Below are positions 1 to 49,971 of a stretch of DNA of 49,971 bases, piece after piece; within the stretch, counting starts at the first letter, position 1; the number at the start of each line of letters is the position of its first letter. The notes below the pieces were generated by a model. It was not told where the DNA came from, made no database searches, and saw only the letters and a list, made by a program, of their open reading frames with translations. Source of the DNA: Thermoplasmata archaeon (GTDB lineage Archaea; Thermoplasmatota; Thermoplasmata; Lutacidiplasmatales; UBA184); the NCBI GenBank assembly GCA_028864975.1, contig JAGWLG010000029.1:1-49971 (forward strand), in the 5' to 3' direction. The position numbers and the translations under genes are program-made.

Positions 1-828
1 CTCTTCGCCAGGAGGAGTGAACCGTATGTCCTCCGGGAGCACCGCCAGGCTCTCTTCCCGACCGGAAGGGCCCGGCACCACGTTGTACCCTAGGAACCAC
101 GCGGCGAAGGCGGTCCGCGGTTGGTCGAAGACCCCGGCGGCAGGCCCCTCCTGTTCCCATCGCCCTTCGTGGAGAATGGCCACACGGTGCCCTAGGAAGA
201 ATCCCTCGTCGAAGTCGTGAGTCACGTAGACCGCGGGGATGTCGGCACGACGCAGGTAGTCCTTGATCTCGGAGCGCAGCTCCCTCGCCACCCGCGGGTC
301 GGCCGAGGACAGGGGTTCGTCCAGAAGGAGCGCCCGGGGTCTAGGGGCAAGCGCCCGCCCCAGCGCGACCCTCTGGCGCTCGCCTCCGGAGAGCTCGCCC
401 GGCCGCCGGTCGGCCAGCGAGGAGAGGCGGAACGTCCGCAGAAGCTCCTCACCACGGGACTCGGCCTCGACCCTCGACCAGCGTTGGACGAAGAGCCCAT
501 AGGTCAAGTTGTCCCAGACAGTCCGCTCGGGGAAGAGGGCCAGGTCCTGGAAGACCATCCCGATGCCCCGTCGGTGCGCAGGCAAGCGCGTGATGTCCTG
601 CCCGTCGAGGAGCACACGTCCCCGGTCCATCTCCTCCAGACCCGCCAAGACGCGGAGCAAGGTCGTCTTGCCAGAGCCGTTCGGTCCGAGGACGACCAGG
701 GTCTCGCCGCGAGCGAGGTGGAAATCCACGGGCCCCAGGTGGAAGTCCGGATAGCCACGTTCGAGCCCGCGCACTTGGAGCGAGGCAGCGCGGGAGGTGG
801 GATCGGTCGTCGGGTTATCGTCGGACAC
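1..828 (-). CDS. thiQ: ABC transporter ATP-binding subunit (thiamine uptake, ThiQ/PotA-like); runs off the window edge
   Basis: Hand translation from GTG at 828 gives MSDDNPTT..., Walker A GPNGSGKTT, Q-loop MVFQD, signature LSGGERQRVALARAL, Walker B LLLDEP and the VTHD H-loop. It is missing from the ORF track because no stop lies inside the window. It overlaps the end of the permease gene. Confidence 0.88.
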   Translation of the reverse strand, partial: MSDDNPTTDPTSRAASLQVRGLERGYPDFHLGPVDFHLARGETLVVLGPNGSGKTTLLRVLAGLEEMDRGRVLLDGQDITRLPAHRRGIGMVFQDLALFPERTVWDNLTYGLFVQRWSRVEAESRGEELLRTFRLSSLADRRPGELSGGERQRVALGRALAPRPRALLLDEPLSSADPRVARELRSEIKDYLRRADIPAVYVTHDFDEGFFLGHRVAILHEGRWEQEGPAAGVFDQPRTAFAAWFLGYNVVPGPSGREESLAVLPEDIRFTPPGEE

Positions 829-2536
829 GGCGGCCTACCACAAGGATGAGGAAGAAGGAGGTGAGGCTGACGAGGACCAGGAGCGCGGCCAGGGCGGCAG
901 CCGCGCCGACCATCTTCACTCCTAGAAGGACGTACATTTCGACGACCATGGTGGCGTAGGCCGGGATGTAGAGGAAGTTCGTGGCGGCGAACTCGCCCAG
1001 GCTCAACGAGAACGTGAACAGGCCCCCTAGGATAAGAGCGGACCGTGATCCAACGACATCGGCGTCCAAGAAAGCCCGTAGTCGGTGGGCGCCGAGCGTC
1101 ATGGCCGCCTCCCTGGGCCTGGGGGACTGCGACCGGAAGGCGTGGATCAGGGTCTGGAGCACGAAGGGGAGTGCGAGCGCGGCTTGTGCGCCGAGGACCA
1201 AGACCCAATCCAGCGACTGCGTGTACAGGGTTCCCTGGAAGAAGGACCATAGGGCGAGCGCGAGGATGATCGGAGAGGCGATCATCGGAACGAACGTGAG
1301 CAAGGTCACGGCCCCGCTGGCGGTCCGGTGGCGACGTGAGGTGAACCCGAGGGCGATCCCCACCAAGAGGACCATCAGGGTCGAGGCCACGGCGAAGAAG
1401 ACCGAGTTGAGCAAGGCTGTCCCGGTCGATACCCCGAGCGCGCCTGTGGCCTGGGGGGAGAGGAGGGAGCGCCAGTTCTCGAGTCCTAGGACGTGATTCG
1501 GAAGCTCCACGAAGGATTCGACGAGCACCGTCGAAAGGAGAAGGAACACCGTTCCCACCAAAGCGACGGTGGCGAAGAGGAAGGGAAGGGACCGCCAGTC
1601 CCACCGGCGCGTCCCTCCCCTTCGACGCGTTGAGGTGTCTCCCACGCTCAGGAGCCGAACTCGACGCGCGACCAGAAGATAGAGCACGCTGGGCAGAAGG
1701 AGGAGGACCATCACCCAGAACGCCAGGGCGACGGAAGGGACCAGGGCCCCATGGTACCACAGCTGGTAGATCTCGTCCTCGACGGTCCAGTCCAGGAACC
1801 ATCGACCGAGGAGGAGCGGAGGAGCGAAGCTCAGGAAGCTGAACAGGAACGTCAGGAGCGCTCCCGCGGCTCCCCCCAAGAGCGCCCTTCCTCCCCAGAC
1901 GTCCCGGAAGGTCCTCCAGGGGCCGCCCCCCAGAACGGCGACGGCCTGCTCGAGACGGACCGAAGAGGCCTCGACCCCGGAGACCGTGAAGAGGGCGACG
2001 ACAGAGGTGTTGAAGTAGAGGTTGACGAAGAGGATCCCGGCGAGCCCGGTCGAAAGCCCCTGGGTGGCCGGCCAGAGGCTCGAGATGACCCCCTGAGGTC
2101 CGAAGAGCTCCTCCACGCCGAGGACGACGACCAGGACCGGCAGGAGGAAGGGGACCAGCAGGAGCGCGAGGAGCAGGTCGCGCCCTGGGAAGGAACGGCG
2201 GCCCAGGAAGACCCCGACGGGGAACCCCCAGACGAAGGCAAGGAGCGCGCTGAGCGTACCTTGCTCGAACGAGTTGAAAAGCACGAGACGCGCCGCGGGA
2301 TTCCTCAGGACGATCGCCAGCACCTGCCGCAGCGTGCGCAGCTGACCCAGGGCGTCGCCCGCGAGGAACATCAGGGGGAGCAGGGCGAAGAGGAGGACGA
2401 AGGCCAACGCGGGGAGAAGCCCCAAGAGGTCCATGGAGACCGCGGAGCTGGGCGACGATCGTCTTCGAAGCCAGGCGGACGGAGGCGGGAGGACGGGGCC
2501 GCTCGGCTCCATCGTCCCTCCGACCCCCGTTCCCAC
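815..2536 (-). CDS. thiP: ABC transporter permease with two fused membrane domains (ThiP-like)
   Basis: About 12 hydrophobic segments and two EAA-type loops (LEQAVAVLGG..., EAAMTLGA...). It lies between the binding protein and the ATPase, downstream of a TPP riboswitch. The start may be the ATG about 8 codons further in. Confidence 0.85.
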   Translation of the reverse strand: MGTGVGGTMEPSGPVLPPPSAWLRRRSSPSSAVSMDLLGLLPALAFVLLFALLPLMFLAGDALGQLRTLRQVLAIVLRNPAARLVLFNSFEQGTLSALLAFVWGFPVGVFLGRRSFPGRDLLLALLLVPFLLPVLVVVLGVEELFGPQGVISSLWPATQGLSTGLAGILFVNLYFNTSVVALFTVSGVEASSVRLEQAVAVLGGGPWRTFRDVWGGRALLGGAAGALLTFLFSFLSFAPPLLLGRWFLDWTVEDEIYQLWYHGALVPSVALAFWVMVLLLLPSVLYLLVARRVRLLSVGDTSTRRRGGTRRWDWRSLPFLFATVALVGTVFLLLSTVLVESFVELPNHVLGLENWRSLLSPQATGALGVSTGTALLNSVFFAVASTLMVLLVGIALGFTSRRHRTASGAVTLLTFVPMIASPIILALALWSFFQGTLYTQSLDWVLVLGAQAALALPFVLQTLIHAFRSQSPRPREAAMTLGAHRLRAFLDADVVGSRSALILGGLFTFSLSLGEFAATNFLYIPAYATMVVEMYVLLGVKMVGAAAALAALLVLVSLTSFFLILVVGRRVRR

Positions 2537-3757
2537 TCACGCGATGATGTTCTGGAGCTCGCTCGTCCAGTACCCCAGCTGATACGAGCTCTGGATCGGA
2601 GTCGTGTCGTCGTTGAGCGCGGAGATCTGGCTCGGCGGGAAGGACCAGTCGTACGCCGAGGGAAGCGTCGTGCTCGCGACAGCGGGGTACTCCCACTCGT
2701 TCACGGGGATCTGCGATTGGACCGTCGGGCTGAGTAGGTAGTCGATGAACTTCTCCCCAAGGCTCTGGGCATGGGTTCCTTTGACGAGCCCCGCGCCGTA
2801 GATGGTCTTCCAGCCATAGCTGGTTCCGGCGTGCTGGGCCACCGTGCTGTTCATCCACGTCCCGTAGCCGAAGTAGATGTTGTACGCCTCGTCGGTGGTG
2901 TAGCTCACAAAGCTCGCGTACTGACCCGCCGAGAACTCCGAGAAACCGGTGCTCCAGTCGGCCGCGGGATGGACGTAGGGGGCCACCGCCGAGAAGAACG
3001 TGGTCCAGTTTTTGTGCAGCACGTTCTGGTAGTACTCGACCTCCCAGGCGAGGAACTCCTCCCCCGTGATGTCCCCGAGCAGGGGGTCCGAGAAGAGGAA
3101 CTGCTTGGCGAGCGTCGGGCTCCCCGCGACGTTCTGGAAGAAGTCCCCCTGGGAAAGACCGTTGCCGTTCGCCGCATCGAAGGAGACGTTGTAGTCGACG
3201 CCCAGGTACCCCCACTCGTAAGGGGTCACGGTGTGGTCCGGGGCGATCTGGCCGACCAAGCTCGAAGGCACCCCGGTCAAGGCTGGCGAGCTGTAGGGGA
3301 TCAGGAAGCCGGAGGCGTCCGCCTGGGGGGCGGTGAGCTCGTCAAGTCCCACGATCACATCGGGCATCGTGCCGGGCTTCGCCAGCTTGAGGTCCGACAC
3401 GAGGTCGCCCGTAGAGACGTAGGTGAGCTGCACGGTGCTCCCCGTCGCGTTCTGGAAGTTGTCGATGAGCGCGACCCGTGACGCGTTAGGGTAAGCGCCG
3501 GACCCGAAGAAGCTCGAGTAGGTCCACACGACAAGGCAGTGCGAATTGGTGCTGCAGCCCTTCGGCGCAGAGAGGTAGTGGTAGGCCCCGTACGCCCCGA
3601 CCGAAGCAACCACGACGACGACCACCGCGACCCAAAGGGTCACATGACGTCGGCGCGGCCGCGGTCTTGCCGCGGGGGCCCCTGAACTCTGCGCCGGAGG
3701 GGTCGGGTGGTCCGTCGAACTCTCTTCGGTAGGCGGTGTGGTGTCTGCGGTGCTCAT
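2537..3757 (-). CDS. thiB: Thiamine ABC transporter substrate-binding protein (ThiB/TbpA) with N-terminal membrane anchor
   Basis: Motifs WTYSSF, DVIVGLD, TPYEWGYL and SYTTD typical of TbpA, an N-terminal hydrophobic anchor (LWVAVVVVVVASVG), and a position directly under a TPP riboswitch. Confidence 0.88.
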   Translation of the reverse strand: MSTADTTPPTEESSTDHPTPPAQSSGAPAARPRPRRRHVTLWVAVVVVVVASVGAYGAYHYLSAPKGCSTNSHCLVVWTYSSFFGSGAYPNASRVALIDNFQNATGSTVQLTYVSTGDLVSDLKLAKPGTMPDVIVGLDELTAPQADASGFLIPYSSPALTGVPSSLVGQIAPDHTVTPYEWGYLGVDYNVSFDAANGNGLSQGDFFQNVAGSPTLAKQFLFSDPLLGDITGEEFLAWEVEYYQNVLHKNWTTFFSAVAPYVHPAADWSTGFSEFSAGQYASFVSYTTDEAYNIYFGYGTWMNSTVAQHAGTSYGWKTIYGAGLVKGTHAQSLGEKFIDYLLSPTVQSQIPVNEWEYPAVASTTLPSAYDWSFPPSQISALNDDTTPIQSSYQLGYWTSELQNIIA

Positions 3758-3789
3758 GCCCTGCCAACTGCAGGGGTACCGTCTACGCT

Positions 3790-3889
3790 GCCCATCGACT
3801 TCCCTTCGCCGGTATTACCCGGATCAGGTTCGAGGGGTCGACAGCTCTTCGCTGTCCTCTCAGCCGCATGATGGCTCCCCCAGCGGGGG
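3790..3889 (-). promoter_or_regulatory. TPP (thi-box) riboswitch aptamer
   Basis: The minus strand reads GGGGGAGCC-ATCATGC-GGCTGAGAG-GACAGC(GAAGA)GCTGTC-GACCCCT-CGAACCTGAT-CCGG(GTAATA)CCGG-CGAAGGGAAG, which matches the TPP consensus (CTGAGA, GACCC, ACCTGAT, GGTAAT.CC.GCG.AGGGA). It ends about 35 nt upstream of the thiB ATG. Confidence 0.93.
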
Positions 3890-4008
3890 TTGCACACGGG
3901 TCGAGGGTAATACGCTTGCTGCCGGGTCTTGGAGCGTTTCGCGCGCGTCCGTACGCCTGAGGGAAAGTCGATGGGCTCGGGACAGATGGCCCCCCGTGCT
4001 TCTGAGTA

Positions 4009-4794
4009 CTAGGGGTCCGAGGTCTTGGAGATCCCCAGGAGGGCAGCGACCTCGGTGAGGTCCTTGAGGACCGGAGTGGAAGTTCCCTTGGGTGGGGGTC
4101 GGGGCGGGCCTTCCTCCAAGTTCCAGTACTTGGACCACAGCCCCGTGTAGAGCGCGGTACGCATTCCGCTCGCTTCGCCTCCTGCGACATCTCGATCCCA
4201 GCGGTCCCCCACGTGCAAGATCTCTGTGGGGGCGACCTCGATGCTCCGAGCGGCGGCCAAGAAGAGGCGCGGGTCCGGCTTGCGAACGCTCACGTCGCAG
4301 GAGGTCGTGACCGAAGCGACCCCCGGCGCGACGACCTCTCGGAGATAGGAGAGCCAGGTCGGACCGCTACGGGAAGTGTCCGAGATCGCCATCACCTTGA
4401 GCCCGGCTCGCAGCGCCTGAAGGATGAGCTCGCGCGCCTGCGGGTTGAGATGGGGGGGATGTTCGTGGAGGCCGGCGTCGGAGTAGCGCTGGGCGAGCTC
4501 GTCGAGCGGGAGCAGCAGCTTGGCTCCGAGCTCACGACGGACCTCCTCGATGAGCTTGGCATTGGGGAGACTGCTCGCCAGGAGTCCCCGCGCGCTCCAC
4601 CGCGCGAGGACGGCCGATCTTCCCCGGCCCACGGCGGCCCCGCCCAAGGGCCGTCCGTGGCGGTCTCCAAGACCCCCACCGAGGATCTCAATGCGAAGGG
4701 TGCCCTGCGCCCTGGCGATCTCCGCCGTATCCCAGAACGTGGTCTCGCCGAGGTCGAGCGAGAGCGCCCGGATGCCGTTGCCCAGCGCGGCCAT
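4009..4794 (-). CDS. HAD-superfamily hydrolase
   Basis: Motif I (LSLDLGETT), motif III (KPDPRLF) and motif IV (HVGDRWDRD). The start was moved to the ATG at 4794 (MAALGNGIRAL). Confidence 0.85.
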   Translation of the reverse strand: MAALGNGIRALSLDLGETTFWDTAEIARAQGTLRIEILGGGLGDRHGRPLGGAAVGRGRSAVLARWSARGLLASSLPNAKLIEEVRRELGAKLLLPLDELAQRYSDAGLHEHPPHLNPQARELILQALRAGLKVMAISDTSRSGPTWLSYLREVVAPGVASVTTSCDVSVRKPDPRLFLAAARSIEVAPTEILHVGDRWDRDVAGGEASGMRTALYTGLWSKYWNLEEGPPRPPPKGTSTPVLKDLTEVAALLGISKTSDP

Positions 4795-4905
4795 GGTAGG
4801 GGGCGTAGGCTCACGCCCCTTTCTACCTCGCGCTTGCGTGGGGTGGGAGCCTTCCGAGGGGGAAGGAGCGTGGGCCATCCTCTCGGCTCTCGGCTGAAAG
4901 GGAGC

Positions 4906-6957
4906 CTAGCGGGGACGAAGCCCCGCTTCCCTTTGGAGGGAGCGTATCTTGTCCCGGATCCTGGCGGCCTTCTCGAACTCCAGTCGATCGGCCGCGAGGC
5001 GCATCTCCTCCTCGAGGTTGGCCATGAGGAGCGGTAGCCGCTCCTTCCACTTCTTCCCCAGACCGCTCGTCGAGAGTTCGCCGCTTGCCGCTTCCTCTTC
5101 GGCAAGGAGGCTGTGCACTTCCTTCACGATGGTCGCAGGCACCACGCCGTGTTCGCGGTTGTAGGCGAGCTGCAGCTCTCTCCTCCGCCCGGTCTCGGCC
5201 ATCGCCCGCGACATGGACCCGGTGACACGGTCGGCGTAGAGGATCACCTTCCCGTCCAGGTTCCTGGAGGCACGCCCCGCGGTCTGGATCAGCGAGGTCT
5301 CCGAGCGGAGGTAGCCCTCCTTGTCCGCGTCGAGGATCGCGACCAGGGAGACCTCCGGGAGGTCCAGGCCTTCCCGCAGGAGGTTGATCCCCACGAGGAT
5401 GTCGAACTGCCCGAGTCGAAGGTCCCGGAGGATCTCGACCCGCTTGAGCGTCTCGACGTCGCTGTGAAGGTAGCGGACCTTCAGATGCAGACCTGACAGG
5501 TAGTTCGCGAGCTCCTCGGCGGTGGACTTGGTCAGGGTCGTGACGAGGCAGCGCTGTTCCTTTTCGACGCGCGCGCGGAGCTCCGCGACCAGGTCCGCCA
5601 TGTGGCCTTTGATGGGCCTCACCTCGACCGGGGGGTCCACGAGCCCCGTCGGTCGGATGATCTGCTCGGCGACGTTCGGGCCCGAGAGGCGGTGCTCGAT
5701 AGGACCGGGAGTGGCCGAGACGAAGACCATCTGGTGGGCGCGCGCCAGGAACTCGGGCCACTTGAGCGGGCGGTTGTCCCGACAGGAGGGAAGTCTCCAA
5801 CCGAACTCCACGAGGTTGTCCTTGCGGCTCTTGTCGCCCTCGTACATCCCCCGGATCTGGGGGAGCGTCACGTGGGACTCGTCGACGAAGATGAGCGCGT
5901 CCTTGGGGAAGAAGTCCATGAGGGTATAGGGGGACTCGCCCGGAGCGCGCCGAGTGAGGTGGCGTGAGTAGTTCTCGATCCCGTTGCAGTACCCGACCTC
6001 CCGGATCATCTCGAGGTCGTACTCGGTGCGGCTCTTGAGCCGTTGAGCTTCGAGCGCCTTGCCCCCCTCCTGGAGCTCAGCGTAGCGCGCCCCGAGCTCC
6101 TTTTCGATCTCTTTGAGCGCGTCCTCGAGGGACTCCTGGGGGGTCAGGAAGTGCGTGGCCGGGAAGACCTGGAGCTCCTCCACAGGGGCGCGGTCCTCCC
6201 CGCTCGTCGGGTCGAACTCCAAGATCTCCTGGAGAACATCCCCGTCGAAGAGGAGCCGGTGACCGCTCTCGGCCGCGCCCATGAGGTCGATGGTCGAGCC
6301 GCGGACCCGGAAGCGCCCGCGCTTGAGCTCCATGTCGTTCCGCTGGTAGCGCATCGAGACCAGTTTCTGGAGGAGTTCCCTTCGTCCCCACGTCTCGCCC
6401 TTCTTGAGGGTCAGGACCTGCGCCCGGTAGTCCTCGGGCGAGCCCAGGCCGTAGATGCAGCTCACCGAGGCGACGATGAGCACGTCCCGTCGGGACAGCA
6501 GGGCCTGCGTCGCGCGATGTCTCAGCCGGTCGATCTCCTCGTTCACCGAGGCATCCTTCTCGACGTAGAGGTCGATCTGTGGGACGTAGGCCTCGGGCTG
6601 GTAGTAGTCGTAGTAGCTGACGAAGTATTCGACCGCGTTCTGGGGGAAGACGTCGCGGAACTCGCTCACGAGCTGGGCGGCGAGGGTCTTGTTGGGCGAG
6701 ATGACGAGGGTCGGGCGCTGCAGGGCCTCCACGACGTGGGCCATGGTGAAGGTCTTCCCGGAGCCGGTGACCCCCAGCAACGTCTGGTAGGGCTGCTCCT
6801 GCCGGATCCCCTCCACCAGCTTGCGGATCGCTTGGGGCTGGTCTCCTCGGGGCTCGAGAGGGGATTCCAGGTGGAACTTCCGCGGGCCCTGGGGGCGCGC
6901 GAGCTCTGAGCTGCCCCGTTCCTCGGACTTGGCCGCGGTCGAGGTGGAGGAGGTCAC
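4906..6957 (-). CDS. uvrB: Excinuclease ABC subunit B
   Basis: GDQPQAI, GVTGSGKTFTMA, YYDYYQPEAY beta-hairpin, VDESH, FVSATPG, GINLLREGLDLPEV and a C-terminal UVR coiled coil. The likely start is GTG 6957, which overlaps the larE stop (GTGA); the ORF track start is 7011. Confidence 0.97.
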   Translation of the reverse strand: MTSSTSTAAKSEERGSSELARPQGPRKFHLESPLEPRGDQPQAIRKLVEGIRQEQPYQTLLGVTGSGKTFTMAHVVEALQRPTLVISPNKTLAAQLVSEFRDVFPQNAVEYFVSYYDYYQPEAYVPQIDLYVEKDASVNEEIDRLRHRATQALLSRRDVLIVASVSCIYGLGSPEDYRAQVLTLKKGETWGRRELLQKLVSMRYQRNDMELKRGRFRVRGSTIDLMGAAESGHRLLFDGDVLQEILEFDPTSGEDRAPVEELQVFPATHFLTPQESLEDALKEIEKELGARYAELQEGGKALEAQRLKSRTEYDLEMIREVGYCNGIENYSRHLTRRAPGESPYTLMDFFPKDALIFVDESHVTLPQIRGMYEGDKSRKDNLVEFGWRLPSCRDNRPLKWPEFLARAHQMVFVSATPGPIEHRLSGPNVAEQIIRPTGLVDPPVEVRPIKGHMADLVAELRARVEKEQRCLVTTLTKSTAEELANYLSGLHLKVRYLHSDVETLKRVEILRDLRLGQFDILVGINLLREGLDLPEVSLVAILDADKEGYLRSETSLIQTAGRASRNLDGKVILYADRVTGSMSRAMAETGRRRELQLAYNREHGVVPATIVKEVHSLLAEEEAASGELSTSGLGKKWKERLPLLMANLEEEMRLAADRLEFEKAARIRDKIRSLQREAGLRPR

Positions 6958-7814
6958 GACGCTCCGCCCTCCGAGGGCTGTTCCGACCCCGAGGCCGAAG
7001 GAGCGGTCCACGACCTCCCTCCGGCAGGTCGGTAACCCTCCGGGTCGATGGTAACGCTGGTGAAGCCGAGCGCCGTCAACTCAAAGGAGACCTGGAACCG
7101 GAGGGCAGGGTCCTGGAACCGTCCCACCTCCTCGGAACCCACCTCGATGCGGGCGGCGCCCTGGGAGGTCCGCACCCGAACCTGTCGGAACCCCAGCTCG
7201 TGGAGCGCCCGCTCCCCGGCTTCCACACGGGAGAGGAGGGGAGTGGAGATGGGTTCTCCGTGGGCGACGCGGGAGGCGAGGCAGCTGTTCGAAGGGGCGT
7301 CGTGGTTCGGGAGCCCCCAGGCCGCGGCGAGCTCGCGCACCTCCCGCTTGCCCAGCCCCGCCTCGCGGAGCGGGTGGCGGACCTTTCGTTCGTCCATGGC
7401 GCGCATCCCCGGACGATCGTCCGCCGGGTCGTCCGCGTGAAGGCCATCCACGATGACGGCGAACCGTTCCTCTTGCGCGACGGCCAGAAGGAGATCTCCT
7501 TCCTGCGAGCGGCAGAAGTAGCATCGGTCGAGAGGATTCGCGGCGTAGCGGGGGTCCTGCGTCGGGTCGATGCGGACCAAACGGTGCCGGATCCCGACCG
7601 ACCTTGCGACCTCGACGGCACGGTCGAGCTCCTCCTTTGCCACGGCGGGGCCGTGGAGCGTCACGGCCAGCGAGCGACCCGGGGCTGCGCGCTGCGCAGC
7701 GGCGGCCACAACACTGGAGTCAACTCCCCCTGAAAGTGCGACCACGACGGGACCCATGTCCTTCAGCAGAGCTTCCAGGCGGTCGGGGAAAGGGCCGGTC
7801 GGCAGTACGGTCAC
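6954..7814 (-). CDS. larE: PP-loop sulfur transferase of the LarE family
   Basis: PP-loop SGGVDSS, RCYFCR, DDRPGMRA, SNSCLASRV and FRQVRVR are all LarE-family motifs. The start was re-assigned to GTG 7814. Confidence 0.88.
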   Translation of the reverse strand: MTVLPTGPFPDRLEALLKDMGPVVVALSGGVDSSVVAAAAQRAAPGRSLAVTLHGPAVAKEELDRAVEVARSVGIRHRLVRIDPTQDPRYAANPLDRCYFCRSQEGDLLLAVAQEERFAVIVDGLHADDPADDRPGMRAMDERKVRHPLREAGLGKREVRELAAAWGLPNHDAPSNSCLASRVAHGEPISTPLLSRVEAGERALHELGFRQVRVRTSQGAARIEVGSEEVGRFQDPALRFQVSFELTALGFTSVTIDPEGYRPAGGRSWTAPSASGSEQPSEGGAS

Positions 7815-7850
7815 GGGCCACCTGACGGAATAAGGGGCCAAGAGGTTGTC

Positions 7851-10787
7851 GTGCCTGAACGCGAACCCGACCTCGAGAGCAGCCTCGACGACCCACGACT
7901 TCTCATAGTTCCGCTCGGTTCGAGTCCCTTCTGGGTCCCCGTGTCCGAGCCCGCTGCTCCCCTCCCCCCTCAACCTTCGATTTCGTTGCACGCCCGGATC
8001 GCGTCCGTCGCGCGGGGAAGGGGTATCGTCGATCCCACCGAGATCCAGGCCTTGGCCTGGCCCGTGCTGGCCAGGGGAGCCGAAGCTCTCCTGGTGGCCC
8101 CCACGGGCACCGGAAAGACCGAGGCCGCGCTCCTCCCGCTCCTCGGGGACCTCGTCGCCACGCCCGGCCCGCCCGTCTCGATCCTATACATCACTCCGCT
8201 CCGGGCGTTGAACCGCGACCTCGACGGGAGGCTCATGGCGTGGTCGGAAGCGCTCGGGCTACGCGCGGCCGTACGGCATGGGGACACCCCTCAACGCGAA
8301 CGCGTCCGGCAGTCGGCGGCACCTCCCGACGTTCTGGTGACGACGCCCGAGACCCTTCAGCTTCTGCTCGTGGGGAGCCAGCTCCGCAAGGGGATGCAGA
8401 ACCTGCGGGCGGTGATCGTGGACGAGATCCACGAGCTCGCGTCCAACGACCGGGGGGCCCAGTTGGCCGTCTCGCTGGACCGGCTGGACGCCCTGGTGGG
8501 CCACCACGTCCGGAGGATCGGGCTCTCGGCCACGATCGGGAACCCGAAGGAGGTCGCCACCTATCTTTCGCCCCGCACCCCGGTCGAGGTGCTCGTGGCC
8601 CCGGCCTCCAAGGAGTTCTCGGTCACGGTGCGTCCCCCCGCTCCACCCGAGGCGGTCTCGGCCGTTCCGGAGGCGATGCGCAGCGAGCTGAAGGCGGATG
8701 ACGGTCTTCTGGCCGCCCTTCTGGCGCTCGTCGAAGAGGTGCGAGCGCACCGTTCGACACTCATCTTCGTCAATACCCGACCGACCGCAGAATCCCTGGC
8801 CGCCCGCCTGAAACGGCTTGCCGCGGACCTCCCTGTGGCGGTCCATCACGGCTCCCTTTCTCGGGAGGTGCGTGAGGAGACCGAGGAACGCTTCCGCAAG
8901 GGGGAGCTACGCGCCCTCGTCGCGACGAGCTCGCTCGAGCTCGGGATCGACATCGGGGTCGCGGACCACGTGGTGCAGTTCGGCTCGCCGCATCAAGCGT
9001 CGAGGTTGCTCCAACGCATCGGGCGGTCTGGCCACCGAAGAGGGGCCGTCTCTTCCGGGACCGTGATCGCGCTGGACGACGAGGACCTGGAGGAGTCCGT
9101 GGTGCTCGCTCGTCGGGTCCTCTCTCGCGAGGTCGAACCCATCTCCATCCGCCCGCGCAACCGACTGGCGCTCGCCCAGCAGCTGGTCGCCGCCCTCCGG
9201 GCCGAACGAGAGGTCCCAGCGGACCGGGTGCTGTCCACCCTTCTGACCTCGGTCCCGACCCGCGACCTGACCCTGGGGGAGGTCCGTGAGCTCTCCGAGT
9301 TCCTCGAACGCCTGGGCTCCCTGCGTCGCGAGGGTACGAAGTTCCGTGCCGGCCGGGGGACCCTCCAGAGGTTCTACGCGACGCTCTCGCTCATCCCTGA
9401 GGAGAAGACCTACCCGTTGCGGGACCTGGGGTCCCGCAAGGTCATCGGCACCCTCGACGAGCGCTTCGTGGTCACGCAAGTGCTGGCGAACCCCGAGTTC
9501 ACCTTCCTCCTCCATGGGACCACCTGGAGGGTGGTCGAATTCCGAGAGGAGGAACTCCTGGTCGAAGCCGTCAAGGAGATCGGCCAGGAGCCTCGTTGGG
9601 CGGGAGAGGACATCCCGGTCCCGTTCGAAGTGGCCCAAGAGATCGGACGGTTGCGAAGGGAGGGGAGCCCCTCGACCTATCCGATGACGGCGGAGGCGAG
9701 GGGCCGATTGGAGCGGCGGGTCCGAGAGGTCCGGTCGCTCGCGGAGTTCCCCTCGGACCGAACCGTGACCGTCGAGGCGCATGGCCGCATGATGGTGGTC
9801 GGCGCGTGCTTCGGCACCAAGGTCAACGCCACCCTCGCGATGCTCCTCGCCGGTCTCGCGACGTCGAAGTTCGGCGTCCGGTCCGATGTGCTGCTCGTCG
9901 AACCCACCTGGTTCGTGATCGGGCTTCCGACCCTACCCGCCCCGAGCGAAGCCCTGGGGCTCTTCGAGGTCGATCCCGACACGGTGCCCGGACTGCTCGA
10001 CCGGCTCGTCCCGACGGGGATGGAGTACCGTTGGACCTTCACCACCGTCGCGAGGAAGTTCGGGCTCCTCCCTTTGGGCGCCGACGCTCGGCAGCTCCGG
10101 ACGCTGGAGCCGCTCCTGGAGACGAGCGAGGGGACGCCCTTGGGCGAGGAAGCGCTCGAGAAGACCCTGCACGATCGTTACGACGTCGAGCGGGCCCGCG
10201 AGGTCTTCGCGCGGGCGCGTCGAGGAGAGCTGCGGCTCGTGAACGTGCCCTCGCATCCCGGCTCGCTCGGGAGCCGTGTTCTTGAGCGGCTCCGCTGGCA
10301 GCAGCTGGGGGACGTTCCTCCGCCGACCCTTCTCAAGGCGGTGAAGGAGCGCCTGAGGAAGGAGCCCCTGCTCCTGATCTGTGTCCGTTGCGGCTACGAA
10401 CGGACCGTAACGGCGGAGGGATGGAAGGCGGCCGGGGGCTCCGCTTGCCGCGTCTGCAAAGGAGCGTTGTCGGCGATCATGTCGCCCCGGAGGGAGGAGG
10501 AGCTCAAGGTGCTCCGGAAGTACCTCAAGGCCCGGCGCCGGCGAGGCGGGGCCTCGGCGCCACGACCTACGCCCCAGCAACAGAAGCTCATGCAAGCTGC
10601 CTACACGACGGCGGAGCTCCTGAGCTCCTATGGGGAGATGGCCTTGCTCGCATTGGCCGCAAGAGGGGTGGGTCCCGAGACGGCACGCCGTATCCTCCTG
10701 GGGCAGCACCGGGGGGAGGACGCCCTTCTGGGAGACCTGCTAAAGGCCGAGCGCAGCTACGCGCAGACCCGGGCCTTCTGGGACTAG
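7851..10787 (+). CDS. lhr: Lhr-like SF2 DEAD/DEAH helicase (archaeal type, C-terminal Cys4 Zn finger)
   Basis: APTGTGKT, YITPLRALNRD, TTPE, DEIH, GLSAT, HHGSLS, ATSSLELGIDIG and QRIGRSGH motifs, plus C-terminal CVRC...CRVC and an HhH-like GVGPETA segment. Confidence 0.93.
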   Translation: MPEREPDLESSLDDPRLLIVPLGSSPFWVPVSEPAAPLPPQPSISLHARIASVARGRGIVDPTEIQALAWPVLARGAEALLVAPTGTGKTEAALLPLLGDLVATPGPPVSILYITPLRALNRDLDGRLMAWSEALGLRAAVRHGDTPQRERVRQSAAPPDVLVTTPETLQLLLVGSQLRKGMQNLRAVIVDEIHELASNDRGAQLAVSLDRLDALVGHHVRRIGLSATIGNPKEVATYLSPRTPVEVLVAPASKEFSVTVRPPAPPEAVSAVPEAMRSELKADDGLLAALLALVEEVRAHRSTLIFVNTRPTAESLAARLKRLAADLPVAVHHGSLSREVREETEERFRKGELRALVATSSLELGIDIGVADHVVQFGSPHQASRLLQRIGRSGHRRGAVSSGTVIALDDEDLEESVVLARRVLSREVEPISIRPRNRLALAQQLVAALRAEREVPADRVLSTLLTSVPTRDLTLGEVRELSEFLERLGSLRREGTKFRAGRGTLQRFYATLSLIPEEKTYPLRDLGSRKVIGTLDERFVVTQVLANPEFTFLLHGTTWRVVEFREEELLVEAVKEIGQEPRWAGEDIPVPFEVAQEIGRLRREGSPSTYPMTAEARGRLERRVREVRSLAEFPSDRTVTVEAHGRMMVVGACFGTKVNATLAMLLAGLATSKFGVRSDVLLVEPTWFVIGLPTLPAPSEALGLFEVDPDTVPGLLDRLVPTGMEYRWTFTTVARKFGLLPLGADARQLRTLEPLLETSEGTPLGEEALEKTLHDRYDVERAREVFARARRGELRLVNVPSHPGSLGSRVLERLRWQQLGDVPPPTLLKAVKERLRKEPLLLICVRCGYERTVTAEGWKAAGGSACRVCKGALSAIMSPRREEELKVLRKYLKARRRRGGASAPRPTPQQQKLMQAAYTTAELLSSYGEMALLALAARGVGPETARRILLGQHRGEDALLGDLLKAERSYAQTRAFWD

Positions 10788-10865
10788 GGGCTTGTGAAGG
10801 GACCCCGCGACCTTTCGAGCGCTCCGGGTCCGTGCGGCCCGGGGGTCGGACGTGGTCGGCGCCTC

Positions 10866-12299
10866 TCAGAGATGCCAGGTCGGGCCGCCGTACCCTGAAG
10901 GCAAGGGGGGCGGAGTGGGACCTCCGAACGGGTCCGGCCTCGGGGTCGGGGGCCGCCCCTTCTTCTCGGCGAGGTACGCATCGATGGCCTCCGCCGCCTG
11001 GGCGCCCGCCTCCATGGCATAGACGACCGAGGGCCCTCCTGAAGCGAAAACCCCCTCCACGTCGGTCATGTGGTGGGGCCGGCCACCTTCGGGCCAGCCA
11101 TGACGGGAGGGCTGGAGGTTGAGTTCCTTCGGCAACCCCCCCATCTCCGCCTTCTCCCCTGCGGCGATGATGATCGTGTCGCATGCGAGCGTCTCATCGC
11201 TCCCCGGAACCTCCTGCACCGGTCGTTTCCCCTGGGCGTCGGGGGATCCAAGTTGGGTTCGGCGGAGGACGATACCCTCCACGTGGCCCTTTCCGATGAT
11301 CTGGACCGGAGCGCGCTGGTAGAGGAAGTTCACGCCCTCGATGTCCCCTCCCGAACGCTCCTCTTCTCCGGCCGGCATCTCCGATTCGGTGCGGCGATAG
11401 ACCAAGGTCACTTCGCCGGGGTTCGAAACGCGGAGGCTCGACCGCGCGGCATCCATCGCGACGTCGCCCCCTCCGATGACCACGACCTTCCGGTCCCTCC
11501 GGCCGAGAAGACCCTCGGTTCCGACGTTCATCGAGAGCAGGAAAGGCAACGCGTAGAAGACCCCAGGAAGATGCTCGCCTGGGACCCCCAGCTCACGGGG
11601 ATCGGACGCCCCGAGAGCGAGGTAGACCGCGAGGTAGCCCTGGCGAAGGAGGTCCTCTGGGGTGAAATCCCGGCCGGCCTTCTTCTCCATCTGATAGGTG
11701 ATGTCCAGGCCCTGGAACCTCGCAACGTCGGTGGAGAGCTCGTCGCCGGCTAGATGGTACTTCGGGATCGTGTCCACCTGACCTCCGAGGAACTTCTGTT
11801 CCTCGAAGACCGTCACGGAGTACCCCCGAAGGGCGAGGTCCCACGCGGCCATCAGACCTGCCGGACCGCCCCCAACCACCGCCACGCGCTCCCCCTTCGG
11901 GGGGAGCGGAACGTAGACGAGGTTCGCGTTCCCGAGTTCGAGCGCCGCCCGCTTGAGGTGGCGGATGGCGATAGGGGAGCCTCGGCCCCCCTTCACGCAA
12001 TCCTCCTCGCAGTAGTGATAGCAGGTCTTGCACAGGACCGTGCCCAGGGGGTTTTCCTGCAGGACCCGCCGTGCGGCTTCGTCGAACTTCCTTTTCGCGA
12101 TGAGGTCGATGTACCCTCGGCAGTCCTGGGTGATAGGGCAGGCCTGGATGCAGTAGGGCATCGCGCATTGCAAGCACCGTTCGGCCTCGATCACCGCCTC
12201 ACCCTCGGTGTACGGTTCGAGGATCTCCCCGAAGGTGGACTCACGCTCCTGGCGGGTCTCTTCGGGTATCGGGACCCGATCCTGTCGGAAGGCGCACAT
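10866..12299 (-). CDS. FAD/NAD(P)-dependent Fe-S oxidoreductase (GltD/SudA/PreT-like)
   Basis: N-terminal CLQCxxxxCxxxCP and CxxCxxxCExxC clusters, an FAD motif (VAVVGGGPAG) and an NAD(P) motif (VVIGGGDVAMDAAR...YRR). Confidence 0.9.
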   Translation of the reverse strand: MCAFRQDRVPIPEETRQERESTFGEILEPYTEGEAVIEAERCLQCAMPYCIQACPITQDCRGYIDLIAKRKFDEAARRVLQENPLGTVLCKTCYHYCEEDCVKGGRGSPIAIRHLKRAALELGNANLVYVPLPPKGERVAVVGGGPAGLMAAWDLALRGYSVTVFEEQKFLGGQVDTIPKYHLAGDELSTDVARFQGLDITYQMEKKAGRDFTPEDLLRQGYLAVYLALGASDPRELGVPGEHLPGVFYALPFLLSMNVGTEGLLGRRDRKVVVIGGGDVAMDAARSSLRVSNPGEVTLVYRRTESEMPAGEEERSGGDIEGVNFLYQRAPVQIIGKGHVEGIVLRRTQLGSPDAQGKRPVQEVPGSDETLACDTIIIAAGEKAEMGGLPKELNLQPSRHGWPEGGRPHHMTDVEGVFASGGPSVVYAMEAGAQAAEAIDAYLAEKKGRPPTPRPDPFGGPTPPPLPSGYGGPTWHL

Positions 12300-12361
12300 C
12301 GTCCTATCCTGGGAGGAGGGCCTCAGGGTTCCAAGGGCGTCCGTGGCTTGGAGACAAGCTC

Positions 12362-13093
12362 CTACCTCCTTCCGCCCCCGGCCGCAGCACCACGTGCTCG
12401 GGAAGGAGGGGCGGTGGTGGAGGAGGGAGCCGCCCAGAGGCGGTATCCTCCGACGAAGGCGTTCTCGTTGTCACCGCGGCGGGCCCCGGGAGGCAGGGTC
12501 TTGATCCGTTTCACGTTCCCGCCTCCGATGACGACGTCATCGGGCTCCAGAGCCGCCCTCAGGCGCTCCACCACGTCCTCGACAGCCCGACGCCACTTCT
12601 TGTTCCCCAGGCGTTCCCGCCCCCGCTCGCCGACGTAGTCCTCGTACGTCCGCCCCTTCTTGTACGGGAGGTGGGCGAGCTCCATGGGTTCCACGATGCC
12701 GTTGACGATCATGGCGGACCCCAGGCCGGTCCCGAGCCCGAGGAAGAGCATCCGTCCGCCGCGGTAGCTACCCAGCGCCTGCATCGCGGCGTCGTTGACG
12801 AGCTTCACGGGGTGGCGGAAGGCCTTGGCGAAGTCGAGCCCGATCCAACCGGGACCGAGGTTCGCTGGTTCGTGCAAAGGACGGCCATGCAGGACCGGTC
12901 CCGGATATCCGATCGAGACCACGTCGTACGACCACGTTCGGGTGACCTTCTTCACCGCGCTCACCATCTGCGGTCCTGTCATCTCCGGCCCCGAGGGGAT
13001 CTTCACTTCGCCCTTCCGGCCGGTCGCGCGCACCTTGACATGAGTTCCGCCGACATCGAGCACGAGCACCTTGCGTTCTGCGACTTCGTTCAT
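12362..13093 (-). CDS. ROK-family sugar kinase (glucokinase/polyphosphate glucokinase-like)
   Basis: LDVGGTHVK, VNDAAMQALG, LGLGTGLGS and ELAHLPY motifs. The start ATG 13093 overlaps the pgl stop (ATGA). Confidence 0.88.
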   Translation of the reverse strand: MNEVAERKVLVLDVGGTHVKVRATGRKGEVKIPSGPEMTGPQMVSAVKKVTRTWSYDVVSIGYPGPVLHGRPLHEPANLGPGWIGLDFAKAFRHPVKLVNDAAMQALGSYRGGRMLFLGLGTGLGSAMIVNGIVEPMELAHLPYKKGRTYEDYVGERGRERLGNKKWRRAVEDVVERLRAALEPDDVVIGGGNVKRIKTLPPGARRGDNENAFVGGYRLWAAPSSTTAPPSRARGAAAGGGRR

Positions 13094-13872
13094 TCCTGAC
13101 CTCCGCGTCCTCCTTTTCGTTGGAGAGCTAGGGGAAGCCCGGTAGCCGCCTCGCGGTCCAGGTAGAAGCGCGTAGGGGCGCGGGCGGCGATGAGGCTCGC
13201 GGGGAAGCGGAAGGACCCTCGGGGCAAGCTGCGATAGATCCCGCGCACGGCCTTGGCCTTCCCCTCGCCCGAGGTCAGGAAACAGACCTCCTTCGAAGAG
13301 GTCAACGCAGGGAGCGTCAGAGTCGCCCGCGGCAGACGTGGAGGCTCCGGCGACCTGCGGACCAGGGCGACCAACTTCTCCTGTTCGGTGAGCTGCGGGA
13401 AGGACGGGAAGAGGGACGCGGTGTGCCCGTCCTCCCCGATCCCCAGGAGCACGAGGTCGAACCAAGGGGGCGGCCCTTCGAGCGTGGAAGCAAGACGATT
13501 GGCATAGTTCTCCACGGCCAAGGAGGGAGGGCGCATCTCTCCGCGCACCCGCACGACCTGGGAAGTCGGCACCCTGACCCGGGAGAGGAAGCTCTCCCGG
13601 CACATCCGGAAGTTGCTGTTGGGGTCCTTGGGGGGCACGAGCCGGTCATCGCCGAAGTAGACCCAGGTCCGCCGCCACGGGAATGTGGGCTGCTCCTCTG
13701 CGAGCTCTCGATAGAGTTCCCGGGGAGTGTTCCCTCCCGCGAGAACGAACCGGAAGCGGCCACGTGCCTTGACGGACCGGCGGGCGAGCGCCGTGACGTG
13801 TCGGGCGAGGCGATGCGAGACCTCGGAGAGGTCCCCACCTACGACCCACCGGACAGACCGCTCTCGTCCCAT
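13090..13872 (-). CDS. pgl: 6-phosphogluconolactonase
   Basis: LAGGNTP, YFGDDRLVP, SNFRM and FDLVLLGIGEDGHTASLFP (DevB/Pgl family). This is the C-terminal part of the long track ORF 13090..15081; the true start is ATG 13872. Confidence 0.93.
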   Translation of the reverse strand: MGRERSVRWVVGGDLSEVSHRLARHVTALARRSVKARGRFRFVLAGGNTPRELYRELAEEQPTFPWRRTWVYFGDDRLVPPKDPNSNFRMCRESFLSRVRVPTSQVVRVRGEMRPPSLAVENYANRLASTLEGPPPWFDLVLLGIGEDGHTASLFPSFPQLTEQEKLVALVRRSPEPPRLPRATLTLPALTSSKEVCFLTSGEGKAKAVRGIYRSLPRGSFRFPASLIAARAPTRFYLDREAATGLPLALQRKGGRGGQE

Positions 13873-15338
13873 CGATGCCCCATCTCCTCGAGCAGCTGGT
13901 CGGCCTCCGCGGGTCCCATCGTTCCGGCGGCGTAGGGACGGACCGGGGGTCGGTTCGCCAGTAGCGGGTCGTAGAGGGTCCACGAGGCCTCGACCTCGTC
14001 CGCGCGAACGAAGTGCGTCGGGTCCCCCCGAAGCACGTCCATGAGGAGCATCTCGTAGCCGTCCGAGAGCGATCCGAAGACGTCGGAGTACCGGAAGCTC
14101 ATCCGGTGCGTCTGGGTCCTCATCTCCCGCCCGGGGACCTTGACCTCGAAGCAGAGCTCGAACCCCTCGTCCGGCTGCAGGAGGATGGTCAGGCGGTCCG
14201 GGCTCATCTCGTAGGCGGCCGCACGATGGAAGAAGGCGACCGGAGGGGCGCGGAAGGTGACCACCACCCGGGTCGACTTCGCGGGCAGCCGCTTCCCCGT
14301 CCTGAGATAGAAAGGGACCCCTTGCCACCTCCAGTTGGCGATCCGAAGGCGCAGGGCCACGAACGTCTCGACGTCCGAGGTGGGGCTGACCCCCGGCTCC
14401 TGTCGGTACCCCGGGACCGACTGTCCCCCGATCCCCCCGGCCTGGTACTGGCCGAAGACCACATCGCCCGGGGCCAGGGGCGCGATGGACCTTAGCAGCT
14501 TCACCTTCTCGTTGCGGATCGCGTCGGCGTCGAGCGACCCCGGGGGCTCCATCGCGACCAGGCTCAGCACCTGGGTCGTGTGGTTCTGGACCATGTCCCG
14601 GAGCGCGCCCGAGCTCTCGTAGTAGCCGGCCCGGTCCTCGACCCCCAACGACTCGGCCACGGTGATCTGGACGTCCTCGACGTGCTCCCGGTTCCAGTCG
14701 GATTCGATGAAGGCGTTCGCGAAGCGGAGCACCAGCAGGTTCTGGACCGTCTCCTTCCCGAGGTAGTGGTCGATCCGGTAGACCTGTTGCTCTTCGAAGT
14801 AGCGATGAAGGAGCGCGTTCAACTGCTGAGCGCTCGCGAGGTCGCGCCCGAAGGGCTTCTCCACGACCACGCGGGTCCACCCCGGTCCGTGCGCGAGACC
14901 CGCGTCGCCGAGCCCCTGGATCGTGGACGCGAAGGCCTGGAGCGGGAGCGCGAGGTAGAAGAGGCGGTCCCCCGCGAGCCCGAGCTCCTTCTCGACCTGG
15001 GGGATCCGCGCGGAGAGGGCCGCGTAGCCTGCGCTCCCACCTGCCGCTAGGGACTGGAACCGGATCGTTCTGGCACACCATTGCTCGAGGTTGGCCCGGT
15101 CCTGGGCTCCGTCGGTCCCCGCCCCGGCCGCGAGGAGCGCGTCGAGGGCGACCTGCTGGAACTTCGCATCGTCCAGAGGAGCACGGGCCACGGCCAGGAT
15201 GCCGCTGCCGGCGGGGATGTCGCCTCGAGCGTGGAAATGGTAGAGCGCCGGTAGGAGCTTGCGGCGCATCAGGTCCCCGGTGCCTCCCAGCACGACGAAG
15301 AGGTGGGGCGTCGTGGGGGGGGACGCCGGGGCGGCCAA
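13839..15338 (-). CDS. zwf: Glucose-6-phosphate 1-dehydrogenase (classical bacterial Zwf)
   Basis: GGTGDLMRRKLLPAL, VVEKPFG, RIDHYLGKE, ESLGVEDRAGYY, RDMVQNH and RWQGVPFYLRTGKRL. Confidence 0.97.
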   Translation of the reverse strand: MAAPASPPTTPHLFVVLGGTGDLMRRKLLPALYHFHARGDIPAGSGILAVARAPLDDAKFQQVALDALLAAGAGTDGAQDRANLEQWCARTIRFQSLAAGGSAGYAALSARIPQVEKELGLAGDRLFYLALPLQAFASTIQGLGDAGLAHGPGWTRVVVEKPFGRDLASAQQLNALLHRYFEEQQVYRIDHYLGKETVQNLLVLRFANAFIESDWNREHVEDVQITVAESLGVEDRAGYYESSGALRDMVQNHTTQVLSLVAMEPPGSLDADAIRNEKVKLLRSIAPLAPGDVVFGQYQAGGIGGQSVPGYRQEPGVSPTSDVETFVALRLRIANWRWQGVPFYLRTGKRLPAKSTRVVVTFRAPPVAFFHRAAAYEMSPDRLTILLQPDEGFELCFEVKVPGREMRTQTHRMSFRYSDVFGSLSDGYEMLLMDVLRGDPTHFVRADEVEASWTLYDPLLANRPPVRPYAAGTMGPAEADQLLEEMGHRWDESGLSGGS

Positions 15339-15340
15339 GC

Positions 15341-16249
15341 TCAGCCCTCCTTGCCCAGGACGTGGCCCCCGAACTTGAGCCGCATCATCGCGAGGAGGCG
15401 TTCCGCGAACGGGTTCTCCTCACGCGAGCGGATACGGTTCTGGAGCGCGATCCCGATGACCGGGGCTGGGACGTTCAAGTCGAGCGCCTCCTGGAGCGTC
15501 CACCTCCCCTCGCCCGAGTCCCACACCCACGGCTTCACGCCCTCGAGCTTGGGGTTCTCCGCGAGCGCCTGGGCTGTGAGGTCCAGCAACCATGAGCGGA
15601 CCACGCTACCGTAGCGCCAGATCTCCGAGACCTGGTGGAGATCGAGCGCGAAGTCCTGCTTCGCTCCGAGCACCGCGAACCCCTCGGCGTAGGCTTCCAT
15701 GAGCCCGTACTCGATGCCGTTGTGGACCATCTTCACGAAGTGTCCCGAGGCAACGGGACCCACGCGGCCCCATCCCAGGGCCGGGCCGGGTGCGAGCGTC
15801 TCGAGCGCCGGTCGGACCCGCTCGACATCCGCGGGGTCCCCCCCCACCATCATGCTGTACCCTTCGGTCAGCCCCCAGATGCCCCCGCTCGTCCCCACGT
15901 CGACGAAACCCCCTCCCCAGGCCTTCACGGAGGCCGCGCGGCGGAGCGTGTCCTTGTAGTAGGAGTTGCCACCGTCCACGACGAGGTCACCTGGGGCGAG
16001 CAGCCCCTTCAGGCTCTCCAAGGTCTGGTCGACCGGGGCCCCCGAAGGGACCATCAGCCAGACGACACGGGGCTTCGCAAGCTTCTGGACGAGGTCCTCG
16101 AGGGAGCTTGCTCCCTTCGCCCCCTGGTCCACCACGCTTTGCACCGTCGCGGGGGTCCGGGCGTATCCGACCACCTCGTGCCCGCCGCGGACCAGCCGCA
16201 CGGTCATGTTCGCGCCCATCTTGCCCAGTCCGATCATTCCCAGTTGCAT
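15341..16249 (-). CDS. gnd: 6-phosphogluconate dehydrogenase, short-chain decarboxylating type
   Basis: MQLGMIGLGKMG, WLMVPSG, VDGGNS, DVGTSGG, GHFVKMVHNGIEYG, VVRSWLL and SGEGRWT; about 302 aa, which is the short form. Confidence 0.95.
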   Translation of the reverse strand: MQLGMIGLGKMGANMTVRLVRGGHEVVGYARTPATVQSVVDQGAKGASSLEDLVQKLAKPRVVWLMVPSGAPVDQTLESLKGLLAPGDLVVDGGNSYYKDTLRRAASVKAWGGGFVDVGTSGGIWGLTEGYSMMVGGDPADVERVRPALETLAPGPALGWGRVGPVASGHFVKMVHNGIEYGLMEAYAEGFAVLGAKQDFALDLHQVSEIWRYGSVVRSWLLDLTAQALAENPKLEGVKPWVWDSGEGRWTLQEALDLNVPAPVIGIALQNRIRSREENPFAERLLAMMRLKFGGHVLGKEG

Positions 16250-16284
16250 GTTCGACTTCCTCCGTTCTTCCTCAGGGTTGACCA

Positions 16285-18003
16285 TCACGTTGAAGCGGGT
16301 CCCGAGAGGGCCCCGACCTCGCGAGCGGGCGCCTCCGGTAGCTTCGTCAGGACGGACCGCAGGCGTTCGAGCCCTTCGAGCGCGTTCGCGCCCAGGTCCA
16401 AGCGCAGAACCCTACGGTGGCGCTGGAGCAGCACCTGGGCATCGCCCAGGGACTGCGCCCGAATGATCTCGCCGAAGCTGAACTTCTCCCCGGGGACCGG
16501 AAGGTCGACCGAGGGGCGGTCGAGGAGCTGAAGAACGACCACCGACGGGGGCCCCCCTTTGTGGAGCTGGCCTGTGGAGTGCAGGAAGCGAGGGCCGAAC
16601 CCCGACGTCGTCGCGACACGGGTGCGGCGGAGCAACTGCGTGCGCAGCCCCTCCAACGCCTCCTCGGCCGCGGCCGTCGTGTCCAGGTAGGCTTGGAGCG
16701 TCACATAGTCGCCCGGGCGGATGCCCGCAAGCCACCCCCTGAGCGAGCCCTCGAGCTCCGGCCCGTCCTTCACGTCGATGCGAGGCACAGGCTCGGCCCC
16801 CGCGGGGCCGCTCCCACGGGCCATCGCCTGCCGGGCGAGCTCCTTGGCGACCTCGACATCGGGCTGGTCGAAGGGGTCGATCCCCAGGACCGAGCCGCTC
16901 ATGGCGACCGCGAACTCCCATCGGAAGAACTCCCCACCAAGGTCGAGCGGGTCGCCGTAGGTGAGGCGTAGGACGGGGTGCCCGTCGCGTTCCAGCGACT
17001 CGGTGTGCGCCCGCAACGCTTCGTCCTGCCTTCCCTGCTGCTGGAGCTCGACGAAGAACCTGTCCTTGCCATAGAGGGACGAGGCCACCAGAGCCTCTCC
17101 CGCCACGGGGACGATCCCCGTGCCGAGCTTTCCGGTGCTCTCGGCGATGAGCTGCTCTACCCAGATCGGGAACGCTCGCAACGCGCCCCCCACATAGAGC
17201 GTGAGCTTGTCCTGCCCCGCGCGCGCGAGTTCCCCCATGAGCGCACCCAGGTGCAGGGCGGGGTTCGATGGGGGGTCCACCGAGGGACCGCACGCGCGGG
17301 CCATGGAGGCCGCCCGGTCGAGGAGGCCCCCCACGTCGGCGCCCAGCAGGGCTGCGGGGACCAGCCCGAAGAACGTGAGCGCGCTGTAACGTCCCCCCAC
17401 CGTCGACAGCGGGTGGAAGGTCCGACGGAATCCCTTCTGGCGAGCGAGGCGGTCGAGCGCCGATCCTTCATCGGAGATCGCGACGAAGTGGGACCCAGGG
17501 GGGATCCCCGTCTTCTCCATCTGCCCCCAGAAGAACTCATGAAAGACGTTCGGCTCGAGCGTCGTACCGGACTTGCTGGAGACGAGGAAGAGCGTGCGAG
17601 GGAGCCGGGCGGGGTCCGCGAGGGCCCTGACCGCGGCGGGATGCGTGCTGTCCAGCACGCAGAGCTCGGGGAACCCGGGGGCGTGTCCGAAGACCTGACG
17701 CAGGACGCTCGGGGCGAGGCTCGAGCCCCCCATGCCCAGGAGCACGACGCGGTCCAGGCCCTCCGACCGGACCTCCGAGGCGAACTTCTGGAGGTCCGGA
17801 AGGCTCGCTCGCATCATCTGCGGGAGGTCGAGCCAGCCAAGACGGTCGGGCACCTCGGCAGGGGGCGCCTTCGGCCAAAGCTGCGGGTCCTTCTTCCAGG
17901 CCTGGGCAGAAGCGTGAGCGGAGGCCCACGAGGCCTCGCGCTCGCGGACGGCCTTGGCCGCGGCGGGGGGGAGGCGGACAGGGGACCCAGGGTCGGTGCT
18001 CAT
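16285..18003 (-). CDS. pgi: Glucose-6-phosphate isomerase resembling the PGI half of bacterial Tal-Pgi fusions
   Basis: LGWLDLP, LLGMGGSSLAP, LDSTHP, SSKSGTTLEP, VGGRYSAL, EQLIAESTGK, DPFDQPDVE and GPRFLHSTGQLHKGG. The start ATG 18003 overlaps the tkt stop. Confidence 0.9.
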   Translation of the reverse strand: MSTDPGSPVRLPPAAAKAVREREASWASAHASAQAWKKDPQLWPKAPPAEVPDRLGWLDLPQMMRASLPDLQKFASEVRSEGLDRVVLLGMGGSSLAPSVLRQVFGHAPGFPELCVLDSTHPAAVRALADPARLPRTLFLVSSKSGTTLEPNVFHEFFWGQMEKTGIPPGSHFVAISDEGSALDRLARQKGFRRTFHPLSTVGGRYSALTFFGLVPAALLGADVGGLLDRAASMARACGPSVDPPSNPALHLGALMGELARAGQDKLTLYVGGALRAFPIWVEQLIAESTGKLGTGIVPVAGEALVASSLYGKDRFFVELQQQGRQDEALRAHTESLERDGHPVLRLTYGDPLDLGGEFFRWEFAVAMSGSVLGIDPFDQPDVEVAKELARQAMARGSGPAGAEPVPRIDVKDGPELEGSLRGWLAGIRPGDYVTLQAYLDTTAAAEEALEGLRTQLLRRTRVATTSGFGPRFLHSTGQLHKGGPPSVVVLQLLDRPSVDLPVPGEKFSFGEIIRAQSLGDAQVLLQRHRRVLRLDLGANALEGLERLRSVLTKLPEAPAREVGALSGPAST

Positions 18004-20015
18004 GCGCTTCCTCCTGCCCCGCTGGGGGTGAGGACCGAGCGCACCGCATCGACGACATGCTCGGGGGTCAGGCCGAGCTTCTGCTGGACGATCGGCCCTG
18101 GAGCGGACGCCCCGAAGCGGTCGACCCCGACGGAAGCCCCGTGAAGGCCGACGTAGCGACCCCAGCCGATCGTGACCCCCGCTTCCACCGAAACCCTGGG
18201 AAGAGCGTCGGGGAGGACCTGGGAGCGGTACTCCGCAGGTTGGGCGTCGAAGAGCTCCCACGACGGCATCGAGACCACCGAGACCCGCGTGCCCTCCTGG
18301 AGGAGGCGGCGCTGGGCCTCGAGGGCGAGATGGACCTCGGAGCCGGTCGCCAGCAGGAGCGCCTGCGCGCGTCCTCCTTCGGCGGGCGAGAGGACGTACG
18401 CCCCCCGCTCGACCCCCTGGTCCACCTGCGTGGGAGGCTGGGGGAGCACCGGGAGCTTCTGACGGGTGAGGATGAGCATGGTGGGCTTCCGACGCGACAC
18501 CACGATCTTCCAGGCGGCCCGGGTCTCGTTGGCGTCGGCCGGGCGGAGCACGAGGAGACCGGGGATGGCGCGGAGCGAGAGCAGGTGCTCGACCGGCTCG
18601 TGGGTCGGCCCGTCCTCCCCGACGGCAATGCTGTCGTGGGTCAAGACCAGGACCATCGGGACCTGCATCAGCGCGGAGAGGCGGATCGCCCCTCGCGCGT
18701 AGTCCGAGAAGACCAGGAACGTCGCCCCGTAGGGCAGCATCCCGCCATGGAGGGCGAGCCCGTTCACCATGGCGACCATCGCATGTTCGCGCACGCCGAA
18801 ATGGAGGTTCCTTCCGCCGGGGTTGCCCCGGCCGTAGTTCGAGTCCGAGGTGAGGAGCGTCTTGGTCGAGGGCGCGAGGTCCGCGGACCCGCCCAGGATC
18901 TCGGGGAAGCGCTTCGCGAGGGCGTTGAGCATGGTGCCGGAGGCATCCCGCGTCGCGAGGGGACCATCTTTCGGCTGAAAGACGGGGAGACCGTCCGCCC
19001 AGCCCACGGGGAGCTCTCCCTTCATCCGTCGCTCGAGCTCCGGGGCGAGCGCCGGCTCCTGGGACTTCCAGCGTCCATAGAGGGCCAGCCACTCCTGGCG
19101 TCGCAGGGCCCCTCGGGCGCGAGACTCTTCGAAGTGCGCGCGCGCTTCCGGGGGGACGAGGAACGGAGGCTCGACGGGCCACCCCAGGCGCTGCTTCGTC
19201 TCCCGGGTCCCCTCGGGACCGAGGGGTTCCCCGTGTGCTTCGTGAGAGTCCTGGACGGGGCTCCCGTAGCCGATGTGGGTCCGCACCGAAATGAGGGAAG
19301 GGCGGTCGACTGCTTCCCGTGCGCCGCGGATCGCGCTCTCGATCTCGGCGAGGTCGTTGCCGTCCTCGACCGAGCGGACGTCCCAGCCGTAGGCGCGGAA
19401 GCGGGTCGGAACGCTCTCGGTGAACTCGACCCGCGCGTCCCCTTCGAGCGAGACCTTGTTGTTGTCGTAGAGGTAGACCAGCTTGCCCAGACCGAGGGTG
19501 GCCGCGAGCGAGGCGGCTTCGGAGGTGATCCCCTCCATCAGGTCGCCGTCGGAGACGATGCCGTAGGTGAAATGGTCGAACACCGGAAGGCCGGGTCGGT
19601 TGTAGACGGCGGCGAGGTGGTGCTCGGCGATGGCCATGCCGAGCCCCATCGCGAACCCTTGACCCAACGGGCCGGTGGTCGCCTCGACCCCGGGGGTGAC
19701 GCCGTGCTCGGGGTGGCCCGGGGTGATGCTCCCCCACTCGCGGAAGTGCTGGAGGTCGTCGAGCGTGACGGGGTACCCCGTGCAGTGGAGGAGCGCGTAG
19801 AGCAGCGCGGACCCGTGGCCGGGGGAGAGGACGAACCGGTCGCGGTCCCACCAACCCGGGTCGGCAGGGTCATGCTTGAGGAATCGGTCGAAGAGCACGT
19901 ACGCCATCGGGGCGGCCCCGAGCGGGAGCCCGGGGTGGCCCGAGCGGGCCTTCTCGACCGCATCGACGGCAAGGAACCTGAGCGTATTGACACAGAGTTC
20001 GTCCGTGCTCGTCAT
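18000..20015 (-). CDS. tkt: Transketolase (single-chain bacterial type)
   Basis: SGHPG, DRDRFVLSPGH, TPGHPE, TTGPLGQG, SDGDLMEG (ThDP motif), GVREHAM and THDSIAVGEDGPTHEP. The start was re-assigned to ATG 20015. Confidence 0.97.
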   Translation of the reverse strand: MTSTDELCVNTLRFLAVDAVEKARSGHPGLPLGAAPMAYVLFDRFLKHDPADPGWWDRDRFVLSPGHGSALLYALLHCTGYPVTLDDLQHFREWGSITPGHPEHGVTPGVEATTGPLGQGFAMGLGMAIAEHHLAAVYNRPGLPVFDHFTYGIVSDGDLMEGITSEAASLAATLGLGKLVYLYDNNKVSLEGDARVEFTESVPTRFRAYGWDVRSVEDGNDLAEIESAIRGAREAVDRPSLISVRTHIGYGSPVQDSHEAHGEPLGPEGTRETKQRLGWPVEPPFLVPPEARAHFEESRARGALRRQEWLALYGRWKSQEPALAPELERRMKGELPVGWADGLPVFQPKDGPLATRDASGTMLNALAKRFPEILGGSADLAPSTKTLLTSDSNYGRGNPGGRNLHFGVREHAMVAMVNGLALHGGMLPYGATFLVFSDYARGAIRLSALMQVPMVLVLTHDSIAVGEDGPTHEPVEHLLSLRAIPGLLVLRPADANETRAAWKIVVSRRKPTMLILTRQKLPVLPQPPTQVDQGVERGAYVLSPAEGGRAQALLLATGSEVHLALEAQRRLLQEGTRVSVVSMPSWELFDAQPAEYRSQVLPDALPRVSVEAGVTIGWGRYVGLHGASVGVDRFGASAPGPIVQQKLGLTPEHVVDAVRSVLTPSGAGGSA

Positions 20016-20327
20016 CCGTTCTCCGTGAGACCTTCGGAGCTCGCGCCTCGGCGCGAGCGACGGTCGGCCACCGTCCACGCGGCACGAGGGGGTCCCGATC
20101 GACCGGAAGCCCGAACGGCTCCACCCACTTAATGGCGTGTTTCGTACGCGCGCAAAAGGACACTCCGTTCGTGCCAGCGACCGCGCCAAGCCTTCTCGGG
20201 GCGGCTTCCTCCGAGTAGGACTTCGCGTGCCCTGTCGACACCACCAGGGCAGCGCTAGGGTAGGCCCCTTTGCCCAAGATCTCGCATAGGATAAGTTGGG
20301 GCGCAACTCTTACGCGCCAGGGCGGAT

Positions 20328-20822
20328 GTGCCGGCCGTGCACCCACTTCGGACCCTGACCCGGGACCTCTCGCTCTTCCGACAGGGGCTCACGATCCTCC
20401 ATCAGGTGGGTCCCCACGGACTAGGGGAGATGGTCCGAATGGCCGAGTTCCTCGAGCGCTCGATCTATCAGGAGGGAAGCTTGCGTGCGACCCGCGAGGG
20501 GTTCAGCTTCCGGCTCTTGAACCCCCCCATGCGCATGGGAGCCTTCCACTGGGCGACCTTGAGCGTCGACCAGCGCCCCCTTCCGCCCGAGGACTGCTCG
20601 GTCTCCGAACCGCAGGGTCCGAGCCTTCGCCCCTTCCCGTCCTTGAGCCGACAGGAGCCGCTCCACCTTCGCCCCGGCGAAGGGGCCTCGTTCGCCGCTC
20701 GCCTGCCTGGACTGGTCCCGGGTCACCGTCACACGGTCCAGCTCAACCTCCGGAACGTGGCGATCCCCCCCATGGTCTGGGTCCGGTTCACGGACGAGCT
20801 GCGGAGAGAGGAGGAAGGTTGA
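20328..20822 (+). CDS. Hypothetical protein, probable small beta-sandwich domain
   Basis: 164-aa ORF with natural composition. Its TGA stop overlaps the TTG start of the next gene (TTGA). Confidence 0.65.
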   Translation: MPAVHPLRTLTRDLSLFRQGLTILHQVGPHGLGEMVRMAEFLERSIYQEGSLRATREGFSFRLLNPPMRMGAFHWATLSVDQRPLPPEDCSVSEPQGPSLRPFPSLSRQEPLHLRPGEGASFAARLPGLVPGHRHTVQLNLRNVAIPPMVWVRFTDELRREEEG

Positions 20823-23050
20823 GCGCCATCCCCACGGCGCCGAACCCCAAGGACCCTGATTGGGAGGCTCCGCTCCTAGAGACCTCGGAGCCCCGACCGG
20901 ACCTTCCCGTCCTCTTGAGCGGGCACCGGTCGGCCGCGATCCTCTCCGCCGCAGGGGAGATGCAACTGCCCTGGGAGACCCGCGGCGCCCGGATCGAGTG
21001 GGGGGGAGCCTACGCTCAGGGGGTCCGGCTCACGGGACCGTGGACGCTCCAGGTCGGAAGCGCGGGGGGCGCTCCCCAGCCTCTGAGCACGTTCCTCCGT
21101 TCCCTGAGCGTGCGAAGGACGGAGGTCACCTCGACCTACCAGGGCCCGGGATGGACCGCGCGTCAGGAGGTCGTGGTCCCCCACGACGAGCCCGCCGTGA
21201 CCCGCCGCCTTCTCCTCACGGGGATGGCCGAGACCGGCCTCGACCTCTCGATCGGCATGCGGGTCGAACCGTTCCTGCTCCCCGTCCTCATGGAAGGACT
21301 GCGCCCCAGAGTCTACGCGCTGCGGGGGTCGCCGACCGGGTTCGCGCTTTCGGCCGAGGGATACGCGCTGGAACTCCTCTCTTCCGAAGCGCCTACGTCG
21401 CTGTCCGTCGAGGGGCGGGCGCTCTCCGTGGAGCCTTCGACTCAGCCGGTGCCGGCCGTGGACCTCGTCTGGAACTTGCACCTCGACCCGGCGGAGATGG
21501 TCCGGCTCTCCTGGGTGGTCTGGGGGGGGATGGAGAAGCTCGTGCGCATGGAGCCCGACCATGGGGCGCGATTGCTCTCCTCTTCGGTCGCGTGGCGCGA
21601 CGAGCGCAGGTCGAGCCAGGCCCTGTGGTGGAACGAGCGGCCGCGCTTCCGCTTCCCGCAGGACCCTCTGCTGGAGGAGGGGGCGCTCCTGGCCACGGGG
21701 GCGCTCGAAGCGCTCACGCACGCTCCCGAGCCGGGGATGGTGGGCATGGTCGCCGGATACCCGTGGTACTACGCGCTCTGGTTCCGCGATATCGCCTGGA
21801 TGCTCCCGGCGGTCCTCTGGCTGGGGGACTTCGACTGGGCGCGGGCCACCTTGGGGACGGCCTTCAACTTCCAGAGCCGCGCGCATGTCCCCGTCCTGGG
21901 GGCCGAACCGGGAGAGGTCCCGATGCAGGTCAGCCCGGGCCCGATCTTCCTCTACGGCACTTCGGACACGACGCTCCACTTTCCCGCGCTCGCCTACCGC
22001 TTCCTGCAACATGCCGGGGTGGAGCGTGCCTCCTTCCTCCGACCCCTCCTGCCCCACGTCGCGGGCTGTCTGGCCTGGGCGGACCGAAAGGTGAGCCCGC
22101 AGACGGGGCTCTTCACGAACGGCGGGGAGATCGCCGAGATGGCGGCGGCCGCCCAGCAGGGGAAGGTCCAGTGCGGCATCGATGCCCTCGACACGACGAT
22201 CTGGGACTCGACCGACCGTCGCGCTCACGCCGTCGACCTGCAGGTCCTTCATGTCCGCGCCCTGCGCGCAGCGACGGGTCTCGCCGGGGCGCTGGGAGCG
22301 TTCGACGGGGCTCCCTCGGGGGGAGAGGAGAGGGCCCAGGCGATCCAACAGAAGGTCCTGAACAGCTACCGATGGCCCTCCGAGGACTATCTCGTCGACA
22401 CCCTGACCCCGGAGGGGGAACCGGTCAACCGACTACGACCGAACGCGCTCCTTGCTGTGATGGACGGATGGCTTCCGAGGGAGCAGGCCCAGGCCATGAT
22501 CCGCCGGGCGGCCTGTGAGGACCTGACGACCCCGTGGGGGGTGCGGACCCTGTCCCGCAAGGACCCGAACTTCGATCCCGAGGCCTACCATGATGGGCAG
22601 GTCTGGACCATCGCCACGGACTGGGCCGCTCACGCGGCGTTGCGTGCGCGTTGCCCCGAGGAAGGCCTCGCCTACCTCCACACCGTGACGGGCCTGTTGA
22701 AGAGCGAGCATGGGCTCGCGAACGAGTGCTATCACGGGCTCCGTGCGCAGCCTTTCGACAGCTGTTTCCTGCTCGGGCTCAGCGTAGGCCCGTTCCTGAC
22801 CGCGCTCTTCGAAGGGCTTTGGGGCCTCTCCTTCGTCCCGGGGCAAGGAGCCCCCGTGCTGAGGGTGGACCCCGCCTTCCCCTCGACGTGGCAAGAGGCC
22901 TCGCTCGAGAACCTTCGTGTGGGAGACACGATCCTCGACCTTCACTGGACCCCTGGCAAGCTGAAGGTCGAACAACGCTCAGGGCCGGCCCTCGAGGTCC
23001 AGGGCGGCGAGGGGCTCGAGGTCCTTCCGGTCTCGACGGGGTCTCCTTAG
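20819..23050 (+). CDS. Amylo-alpha-1,6-glucosidase / glycogen-debranching-like (alpha/alpha)6 glycoside hydrolase
   Basis: MVAGYPWY..WFRD, a D..IWD segment and WGVRTLS...YHDGQVWT...W are motifs of GDE_C-like domains. The start was re-assigned to TTG 20819. Confidence 0.8.
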   Translation: MSAIPTAPNPKDPDWEAPLLETSEPRPDLPVLLSGHRSAAILSAAGEMQLPWETRGARIEWGGAYAQGVRLTGPWTLQVGSAGGAPQPLSTFLRSLSVRRTEVTSTYQGPGWTARQEVVVPHDEPAVTRRLLLTGMAETGLDLSIGMRVEPFLLPVLMEGLRPRVYALRGSPTGFALSAEGYALELLSSEAPTSLSVEGRALSVEPSTQPVPAVDLVWNLHLDPAEMVRLSWVVWGGMEKLVRMEPDHGARLLSSSVAWRDERRSSQALWWNERPRFRFPQDPLLEEGALLATGALEALTHAPEPGMVGMVAGYPWYYALWFRDIAWMLPAVLWLGDFDWARATLGTAFNFQSRAHVPVLGAEPGEVPMQVSPGPIFLYGTSDTTLHFPALAYRFLQHAGVERASFLRPLLPHVAGCLAWADRKVSPQTGLFTNGGEIAEMAAAAQQGKVQCGIDALDTTIWDSTDRRAHAVDLQVLHVRALRAATGLAGALGAFDGAPSGGEERAQAIQQKVLNSYRWPSEDYLVDTLTPEGEPVNRLRPNALLAVMDGWLPREQAQAMIRRAACEDLTTPWGVRTLSRKDPNFDPEAYHDGQVWTIATDWAAHAALRARCPEEGLAYLHTVTGLLKSEHGLANECYHGLRAQPFDSCFLLGLSVGPFLTALFEGLWGLSFVPGQGAPVLRVDPAFPSTWQEASLENLRVGDTILDLHWTPGKLKVEQRSGPALEVQGGEGLEVLPVSTGSP

Positions 23051-23140
23051 GCCGTCCCCCCCCCTCCTCGGGTCCCGGTCATGCGCCGCCCAACGGGCTT
23101 CTTTCCGCTCACAGGCGGCGTTTCGAACGCGGGACCGGCA

Positions 23141-23554
23141 CTACGCCAGGAGTGGGCCCAGCACGACGATCCCCACAACGAGCAGGACCAGGACCGTCAG
23201 CGAGATCCGTGTCAAGGTGGCGTCATGAGCACGATGGAAGTAGTACGCCCCCAGAGCGACACGAAGGATCGGAGTGGCCACCAGCACTAGGATGCCGAGG
23301 GTCAGGAAGGCCTCGGCATGTCCTCCGAGAAGACCGCCCCCCAGTCCGCCAGGGGAGAGATACCCCCGAAGGGGGTTCTGCTGAAGGGCCTGGGAGAAGG
23401 TTTCGCCCGAGTGGCGAGAGAGGAAGAAGAGCAGGGCGACCCCCAACAGGGTGCCGGCAGCCAGGAGGCCGTAGCGCAACCCGGAGGCCATTCGCCCGTA
23501 GGCCTCCGGGGGAAGCTGGAAGGTCGGACCGGCCCTCGCGCCCTCGGCGGTCAT
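23141..23554 (-). CDS. DUF1634-like membrane protein
   Basis: GILVLVATPILRV motif and 3 TM segments; coupled to the TauE gene by an ATGA-type overlap, which is the usual partner arrangement. Confidence 0.8.
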   Translation of the reverse strand: MTAEGARAGPTFQLPPEAYGRMASGLRYGLLAAGTLLGVALLFFLSRHSGETFSQALQQNPLRGYLSPGGLGGGLLGGHAEAFLTLGILVLVATPILRVALGAYYFHRAHDATLTRISLTVLVLLVVGIVVLGPLLA

Positions 23555-24402
23555 GCGACGCCCGCTCCTCGGAGCACGAGCTCCGTCGCAAGGGCGGCGA
23601 CCGCGCCCAGAAAGAGGACCCTGAGGATCTCGTTGCGGGCTCGGGGGAGGATACGACTTCCCAGGAAAGAGCCGGTCACCGTCCCGAGTGCGACGGGTGC
23701 CGCCAAGAGCGGGTTGACCGCTCCAGCGAGGAGCAAGATGCCCGAGCTTGCGGCCACGGTGACGCCGATCATGAAGTTGCTCGTCGCAGTCGCGACCTTG
23801 ACGGGGAGGCCGAGGAACCGCTCCAGGGCGGTCACCTTGAGAGCTCCGCTCCCGATCCCGAACATGCCTGAGACCAGCCCCGCGCCGAACATGGTGGCGA
23901 ACGCCGGGTTCGTTCTCCCGGCACGGTAGCGCACCTCGCGGTGGTCGTGAAGGTCGAGGTAGGAGCCCTCGAGGTGGAGACGTAGGGATCGGGCATCGGC
24001 GGGTACGGGCTGGTCTCCCGCGGGACGGTGACGGACCCCGTCCAGGACCGTGATGAGGAGGACGACACCGAGGATGAAGAGGAGGAGCGGTTGGAGTCCG
24101 ACCTTCGCGAGGACTAGCGTCGCTGTGACCCCGAGCAGCGCCCCCGGAACGGTCGCGATCTCGAGGAACATGCCGATGCGGACGTCCGTGATGTGGTCGC
24201 GAACGTAGGCGGCCCCGGTCGTCGTCGAGGTGGCCAACACACTGACGGCGCTCGCGCCGATGGCCTCCAGCAAGGGGACCCCCAGGCCGATCACGAGGAT
24301 GGGAACGATGACCACCCCCCCGCCGAGCCCGGCGAGCGAACCCAGCAGTCCGCCCGCGACCCCCACCGCGATGAGCAGGAGGAGAATGACCCAGAGGAGC
24401 AT
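23551..24402 (-). CDS. TauE/SafE-family sulfite exporter (membrane permease)
   Basis: GLGGG..IVP, GLVSGMFGIGSG and KVATATSNFMIG motifs; about 8 TM segments. Confidence 0.9.
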   Translation of the reverse strand: MLLWVILLLLIAVGVAGGLLGSLAGLGGGVVIVPILVIGLGVPLLEAIGASAVSVLATSTTTGAAYVRDHITDVRIGMFLEIATVPGALLGVTATLVLAKVGLQPLLLFILGVVLLITVLDGVRHRPAGDQPVPADARSLRLHLEGSYLDLHDHREVRYRAGRTNPAFATMFGAGLVSGMFGIGSGALKVTALERFLGLPVKVATATSNFMIGVTVAASSGILLLAGAVNPLLAAPVALGTVTGSFLGSRILPRARNEILRVLFLGAVAALATELVLRGAGVA

Positions 24403-24662
24403 GGCGACCTCCAGCCCCCGAGTCGGATTATGAAGTGTGCGTCGGCGAGTTCTGGTTCAAAGTCAGGTGGTGCTGGTCCTGGAGGACCTCGAGCTTCCCC
24501 AGCGCGGTCGTGAAGTGCACCATGCGGCCACCTTGCAAGGGACCCGCGCATGGCGCTCTGTGGAGTTGAACCCGTCGACCGGGAAACCCCCGTTCGAGTC
24601 CTGGTCAGGATGTTGAAGATAGGCTGCCCTGCTTCAAATACCACCTAGGCCAGGGAGGGCGC

Positions 24663-27600
24663 ATGCGTACGTCTGCCAGATCTATGACCGTTTCCGACCT
24701 CTCGCGACACCTGCCTGTCCCGAGCTCCCTGCATGCCCTGCGGGTCATCGCATTCTGTTCGGTCCTCGTTGGCCTGGTAATCCTCTCGGGCCTTGCAGGG
24801 GCTTTCGCCTCGGCCGCAGCCCCTCAGGAACAGAACCCCCGGGACGGACCGACGATCGCTGAGGAGAAAGGCGCGGCCGTAGGCGCCTCATCCCTCCCTT
24901 CGGCACATGCCGGTGGCGGACCCTCGGATCGCTCCGCGCACACTCCGTCCGCGTTCCGCCACACCGTTCCGCTTTCGGCTTCCGAGGTACCCGCCAGCTC
25001 GGCCAAGCACCCCGTACCTCTCCCTATGGCCCCGCCCTCGACCGTTTCGGTTGGCGCGAGCCCCACACCGTCAGAAGTCGCTCCATCGTCCTCCTCAAGA
25101 TCGCAAGCGCGGGCTGATGGGGTGGCGGTGCCGACCGTGACCCCATCTGTGAGCTGCTCCACTTCTGGGAGCACTCTGCAAGTGACCGTTTCTTCCGGCA
25201 CAGCCTCAGACACCCTCCTTGTGGCGACCAGCGGCGGAGCTTGGGCTATCACGTTCGACGGAAGCGCGGTTTGCGTTGGCGAGAGCTATACGACGTTCCC
25301 GATGATCACCGTAAGCGAGGTACCGACACCAGCGACCCCTACCACGTTCCAACCCGGCACGACGACGGGACTGACCTTTGGTGGAGCGGCAGGGAGCTCC
25401 AACGTGCTGGACCTGTCCGGCGAGTCCTCGGGGCTCACTGTAGCGGTCAACGGCAACTCCGCCACGAATCCTGGCACCGTCACGGGCACCGGTGTGAGCG
25501 ACAGCTTCAGCGGGATCACGACGGTGGACGGTTCCTCGGCCGGTGGCACCACGTTCCAACCCGGCAGTGCTACCGGGGTGACCCTTGTCGGAGCGGCCGG
25601 GAGCTCCAATGTGCTGGACCTCTCGGGCGAATCCACGGGTCTCACCGTAGCGGTGAACGGGGACTCCACCGCGAGCCCGGGCACCGTCACGGGCACTGGC
25701 CTCAGCGACAGCTTCAGTGGGATCACGACCGTGGACGGCTCCTCGGCCGGCGGCACGACGTTCCAACCCGGCACGGCCACGGGAGTGACCTTTGTTGGAC
25801 CGGCTGGGAGTTCCAACGTGTTGGACCTGTCAAATGAGCCCTCCGGTCTCACCGTGACGGTGAACGGTGACTCCACCGCCAGCCCGGGCACTGTCACGGG
25901 CACTGGCCTCAGCGACAGCTTCAGTGGGATCACGACGGTGGACGGCTCTTCCGTCGGTGGCACAACCTTCCAAGCCGGGAGCGCATCCGGGATACTTTTT
26001 GTCGGTCAGGGTGGCAGCAGCACCCTGGACCTTCCCTCTTCGGCCTCCCTCCTCACGGTGGGAGTGAACGGAGACTCCGCCGCTAGCCCGGGTACGCTGA
26101 CGGGCGGCGGCTTGAGCGACAACTTCGAGGGGGTCACCTCCATGGTGGGAAACACCGGTAGTGGGGGGGCCACGTTCCAAGCCGGGGGCGCCACGGGACT
26201 CACCTTCGTCGGCGCGGGGTCGGGTCCAAACTCGTTGTCCCTGGCGACGGAGACGGCGCCTTTCACCGTGGCGATGAACGCCGACACCTCCACCACTCCG
26301 GGCTCGGTCACGGGCTCAGGCGTGAGCGACGCGTTCTACGGGATGAGCTCGGTGACGGGCTCCCCGGGCGGAACCACGTTCCAGCCCGGGACCGCCCCCT
26401 CGGTGTCTCTGATAGGAGTGGGGAGCGCGACCACGCTGGACCTCTCATCGGAACCCTCGGGCCTCACCGTGGCGGTCTCCTCGGGGTCGGGTACTCTGTC
26501 GGGCACGGGGATCAGCGACACCTTCAGCGGCATCAGCACGTTTGTGGGCTCCTCGGCTGGCGGAACGAGGTTCCAGCCTGGGAACGGAGCAGGGATGTCC
26601 TTTGCTGGTCAGGGCGTCGGCAACACGCTCGACCTGTCGAGCGGGCCCTCCGGTCTCACCGTGGCGGTGAACGGGGACTCCACCACGAGTCTGGGTACCG
26701 TCACGGGCACCGGTTTGAGCGACAGCTTCAGCGCGATCACCACAGTGGACGGCTCCTCGGCCGGGGGCACTACGTTCCAACCTGGGAGCGCGACCGGGCT
26801 GACCTTTGTCGGAACGGGGAGTGGCAACGTACTGGACCTGTCGGCGGAGCCTTCCGGTCTCACCGTGGCGATGAACGGGGACTCCTTCACGAACCTGGGA
26901 AGCGTCACAGGCTCGAGCCTGAGCGACAGCTTCAGCGGGGTCACGACAGTGGACGGTTCTTCGTCGGGCGGCACCACATTCCAACCGGGCACGGCGACGG
27001 GAGTGACCTTTGCCGGAGCGGTAGGGAGTACCAACACGCTGGACCTGTTGGCGGACCCTTCCGGTCTCACCGTGGCGGTGAACGGGGACTCCTCCGCGAA
27101 CCCGGGAACCATCACGGGCTCGAGCCTGAGCGACAGCTTCAGCATGGTCACGACAGTGAACGGTTCTTCGGTGGGTGACACGACATTCGTTACCGGAAGT
27201 CTCGGGGGACTCACCTTCAGTGGCCAGGGCACTAGTAACACACTGGACTTCAGTGGGGCTCCGGCCGGAGCGACGGTGACCCTTAGCGGGACCCCCGCTG
27301 CATACTCGGGGACCATCAGTGGTCTCAACCCCGGCGCCATGGGTTCTACCACAGACACCTTCGCCGGGATCCAGTTCTTCGTGCCAGCGTTCTCCACGTC
27401 CACCTCCGTCGCCAGCTCTCTCGACCCTTCGTCCTTCGGACAGGCGGTAGCCTTCACGGCGACCGTCTCCCCGACAGATGGCGGGGGGACCGTCACCTTC
27501 TACGACGGCACCACGGCGATCTGCTCCGCGGTCACCCTTGCCTCGAGCGGCTCGGGCTACCAAGCGACGTGCACCACCTCGTCGCTCGGAGTCGGGACCC

Positions 27601-30600
27601 GCTCGATCACCGCCCAGTACTCGGGCGACACCAACTACGCTGGGTCGACATCGTCCGCGCTCGCCCAGACGGTGGACAAGGGCCCTACCGGGGTGACGAC
27701 CGCGGTCTACGACGCAACCACCGGTAGCCCCTGGTCCGGAACGGAGGTCACCGGTGCCCGGGCCTACGACACCGCATCGCTCTCCGGCGAGCAGCTCGGC
27801 ATCAACCCCACCGGGACTGTGACGTATTCGCTCTATGCCGACGGGACGTGCTCGGGGGCCTCTCTCACGTCAAGCACGGTGGTGCTGTCGGGAGGTACGG
27901 TCCCTCCCAGCGGCCCAAGCCCGCCCTTGGGGGCAGGGGCCTTCGGTTTCACGGCGTCCTACCCAGGTGACACCAACTACGCCTCCTCCACCAGCACTTG
28001 CGAGGCGTTCAACGTGGGTCCATCTCCCTCGACCATCACCCTTGTCCCCTCGCCACTGGTGATCGACCAAGGAGAGGTCGCCACCTTGACGGCGACCGTG
28101 GTCAATCAGTACGGGAGCAGCACTCCCGCTCCGACCGGGACGGTCAGTTTCCTGGCCAACGCCGGAGCCGGTCCCGTGGCGCTCGGAACCTGCTCGCTGA
28201 CGACCGGTAGCTACGGGCATTGCACCCTCAACACCACCGCGATCCCTGCGGGGGGCTACGTGTGCGACGACTATGGCGGAGACAGCAACTACCAGGCCGT
28301 GGGCTACTTCTGCACCTCCGTGCAGACCGTCAATCCGTCCCTCGCCGCCCCGGGCGTTCCCCGGGTGAGCTCCACCCAGCTCGATTCGAGCCAGGTCCGC
28401 GGCCTTTGGGTCAACGGTACGCTCCCCTCCACCGGAACTCCGACGTACTCCTGGCAGTGGCTCATCTCCATCAACCATGGGGCGTTCGGGCCCAGCGCCG
28501 GCATCTGCACCACTGCCTCCGGATCAGGAGCCTCGGCGGGCTCGAAGGTCTCCTGCCAGTTCGCGGGGGGCTATGTCCCCCAGCAGGGGGTGCCCTACCG
28601 CTTCGAGTTGAACGTCACGGACAGCGCTTCCCTGCCGGAGAGCGTCAACTCCGCTCCCTCCCCGCTCGTGAGCGTTGCCGCCGACCTGGTCCCCGGGGCT
28701 CCGACTCCCATCCAGCCCACCCTGGACGCGGGCCAGACGGTCTTGTTGAACGCCCAGGCGTCCCAGGGTTGGGCGCCCTACGTCTATCAGTGGTACATGG
28801 GCCCGTCCCCCGACTGCTCGGTCGATTCCGCGGTGGGAGGGGCCGACCAGGCCGCTCTTTCCGCCAGCCCCTCCGCGAACGTGTACTACTGCTACGGGGT
28901 GTCCGACTCGGCCAATGTGTCGGAGTCCGGGCTTTCCGCGACGGACCTGGTGCTCGTGGACCCTGCGCTCGGTCCGGCCTCGCTCTCAACCTCACGGAGC
29001 GCCCTCGATGTCGGGCAGTTGGTGCTCCTGTCGGTCAGTACGTCGGGAGGGTCGGGGGTCTACCATTACGGCTGGGCCGGACTTCCCCGCGGCTGCGCCA
29101 CCGCGGACACGGCCCAGTTGACCTGCTACCCCTCGGCGGCGGGAGCGTTCTCGGTCAGGGCCTGGACGAACGATACGAACGGAGCCTCGGTTAGCGCAAC
29201 GCTCTGGCTCACAGTTTCCGCCGACCCCACCATCACGACCCCGACCACCCCCAGGATGGACCTCGACGTGGGGCAGAGCACGCCCCTCTCCTTCCTGGCC
29301 ACCAACGGCACCGGACTCTGGTCGATCTTGGCCTGGGCGGGCCTTCCTTCAGGATGCGGGAGCGTCAACGGGACGACCTTGACGTGCGCACCGGGCGTGG
29401 CCGGCACCTACTCCGTGAGCGCTTCGATCACGGACTCCAACGGGATGACGGCCTCCTCCGGGAGCGTCACCCTGATCGTCTCGCCCGCGCTGGTGACCCC
29501 TTCCATCGCCGCCTCCCGGACCACCCTGGATGTGGGCCAGTCCGTCCTTCTGTCCGCTTCGGTCTCGGGAGGGACAGGGAGCTACACGTACACTTGGGGA
29601 CCGCTCCCGGCCGGATGCACGGCCTTCCACGCCGCGTCGTTGACCTGCACCCCCACCTCCGTCGGAGCCGGGAGCTTTGCGACCACCGTGATGGTGACGG
29701 ACGGGAACGGGGCGAGCCTCACCAGCCCCAGCACCACCCTCACGGTTTCCGCGGACCCGACCGTCTCCGCTCCCTCTTCCACGAGGATGAGCCTGGACCT
29801 GGGTCAGGTCGCGGTCCTGTCCGCCACGGCGACGAACGGGACCGGCTTACCCTCCTCCTACGCCTGGGCAGGTCTCCCCACGGGATGCCCCTCGGCCGAT
29901 GCCCCCGCCCTCACCTGTGTTCCCAGCGGGACCGGAACCTACCTGGTCACGGTCTCCATCCAGGATTCGAACGGAATGGGGGTGTCTTCGGCGCCGCTGA
30001 CCCTGATCGTCTCCTCCCGCATGGGATCGCTCGACCTTTCGAGCTCGGTCGCGGCCTTGGATGTGGGGCAGTCCGTCGCCCTCTCGGTCGCGGTCGCAGG
30101 CGGTGCGGCCCCGTACACGTACATCTGGAACGTAGCGTCGTTCCCGACCCAAGGTTGTAGCGGTCTCGGGGCGGTCCTGACGTGTACCGCCGCGCTCGCC
30201 GGACCTGCCACGGTGATGGTCACGGTCACGGACAGCAATGGGGTCAACCTCACCAGCTCTGCGCTAAAGCTGACGGTCTCGGCCCGTCTCATCCCCGGCA
30301 GCATCGCTCTGGACCCCGCGACCCTGGACCTTGGTCAGGCGACGAAGCTGGCGGCGAGCGTGGCGGGTGGATCAGGAGGGCTGACCTATGCTTGGAGCGG
30401 TCTTCCTTCGGGGTGCAGCGCCAGCAGTTCGGTCAATCTCACGTGCACGCCCTCGGTCTCCGGGACCTCGTGGGTGATGGTGGCGGTCACGGACTCGAAC
30501 GAGGCGACCGTGGTCGATGGACCCGTGTCTCTGGTGGTCTCCCCGACCCTGGGGACCGTGAGCGTCTCGGTCAGCGCCACCACCTTGGAGGTCGGAGGCG

Positions 30601-31082
30601 TCGTGAGCTTCACCGCGAGCGTCGTGGGCGGCACGGCCCCGTTCGTCTACAGTTGGAGCGGTCTCCCGACGGGATGCACCACCTTCGACACGCCAACCAT
30701 GACCTGCGAACCGACGGCCACGGGGGTGTACTCGGTCTCGGTCAAGGTCACGGACGCGACGGGAGCGAGCGTGACCTCCTCAGCTCAGTCCGTGACGGTG
30801 ACGAAGGCCCCTGCGCCAGCGGCGACAGGACTCTCGAACGGGCTGGACTGGTCGATCCTCGCGCTGGCGCTCGTCGCCTTGGTCATAGGCCTGATGGGGA
30901 TGTTTCTGGCCCTCCGGAGCAAGGGACCACGAACGGCAGCGAAGGAGAAGGAGGCGAGCAGGGAGGAACGAGGCTCGGACCTGAAGGAGGGTGCCAAGCC
31001 GACCTCGGAAGCGCCCGAGACTTCCAGGGAGGGAGAAGCGGGCGCGGAAGCTGAGTCCCGCGGGGAGATGAGCGAGAGATAG
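24663..31082 (+). CDS. Large membrane-anchored surface protein/adhesin (69-aa repeats, Ig-like domains, C-terminal TM)
   Basis: 2139 aa, Ser/Thr/Gly-rich, with an N-terminal hydrophobic signal, 10 repeats of about 69 aa, Big_3-like domains, 7 W.GLP.GC...LTC.P Ig/PKD-like repeats and a C-terminal TM (WSILALALVALVIGLMGMFLAL) followed by a charged tail. Confidence 0.9.
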   Translation: MRTSARSMTVSDLSRHLPVPSSLHALRVIAFCSVLVGLVILSGLAGAFASAAAPQEQNPRDGPTIAEEKGAAVGASSLPSAHAGGGPSDRSAHTPSAFRHTVPLSASEVPASSAKHPVPLPMAPPSTVSVGASPTPSEVAPSSSSRSQARADGVAVPTVTPSVSCSTSGSTLQVTVSSGTASDTLLVATSGGAWAITFDGSAVCVGESYTTFPMITVSEVPTPATPTTFQPGTTTGLTFGGAAGSSNVLDLSGESSGLTVAVNGNSATNPGTVTGTGVSDSFSGITTVDGSSAGGTTFQPGSATGVTLVGAAGSSNVLDLSGESTGLTVAVNGDSTASPGTVTGTGLSDSFSGITTVDGSSAGGTTFQPGTATGVTFVGPAGSSNVLDLSNEPSGLTVTVNGDSTASPGTVTGTGLSDSFSGITTVDGSSVGGTTFQAGSASGILFVGQGGSSTLDLPSSASLLTVGVNGDSAASPGTLTGGGLSDNFEGVTSMVGNTGSGGATFQAGGATGLTFVGAGSGPNSLSLATETAPFTVAMNADTSTTPGSVTGSGVSDAFYGMSSVTGSPGGTTFQPGTAPSVSLIGVGSATTLDLSSEPSGLTVAVSSGSGTLSGTGISDTFSGISTFVGSSAGGTRFQPGNGAGMSFAGQGVGNTLDLSSGPSGLTVAVNGDSTTSLGTVTGTGLSDSFSAITTVDGSSAGGTTFQPGSATGLTFVGTGSGNVLDLSAEPSGLTVAMNGDSFTNLGSVTGSSLSDSFSGVTTVDGSSSGGTTFQPGTATGVTFAGAVGSTNTLDLLADPSGLTVAVNGDSSANPGTITGSSLSDSFSMVTTVNGSSVGDTTFVTGSLGGLTFSGQGTSNTLDFSGAPAGATVTLSGTPAAYSGTISGLNPGAMGSTTDTFAGIQFFVPAFSTSTSVASSLDPSSFGQAVAFTATVSPTDGGGTVTFYDGTTAICSAVTLASSGSGYQATCTTSSLGVGTRSITAQYSGDTNYAGSTSSALAQTVDKGPTGVTTAVYDATTGSPWSGTEVTGARAYDTASLSGEQLGINPTGTVTYSLYADGTCSGASLTSSTVVLSGGTVPPSGPSPPLGAGAFGFTASYPGDTNYASSTSTCEAFNVGPSPSTITLVPSPLVIDQGEVATLTATVVNQYGSSTPAPTGTVSFLANAGAGPVALGTCSLTTGSYGHCTLNTTAIPAGGYVCDDYGGDSNYQAVGYFCTSVQTVNPSLAAPGVPRVSSTQLDSSQVRGLWVNGTLPSTGTPTYSWQWLISINHGAFGPSAGICTTASGSGASAGSKVSCQFAGGYVPQQGVPYRFELNVTDSASLPESVNSAPSPLVSVAADLVPGAPTPIQPTLDAGQTVLLNAQASQGWAPYVYQWYMGPSPDCSVDSAVGGADQAALSASPSANVYYCYGVSDSANVSESGLSATDLVLVDPALGPASLSTSRSALDVGQLVLLSVSTSGGSGVYHYGWAGLPRGCATADTAQLTCYPSAAGAFSVRAWTNDTNGASVSATLWLTVSADPTITTPTTPRMDLDVGQSTPLSFLATNGTGLWSILAWAGLPSGCGSVNGTTLTCAPGVAGTYSVSASITDSNGMTASSGSVTLIVSPALVTPSIAASRTTLDVGQSVLLSASVSGGTGSYTYTWGPLPAGCTAFHAASLTCTPTSVGAGSFATTVMVTDGNGASLTSPSTTLTVSADPTVSAPSSTRMSLDLGQVAVLSATATNGTGLPSSYAWAGLPTGCPSADAPALTCVPSGTGTYLVTVSIQDSNGMGVSSAPLTLIVSSRMGSLDLSSSVAALDVGQSVALSVAVAGGAAPYTYIWNVASFPTQGCSGLGAVLTCTAALAGPATVMVTVTDSNGVNLTSSALKLTVSARLIPGSIALDPATLDLGQATKLAASVAGGSGGLTYAWSGLPSGCSASSSVNLTCTPSVSGTSWVMVAVTDSNEATVVDGPVSLVVSPTLGTVSVSVSATTLEVGGVVSFTASVVGGTAPFVYSWSGLPTGCTTFDTPTMTCEPTATGVYSVSVKVTDATGASVTSSAQSVTVTKAPAPAATGLSNGLDWSILALALVALVIGLMGMFLALRSKGPRTAAKEKEASREERGSDLKEGAKPTSEAPETSREGEAGAEAESRGEMSER
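25341..27370 (+). repeat. Intragenic tandem repeat, about 207-bp unit, 10 copies
   Basis: The ac(c/g)acgttccaacccgg anchor recurs at about 25341, 25548 and 25755 (207-bp period). There are ten TTFQ-like anchors in the protein. Confidence 0.9.
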
Positions 31083-31156
31083 GGTGCTGGACAGGAGGCC
31101 CGGGATGGCGGAGGTCGCCCGTCAAGCGCGTCCTGGGACCGGCCGCCCTGGCCCCC

Positions 31157-31345
31157 TCAGTGCGAGGCGAAGTGGGCCGTGGCGACACAGCCCGCCCCCG
31201 CGACGCCGAGGAAGAAACCGAAGGTCAGGTCAACGATCTGGTGGGTCTCGAGCCCGCTGACGAGCGTTACGGGGCCCCACACGAGAACGAGTGCGCCAAG
31301 GATGCCGAACTCGAAAGGCGGGACGCGGCGGTGGGAAACCCGCAT
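31157..31345 (-). CDS. Small two-TM membrane protein
   Basis: 62 aa with two hydrophobic segments (FGILGALVLVWGPVTLV; LTFGFFLGVAGAGCV). Confidence 0.55.
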   Translation of the reverse strand: MRVSHRRVPPFEFGILGALVLVWGPVTLVSGLETHQIVDLTFGFFLGVAGAGCVATAHFASH

Positions 31346-31420
31346 GAGACGTCAGAGCCCCTGGAAGTGATGTACCTCGCTCTTCGAGATGAACTCACGA
31401 AAGCGAACCTAGGGCAGGAC

Positions 31421-32473
31421 TTACCCCGACCGAGCCGGGGGGGGTGGGGTAGAGACGGGGGGCGCCGGCCCGGACCACGGGGGAATCCCTCCTCCGGGAG
31501 CGGGGGGGTCCCTGATCCTTCGGAGCGAGTGCGCGAGGACGAGGAGGCCCCCGAGCACGACCGCCGGACCTGCCGCTTCGACCAAGAAGCTCTCTAGGTA
31601 CAGGAGTCCATTCACTCCCGGTGGTCCCAGGACCGTGTGGTACCAAAGGACATCCAACGCCAGCAGCACCACCCAGCCCCCCGTGACGATGAGGACACCC
31701 CGTAGAACACCTGTTAGCTCGGCCCGAGGCGCGACGGCCCTAAGGGCCCGCAGAAGCGTCTCGCCTGCCACGAGCGTTCCCAGTATCGCCATGACATAGG
31801 CAATCACAGCGAGGACGAGAAAGATGGACTCGAGAACGGCGTCGGCGGAGGACTGGCCCCAACTGATCGCGGTCTGCCAGAGGAAGTCGAAAACGAAAGG
31901 GAGGCGGGAAAGCTCGAGGATCGAGAAGCTCGCGATCCCCAGGGCCACGGACGTGTAGAAAGTACGGAGCCCGCGCAGGGGGGGCGCCATCGGCCCTGTC
32001 ATGCGCCGTTCAGACGCGATGCCCTCCAGGAGGCTGTAACGCCATAGGGCGGCGGCTGCGACCTCCAGGGAGAGGGCGGCAGCTGTGAAGGGCACGGGCA
32101 GCAAGTTGGCCTCGACCAAACCATTGATGCCGGTCCAGTAGCCGGGCGTGGAGAGCCACACCCAGAAGACGAGCAAGGAGACGATCTCGAGCAGAGTCGC
32201 GATGATGGTCAAGCGGACGGCGGTGATCGTCCTCGCGACCGTCCTGGAGGGGGGCTCCCCCAGGCGAGCGTACGGGTCGGCCCGCGGGGCGCGGAGCAGA
32301 AGGAGGGGAAGGCCTATCGCGAAAAGGATCGCGCCCCAAAACAGAGGCGGGCTACCAAGCTCTTCGCAAGCCCCCCAGATTGTGGGACAGACGACCATGA
32401 AGGTCTCGATGACACCGACGATGAGCAGGAGAAGGCCGAGCACCACCAGGGCCGCACCGATCAGCCGACGCAC
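31421..32473 (-). CDS. Multi-pass membrane protein with Pro-rich C-terminus
   Basis: 350 aa with about 8 hydrophobic segments; the N-terminal hairpin has a CPTIWGAC loop. Confidence 0.75.
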   Translation of the reverse strand: MRRLIGAALVVLGLLLLIVGVIETFMVVCPTIWGACEELGSPPLFWGAILFAIGLPLLLLRAPRADPYARLGEPPSRTVARTITAVRLTIIATLLEIVSLLVFWVWLSTPGYWTGINGLVEANLLPVPFTAAALSLEVAAAALWRYSLLEGIASERRMTGPMAPPLRGLRTFYTSVALGIASFSILELSRLPFVFDFLWQTAISWGQSSADAVLESIFLVLAVIAYVMAILGTLVAGETLLRALRAVAPRAELTGVLRGVLIVTGGWVVLLALDVLWYHTVLGPPGVNGLLYLESFLVEAAGPAVVLGGLLVLAHSLRRIRDPPAPGGGIPPWSGPAPPVSTPPPPARSG

Positions 32474-32527
32474 GCGAAGGGATCGTTCTTCGTGAGTAAG
32501 AACCTCGCGCCGACCGGGGGGACGGGG

Positions 32528-32974
32528 TCATCCTTTGTTCAGAGCGCGTCGGACGGCGGTGAGCCTTCCGGGCGTGAACTCGAGCCTCGGGAGGTCCGCA
32601 AGGCCTACCCAGCGGTACTCGGTGTGCTCTGCCGGGTCTACACGGACCGAGGGCCGCTCACTTACCCGACTGAAGAACACGGTCTCCCACACCCGCCGCT
32701 CGGGCCACGGGTAGGTCTGGAGCGTGGTGCCTGCGGGTCGGTCCTCCAATGGATTGCCTTCTTGGAGCGGCTCGGCCGTTTCGATGTCGAGCCCGGTTTC
32801 CTCTCGCAGCTCGCGCAAGGCACCTTCGAGGGGAGTTTCGCCCCCCTCGAGACGTCCTCCCGGCAGATCCCAGCATCCGGCCCAGACGAGATCGGTGAGC
32901 ACGCGGCGTAGGATGAGCACGGAGCGGTCGTGGACCACGGCCACCGAGGCGACCCGGACGGTCGAGGCGCTCAC
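32528..32974 (-). CDS. NUDIX hydrolase (MutT-like)
   Basis: Canonical Nudix box GGRLEGGETPLEGALRELREETGL, with WDLPGG upstream and an EHTEYRW segment. The likely start is GTG 32974. Confidence 0.9.
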   Translation of the reverse strand: MSASTVRVASVAVVHDRSVLILRRVLTDLVWAGCWDLPGGRLEGGETPLEGALRELREETGLDIETAEPLQEGNPLEDRPAGTTLQTYPWPERRVWETVFFSRVSERPSVRVDPAEHTEYRWVGLADLPRLEFTPGRLTAVRRALNKG

Positions 32975-32975
32975 A

Positions 32976-33362
32976 CTAGGAGGAGAGCACCCCTCGCACA
33001 TCAACCCCCGCGGCGGGAGGGACGGGGGGCGCGGTCACTGCGGCGAGTCCCGGGGGGCGCGGCGCACGCCGCGGGGCTCTCAGGTTCAAGCGGAGTGCGG
33101 GACATGGACCGGCTGTGAGGATGGGCCCGGGGGTCGCGGGCGACGGGGGCCCGCAGGGTGGGGAGGCGAAGATGAAGAGCAACCCCCCCAGTGCCAAGGC
33201 GATAGCGCCTACTCCGGGCATCCACTGGCCCTAGTCACATCCGCCGCGGGCAACCCCGTTGAGGCATGGGATGAGGCTCTCGATCCCCGCTGGAACAAGA
33301 AAGATGCCACCCAACCCGAGAAGCACTACACCGAGGTCCCGGATCGCGTCATGTCCGCGCAT
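32976..33362 (-). pseudogene. Two-TM membrane protein gene interrupted by an in-frame TAG
   Basis: One frame reads MRGHDAIRDLGVVLLGLGGIFLVPAGIESLIPCLNGVARGGCD*GQWMPGVGAIALALGGLLFIFA..., with TAG at 33231-33233 between two TM helices. Confidence 0.5.
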
Positions 33363-33625
33363 GTGAAGCGGAAAGCCCCCGAGGCTTTGGCCCTTCCTCA
33401 GGGGGGACCATCCCTGGGGGAGCCTCCGTGGCGGGGGCCCGGGCCGCCGCGTCTCGGCCAGCCGTAAGAGATGCTCAAGGGAGCACGCGAGAGTCGGACT
33501 CCAATCGAGGTGGGAGCGGGTGGACGCGGGCGGACCCGGGGGGGTTCCCTCGGCCTTCCCGAGCTGCCCTTCCCCACACCCCACTGACCGCGAGGGAAGG
33601 CCGAGGGCGCGTGGGGGGGGTGCCC

Positions 33626-34072
33626 TCAGTAGATCCAGCGCTGACTGGGGGGGTGCCATGGAACGGGGGTTGGAAGCCTCGTGCGAAGGGCCCGCATGAC
33701 CCGAGGGGATACTCGGACCCGGGCTCCCCCGCGGAAGACGACCTCGTAGTACGCGGGGTCGTTCGGGTCGAGCACGCCCACCTTCTCAACGGCCTCCCAA
33801 GGCTCCTTGGTCCGTCGATGGAGCAGGTGCATCGGGCCCCAGTCGAGGACGAACCCGCCTTGGGTGATGGCGTAGCGTGGGGGGAGCGTCCTTTGGGTGC
33901 CGAGGACCCAGACCGAGTATCCGATGATCACGACGGGCCAGAGGACGAACCCGAAGGTGACCCCGAAGACGAGGATAAGCGCGAAGAGAGCGGAAAAAAA
34001 GAACAGGCCGTTGCCCGCGAAGAACCGGACCACGTAGGAGTCGAACTCCGCGTTGACCAGGAGCTCGGCCAC
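33626..34072 (-). CDS. Membrane protein, two TM helices plus small soluble (PH-like?) domain
   Basis: Hydrophobic LFFFSALFALILVFGVTFGFVLWPVVIIGYSVWVL is followed by a beta-rich tail (RYAITQGGFVL...EPWEAVEKV...YEVVF). The start was re-assigned to GTG 34072. Confidence 0.6.
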   Translation of the reverse strand: MAELLVNAEFDSYVVRFFAGNGLFFFSALFALILVFGVTFGFVLWPVVIIGYSVWVLGTQRTLPPRYAITQGGFVLDWGPMHLLHRRTKEPWEAVEKVGVLDPNDPAYYEVVFRGGARVRVSPRVMRALRTRLPTPVPWHPPSQRWIY

Positions 34073-34209
34073 GCAGGTGGAGGCACGAGGTGACGGAAGA
34101 ACTCTGCGACGCGGGCGACCTTCGGGGGGCCGAGCTTGATGACCTCGCGCGCGCTGTAGGGTACTCGACGGGAGCCCCGTAGGCGCGGTTTTGCGGGCTC
34201 CCGACAACC

Positions 34210-34797
34210 ATGAGCGCAAGCTCCATCAGCGACCCTCGGTCCTCACCGACCGCCGTCGTGGGGGCCTACCGACGTCCGCCACGTCGCCAACGAGGCTGGT
34301 GGGTGGGCTCGCTAGCGGTGGCGACACTGGTCGCCCTCGGAACGGTGTATTATCTGAACGAGCAGTCCACCTTCGGCACCCTTCCGTGCGGGCCTGGCGG
34401 CCAGTTTGGGGCCGTACTTGGTATTTCGTCGATCGGAGGGACAGAGGCCTTTGTCAATGTGAGCTACCAGTTCGGCTGCTCGTTGAGCGCGAAGGAGGCC
34501 ACCCTGAACCTGACGTCCACGCTGCACCCCGCGATCTTCCTCTGCGGGCACGCCGGGGGCGCGGGGGACCCCTACAACGAGTCCGTCGGTGGAGTACGCG
34601 GGGGGTTTTGGACGGCCGGCCAAGTGTGGAGCCTTCACCTCGTCGGGGGGCCCGGCGGGACGGTCTGTGGGAGTCCGCCGGACCTGTCGTCGTGCGGGGA
34701 CAACGTGACCGTGACCATTCGAAACGCCGAGATGGCCGGTACGGTCCTGTTCCAGGTAACCCTGCCTGGGCTAGTACCTATCTCGGGTTGTCCCTAG
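34210..34797 (+). CDS. Membrane-anchored exported protein, possibly archaeal pilin-like
   Basis: Basic RRPPRRQRG is followed by a hydrophobic helix and a Cys/Gly-rich beta domain containing N-X-S/T sequons (NVS, NLT, NES, NVT). Confidence 0.65.
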   Translation: MSASSISDPRSSPTAVVGAYRRPPRRQRGWWVGSLAVATLVALGTVYYLNEQSTFGTLPCGPGGQFGAVLGISSIGGTEAFVNVSYQFGCSLSAKEATLNLTSTLHPAIFLCGHAGGAGDPYNESVGGVRGGFWTAGQVWSLHLVGGPGGTVCGSPPDLSSCGDNVTVTIRNAEMAGTVLFQVTLPGLVPISGCP

Positions 34798-34892
34798 GTT
34801 GGTGGTCGGTGTGCGGCGCACCCCGAATGCGGGGGAGGGGGCGTCCGCGGTGGGGACTCGGTGCGCATCCGCCAGGCGACCGCGAACGCCGC

Positions 34893-35420
34893 TCAGTTCG
34901 TTTTCACCGCGGGTCCGACCATGATCTTGCCCGTAGCATTACGCTGGGAGGGGCGGAGGCTCGACCTCCGCGCCAGCAGGTGGCCGACGACCGCGAGCAC
35001 GCATCCGATCGTGAGGAGGGTCCACCCAATGGACGCGGGAGGCAGGAGCACGCGGCCCGCTTCAAAGGGGTCGTGGAGAGCCCACACGGCTTGCCACCCA
35101 AGGACCCCACTGGAACCGAGGGCCCCCACGATGGAGGCTCTTCGGTAGGCCGGACCCCGGCGGAAAGGGAGCGCGGTCATGGCTCCAAGCGCCACGAGGG
35201 GCACACCGAAGAGGGGGGAGAGGACCGAGGCGAGCGGGCACGTCCCAAGCAGAAAGCATTCGGTCGGTGCCTCGAGCACCATCAGGAGGACCGAGGACGC
35301 GACGACCAGCACGCCTCCCGCGAGGGTTAGGAGCCAGGGACGACCTCGCTCGGGGGACCCGCGGGAAGGGTCCAGGGACGGAGACGCTCCCACCTCCATG
35401 GCAAGAGCGACCAGGGGCAC
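34893..35420 (-). CDS. Four-TM membrane protein
   Basis: Four hydrophobic segments; the first loop contains CFLLGTC. Confidence 0.65.
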   Translation of the reverse strand: MPLVALAMEVGASPSLDPSRGSPERGRPWLLTLAGGVLVVASSVLLMVLEAPTECFLLGTCPLASVLSPLFGVPLVALGAMTALPFRRGPAYRRASIVGALGSSGVLGWQAVWALHDPFEAGRVLLPPASIGWTLLTIGCVLAVVGHLLARRSSLRPSQRNATGKIMVGPAVKTN

Positions 35421-35578
35421 CGGTCAGCATCAATGTTCGGGGAGAAGTGGAGCAGGACACGTAGCGAGGCGGGTCGAACGACGGTGCCCGGGGGAGCCGA
35501 CCGAGGACCAAGGGCGAGCGCGGGTAACGCCTCCCGCGTCGGGTTCTTGCCGTTGAGCGTCATGGTCCATGCGTTGCC

Positions 35579-35803
35579 ATGACGCTCACGTTGCCCGCGA
35601 AATGCGACGAGTGTGGCGCGTCGACCGAAGTCTCGGTCACCATTGGGTATCAGGGGCGGCTCCGGCCGGGCTGGCTGATGCTCAGGGATGGGGGAGGGGT
35701 CGGGGCCCACGCCGGGGTCGTGTGGTGCTCGAAGGAGTGCCAGCGGAAGGGTTTGGCCCGTCGTCGTGTGATGGAGGGGCCCCCGGCGGCGGACCGTGCG
35801 TGA
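35579..35803 (+). CDS. Small putative Zn-binding protein
   Basis: 74 aa with CDEC near the N-terminus and WCSKEC near the C-terminus. Confidence 0.55.
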   Translation: MTLTLPAKCDECGASTEVSVTIGYQGRLRPGWLMLRDGGGVGAHAGVVWCSKECQRKGLARRRVMEGPPAADRA

Positions 35804-35940
35804 GGCTCCTCGAGGGCCCGACCGCCTATATGCGAGGTGAGGAGGGTCGGGAGCAGTTCTCCCGGCCCCAGAGCGCCGTGCGCGAGGCAGGCGGGGAAGG
35901 GGCCACATATTCATGGCATGGCGGAGCATTGGCGGAGTCC

Positions 35941-36408
35941 GTGAAGCCTCTCCGACGGCGCGACGGGGCCATCGGCCTCGGGGTCCTGAACACGTGGGTC
36001 GCGGGGGCGATGGTCTGGACCTGGTGGCAAGGGGGAGTGGGATACTCGACCCCCGACGACCTCGCATTCTACCTTGGCCTCGCCCCCCTGATCGTTGGCT
36101 CCCTCGCGGGATACGTCGGGGCGCGGTGGCGGACCCACTGGGTGGCGCTTGCTTCGGGTCTGACGATGGGTCTGCTCGCGGCGGCCACCGTGCCCACGGC
36201 TGAGGCCCTAGTTGCGGGCCCAAAGGTCGGAGCGCTCGCCGCGGGATGGGCGGCCCTCCTCTGCTCCATGCCGCTCGAGGACCCGCGGTCGGGCTCCGCG
36301 AAAGCCCGGCCGGCGTCGCTCGGGGAAGACCGCGTGGGCGACCTCCCGAAACTCGCGGACCGACCGGCTGGGGCAGACGAGCGAAGCGACCGGGCAATGG
36401 GTGGATAG
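35941..36408 (+). CDS. Four-TM membrane protein
   Basis: From GTG 35941 (MKPLRRRDGAIGLGVLNTWVAGAMVWTWW...); four hydrophobic segments and a charged tail. Confidence 0.6.
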   Translation: MKPLRRRDGAIGLGVLNTWVAGAMVWTWWQGGVGYSTPDDLAFYLGLAPLIVGSLAGYVGARWRTHWVALASGLTMGLLAAATVPTAEALVAGPKVGALAAGWAALLCSMPLEDPRSGSAKARPASLGEDRVGDLPKLADRPAGADERSDRAMGG

Positions 36409-36754
36409 AGAGGGGGGTCCGAGTGACCCGACCGGGGCCCGCGATCGCGGCGGAGGGTGGGCGGGAAAGGGGAGAGGCGGCCTCTGTGGGGGGACCTGGG
36501 GTCGCGGCGCGAAGGGGGGGCGTGGGTGGGCGACGGAGGGCCCTTGCGCGGCGGTGTCGATGCTAGGGGCGTGAGCGGCACAGAAACGAGCGAGGGGTCA
36601 TCGGCGACCATGAAGCCGCCGACTGAGAGGCGGCAGAGGCGAAAGCTGCTGACCCTCGGTGGCGTCGAACTGACGCCGGTGCTCATCGCCTCCGGTCCAG
36701 GGCGGCACCATTATGGTACACAGGCACCCATGAGGTTCGACACGAGGACCGTGG

Positions 36755-38083
36755 TTGCCGTTCTGGGAGAGGAAGCGCAGCCCGGCGAGTAGCCGCCCTG
36801 CAACGCCACGGGCTCTCAAGCCCCCTGTCCAGCGTCAACTGGCCGATGCCTCCCGCGACGACGTCGGCTTCGGAAGGGTGCGGTTGGGACCAGCGACTCG
36901 GCGAGCGCTGGGAGTCGCCCCGCTGGAATACGTGGAGGTGATCGGCCGACGGGCCACCGTGGCAATAGTCCACGAGAGGCAAGGAACGCGCGTTGATGAG
37001 GCAACGGCCGTCACAGAGCGCGCGATCCAACGGAACGCGGGAGCCAAGGTGGGGGAGATTGTCCAGCTTCGTAAGGTGGAGCCTCTGGCCGCCGAGAGGA
37101 TCACGATCGCGCCTATCTACTCGGGGGCACCCAGGATGGATCTGGGGCCCGGACTAGAGTCGTTCGTCGCGAAGGCTTTGTCGCGCCGGCCTTTCGCTCC
37201 TGGAGACATCTTCGTTGTTCCAGGGGTCTTCCTCATGGGAGGTTCTCTGCTCTTCCGCGTGATGGGGACCGCTCCGCTTGGCTCGGTCGTCATAGGACCG
37301 AACTCCCTCGTCACGATCATGAACGAGGCGGTCCCTGAGATGGTGGTCGGCACTGTTCTGCAGACGAACCCAAGAGATCCGAACTCACCTCCGGAGCTCG
37401 TCGACGCACAGGGGATGGCGACGGAGCTGGAACTCTCGCTCCGCGCCTACCGGCTTCTGGCCCACTTCGGGGAGTCGTCCACTCGGAACGCCGCGTTGGC
37501 CTGGCTTTCGTCGGCCGAGGCGCGTCTCCGCCCCATTCGAGCGCGGATGGCCATTGAGGCTGAGTGGCACGAGGCGGACGAACGGTGGGAGCGGGACCAT
37601 CCGAAACCCCCCCACGAGCCGGAATTCGACAGGGCATGGCTCGCGCGCGAGGCGGCAGGCCGGGTGTGGACGCAGTCCCATCGATCACCCAAGACCTCTC
37701 CGGATCACCTTCGAGGGAGGAGGGCGGCGCTCCAGGCGATGGAGACCTGGGCGCTGATGAACCCCGCCCCGAAGATCGGCGAAGACCTCTACGATGAGGA
37801 GGTCGCGGCGAGGGCCGGGCGAGCCATGGTCGCCGCCGTACGCTTCACCCTAGAAGATCAACCCTGGCTCGAGGAGGCCCTTCAATGGAGAGAAACTCAC
37901 CCAGAGCCTCCCCTGCCCCCCGAAGGGTCGGCCGCTCCTTGCCTGGAGTGGCACCTGGCCTTTCATGCGTGGCAAGATGCCCATCCCCATCCTCACGAGA
38001 GCACAGACGAGAGAGCGGACCGTCTGGAACGGCAGGCGTCCTGCGAGGCGCTTTGGAGGCGGCTCGCGGCGAAGTACCCCTAG
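36755..38083 (+). CDS. Cdc48/VAT N-domain fused to an unrelated helical, Trp/Pro-rich domain (no AAA ATPase)
   Basis: The segment ADASRDDVGFGRVRL...RNAGAKVGEIVQLRKV...RITIAPI...VAKALSRRPF..GD...VPG..L.GGSLLFRV follows the archaeal VAT-N pattern. No Walker A/B motif follows it. Confidence 0.75.
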   Translation: MPFWERKRSPASSRPATPRALKPPVQRQLADASRDDVGFGRVRLGPATRRALGVAPLEYVEVIGRRATVAIVHERQGTRVDEATAVTERAIQRNAGAKVGEIVQLRKVEPLAAERITIAPIYSGAPRMDLGPGLESFVAKALSRRPFAPGDIFVVPGVFLMGGSLLFRVMGTAPLGSVVIGPNSLVTIMNEAVPEMVVGTVLQTNPRDPNSPPELVDAQGMATELELSLRAYRLLAHFGESSTRNAALAWLSSAEARLRPIRARMAIEAEWHEADERWERDHPKPPHEPEFDRAWLAREAAGRVWTQSHRSPKTSPDHLRGRRAALQAMETWALMNPAPKIGEDLYDEEVAARAGRAMVAAVRFTLEDQPWLEEALQWRETHPEPPLPPEGSAAPCLEWHLAFHAWQDAHPHPHESTDERADRLERQASCEALWRRLAAKYP

Positions 38084-38097
38084 ATGTGGCCCGTCAC

Positions 38098-38550
38098 TCA
38101 CACCTCCGACCCCGGGAGAACCTTGCTCGCTCGGTCGATGAGCCGCCCGACCTCCGAGATCGAGAGCACCCTGAGGCCGCGGACGCGCCGGAAGTCCTTG
38201 TCGTAGGCCCAGATGGGAGCCGAGAGGACCTCGGCGAGCGCGACGTAGGCCTCGTCATGATGGGCGTGCGCGGCTGCGGTCCGTCTTCGCGCGGAAGGTA
38301 AGGCGGAGGCGAAGACCGTTGTCGGGACCACCTCGACTCGGGCGAGGATGTCCGTCAAGAGCGCCTCCACGATCTCCCGGGACTTCCAGGTCCGCGCCGC
38401 GACCATGGGAAGGTGCTTCTGGACCTCGGAGGTCACGACCTCCGGGGCGTAGAGCTCGAGCTCGCGGGAGTTGAGCAGGAGCCCCCGAGTGAGCCCGTCA
38501 GCGATGAGACTGGCGAGGAGGACGCTCGCGTCCACCACCACACGGGTCAA
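38098..38550 (-). CDS. vapC: PIN-domain ribonuclease toxin (VapC-like)
   Basis: VVVDASVLLA, APEVVTSEV, DEAYVALA and WAYDKDF give the acidic PIN residues. The TTG start at 38550 overlaps the antitoxin stop. Confidence 0.88.
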   Translation of the reverse strand: MTRVVVDASVLLASLIADGLTRGLLLNSRELELYAPEVVTSEVQKHLPMVAARTWKSREIVEALLTDILARVEVVPTTVFASALPSARRRTAAAHAHHDEAYVALAEVLSAPIWAYDKDFRRVRGLRVLSISEVGRLIDRASKVLPGSEV

Positions 38551-38765
38551 GGGAGCCGCCTCGCGGCGGCCTTGTTGATGATGCGGCCGAGACGGACGGC
38601 CTCCTCCTCTGTCATCTTCGACCCTGCGAGGAGGCGGTCGTAGACCTGGAGGCGGTCCACCTCGCGCGCGATGGCCCGACGGACCACTTCCGCCCACTTG
38701 ATCTCCGGATGCTTGCGCATCTCACGGTGGAGCTCCTCGGGAAGGGCGAGCGTCATGTTCGTCAT
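38547..38765 (-). CDS. Ribbon-helix-helix antitoxin (VapB-like)
   Basis: MTNMTLALPEELHREMRKHPEIKWAEVVRRAI is an RHH pattern; 72 aa, directly upstream of and coupled to the PIN gene. Confidence 0.85.
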   Translation of the reverse strand: MTNMTLALPEELHREMRKHPEIKWAEVVRRAIAREVDRLQVYDRLLAGSKMTEEEAVRLGRIINKAAARRLP

Positions 38766-38953
38766 CGAGAACGAAGATGACCTACGGGAATAAGTAAGTT
38801 ACGTATCCTCCTCGCCGCCGCGACCCGGACGAGAGGAGGGCGGCCACCCCCCGGGCCCGGACCTCGCTCAACCAGTCCGCGGCGGTCGCTAGGACCTCCT
38901 CGACGTCCGCCACGTCCACGGGCCCGCGGGAAGTATCCATGCGGTGGGCCGGC

Positions 38954-39550
38954 TCACCCCGGTGGGCGGCCCTTCGTGCGTTCCTCGCGGGCTCCTGGCA
39001 TGATCTCCCGCTCCAGGGCCCTTAGGAGGTCCGCTACGTCGAAGGTCTTCGCCCGTTCGCGCGCGTAGGTCCAGTCGATCGAGTCCTTGAACCGTGCTCC
39101 CAGTAGGGCCGCATGCTCCAGGTCGCCGCGCTGGCGCCAATGTTTGGCCGAAGCCAGTCTCTTGACGAGAAGGTCCTCGATGGCCGCGAGACGGACCGGT
39201 CCGTAGGGGGTCGTGATGATGCGCGTTCGGGTCGACGACCCCGTGTAGTAGGTCCCTACCAAGTCCACCGCGAGCTTCCAGTCGTCTCGGACCCATAGGC
39301 GCCCTTCCTTTCCGAACCCCCATCGACGAAGCGAGGAGGCGATCCGGTCCTTGTCAGGAACGACCAAGTCCACATCCCCGGACACGTAGGCTCCACGAGT
39401 GTACAGCTCGATCGCCGAGCCGCCCACCACGAGCACCGCATCTTCGCTGAGCCCGGTGTCGCTCGACAACAGCGCACAAAAGGTGAGGAGCCGGCGTGTC
39501 GCGTCCTGCTCCGCGAGCAGGATAGCTTCGACCTCCCGCTTCTCTCTCAT
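38954..39550 (-). CDS. Pol-beta-superfamily nucleotidyltransferase (DUF6036/AbiEii-like)
   Basis: VVGGSAIELY...SGDVDLVV (GG..DxD signature) and IEDLLVKRL; coupled by an ATGA overlap to the upstream HTH gene. Confidence 0.75.
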   Translation of the reverse strand: MREKREVEAILLAEQDATRRLLTFCALLSSDTGLSEDAVLVVGGSAIELYTRGAYVSGDVDLVVPDKDRIASSLRRWGFGKEGRLWVRDDWKLAVDLVGTYYTGSSTRTRIITTPYGPVRLAAIEDLLVKRLASAKHWRQRGDLEHAALLGARFKDSIDWTYARERAKTFDVADLLRALEREIMPGAREERTKGRPPG

Positions 39551-40023
39551 CGGGACGTCCGTCGCGACATTCGGAGACCCATGCGCGACAGGGTCCTGTC
39601 CTTGGACCTCGGGCGGAAGAACTCCGACCGGTTGGGAACGTTCTCCGGGTTGGCCGGAAAGTCTTCGAGCGAGAGCGCACGGACGATCTCCGTCGCCTCG
39701 GGGTTCGAACGGCTGCGCGAGTCGATCTCGGCCATCCAGGACGCCTCCGAGGAGATACGGACCCGCTTTCGGAGGAGCTCGGCCACGTCGGGGTCCGCGA
39801 GAGAGAATCCGCGCGAGCCGTTCTCGGTCGAGCTCACTCGCACGACCTTGGCCTCCATGAGCCGAGCGAGTTCGGTGTAGACCTTGGGCGGGTTGACATC
39901 GAGCGTCCGTGCGACCCGGTAGGCGGTCAGGGGCAGGTTCGAGTTCGCGAGGGTCGCGAGAACCCCCAATCGGGTCGAGCTACCGAACACGCAGGCCAGA
40001 CCGGGATCGAGGCTCTCGAGCAT
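39547..40023 (-). CDS. Winged-HTH DNA-binding protein
   Basis: TRLGVLATLA...LTAYRVARTLDVNPPKVYTELARLMEAKVVRV...RGFSL. The likely leaderless start is ATG 40023, 25 bp below TTTATA. Confidence 0.75.
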   Translation of the reverse strand: MLESLDPGLACVFGSSTRLGVLATLANSNLPLTAYRVARTLDVNPPKVYTELARLMEAKVVRVSSTENGSRGFSLADPDVAELLRKRVRISSEASWMAEIDSRSRSNPEATEIVRALSLEDFPANPENVPNRSEFFRPRSKDRTLSRMGLRMSRRTSR

Positions 40024-40031
40024 CAAGAGAG

Positions 40032-40073
40032 ATACCCCCATAAGGGGTATAAAGAATACCCTATTGGGATATT
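40032..40073 (-). promoter_or_regulatory. TATA box (TTTATA at 40053-40048) flanked by two related inverted repeats
   Basis: An AT-rich patch in a high-GC background containing ATACCCC-N5-GGGGTAT (40032-40050) and AATACCC-N4-GGGATATT (40055-40073). Confidence 0.6.
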
Positions 40074-40489
40074 TACCGTCCCGCGACCCGTTTCGGTGCG
40101 AGCGGCGGCACCGCGGGAGGTGACGACCTCGCGGGTCGGACCGACGGAGGCGACGGTCGCCTCCAGGGTGGCTTCCGCGTTGGGACGGAGGGCGGCGATC
40201 CCCATGGAGGCGGGGGCGGCGCTGGCGAGGGACCCCCCATCCCCCCGAGATGCCGAAGGACTTGCGGCAGGGGGTCCCGAGCGAGACCCCGTTCCCTGGC
40301 CCAACAGGGCCGAAATGGGGCGGCCGCAGGTGGGGCCGGTGGCGTGGTCGGCGTTCGTCGTGTTCTCGGAGGCGGGGTTGCCGCTTCTCTCGGACATCGG
40401 TAGGGTTGTCCGAGAGGAGCGAGGGGGTCCCCCCTCGGCGGGGGCCGACCCGGAGGGCAGAGGGGGGGCGGCCCGGGGGCGTCTAGCCC

Positions 40490-41257
40490 TCACCTGGTGC
40501 GCTTCGCGAGTACGAGCATGAGGTGGTGGGTGGTGCGGAAGCTCCCACGCGAGGCAATCTCCCCGTGGATTCGTTCGAGCATCGCGCGATGTCGAGAGGT
40601 CGAGAACCCAGGGACCTCCCAGGGAACCGCGCGGAGGAAGTAGACCAGTGCCCCGACGTCCAGAAACTCGTAGGCGAGGATCGCCTCCTCACGACGCTCG
40701 ACCCTCAGCCCCGCTCCGGAGACCTCGCCGGATAGTGCTGCGACGCTCGACGTGTCGTTCGTAGACTTGGATGCCTGCAAGCCGAACCGTTCCCTCAGCT
40801 CTTCGCAGTTGCGACCGCCGACCTGCTGGGTGACGAACTTCCCCTGAGCGGAGAGCACGCGATGGACCTCATTCGGGTCGAACTCTTCGTGGCGAGAGAG
40901 GACCAGGTCGACGGACCGGTCCGGCAACGGGATGCGGTTGTCCTTCCCGATGGGGTCGACCCGGACCCCCAGCGGGGCCAGTCGTCGGCGGGCGACCTCG
41001 AGATTGGGGGGATACCCCTCCGTGGCGAAGGAGCGGGCCGGGAGGGGGGCCAGAGAAGCGAGGAACTCGCCTCCCCCCGTCCCCAGATCGAGGAGACCTG
41101 ACGCGTGGGCGACCTTCTCTTTCGCAATCGTGCGGTAGTCCCAAGGAGGATGGCCGACCCGCCATCGGTCTTCGATTGCCGAGAAGTCCCACCCGGAGAA
41201 GGGTAGAGACTCGGCCTCTTCGAGAAGCTGGTCGAAGCTGCTCGGAAGGGGGTTCAT
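40490..41257 (-). CDS. Class I SAM-dependent methyltransferase
   Basis: Motif I LLDLGTGGGE, ATEGYPPN, IPLPDRSVDLVLSRH and FVTQQVG. The start is ATG 41257 or 41275. Confidence 0.85.
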   Translation of the reverse strand: MNPLPSSFDQLLEEAESLPFSGWDFSAIEDRWRVGHPPWDYRTIAKEKVAHASGLLDLGTGGGEFLASLAPLPARSFATEGYPPNLEVARRRLAPLGVRVDPIGKDNRIPLPDRSVDLVLSRHEEFDPNEVHRVLSAQGKFVTQQVGGRNCEELRERFGLQASKSTNDTSSVAALSGEVSGAGLRVERREEAILAYEFLDVGALVYFLRAVPWEVPGFSTSRHRAMLERIHGEIASRGSFRTTHHLMLVLAKRTR

Positions 41258-41319
41258 AGGATGGCCGATTCGCATCGTGAGGATGAACCTGCGCGTCGAC
41301 CCTTCATGGCGTGACCCAA

Positions 41320-41385
41320 GGCCGCCGAAGGCGGCCAAGCGCCCGAAGGGCGCATCTCGTGCACACGGAGCGAAGCGGAGTGTGC
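41320..41385. repeat. Three tandem GAA-triloop hairpins (REP-like palindromic cluster)
   Basis: GGCCGCC-GAA-GGCGGCC (41320-41336), GCGCCC-GAA-GGGCGC (41339-41353) and GCACAC-GGA-GC-GAA-GC-GGA-GTGTGC (41361-41385). Confidence 0.7.
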
Positions 41386-41803
41386 GCGTTCAATCGTTCG
41401 AACCATGACCTGGACTCGTTGCATCCGTTCGCGCGGAATGACCAGCTCCTGTGGGTGCGGGCGCGAGACCTCGCGGCCCCCCCCAGGTCTCGCGCGAGGC
41501 CCGTCCCCCGAGGAGGTGCCGAGGGGGCAGGGCCGGAACCGAGCGGAGACCCCCAGGCGTCGCCGAGGAAAGGGGAGCAGGCGCCTTTCCGAGGGGGGAC
41601 CTGGCCCCCGCCGCCGGGACAGGTCCAGGGAGCTCGGCCGCTCCGCGGCCCCCCACAGGTCAGCCGGGCCTTCTCCGAGTTACAGGGCGGGACGGCCCGG
41701 GAGGGGGACGCGTCGCCGAACCTTCGCGCGTGCCCCTGTGTTCGCGCGCCGTGCGGAGTCTCCCCGGGCGCGCGTTCGCTTTCTCTCGAGGACGCACGGC
41801 CGG

Positions 41804-42781
41804 TCAACGCAGCGCTTCGCGGAATCTCTCGGGCGCGTCCACGAACGGATAGTGCCCGGCTCCCTCGATCTCCAGGAGCCGCTTCGACGGCGCCTTCCAT
41901 CGTTCGAAGGTGCGCCGGGTCGCGCTCGGCGGGCTCATCCTGTCCAGAGTTCCCTGGACGACGAGGAGCGGCACCGGGCACTCGAAATCGGAAGCGGAAG
42001 CTTCCGACAGCGATTCGTCGAGGTGCCGCATCCAGAAGCGCGTCCCTGGGAGAACGCGGAAGAAGAGATCCCCCCAAGTGTTCTCGGTCCCCTCCCGCAG
42101 GGCGCGGAAAGCCAAGTCCTCTCCCGAACCGTTTGGCACCGCGCCGCCTAACTGGTTCGTCCAACGGGCTCGGACGTCGAGTCCTCCGAACCGGCTCCGG
42201 TAGGGGGGAGGACCGATCCTCTCCAATTGGGCGACGGCGCGTCGCCTGCCCAGCTCCCGCGCCCGGGCCAAGGTCCACCGGTACGCCTCCATCTCCGCCT
42301 CAATGTCGGTCGGGGTGGGGCCCACCGCGATGTATCGCTCGAAGGCGTCTGGGAGCGCGTGGAGGACGTGAGGCGCGACCACGGTCCCGAAGGAGTGGGC
42401 CATCAGGATGAAGCGTTGGACGCCGAATCGCGCTCGCAGCACGGCAACGAGTTCCTTGGCATCCTCCGCGAGTTGCGCGCCCGTCAGGGAGGAGGGAGGG
42501 ACCGACCGCGTGTGGGAGAGGCCGGCGCCTCGCTGGTCCCAATTGACCACGACCCATTCGTTCTCGAGGAACCCGAACCAAGAGCGAGCCTCCCCGATGT
42601 AGGCACCCCCGGGTCCCCCGTGAAGGATGAGGAGGGCCGGGTTGGAGGGGCTTCGACCACGGACCAGGACTCCCTGGGGGACTCCTCCGAGGATCGTGAG
42701 CGTGAGGCTGGCGATGGAGCCCGGCGCCGCTCGGCCCTCTGAGTCGGTGACGGGCGGGGTCGAGCGACGGAAGAGCCTCAC
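41804..42781 (-). CDS. Alpha/beta-fold hydrolase (proline iminopeptidase-like)
   Basis: LLILHGGPG, WDQRGAG, nucleophile AHSFG, QGTLD and GAGH catalytic His. The start was re-assigned to GTG 42781. Confidence 0.88.
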   Translation of the reverse strand: MRLFRRSTPPVTDSEGRAAPGSIASLTLTILGGVPQGVLVRGRSPSNPALLILHGGPGGAYIGEARSWFGFLENEWVVVNWDQRGAGLSHTRSVPPSSLTGAQLAEDAKELVAVLRARFGVQRFILMAHSFGTVVAPHVLHALPDAFERYIAVGPTPTDIEAEMEAYRWTLARARELGRRRAVAQLERIGPPPYRSRFGGLDVRARWTNQLGGAVPNGSGEDLAFRALREGTENTWGDLFFRVLPGTRFWMRHLDESLSEASASDFECPVPLLVVQGTLDRMSPPSATRRTFERWKAPSKRLLEIEGAGHYPFVDAPERFREALR

Positions 42782-43006
42782 GTGAGAGGAAGATCTCTCA
42801 TGAACGCTTGAAGGAGCCACCTCAATCCGTTGGGCTCCCCCCGGTCCACTTCCCCTGGACCCCGGCCCTTGGTCGCTTCGGGGGCGCGGCCCGGTAGGGG
42901 ACCGAGGGACGGGCGGCAGTCCCCGGCCCGAGTGGACATGTAGCCTTCCGCCATGCGGCGGAAGCAGCAAACGCGGCGTCTCTTGTCCACCCCTCGGAGA
43001 CGCCGC

Positions 43007-44041
43007 ATGTGGAAGACCACCTTCGTCGGGCTTGACGTGAGCCGAAAGACCATCATGGCCACCGCGGTGGACGAGCTCGGTCACCGCATCGATCAACGGA
43101 AGCTCACGGCCAGGGACCCCGAGCTCGTCGAGTTCCTTGCGGGGCTACCGGGTGAGAAGAAGGTGGTCCTGGAGGCCTGCAACGTCTGGGAGCACGTCTA
43201 CGATGCGGCCGCCTCGACCGGTGCCCAGGTGAAGCTGGCCAACCCCCTGAAAACCAGAATCATCACCGAGGCGTCGCTTAAGACGGACCGAGTGGATTCC
43301 GAGGCCTTGGCCATGCTCGCACGACTCGACGCGGTGGCGGAGGCCTACGCGCCCACTCCGGAGCAGCGGGCCCTCCGGCACCTCGTACGCGAGCGGACCT
43401 TCTACTGGAAGAAGTGGATGGACGTCGTGAATCACACCTACTCCATCCTGCTCCAACGAGGGGTCGAGTACGACTCCGGGATCCTGACGAAGTGCACGAT
43501 GCGCGACGAACTGCGCACCCACGGGATCCCTGAGGTGGACCGAGGGCTCGACGCACTTGCGAAGCTCGAGGAGATCGCCAAGCCCCTCGAGAAGGAGATC
43601 CACGCCGCCTTCATCAGGTCGAAGGAGGCCCAGCTGCTCGCCTCGATACCCGGTATCGGCGAGGTGACCGCCGTGACCCTGGTGGCCTTCCTCTGTCCGA
43701 TCGAACGATTTCACAGCCTGGAGGCCGTGGTGAAGTACAGCGGGCTCTGTCCCTCGGTCCGCCAGTCCGGCGAGAACAGCTACAACGGACCCCTCGTCTG
43801 GGACGCGCAGGCCGTCCTCAAATTCGTGCTCATCGAGGCCCAGTGGAGGACCCGCCAGAACGAGAAGCGTGGCGACGTGGCGAGGGTCGGGAAGCGCGTC
43901 GCCCGTCGCGGCGCCGCCAACGACGGAGCTGTGGCTGCGGCCCGTACGCTCGTTCGGATCTGCGCGGCGGTCCTCCGCCGAGGGACCCCTTACCAGCCTC
44001 ACGCTCCTGGGTCGCTGAGCCGCCAAGTCCTCCCTGCGTGA
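43007..44041 (+). mobile_element. IS110-family transposase (DEDD recombinase); element ends not determined
   Basis: FVGLDVS, VVLEAC and KTDRVDS give the RuvC-like DEDD residues; SIPGIGEVTA (HhH) and YSGLCPSVRQSG (conserved Ser) are also present. The start is ATG 43007. Confidence 0.93.
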
Positions 44042-44373
44042 GCGCTTGCGCTGCCGCCCCTTCCGAGTGTGCCGGTACGTGGCTCAGGAGTTCACGGCCG
44101 CCGTTGTCCGCATGTGGGTCGAAAGATGCCACCGATAGTAGGCTGCGAGCGTGAACCTCGTCACCAGGTCCGAGGAAGAAGACCGGTGGAGCTGAGCTCC
44201 GTGATGTGAGCCGCGAAGCTCCCCCCGGACACGATCAGGAAGAGGTGCCGCGGTGTGTCGTTGCTTTCCCGTCCCGGGGAGTGCGACTCAGGATGGCGGA
44301 AGGCTCATAGTAGGGAGGACGCGTCTAAGGTCCGAACGATGCGTCCGGCGCTCCGCGACGGGCGGTCCGCGGC

Positions 44374-45675
44374 CTACTTGAAGACCTCGCCGCAGGTAGG
44401 ACAACGGTACTCAATCTCATCCGGCCTTGAGCCCGGGACGGCGGATGCGAACGCGATCGCCCTCGACCTGCACTCGGCCTTAGAGAGCGTCAGCTGGAGT
44501 CCTTCCAGCGTGAGCGTAACCTGGGTCCCGTCTCTGACCCAGTTTGATAGGCTGTACCATGCGTGAGCATACTTGCGATCGATCTGCAACGCCCGCTCGT
44601 AGCACGACAAGGGTGTGACCCTGACGGGGGACCCGCTCAAGGTAATCGAAACCTCCCCGTCGTGGGGAAGGCTACCCGCGAGGGACTCCCACGCGCTCGC
44701 GCTGTTAGGATCGAGCTCAAGCGCGCGCTCAAAACAAGCTCGCTTCGTGAATGGGACAGTCTCCCCCTTGAGGTGGAGCGGGAGGGCACTGTCCTTGGAC
44801 ACCGCGGCTCCCACGCTGGCCCAGAGCCCCGCGTCCGAGGGGTCGAGCTCCAGGGCGCGTTTGAAACACTCCAGCTTCGAGACCTTCACCGGCCGTCCCT
44901 GGAGATGCAGGGTCTCGGTCCCCCCCTCCGGCACCTGTCGCCCAAGGTTGTACCAGGCTTGGTAGACGCTCGGGTCGAGACGGAGGGCTCGCTCGTAGCA
45001 CTCATTCTTCGAGACCGTCGTAGATTGGCCCTCCAGCATGAGCGTGGCGCTCGCCCCTGGCTCGAGGCAGTTCCCCAGGTTCACGAAGGCTTCGGCGCGA
45101 TGGAATCCCAGTCGCAGGGCCCGTTCGTAGCACTCTCTATTGGAGAGGGAGAGCTGCATCCCCTCCACGACGAGCGAGATCCGTTCGTCGTCGGGAATGA
45201 CGGTGCCGAGGTTGTACCAGTGGGCTCCATCGTTCGGACCGAGCTGGAGAGCGCGCTCGTAGCACTCTTGCTGGCTGAACGAAAGGGTCCGGTCGCCCAG
45301 ACGAAGATCGACCCGGCCCCCGCGGGGCAAGGAGGCGCCCAGGTTCCGCCAGGCCCAGACAAAGTTGGGGTCGAGTTGGAGGGAGCGTTCATAACAACCC
45401 GTTTCCGAGAACTGCCGAGCACAACCCCCGTCGTCGATGGTCGCTTCCCCGCTAGCCCCAAGGGCGGAGCCGAGCCTGAGCCAGGCCCCGGACGAGTTCG
45501 GCGCCAGGTGGACGGCGTTCTGGAAGCAGACCAACTGAGTTACTCTGACGGGCCGCCCCTCGATCAGCACCGTCGCGACCTTCCCGGGAGGAAGCTTCTC
45601 TCCCAGCCTGATCCAGTCACGAAAGTTGGTGTGGTCGACGGCAAGAGCCTCCCCCGAGGACCAGCCGCCGTTCAT
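44374..45675 (-). CDS. Non-canonical TPR-like repeat protein (44-aa period)
   Basis: About 8.5 repeats of C[YF]ERAL.LDP....AW.NLG plus a beta-rich insert, with a C-terminal CPTC. The start was re-assigned to ATG 45675. Confidence 0.85.
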   Translation of the reverse strand: MNGGWSSGEALAVDHTNFRDWIRLGEKLPPGKVATVLIEGRPVRVTQLVCFQNAVHLAPNSSGAWLRLGSALGASGEATIDDGGCARQFSETGCYERSLQLDPNFVWAWRNLGASLPRGGRVDLRLGDRTLSFSQQECYERALQLGPNDGAHWYNLGTVIPDDERISLVVEGMQLSLSNRECYERALRLGFHRAEAFVNLGNCLEPGASATLMLEGQSTTVSKNECYERALRLDPSVYQAWYNLGRQVPEGGTETLHLQGRPVKVSKLECFKRALELDPSDAGLWASVGAAVSKDSALPLHLKGETVPFTKRACFERALELDPNSASAWESLAGSLPHDGEVSITLSGSPVRVTPLSCYERALQIDRKYAHAWYSLSNWVRDGTQVTLTLEGLQLTLSKAECRSRAIAFASAVPGSRPDEIEYRCPTCGEVFK

Positions 45676-46119
45676 GGGAGGACCGTACCTTGTTCCTCGG
45701 CTTGAACCTACCTCGTGGGAACGCGGATCTCGACCGGGGGGACCGTTCACTCCCGCCGCCGGGCCCATCCTCAGTCCCCGGCATCGCGCCGGGACGGGTA
45801 ATACCCCCCGATCCGCCCGCGCGCCCGACCAGACGGCTTCGCGGTGCGGCTCGGCGACGGGGGGCCCGAGCTTGGGCGCGTGAATCGCGATGACCTGGCT
45901 CCCACGAACGACCACCCCTCGGAGCCGGGGGCCTGGGGCGGCTCCGAGGTCCGACGCGTCCGAAGCCCTCGCAGGGGGCGAGGATGCGTCTGGAGGGCCC
46001 GCGATCTTCCGCGTCCCTTTCGGGCCGAGATCCTCGGCTCGTGGCGAGCACGGGTGAACGCCGGGGGGGTCCAAACCGCACCGCAACGGTCTTCCATAGG
46101 GATTGGGTCGTCGCGCACG

Positions 46120-46387
46120 ATGACGGGCGCCGGAATCGAGGAGAGGAGGGCGAGGCGCACGGCGCGGCGCGTCGGCCAGGGGTTCATGGGCGCCGGCCTC
46201 ATCGCAGGCATGGCATCAATCGCACGCATCATCATTGCCGAATGGGCGCTCTACCCCCCCGGGGGGTGCCCCCGTGGACTCCGCGACGGTCCAAGGCCTG
46301 CTGGACCTCGCCGCCGGTGTCGTGGGAATCTCCTTGGTCCTCGTAGCGATTGGTGGATGGATTCTCTCGAGGATTTCCAAGCTCTGA
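46120..46387 (+). pseudogene. Two-TM membrane protein gene with a one-base frameshift at a C7-G6-TG-C5 tract
   Basis: TM1 (GFMGAGLIAGMASIARIII) lies in one frame and TM2 (LLDLAAGVVGISLVLVAIGGWIL) in the next. The span is 268 nt (3n+1), with homopolymers at 46254-46273. Confidence 0.65.
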
Positions 46388-46599
46388 GGGTGCTTCCGAG
46401 GGACTCGCCCGCTTGCGGCTCGGTCGCGGGCGAGGGACCCCCCACCTGGGGGACCACCCGAAGAGGACGGGGTCCCTCGCGAGGACACGTCCTCGTCCTC
46501 GCCTCTCGGGGACGCGTCCGAAAGCTGGACGACAACCGCCAGTTCCGTCGCGCGGGCGTGGAAGTCGTGAGGTGAGCTCACCGTAAGCCCCCGGACGTG

Positions 46600-46869
46600 T
46601 TAGTACTGGAACTCGACCGTTCTGCACGTGGTGCAGCGCAGTCCCGCGGCCATCGGGGAGAACGAACCGCGAACCAGGCGGTTCTTCGCTTCGGGCCGTT
46701 CCGCCAGCAGGTCAATCAGGTCTGCACGAGGTGAAGACTGGGCAAGCCAGCCCAGGGTGGTCCCCAGCAAGCGCTTGCCCGGCCCCACGTGGCCAACTTC
46801 GCGTGTACCGCCGCAGCGAGGGCAGGGCGTTGGCGGGGCGGGGGGTCGGTTTCGGGCGGTCTCGGTCAT
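46600..46869 (-). CDS. Zn-ribbon protein (DUF6487-like)
   Basis: CPRCGG..EVG at the N-terminus, an internal W, and A.LRCTTC..VEF at the C-terminus. The start is ATG 46869. Confidence 0.7.
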   Translation of the reverse strand: MTETARNRPPAPPTPCPRCGGTREVGHVGPGKRLLGTTLGWLAQSSPRADLIDLLAERPEAKNRLVRGSFSPMAAGLRCTTCRTVEFQY

Positions 46870-46873
46870 ACAG

Positions 46874-47122
46874 TCACGGGTTGAGAGGGTCGCTGGACAG
46901 GCCCCTCTCACCCCTCACGGAGAGGAACCAGAGGGCGACGCCGGCCACGATGCACGCGGCTCCGACCAGTTCGATGATAAAGGACGCGAGCCCGGCCGTC
47001 GAGCAGTCGGACCACCGGAGTGGAACGGCGAGACAGCTGTCCACGATGTCGCCGAACACGATCAGAAGCCCTCCAAGGGTGATGAGGAGATGCCAGGAGC
47101 GAAGAGCCACGTCCCGGACCAC
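46874..47122 (-). CDS. Small two-TM membrane protein with Cys-paired loop
   Basis: 82 aa with the layout TM - DSCLAVPLRWSDC - TM. Confidence 0.65.
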   Translation of the reverse strand: MVRDVALRSWHLLITLGGLLIVFGDIVDSCLAVPLRWSDCSTAGLASFIIELVGAACIVAGVALWFLSVRGERGLSSDPLNP

Positions 47123-47211
47123 GGAGGCCCGCTACAAGGACTTCGCGCCGGTGTGAAACATGGGGCGGAACGGTTGCCGACTTTGGCGACATTGCACCGT
47201 CCCCCCCGCGG

Positions 47212-47706
47212 CTAGGCGTCCTCACCAGGAGGGGGGAGGTAGATGCCGAGCTTCTCGAGCAGAGAGTGACGGATGGGCGTCCGACGGAAGACCGCTCTCT
47301 GCAGGTCGTCGAGAGCGGAGCTCGGCACGGGGAGCTCGTAGATGATCAGCTTGGCCAGGCTGGCCCCGTTGACGATGGACTCGGCCGCCTCGGTCGGAAG
47401 CCAGATCCACCGGTCGGGAGTCACGGTCAGGAGATCCGTCGAGAAGGGCCAGAAAGTGAATGGCGTTTCATGCGCCTGCTTCGGCACGAAGTGGGCGGCG
47501 CGCGCGACAGGGTTGCGGAAGTCGGTGACCATGAACGCGAGCTCAGGATCGTCCCAGCGTAACGTCCGCGTGCTCGAAGGAGAGTACCTCACGGTGATCG
47601 AAGTGCCATCGATCGAGAGCTGCTCGGCCCATCCGGGTCCCCGAAGGTGGCGGCGCTCCGGACCCAGACGAGAGAGATCGAGGGTGCTCGCTGGGATGGC
47701 GAACAT
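47212..47706 (-). CDS. Hypothetical protein; start uncertain
   Basis: The C-terminal about 165 aa of track ORF 47212..47883 has globular-protein composition (MFAIPASTLDL...), while the upstream part looks non-coding. Confidence 0.45.
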   Translation of the reverse strand: MFAIPASTLDLSRLGPERRHLRGPGWAEQLSIDGTSITVRYSPSSTRTLRWDDPELAFMVTDFRNPVARAAHFVPKQAHETPFTFWPFSTDLLTVTPDRWIWLPTEAAESIVNGASLAKLIIYELPVPSSALDDLQRAVFRRTPIRHSLLEKLGIYLPPPGEDA

Positions 47707-47962
47707 AGCGGTCGTACCCGACACGGCCCAGCTACAAGGACTCCCGCCACCGGGGGTGGGAGGGCCCTCCCCCTTGGGACCCCCCTGCTCGGGGCTGAGG
47801 TCTCGGTGGTCGCCATCCTGGCGTTGATCGCCATCCTCCTGTCGCGTCGAAGACGCCGAACCGATCGGCTCAGTGTCGTGCATCCGCCGGACCTTTCCGG
47901 TCGACCTTGAGGCTCAGGGCGAGAGGCGCCCCCGCCGCCGCCCGCTCGAAGGACCCCTCTGT

Positions 47963-48934
47963 CTACTTGGCGGGGGCTGCTGGGTAGATTCGCGCATCGT
48001 GGCGGGATCGTTGGGCCTCGACAAGGCAGGCCTGGAGGTCCACTTCGCGGGTCCCGACTCGGACGGTCTCGCCAGGGCCGAGTGTGCCCCCCAAGTTTCG
48101 CCAGGCGAGTGAGTTGCAGGGGTCAAGTCGGAGTGCCTCCACGTAGCAAGCACGCTTGTCCACGACCCGCCCGAGCACCTGGATCGTCGCTCCAGCCTCG
48201 AGGGTTGTGCCGAGATTGCTCCACGCACTGGTGTGGGAAGCGTCCAACTGAAGGGCCACCAGGAAACACGACCGCCGGTCGACCAGTCTTCCCGCCGCTT
48301 CGATGCTCTCCCCAGGCAGCAGAGTGAACCCAAGGTCGTTCCATCCCGGAGGGAAGGAAGGGTCCACTCGGATGGCCTCGAGGTAGCAGCCCCGCTTGTC
48401 GATCTCCCGCTCTCCGACCCGGACCCGCTCCCCTGCGGCCAGAGCGTGCCCGAGATTGACCCAGGCGGTGACGAGGGTCGGGTCGAGCTGCAGAGCCTGG
48501 AGGAGGCAGACCCTGCGGTCGACCTCCCGTCCCTCCGCCCGGAGCCTCTCCCCCGGACGAAGCGTGATTCCGAGGTTGGACCAGGCCATTGGGGAAGAGG
48601 GGTTGAGACGTAGGGCCTCAAGGATGCAGGCGCGTCGGTCCATCAGCCGCCCTCGAATGCTCACCTTCTCCGTGCCGTTGAGACTCCCCCCGAGATTGTT
48701 CCAAGCCGGCGAGAACGATGGGTCGAGCCGGACGGCCTCCACATTGCAGGTCCTTCGGTCCACCTCGCGGCTCCAGACGTGAACCTTCTCATTCGGTCCG
48801 AGGACCCTCCCCAATTCGTACCACGCGTGCCCATCCTCGGGGGCCAGTTCGACCTTGCGCGTCGCTTGGGCTGTCGCTTCTGACACGAGCGAAGGAAGGG
48901 TTTCCCCCGAGGATATGCTTTCCGACGGGCTCAC
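47963..48934 (-). CDS. Non-canonical TPR-like repeat protein (40-aa period)
   Basis: About 7 repeats of C..EAL.LDP....AW.NLG..L..GE.V.V.GR.VD.R. The likely start is GTG 48934. Confidence 0.85.
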   Translation of the reverse strand: MSPSESISSGETLPSLVSEATAQATRKVELAPEDGHAWYELGRVLGPNEKVHVWSREVDRRTCNVEAVRLDPSFSPAWNNLGGSLNGTEKVSIRGRLMDRRACILEALRLNPSSPMAWSNLGITLRPGERLRAEGREVDRRVCLLQALQLDPTLVTAWVNLGHALAAGERVRVGEREIDKRGCYLEAIRVDPSFPPGWNDLGFTLLPGESIEAAGRLVDRRSCFLVALQLDASHTSAWSNLGTTLEAGATIQVLGRVVDKRACYVEALRLDPCNSLAWRNLGGTLGPGETVRVGTREVDLQACLVEAQRSRHDARIYPAAPAK

Positions 48935-48995
48935 GCCACAGCGAGCAGTGCCCACGCCGGCGCGCGCTCGAATTCTGAGTCGAGATGACTCACCA

Positions 48996-49244
48996 TCACT
49001 CCGGTCCGACGGGTGTCGTCCTCCGCCGACGCAGCTTGGAGCGGACGACGACGAACCAGCTGCCGCCGGCGAGCGCGGCAAGGAGCCCGACCAGGACCAA
49101 GGTCAGCTCGAGGCGCGTCGTGACCCAAGAGAAGAGCGACCCGGCCAGCCACGCGGTCCAAAAGAGGGTGGCCGCCCAGGCGCCGTAGCGGCGCCTGCGG
49201 TCTCCCGCCGGGTCCAGGAAGCCCCCGCGCAGGTCGCCGGCCAC
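48996..49244 (-). CDS. Small two-TM membrane protein
   Basis: 82 aa with two hydrophobic helices flanked by Arg clusters on both sides. Confidence 0.65.
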   Translation of the reverse strand: MAGDLRGGFLDPAGDRRRRYGAWAATLFWTAWLAGSLFSWVTTRLELTLVLVGLLAALAGGSWFVVVRSKLRRRRTTPVGPE

Positions 49245-49429
49245 GGTCCTTCATGTGAAGCGAGCGACATGAAGGAGCGCCCCGCCGCCGCAAGCTCGAA
49301 GAACCCGTCGGGCGCTTTTCTGAGGAAGACGGGCTCGCGACCCGCGTCACGGTCAGCCCCTACCCCTCGAGCCGCTCGAAGATGCCATGGCCGCCTGGCG
49401 TCCCCCTCCGGGGCGGTCCCGGGTCTCGC

Positions 49430-49699
49430 TCAGACCCGTGTCTTCCCGGCCCTCAAGGGAGCGAGTAGAACTCCGACCGCAGGTCGTGTCCCTGGGCCCT
49501 GGACGGCCCTCAGACGGGCTTCGTAGACCCGGAGGTCCCGCCGGATCGGGCGCATGAGATCGTCCAGCTGGCTCTTCATGAACGCGAAGCCCTCGGGGTC
49601 GTCGGCCATCTCCTGCCGGGTGCCCTCCAGCGCGTGCTCCAAGCGGCGGAGCGCCCGGCGTGACGCGATGAGTTCGCGTCGAGTTCGAATCATGGCCAC
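49430..49699 (-). CDS. Small helical-hairpin protein resembling the N-terminal domain of HigA/XRE-type regulators
   Basis: MIRTRRELIASRRALRRLEHAL...MKSQLDDLMRPIRRDLRVYE; no HTH follows. Confidence 0.55.
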   Translation of the reverse strand: MAMIRTRRELIASRRALRRLEHALEGTRQEMADDPEGFAFMKSQLDDLMRPIRRDLRVYEARLRAVQGPGTRPAVGVLLAPLRAGKTRV

Positions 49700-49971
49700 C
49701 CCTCCATGCGAAGAAGCCCTTTGGACCTATTTGAGCGGTCCTCGGAAAGGCTCTGTCCCAGATTCGGGCCGTGGGTCGGTCAGGTCACTCGTCCGTCCCG
49801 CGTCGGGGCGCCACCTCACCTAGCAGGCGATCTCGTGGTCCCCTTCGCCTTTATCCGTCGCCCACCACGTAGTTCTCCCGTGCCCCCCGTCGTCCTTTCC
49901 CTGACCTTCCCTGTGGCCGACCTGCCGCCCCCGGTCCGCTCGGTCATGGCCGAGTTCCGATTGATGGTCAA

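Follow-up and report, generated by a model that had tools for sequence, protein, structure and literature searches.

The window, that is, the whole stretch of 49,971 nucleotides that was analysed, carries at 12362-20015 on the minus strand six co-oriented and densely packed genes, in the order tkt-pgi-gnd-zwf-pgl-ROK-family kinase. The first gene, tkt (18000-20015), codes for a single-chain, bacterial-type transketolase of 671 amino acids (TIGR00232, 822 bits, cut-off 682) that contains the Pfam domains Transketolase_N, Transket_pyr and Transketolase_C and is 59-71% identical across the loci of the family. It is followed by pgi (16285-18003), which codes for a glucose-6-phosphate isomerase of 572 amino acids (Pfam PGI, 45.8 bits), and by gnd (15341-16285), which codes for a decarboxylating 6-phosphogluconate dehydrogenase of 314 amino acids that belongs to the short form of this enzyme (around 300 amino acids); Gnd scores 430 bits with NF007161 (cut-off 271) and is also above the cut-off of TIGR00872 (356 bits, cut-off 297). 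The zwf gene (13839-15338), with a TTG start, encodes a classical glucose-6-phosphate dehydrogenase of 499 amino acids (TIGR00871, 551 bits, cut-off 401) composed of the G6PD_N and G6PD_C domains (PF00479 and PF02781), its best match among solved structures being 9emm (445 bits). The last two genes encode a DevB-type 6-phosphogluconolactonase of 260 amino acids (pgl, 13090-13872; TIGR01198, 190 bits, cut-off 124; Pfam Glucosamine_iso, 216 bits) and a small ROK-family kinase of 243 amino acids (12362-13093; Pfam ROK, 28.1 bits, cut-off 22.9). Tkt, Gnd, Zwf and Pgl all exceed the curated cut-offs of equivalog-level HMMs, and the classical oxidative pentose phosphate set (Zwf, a DevB-type Pgl and a decarboxylating Gnd) is present in the window with its three members. 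An earlier inspection of the DNA (the sequence-only reading) had described the six genes as contiguous, with overlapping or near-abutting ends and intact catalytic motifs. The former holds throughout, the junctions being overlaps of 4 nt (tkt/pgi, ATGA), 1 nt (pgi/gnd), 34 nt (zwf/pgl) and 4 nt (pgl/kinase) and a gap of 2 nt (gnd/zwf), with most starts preceded by GGAG-type motifs; the latter holds for Zwf, which keeps GxxGDL at residue 21, EKPFG at 160 and the substrate motif RIDHYLGKE at 188, with no variation in these motifs in 12 family sequences.

Upstream of tkt lies a divergent intergenic region (20016-20327), presumed to be the promoter region, in which a GGAG is located 6 nt before the tkt ATG and reading of the sequence identified no clear TATA-like element. 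On the other side of this region, a 164-amino acid ORF (20328-20822) precedes a divergent gene (20819-23050, plus strand) for an amylo-alpha-1,6-glucosidase-like glycoside hydrolase of 743 amino acids (Pfam GDE_C, 65 bits, MGH1-like_GH and Glyco_hydro_65C). This GDE-like hydrolase and the 164-amino acid ORF also adjoin the operon in L015 and L017, both from the genus, and the hydrolase is a possible supplier of glucose from storage glucan. Downstream of the kinase gene, at 62 nt and on the same strand, a gene (10866-12299, minus strand) codes for a GltD/SudA-like NAD(P)H-dependent iron-sulfur flavoprotein of 477 amino acids (NF009410, 319 bits; Fer4_20 and Pyr_redox_2), and its position is kept in the three other genomes of the genus. 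The window contains other bacterial-type genes, namely uvrB, an ABC transporter and an IS110 transposase.

The gene order had been likened to that of bacterial tkt-tal/pgi-gnd-zwf clusters, a resemblance confirmed by a contig of Salinivenus sp. (JAZKTD010000056, L033) in which tkt, tal-pgi, gnd and zwf stand in the order of the window, with identities of 56 (tkt), 55 (tal), 49 (pgi), 63 (gnd) and 54% (zwf). Among named bacterial proteins, those of Salinivenus rank first or near the top as matches for Tal, Pgi, Gnd and Zwf, whereas for Tkt a Caldilineales protein is 60% identical against 56% for that of Salinivenus. Similar orders were found in Dormibacterota L034, Nitrolancea L056, L066, Actinomycetota L080 and Binatus L094, the bacterial sample for these comparisons consisting of up to 600 stretches picked by Zwf similarity. 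The bacterial operons with a fused Tal-Pgi share with the window the same gene families in the same order, with a single-chain tkt in first place, but the window differs from them in lacking both the transaldolase domain and a HAD gene between pgi and gnd, in having a ROK kinase appended (among the bacterial operons only L073 has a match, of 32%) and in its host, which is an archaeon. The window's pgi product aligns to positions 386-946 of the 949-position model NF007080 for bifunctional transaldolase/PGI with 622 bits, below the cut-off of 712, so that it does not qualify as a bifunctional Tal/PGI. In contrast, the relatives in other genera keep, as the bacterial operons do, a fused Tal-Pgi (L014, L016, L018, L019 and L025), which in L016 (4991-7753) is a protein of 920 amino acids with TAL_FSA and PGI domains. 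No Tal match was found in the operon or the window, and likewise none in the three other genomes of the genus. The gene labelled pgi corresponds to the PGI half of a protein that is fused in relatives: judged by its alignment, it represents the C-terminal part of Tal-Pgi after loss of the transaldolase domain in the source genus, and because this domain is gone tkt overlaps the 572-amino acid pgi. The HAD gene, which lies between pgi and gnd in other layouts, has also been lost in this genus, and both losses appear to be a new detail.

The kinase passes only the general Pfam ROK model, since it scores 67.7 bits with NF045942 (polyphosphate glucokinase, cut-off 250) and 29.8 bits with NF045551 (cut-off 500); with PDB 3lm2, a "putative kinase", it scores 312 bits. 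In 11 of the 14 loci of the family its gene is a neighbour of pgl and zwf. Genes for "ROK family protein", 58-61% identical to it, are located directly downstream of zwf on two plasmids, pMM593 of Martelella mediterranea and P1 of Deinococcus gobiensis, in gnd-zwf-ROK modules that stand beside a GH15 glucoamylase, as the window's operon stands beside the GDE-like hydrolase. Only the kinase is closely shared between these modules and the window, because the Martelella and Deinococcus Zwf are only 39% identical to the window's Zwf and fall outside the clade that includes the archaeal Zwf. A kinase so close (around 60%) with a linked Zwf so distant implies that the operon is not one six-gene block and, on these identities, the kinase has a separate bacterial origin in a different zwf-linked family, which is apparently a new detail. 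It is probably a glucokinase that supplies glucose-6-phosphate.

The archaeal assignment, formerly drawn from flanking genes, is borne out by the MAG, whose 16S gene is matched better by the archaeal model (1488 bits) than by the bacterial one (1095) and whose aEF-2 scores 1112 bits with a model that matches only the four archaeal controls. Mis-binning of a bacterial contig into the archaeal MAG, or a chimeric assembly with joins of bacterial and archaeal DNA at about 12.3 kb and 20.1 kb, is scarcely credible. Few archaea-specific markers are found in the window, where uvrB, the ABC transporter and the IS110 transposase are of bacterial type, and outside the family each operon gene has bacterial sequences as its nearest named homologues; however, zwf and an archaeal 16S gene share one long contig both in G018 (C5, at 739 and 350 kb, respectively) and in G127 (C6, at 411 and 676 kb), and the operon is carried in fourteen independent assemblies from six genera. 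Both junctions, for which a check of read coverage had been proposed, are spanned by contigs of a second study and of other samples (identity of at least 99%, even depth of 5-10x), the same set of flanking genes recurs in other species of the genus, the GC content (0.678) is like that of the rest of the MAG, and the estimated contamination is 1.9%. Mis-binning and chimerism are refuted for practical purposes by the 16S linkage, the fourteen assemblies and the spanned junctions. GC content ranges from 0.64 to 0.71 across the MAG contigs, the metagenomes holding the operon stretch come from mine drainage and soil, a Sod_Ni (Ni-superoxide dismutase) gene is present in the MAG (145 bits, with 0 of 14 control genomes matched), and uvrB is present in the window. 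A GC content of around 69%, an acid soil or mine drainage habitat, Ni-superoxide dismutase, uvr genes and the gain of zwf and gnd have been described for the Lutacidiplasmatales (PMC9287336), and all of these traits agree with the MAG and its family. On the basis of GC content, habitat, Ni-superoxide dismutase and the restricted distribution of zwf, the host family most likely belongs to this order.

Within the family, the operon was found in 14 loci of six genera (including partial copies on two short contigs), and both deep halves of the family carry it. PF02781 (Zwf) matched 37 of 59 other family genomes against none of 341 in the rest of the class (34 other families), PF00393 (Gnd) 17 of 23 family genomes against none of 177 others of the class, and the ROK-family kinase 14 of 23 against none of the same number; Zwf, Gnd and the kinase are all missing in six of the family genomes. 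PF02781 gave no match in the archaeal control genomes, and elsewhere in the phylum only two Zwf matches exist, unrelated and low-GC, one of which groups with Pseudomonadota. The sequence-only reading, which had named common and vertically inherited zwf operons in Thermoplasmata as a finding that would refute it, is in part contradicted by this survey, in which the operon is old and family-wide rather than specific to one organism. A recent acquisition by the source genome or genus from a soil bacterium is accordingly barely plausible: it would fit the gene order, which is that of the bacterial operons, and the IS110 transposase elsewhere on the contig, but the nearest bacterial proteins are only 49-63% identical against 55-78% for family members, the family sequences form one clade for each gene, GC and GC3 of the operon are in line with the genome, and the operon is not confined to one half of the family. 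Neither the sampled bacterial loci nor the 150 best cluster representatives included a bacterial operon more than 80% identical. In the phylogenies proposed earlier for Zwf, Gnd and Tkt, archaeal Zwf (99% support) and Gnd (96) form single clades among bacteria, as does Pgi (97), while the archaeal clade of Tkt is weaker (88). The Zwf clade lies inside a clade supported at 100% that also includes Salinibacteraceae, Acidimicrobiia, Nitrospiraceae, Bryobacterales and Gemmatimonadales. The grouping next to the archaeal clade is weakly supported (81-88); in the Pgi tree the archaeal clade has Salinivenus as its immediate sister (98), and for Zwf and Gnd the Salinibacteraceae belong to the nearest relatives. 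These last two placements would also agree with a Zwf that was present in early Thermoplasmatota and lost almost everywhere, or that these archaea passed to bacteria such as the Salinibacteraceae. Both histories are nevertheless highly improbable, given its absence from the 34 other families, the unrelated nature of the two matches elsewhere in the phylum, the nesting of the archaeal clade among sequences from at least five bacterial phyla and the occurrence of the same layout in Dormibacterota, Chloroflexota, Acidobacteriota, Actinomycetota and Binatota. The phylogenies instead support entry of the operon into the lineage by horizontal transfer from bacteria. The whole-operon transfer suggested at the outset therefore stands as regards bacterial type and horizontal origin (Zwf, Gnd and Pgi clades nested in bacteria) but not as a single six-gene block, the kinase being separate. 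For G016 and G018 the operon trees disagree with a species proxy based on one marker (aEF-2), so inheritance has not been purely vertical, and at least one exchange of the operon within the family is likely, apparently also a new detail.

Judged from its sequence, the operon is very probably a functional oxidative pentose phosphate module that came from bacteria and became fixed long ago in a single family of Thermoplasmata, most likely one of the Lutacidiplasmatales. By homology, the ROK-family kinase would phosphorylate glucose, possibly released from storage glucan by the GDE-like hydrolase, Zwf would convert glucose-6-phosphate to 6-phosphogluconolactone, Pgl would hydrolyse the lactone and the short-form Gnd would decarboxylate 6-phosphogluconate to ribulose-5-phosphate, the Zwf and Gnd steps yielding two NAD(P)H per hexose. 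With the help of a transaldolase from elsewhere in the genome, transketolase would then return pentoses to fructose-6-phosphate and triose phosphate, and Pgi would close the cycle back to glucose-6-phosphate. The idea that the operon gave the lineage its pentose route was not borne out, because the MAG keeps a native split tkt and a short tal (contig C48) and a hexulose-phosphate synthase (HPS; contig C115, 226 bits, cut-off 200), with a 6-phospho-3-hexuloisomerase (PHI)-like gene on contig C81; by gene content, native archaeal pentose routes persist, apparently a further new detail. None of the RNA runs holds the operon stretch. It is unlikely that the module is mainly catabolic, serving NADH-yielding glucose oxidation for aerobic respiration rather than the supply of NADPH and pentoses, although such a role would agree with the other pentose routes kept by the organism, with the aerobic and heterotrophic character described for the order (PMC9287336) and with the short-form Gnd, which also passes TIGR00872, a model labelled NAD(+)-dependent by NCBI. 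Against it, NF007161, named NADP-dependent, outscores TIGR00872 (430 against 356 bits), and in Gnd, which shows "YARTP", the end of beta-2 lacks an acidic residue. Zwf has an invariant Arg52 (after strand beta-2) and Lys27, which we take to match the 2'-phosphate-binding residues of NADP-using enzymes and which also speak against an NADH role.

The results support a history with a single entry of a bacterial tkt-tal/pgi-(HAD)-gnd-zwf-pgl operon into the family ancestor and with the kinase recruited from another bacterial zwf-linked gene family. Descent was mostly vertical afterwards, with loss of the whole operon in some members and probably at least one exchange within the family, and parts redundant with native archaeal enzymes have eroded, the source genus losing the transaldolase domain and the HAD gene. 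More tentatively, and short of being probable, the fixed operon may have been remodelled around host enzymes through repeated loss of the Tal domain, loss of HAD, joining of the kinase and whole-operon swaps between genera. The transaldolase domain could have been lost repeatedly from Tal-Pgi because a native short transaldolase exists, and the kinase, of the uncharacterised 3lm2 family, could be a dedicated glucose kinase, possibly polyphosphate-dependent, whose addition would create a "storage glucan to NADPH" module. If so, the family would offer a natural series for the domestication of a transferred central-metabolism operon across domains.

Haloarchaea such as Haloferax volcanii use Azf and GndA, Azf being an unrelated short-chain dehydrogenase that replaces Zwf. 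The overall chemistry is the same and the Haloferax Gnd belongs to the same Pfam family (PF00393 matches the Haloferax control), whereas the window's enzyme is a classical Zwf accompanied by a DevB-type Pgl. To our knowledge, Archaea are still generally said to lack classical Zwf and DevB-type Pgl, which makes an intact, family-wide operon a useful documented exception. Metabolic reconstructions of Woesearchaeota list zwf, devB and gnd (PMC11606122). The core fact is already in print, and the case is solid but largely known: a gain of zwf and gnd has been placed at the ancestor of the Lutacidiplasmatales, other Thermoplasmatota excluded (Sheridan et al. 2022, Nat Commun, PMC9287336, supplementary file 1), a high-GC (around 69%) lineage of Thermoplasmatota from acid soil and mine drainage, and this gain matches the distribution found in the family. 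That study mentions no genes but zwf and gnd, in a single supplementary sentence; the operon as such, pgl, the bacterial-type tkt, the kinase, the fused Tal-Pgi with its erosion and the nearest bacterial relatives do not appear in it. Besides confirmation, the present analysis adds the 16S linkage and shows how far the operon extends, which bacterial layout comes closest to it, that the Tal-Pgi gene has undergone domain erosion and that the kinase has a separate origin. The operon helps to account for the aerobic life on sugars that has been proposed for these archaea of acid soils.

The operon at 12362-20015 (minus strand) is a real, intact feature of an archaeal genome and is bacterial in origin. 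Gene calling used a codon-usage model built from this genome itself, and Pfam and NCBIfam supplied the identities: this interval is filled by six co-oriented genes, which code for a single-chain transketolase (tkt; TIGR00232, 822 bits, cut-off 682), a glucose-6-phosphate isomerase (pgi), a short-form 6-phosphogluconate dehydrogenase (gnd; NF007161, 430 bits, and TIGR00872, 356 bits), a classical Zwf (zwf; TIGR00871, 551 bits, cut-off 401), a DevB-type lactonase (pgl; TIGR01198, 190 bits, cut-off 124) and, in last place, a ROK-family protein of 243 aa, putatively a kinase. Start and stop codons overlap or almost touch at the five junctions (-4, -1, +2, -34 and -4 nt from tkt to the kinase gene), and GGAG-type motifs precede most of the starts. 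Together with Zwf signature motifs that are all intact, these identities and tight junctions confirm the contiguous gene set described in the sequence-only reading, except that its "pgi" represents one half of a protein that was once a fusion, since it matches the bifunctional transaldolase/PGI model NF007080 (622 bits) only over positions 386-946 of 949. The 312-nt, GC-rich region upstream of tkt, read by eye, showed no convincing TATA/BRE element, and no RNA datasets containing window 11800-20600 were listed.

A bacterial-like operon in an archaeal MAG could also be produced by mis-binning or by a chimeric contig. The MAG (3.6 Mb in 124 contigs, with an estimated completeness of 89.6% and contamination of 1.9%) carries a 16S gene on contig C124 that fits the archaeal model better (1488 bits) than the bacterial one (1095), and an aEF-2 of 1112 bits, whose model matches only archaea among 14 control genomes. 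The window, which is all of contig C102, has few domain-specific markers, so linkage was sought in relatives: in genome G018 a single 991-kb contig (C5) bears the zwf operon at 739 kb and an archaeal 16S gene at 350 kb, and in G127 zwf (411 kb) and an archaeal 16S gene (676 kb) are both on contig C6, which upholds the archaeal assignment of the contig. GC content is even along the window (0.65-0.71) and resembles that of the other contigs of the MAG. In Logan, four mine-drainage samples and an independent soil study yield contigs that cover 11000-21500 at 99% identity or more and at an even depth of 5-10x, and the junctions at 12.3 kb and 20.1 kb are both spanned by single contigs (sample X2, records 10 and 15; X5, record 17; X6, records 26 and 32). 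Depth peaks at 14.5-14.9 kb and 15.6-15.9 kb, which could be taken for a copy-number signal, match conserved zwf and gnd segments and are read instead as contigs of other organisms piling up there. The gltD-like gene and the GDE-like hydrolase that flank the operon also adjoin it in other species of the genus. Mis-binning and chimerism are thus excluded for practical purposes.

The operon is ancient and family-wide. In a tblastn search with the window proteins, 14 loci from relatives, which span six family genera, showed the operon or, on two short contigs, a portion of it; protein identities run from about 37% (Pgl) to 84% (kinase). When zwf was surveyed across the class, Zwf (PF02781) was present in 37/59 further family genomes and in 0/341 genomes from 34 other families; Gnd (PF00393) was found in 17/23 family genomes and the kinase in 14/23, both with 0/177 elsewhere in the class. 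Leaving out the unpublished genomes G120 and G228 changes these family tallies to 35/57, 16/22 and 13/22, respectively, and alters no conclusion. All three genes are missing from six family genomes, which argues that the module has been retained or lost largely as a unit. Across the phylum, outside the family, two full Zwf matches (in genomes G582 and G460) and one 31-bit fragment were detected. These two could represent the same acquisition, a reading that was rejected: both genomes have low GC, their Zwf proteins are 38-40% identical and fall elsewhere in the tree, and one groups with Pseudomonadota while the other lies on a 2.8-kb contig, which points to unrelated events or contaminants.

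The Zwf scan, with one genome per species, gave at least 1 archaeal and at least 79 bacterial loci among the matches listed. Zwf trees were built with FastTree (132 rows) and with a quick IQ-TREE run (LG+C20 PMSF, SH-aLRT support; 47 rows), and those of Gnd, Pgi and Tkt with FastTree only. Archaeal Zwf forms one clade (99) in both trees, nested in a 100%-supported clade with Salinibacteraceae, Acidimicrobiia, Nitrospiraceae, Bryobacterales and Gemmatimonadales; support for its immediate sister group is weak in these trees. Archaeal Gnd (96) and Pgi (97) are each monophyletic, and the Tkt clade has a support of 88. In a profile-free search of 1.84 billion cluster representatives, none of the 150 best matches exceeded 55% full-length identity. 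Among the loci sampled, the closest bacterial layout is that of a Salinivenus contig, where tkt, tal-pgi, gnd and zwf follow in identical order (56, 55, 49, 63 and 54% identity for tkt, tal, pgi, gnd and zwf), and the tal-pgi-gnd-zwf-(pgl) arrangement also occurs in Dormibacterota, Chloroflexota, Thermomicrobiota, Acidobacteriota, Actinomycetota and Binatota. This common gene order was considered decisive for an en-bloc transfer. The transfer ran from bacteria to archaea, through a single entry. The bacterial loci sampled do not single out a donor phylum.

The whole-operon transfer proposed from the sequence therefore stands for tkt-tal/pgi-gnd-zwf-pgl but not for the kinase, whose arrival together with the rest was rejected. 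The kinase gene is absent from the bacterial tal/pgi operons sampled (only one locus has a 32% match). Large plasmids of Rhizobiaceae, Pantoea and Deinococcus carry "ROK family protein" genes that share about 60% identity with it, in the order GH15 glucosidase, gnd, zwf, ROK in Martelella pMM593 and zwf, ROK, GH15 in Deinococcus gobiensis P1. The Martelella and Deinococcus Zwf proteins are only 39% identical to archaeal Zwf and lie outside the clade in which the latter is nested, so the kinase has its own bacterial history. Its score is 312 bits against 3lm2, the structure of an uncharacterised "putative kinase", but 42 bits against a polyphosphate/ATP glucomannokinase. In the window, a GDE_C-type hydrolase gene lies divergently upstream of the operon, and the recurrent place of the kinase gene after zwf, beside a glucan hydrolase, supports a putative role in phosphorylating glucose.

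After its transfer the operon was remodelled. Genera g7 and g6, with parts of g4 and g3, have a second gene that encodes a 920-aa fused Tal-Pgi and is followed by a HAD-family hydrolase gene. The transaldolase domain is absent from the operon in the window, in the three remaining genomes of its genus and in several other lineages. A further step of operon reduction is the loss of the whole tal-pgi gene in G010 (locus L020, contig C82), where a gap of 124 nt separates tkt (11776-13770) from gnd (10744-11652). In G018 (locus L025, C5:729600-749500) the Zwf match at about 9300-10752 is split into residues 5-152 and 147-491 in different frames, and the Tal match begins only at residue 79; this operon may be decaying, or the assembly may contain frameshift errors. 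With the two sister families as its root, an aEF-2 tree divides the family into (g4, g5, g6) and (g1, g3, g7), and both halves carry the operon. G016 (g4) grouped with g7 in all four operon trees, as did G018 (g6) in all three that include it, whereas aEF-2 places both with g5 and G021 (loci L116-L130 for aEF-2, L013-L026 for the operon). G021 and G016 share one genus code, but the operon of the former lacks Tal and HAD and that of the latter has both. This conflict suggests at least one exchange of the operon within the family, a tentative reading because the species proxy is a single marker.

The MAG also retains native archaeal enzymes. At C48:68440-70870 a short Fsa-type transaldolase adjoins the N-terminal half of a split transketolase, a typical archaeal pair, so that a native non-oxidative pentose phosphate cluster coexists with the acquired single-chain tkt. 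Hexulose-phosphate synthase is above the cut-off (TIGR03128, 226 bits, C115:55570-56181, minus strand), and a PHI-like gene is just under it. The open frame around the synthase match runs to 460 aa, roughly double the length of the model, and may encode a fusion protein. The hexose-to-NADPH/pentose route ascribed to the transfer was thus an addition rather than the sole pentose route, and redundancy with the native enzymes is plausibly the cause of the repeated loss of the Tal domain.

Candidatus Lutacidiplasmatales have been described as aerobic, heterotrophic inhabitants of acid soil and mine drainage that have a GC content of about 69%, Ni-SOD and uvr genes, in a study whose pathway table does not contain zwf, pgl or gnd (Sheridan et al. 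2022, PMC9287336); a metabolic map of Woesearchaeota includes zwf, devB and gnd (PMC11606122). The MAG shares GC, habitat, Ni-SOD and uvrB with this order, and its family is the only one of its class with zwf among the genomes surveyed; from these traits and this distribution, it likely belongs there. The same study infers that the ancestor of this order acquired zwf and gnd, and the core of the finding is thus already on record. What is added here are modest refinements: the erosion of the Tal domain, the mosaic origin, in which the kinase was recruited separately, the nearest bacterial gene arrangement, the linkage to 16S and a probable intra-family exchange.

Elsewhere in the window, a TPP riboswitch (3784-3891, minus strand; RF00059, 70.9 bits, gathering score 54.3) precedes minus-strand genes for a thiamine-type ABC transporter (substrate-binding protein, 2537-3643; fused double permease, 815-2434; ATPase, 1-828). 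Here an archaeon has an uptake operon under riboswitch control, on the contig that also encodes a TPP-dependent transketolase. Three further genes upstream of the operon region code for a bacterial-type UvrB (4906-7011, minus strand, 995 bits), a LarE-like sulfur transferase (6954-7973, minus strand) and a 933-aa Lhr-like DEXH helicase (7986-10787, plus strand). A giant surface protein is probably encoded by the 1892-aa ORF at 25404-31082 (plus strand), which has Ig-like domains of the types Big_3_5, PKD and Big_13; this gene call is provisional, as the GC3 filter also marked minus-strand ORFs at 26006-27499 and 29126-29407 inside it. A 401-aa CDC48 N-terminal double-psi barrel protein (36878-38083, plus strand) contains CDC48_N and CDC48_2, with no AAA ATPase domain detected beside them. 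A PIN-domain toxin gene (38098-38541) and its small upstream partner ORF (38547-38765), both on the minus strand, are likely a toxin-antitoxin pair, and an IS110-family transposase is encoded at 43007-44041 (plus strand).

What the first reader, a model, noticed from the sequence alone, without database searches (positions are those of the whole stretch)
36755..38083. Cdc48/VAT N-domain without ATPase, fused to a novel W-x3-[HN]P-x-P repeat domain
Seen: residues about 25-190 follow the two-lobed VAT/Cdc48 N-domain pattern. The remaining about 250 aa have no Walker motifs and contain four spaced motifs: WERDHPKPP, WALMNPAP, WRETHPEPP and WQDAHPHP. Known: N-domains are the substrate- and adaptor-binding modules of Cdc48/VAT unfoldases. 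Inference: a stand-alone adaptor, decoy or chaperone that could redirect or inhibit the host Cdc48-proteasome pathway, located in an accessory island next to toxin-antitoxin genes.
Basis: partly seen in the sequence, partly recalled or inferred. Interest (0 to 1): 0.7.

Follow-up and report, generated by a model that had tools for sequence, protein, structure and literature searches.

The report
ATPase-less Cdc48 N-domain, orphan helical domain
This is a real, conserved gene of an uncultured Thermoplasmata archaeon in which a copy of the substrate-binding head of the cell's own Cdc48 unfolding machine has lost the motor and gained a tryptophan-rich helical domain unlike anything described; it is probably a binding or scaffold protein, and its role is untested.

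Summary
It has a bona fide Cdc48/VAT N-domain: both Pfam models score above their cut-offs and the predicted fold matches VAT-N. It has no AAA module. The remaining ~225 aa form an all-helical domain carrying the repeated W-x3-[HN]-P motif, whose fuller form is W-x6-W-x3-HP-x-P.

It is not a decayed one-off. The same genome has a full-length paralogue (44% identity, one gap). Two sister species have 442-aa orthologues, one of them syntenic next to TauE. Three metagenomic proteins consist of the C-domain alone. dN/dS between the two orthologues is 0.34.

A tree places the N-domain inside this family's own Cdc48 clade. It therefore arose by duplication of the host cdc48 5' end, cut at the N-D1 linker, and then evolved much faster. 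The Nc lobe is kept (79% of Cdc48-invariant columns); the Nn lobe is not (39%).

The C-domain folds confidently (pLDDT 93) but matches no Pfam, PDB or Atlas entry. Its distribution is very narrow: one genus among about 580 Thermoplasmata genomes searched.

The toxin-antitoxin neighbourhood is not conserved. Adaptor, holdase or decoy function remains inference. The scan had already flagged the paralogue independently (e1-5722996).

The parts
36755..38083 (+). Whole gene: 442 codons plus stop, TTG start. A GAGGA Shine-Dalgarno-like site lies 7-11 nt upstream and an ATTATGG TATA-like element about 45 nt upstream.
   Evidence: The start M-P-[FL]-W-x-R is shared by all four fused family members, all with non-ATG starts.
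36755..36829 (+). N-terminal extension, residues 1-25. It is basic and Pro-rich (pI 12), carries the conserved PFW motif, is absent from Cdc48 and is predicted disordered.
36842..37081 (+). Nn lobe (CDC48_N, double-psi barrel), residues 30-109. It is strongly diverged from Cdc48.
37148..37333 (+). Nc lobe (CDC48_2, beta-clam), residues 132-193. It is 77-87% identical to the host Cdc48 in 30-residue windows, while third codon positions are saturated.
37343..37405 (+). Acidic linker, residues 197-217, low pLDDT. Homology to Cdc48 ends here, at the position of the N-D1 linker.
37406..38080 (+). Orphan C-domain, residues 218-442. It is a seven-helix bundle rich in Trp, His and Pro, and it ends in Y-P.
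37586..37612 (+). Motif 1, WERDHPKPP (W278), preceded by W271 (W-x6-W).
37748..37771 (+). Motif 2, WALMNPAP (W332).
37886..37912 (+). Motif 3, WRETHPEPP (W378), preceded by W371.
37970..37993 (+). Motif 4, WQDAHPHP (W406), preceded by W399.

Best explanation
The gene encodes a non-enzymatic binding or scaffold protein. It was born when the 5' end of this lineage's own cdc48 was duplicated, cut at the N-D1 linker, and joined to a Trp-zipper-like helical repeat domain. Three things are shown: the N-domain identity and fold, its origin inside the host family's Cdc48 clade, and the conservation of both halves. The rest is inferred. The protein keeps the Nc (beta-clam) lobe almost unchanged and has let the Nn lobe drift. 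It therefore probably still binds whatever the Nc face of Cdc48's N-domain binds, without being able to unfold anything. The rigid helical bundle, whose helices are capped by W-x3-HP-x-PP, would serve as a platform for a second contact or for self-association. The most likely role is ATP-independent substrate holding, delivery or competition in the Cdc48/PAN-20S protein quality-control network of this archaeon. This is an archaeal counterpart in logic, not in ancestry, of eukaryotic Ufd1.
For: The N-domain is real. There is no AAA module.

Family members: a paralogue in the same genome at 44% identity end to end with one gap; 442-aa orthologues in two of three other species of the genus; and three stand-alone C-domain proteins with no N-domain upstream.

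Selection: dN/dS is 0.34 overall, 0.32 for the N-part and 0.44 for the C-part.

Origin: the four fused N-domains form a 100/100 clade nested in family-f1 Cdc48, sister to the g1+g7 Cdc48 with 100/97 support. Their stem is 0.66 and their tips 0.04-0.6, against 0.05 or less for g1 Cdc48 tips.

Lobe asymmetry: 79% of Cdc48-invariant columns are kept in the Nc lobe and 39% in the Nn lobe. Third-position identity is about 0.45-0.55, so this reflects selection and not gene conversion.

C-domain: it folds at pLDDT 93.4 and pTM 0.83 from only 7 sequences. It has 30 invariant columns, including 8 Trp and 4 His.

Host pathway: the host has Cdc48 ending in IYR, PAN, and 20S alpha and beta subunits.

Precedents: isolated VAT-N has chaperone-like activity, and the Ufd1 UT3 domain shares the N-domain architecture (PMC4192671, its refs 131 and 132).
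Against: No partner gene is conserved next to any of the four copies, so nothing ties it to Cdc48 or the proteasome except its ancestry. The Nc-lobe columns that are kept are largely Gly, Pro and hydrophobic residues, so they may be structural and not a binding face. The C-domain has no recognisable relative to suggest an activity. One species of the genus lacks the family, so it is dispensable. Earlier notes of this scan on ATPase-less Cdc48-N fusions in Asgard archaea concluded that some work with partners unrelated to Cdc48.
Confidence: 0.4

Rival explanations
1. The Cdc48-type N-domain has been co-opted as a generic protein- or peptide-binding module for a lineage-specific job unrelated to Cdc48 or the proteasome. 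The C-domain, which also exists on its own, would carry the real function, for example metal or ligand binding through its invariant His and Trp residues.
For: Stand-alone C-domain proteins exist in more distant organisms, whose neighbouring genes are only 30-47% identical to this genome. The Nn lobe has lost most Cdc48-invariant charged residues. There are four invariant His residues and an HPHPH cluster. Earlier scan notes on Asgard N-domain-vWA proteins reached a similar conclusion (unchecked here).
Against: The Nc lobe stays 77-87% identical to the host Cdc48 despite saturated synonymous sites, which is hard to explain without a shared ligand or a shared structural need. No metal-binding family was matched: DinB reached E 0.21 in 1 of 7 members.
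Confidence: 0.3
2. The C-domain is an ATP-independent 20S-proteasome docking module. Its strictly conserved C-terminal x-Y-[PG] would act like an HbYX/GQYL tail, and the helical bundle would be analogous to PA28 or Bpa/PafE. The fused N-domain would then deliver substrates to the 20S without a motor, or block access of PAN and Cdc48.
For: All 7 family members end exactly one residue after an invariant Tyr, and position -3 is L, L or M in three of them. The host Cdc48 ends in IYR. That helical-bundle activators with C-terminal Tyr motifs are known comes from my own knowledge and was not checked here.
Against: Position -3 is K or R in four of the seven. In the model the Tyr lies directly at the end of the last helix and not on a flexible tail. 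W-x6-Y-P also reads as one more copy of the helix-capping motif. No 20S binding test was run.
Confidence: 0.07
3. It is cargo of a mobile or defence island and works with the adjacent toxin-antitoxin genes.
For: In this window it is convergent with a PIN_2/RHH pair and lies near a wHTH plus NTase-like pair, an IS110 and a methyltransferase. The same arrangement, with an IS66, is found in a second assembly.
Against: The orthologues in G001 and G002 lie beside TauE/DUF1634 with no PIN or TA genes. The window's copy is at the same ancestral site, with about 12 kb inserted in between. The paralogue has a different context. There is no PADLOC or PHROG match.
Confidence: 0.04
4. It is a decaying cdc48 fragment read through into non-coding DNA.
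For: None beyond the missing ATPase, a dN/dS higher than that of neighbouring genes, and a TTG start.
Against: There are four intact copies of the same length with a single gap, conserved motifs, a conserved start and a conserved stop position. dN/dS is 0.34, both halves have coding-type GC3, and the C-domain folds confidently.
Confidence: 0.02

Closest known systems
N-domain of VAT/Cdc48/p97 (Pfam CDC48_N + CDC48_2; PDB 1cz4)
   Same: Both Pfam models score above their cut-offs. The two-lobed fold matches. Identity to the host's own Cdc48 N-domain is 55%. The phylogeny nests it within the family's Cdc48 clade.
   Different: There are no D1 or D2 AAA rings and no HbYX tail of the Cdc48 type. 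A 25-aa basic N-terminal extension has been added. The Nn lobe is strongly diverged, and evolution is much faster.
Eukaryotic Ufd1 (UT3 domain), the Cdc48 substrate-recruiting cofactor
   Same: It is an ATPase-less protein whose N-terminal domain has the Cdc48 N-domain architecture and which is followed by a different C-terminal part (PMC4192671). This is the only characterised precedent for the logic proposed here.
   Different: There is no sequence match to UFD1 (no Pfam hit). The origin is independent and recent, from an archaeal cdc48. The C-part is a folded helical bundle and not a disordered tail with an SHP/BS1 motif. Binding to Cdc48 has not been shown.
Other ATPase-less Cdc48-N proteins: a 184-aa stand-alone N-domain in the sister species G003 (P0087), many short hits in the representative library, and the Asgard N-vWA and N-Zn-ribbon proteins noted earlier in this scan
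   Same: All have a Cdc48-type N-domain without a motor, and the theme recurs in archaea.
   Different: None of them carries this C-domain. The G003 protein arose by a separate duplication at a different locus.
Helical-bundle proteasome activators with C-terminal Tyr motifs (PA28/PA26, Bpa/PafE), recalled from memory
   Same: They are all-helical bundles, and this protein has an invariant penultimate Tyr at the exact C-terminus.
   Different: No fold or sequence match was found. There is no flexible tail, and position -3 is often K or R. This is a lead only.

Membership tests
Cdc48/VAT N-domain (CDC48_N + CDC48_2) | Both Pfam HMMs at or above their gathering scores | tested here: met
   39.5 bits against a cut-off of 35.1, and 36.2 bits against 22.4
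Cdc48/VAT N-domain (CDC48_N + CDC48_2) | Two-lobed fold: a double-psi barrel plus a beta-clam | tested here: met
   AF2 pLDDT is about 90 over residues 25-195. The top Foldseek match is VAT-N, 1cz4 (E 9.8e-14, TM 0.74, rmsd 3.3 over 172 columns), followed by many p97-N chains.
CDC48 family AAA ATPase (TIGR01243) | Whole-protein score above the cut-off, and two AAA modules | tested here: not met
   60.2 bits against a cut-off of 802.65, with only profile positions 4-168 matched. There is no PF00004 hit at E<=1.
Ufd1-type Cdc48 adaptor | Match to the UFD1 family | tested here: not met
   No UFD1 hit in the Pfam scan at E<=1
Ufd1-type Cdc48 adaptor | Physical binding to Cdc48 | not testable with these tools
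   It needs a pull-down or a structure. The single complex prediction gave no verdict and is listed only under Tried and rejected.
HbYX/GQYL-type proteasome binders | Penultimate Tyr at the free C-terminus | tested here: met
   All 7 of 7 members end in Y-[PG]
HbYX/GQYL-type proteasome binders | Hydrophobic residue at -3 and a flexible tail | tested here: inconclusive
   Position -3 is L, L, M, K, K, R, R across the seven members. In the model the Tyr directly follows the last helix.
HbYX/GQYL-type proteasome binders | Binding to the 20S alpha ring | not tested
Toxin-antitoxin or anti-phage defence component | Match to a defence family, or conserved linkage to TA genes | tested here: not met
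   PADLOC gave only noise (Cas12g, E 0.03). The linkage is absent in G001, G002 and at the paralogue.

The most novel reading that the evidence does not exclude
The orphan W-x6-W-x3-HPxP helical domain is a docking module for Cdc48 or the 20S proteasome. The fused protein would then be the first archaeal, ATP-independent cofactor or competitor of the Cdc48-proteasome machine: an independently evolved Ufd1/Bpa-like device, caught soon after its birth from the host's own cdc48.
Probability: 0.12. Interest if true: 0.8.

Novelty: new variant of a known kind. Interest (0 to 1): 0.45.

Why it matters
To my knowledge, no characterised Cdc48 cofactor is known in archaea. Here a lineage has recently detached the recognition head of its own Cdc48 and kept it under selection on a new, confidently folding scaffold. 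If the protein does touch Cdc48 or the 20S, it offers a simple system for asking what the archaeal N-domain recognises and how adaptors such as Ufd1 can arise. Independently of function, the C-domain is a clean new domain family: about 225 aa, Trp-rich, with helix caps of the form W-x3-HP-x-PP and no fold match. It would be worth a Pfam entry and a structure. The significance is limited by its very narrow distribution: one genus of uncultured Thermoplasmata plus three metagenomic singletons.

Tried and rejected
**Complex prediction.** I paired the host Cdc48 N-domain (alignment A5) with the C-domain (A3). The verdict was 'no answer', with scores of 0.00 and 0.00. This is evidence for neither binding nor its absence.

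**Sequence and profile searches of the C-domain.**
- The word-based homologue searches, by region and with the profile, returned only the protein itself, P0085 and P0104.
- The Pfam scan of all 7 members gave only DinB (E 0.21) and Ins134_P3_kin_N (E 0.69), each in one member.
- The PDB sequence profile search gave only INO80 at E 0.38.
- The ESM Atlas feature search returned nothing usable.
- PHROGs and PADLOC gave nothing meaningful.

**Fold searches of the C-domain.**
- Foldseek against PDB gave a best E of 0.16 (14-3-3, TM 0.14).
- VIA-align wide gave a best Z of 8.1. The hits were generic bundles, below the helical-bundle noise level stated by the tool.
- The Atlas fold search gave TM of 0.42 or less by query.

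**Searches of wider sequence collections.**
- With alignment A4, the GTDB genomes gave only G001 and G002, and the JGI metagenomes gave nothing.

**Origin of the C-domain.**
- I tested whether it arose by frame-shifted reading of cdc48 or of another gene in the genome. tblastn against the whole genome found only the two known copies.
- A tree of the seven C-domains is an unresolved star. It cannot say whether the stand-alone forms are ancestral or derived.

**Gene conversion between the Nc lobe and cdc48.** This was rejected because third codon positions are saturated.

**Literature.** A full-text search for stand-alone archaeal Cdc48 N-domains found no paper.

Full report
**What is there.** The window is high-GC DNA (about 68%) from an uncultured Thermoplasmata archaeon. 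Two lines place it there. The best N-domain matches are proteins annotated 'CDC48 family AAA ATPase [Thermoplasmata archaeon]'. The two orthologous loci lie in MAGs titled 'Thermoplasmata archaeon'.

The ORF at 36755..38083(+) is 442 codons long and starts with TTG. Its codon-position GC content is that of a coding sequence in both halves (GC3 0.73 and 0.76). A GAGGA motif lies 7-11 nt upstream of the start.

The N-domain assignment rests on several results:
- Pfam CDC48_N matches residues 30-109 and CDC48_2 matches residues 132-193, both above their gathering scores. No AAA family appears at E<=1.
- TIGR01243 matches only through its first 168 positions.
- An AlphaFold2 model built on a 22-row alignment has mean pLDDT 88.6. 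Its N-part is most similar to the NMR structure of VAT-N, 1cz4 (E 9.8e-14, TM 0.74), followed by dozens of p97 N-domain chains.

**It is a family, not a relic.** All three fail.

1. It is not a one-off.
   - The same genome has a second copy on contig C124. The two align end to end at 44% identity with a single one-residue gap.
   - Two of the three other species of the genus each have a 442-aa orthologue.
   - All four proteins begin M-P-[FL]-W-x-R from a non-ATG start codon, and all stop right after Y-[PG].
2. The C-part has homologues.
   - An exhaustive HMMER search of 1.8 billion representatives found three further proteins of 229-257 aa (P0084, P0085, P0104). These consist of the C-domain only.
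   - On their contigs there is no N-domain upstream in any frame.
   - Their neighbouring genes are only 30-47% identical to this genome's genes, so they come from more distant organisms.
3. There is purifying selection. Between the G001 and G002 orthologues, dN/dS is 0.34 overall, 0.32 for the N-part and 0.44 for the C-part. That is purifying but relaxed compared with the adjacent TauE gene at 0.05.

The family is very rare.
- With a profile of the C-domain it was found in 3 of 180 genomes of the GTDB family, all in one genus, and in no other genus in a 401-genome sample of the class.
- A pattern scan of all GTDB species genomes found only G001 and G002, and a scan of JGI metagenomes found nothing.

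**Origin of the N-domain.** I built a maximum-likelihood tree of 35 N-domains.
- The four fused N-domains form one clade with 100/100 support.
- That clade nests inside the Cdc48 N-domains of this GTDB family. It is sister to the Cdc48 of genera g1 and g7, with 100/97 support.
- Its stem branch is 0.66 and its terminal branches are 0.04-0.6, against 0.05 or less for the g1 Cdc48 tips.

The gene therefore arose by duplication of the lineage's own cdc48, followed by a large rate increase. Homology to Cdc48 runs through the last strand of the Nc lobe (E171 and E175 of Cdc48 are kept) and stops where the N-D1 linker begins.

The divergence is uneven between the two lobes.
- Of 34 near-invariant Cdc48 columns in the Nn lobe, on average 39% are kept in the fused proteins. 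Most of those lost are charged surface residues.
- Of 32 such columns in the Nc lobe, 79% are kept.
- In the window's copy the Nc lobe is 77-87% identical to the host Cdc48 in 30-residue windows. Third codon positions are only about 45-55% identical, so this is selection and not recent gene conversion.

A 184-aa stand-alone N-domain in the fourth species of the genus (P0087) is a separate duplication at a different locus. Shedding the motor has therefore happened at least twice in this genus.

**The C-domain.**
- Seven sequences suffice for a confident model (pLDDT 93.4, pTM 0.83) of seven helices.
- Six of the seven helices end in W-x3-[HN]-P, often followed by x-P-P. Three of them carry the fuller W-x6-W-x3-HP-x-P. 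The i/i+7 spacing of the Trp pair puts both residues on one helix face.
- The last helix ends W-x6-Y-P at the C-terminus.
- The motif count is far beyond what composition alone would give.
- The alignment has 30 invariant columns, including eight Trp and four His.
- Nothing known resembles it. See Tried and rejected for the Pfam, PDB-sequence, Foldseek, VIA-align, Atlas, PHROG and PADLOC results.
- It is not a frame-shifted reading of cdc48 or of any other part of the genome.
- A tree of the seven C-domains is unresolved. I cannot say whether the stand-alone forms are ancestral modules that were captured or fused genes that lost the N-part.

**Context.**
- In this window the gene is convergent with a PIN_2/RHH_12 pair. 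It lies near a wHTH plus NTase-like pair, a methyltransferase, an alpha/beta hydrolase and an IS110.
- A second assembly of the same species carries the identical protein and the same toxin-antitoxin genes, with an IS66 in place of the IS110.
- In G001 and G002 the orthologue lies directly beside TauE and a DUF1634 gene, with no TA genes downstream.
- In the window those two genes are at 23141-24402. About 12 kb has therefore been inserted between them and the gene: a 2139-aa surface protein, a NUDIX gene and small membrane proteins.
- The paralogue has yet another neighbourhood.

No partner gene is conserved. The gene is monocistronic, and the TA association is incidental.

**How it most likely works.**

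Shown: it is an ATPase-less Cdc48 N-domain paralogue under selection, with a preserved Nc lobe, fused to a rigid orphan helical domain. The host has Cdc48 (740 aa, ending in IYR), PAN, one canonical alpha and two beta proteasome subunits.

Inferred: without a motor it can only bind. The preserved Nc lobe suggests that it still recognises something Cdc48's N-domain recognises. The helical domain would provide a second contact or self-association.

There are two precedents for motor-less N-domain function. Isolated VAT-N has chaperone-like activity, and the Ufd1 UT3 domain shares the Cdc48 N-domain architecture and recruits substrates. Both are cited in PMC4192671.

I therefore commit to an ATP-independent holdase, adaptor or competitor in the Cdc48/PAN-20S network, at about 0.4.

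The main rival, at about 0.3, is that the N-domain fold was simply re-used for an unrelated lineage-specific job centred on the C-domain.

A more adventurous reading, at about 0.07, starts from the invariant penultimate Tyr at the exact C-terminus of all seven proteins and treats it as a proteasome-docking tail. Against it, position -3 is Lys or Arg in four of the seven, the Tyr is not on a flexible tail, and the motif also reads as one more helix cap.

**Novelty and score.** ATPase-less Cdc48-N proteins are not new as a class. Examples are Ufd1, many uncharacterised database entries and several Asgard cases already noted in this scan (unchecked here). The paralogue on C124 was flagged independently by this scan with the same motif reading (e1-5722996).

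Three things are new: this domain combination, the C-domain itself, and the clear evidence that it was born recently from the host's own cdc48.

I rate it a new variant of a known kind, with interest 0.45. It is a tidy and testable case. However, it is confined to one uncultured genus, has no conserved partners, and has no functional evidence.

Noticed in passing
G000:C59:80805-81641 (-), locus L055: A divergent proteasome-alpha-like protein (PF00227, 67 bits) in a 279-aa frame. It has a roughly 90-aa N-terminal extension that looks RHH/CopG-like. It is additional to the canonical alpha (C75) and the two beta subunits.
   Followed up: no
window 24663-36750: Compared with the sister species G001 and G002, about 12 kb is inserted between TauE/DUF1634 (23141-24402) and the Cdc48-N gene. 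It holds a 2139-aa Big_3_5/PKD surface protein, a NUDIX gene and small membrane proteins.
   Followed up: partly
window 35800-36750: A roughly 950-bp G-rich stretch (GC skew about +0.14) directly upstream of the gene, with no convincing ORF in either strand.
   Followed up: no
G003:C78:110871-111392 (+), locus L051:6866-7393: A 184-aa stand-alone Cdc48 N-domain protein (P0087) in the one species of the genus that lacks the fused family. The tree shows it arose by an independent duplication of cdc48.
   Followed up: partly
G000:C73:55331-56872 (+), loci L062/L063: A second double-AAA (type II) protein in a 1263-aa open frame, with a long N-terminal region of unknown nature.
   Followed up: no
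window 38954-40041 (-): A 198-aa protein with only a faint AbiEii-like match (E 0.017), overlapping by 4 bp a 164-aa wHTH protein with a Csa3/TrmB-like HTH. This may be a type IV TA-like pair next to the PIN_2/RHH_12 pair.
   Followed up: partly
window 3784-3891 (-): A TPP riboswitch (70.9 bits) upstream of the 406-aa gene at 2537-3757.
   Followed up: no
window 42953-44041 (+) vs L058:4520-5965: Two assemblies of the same species differ downstream of the methyltransferase: an IS110 plus an alpha/beta hydrolase here, and an IS66 in GCA_028866665.1. This marks an active insertion hot spot.
   Followed up: no
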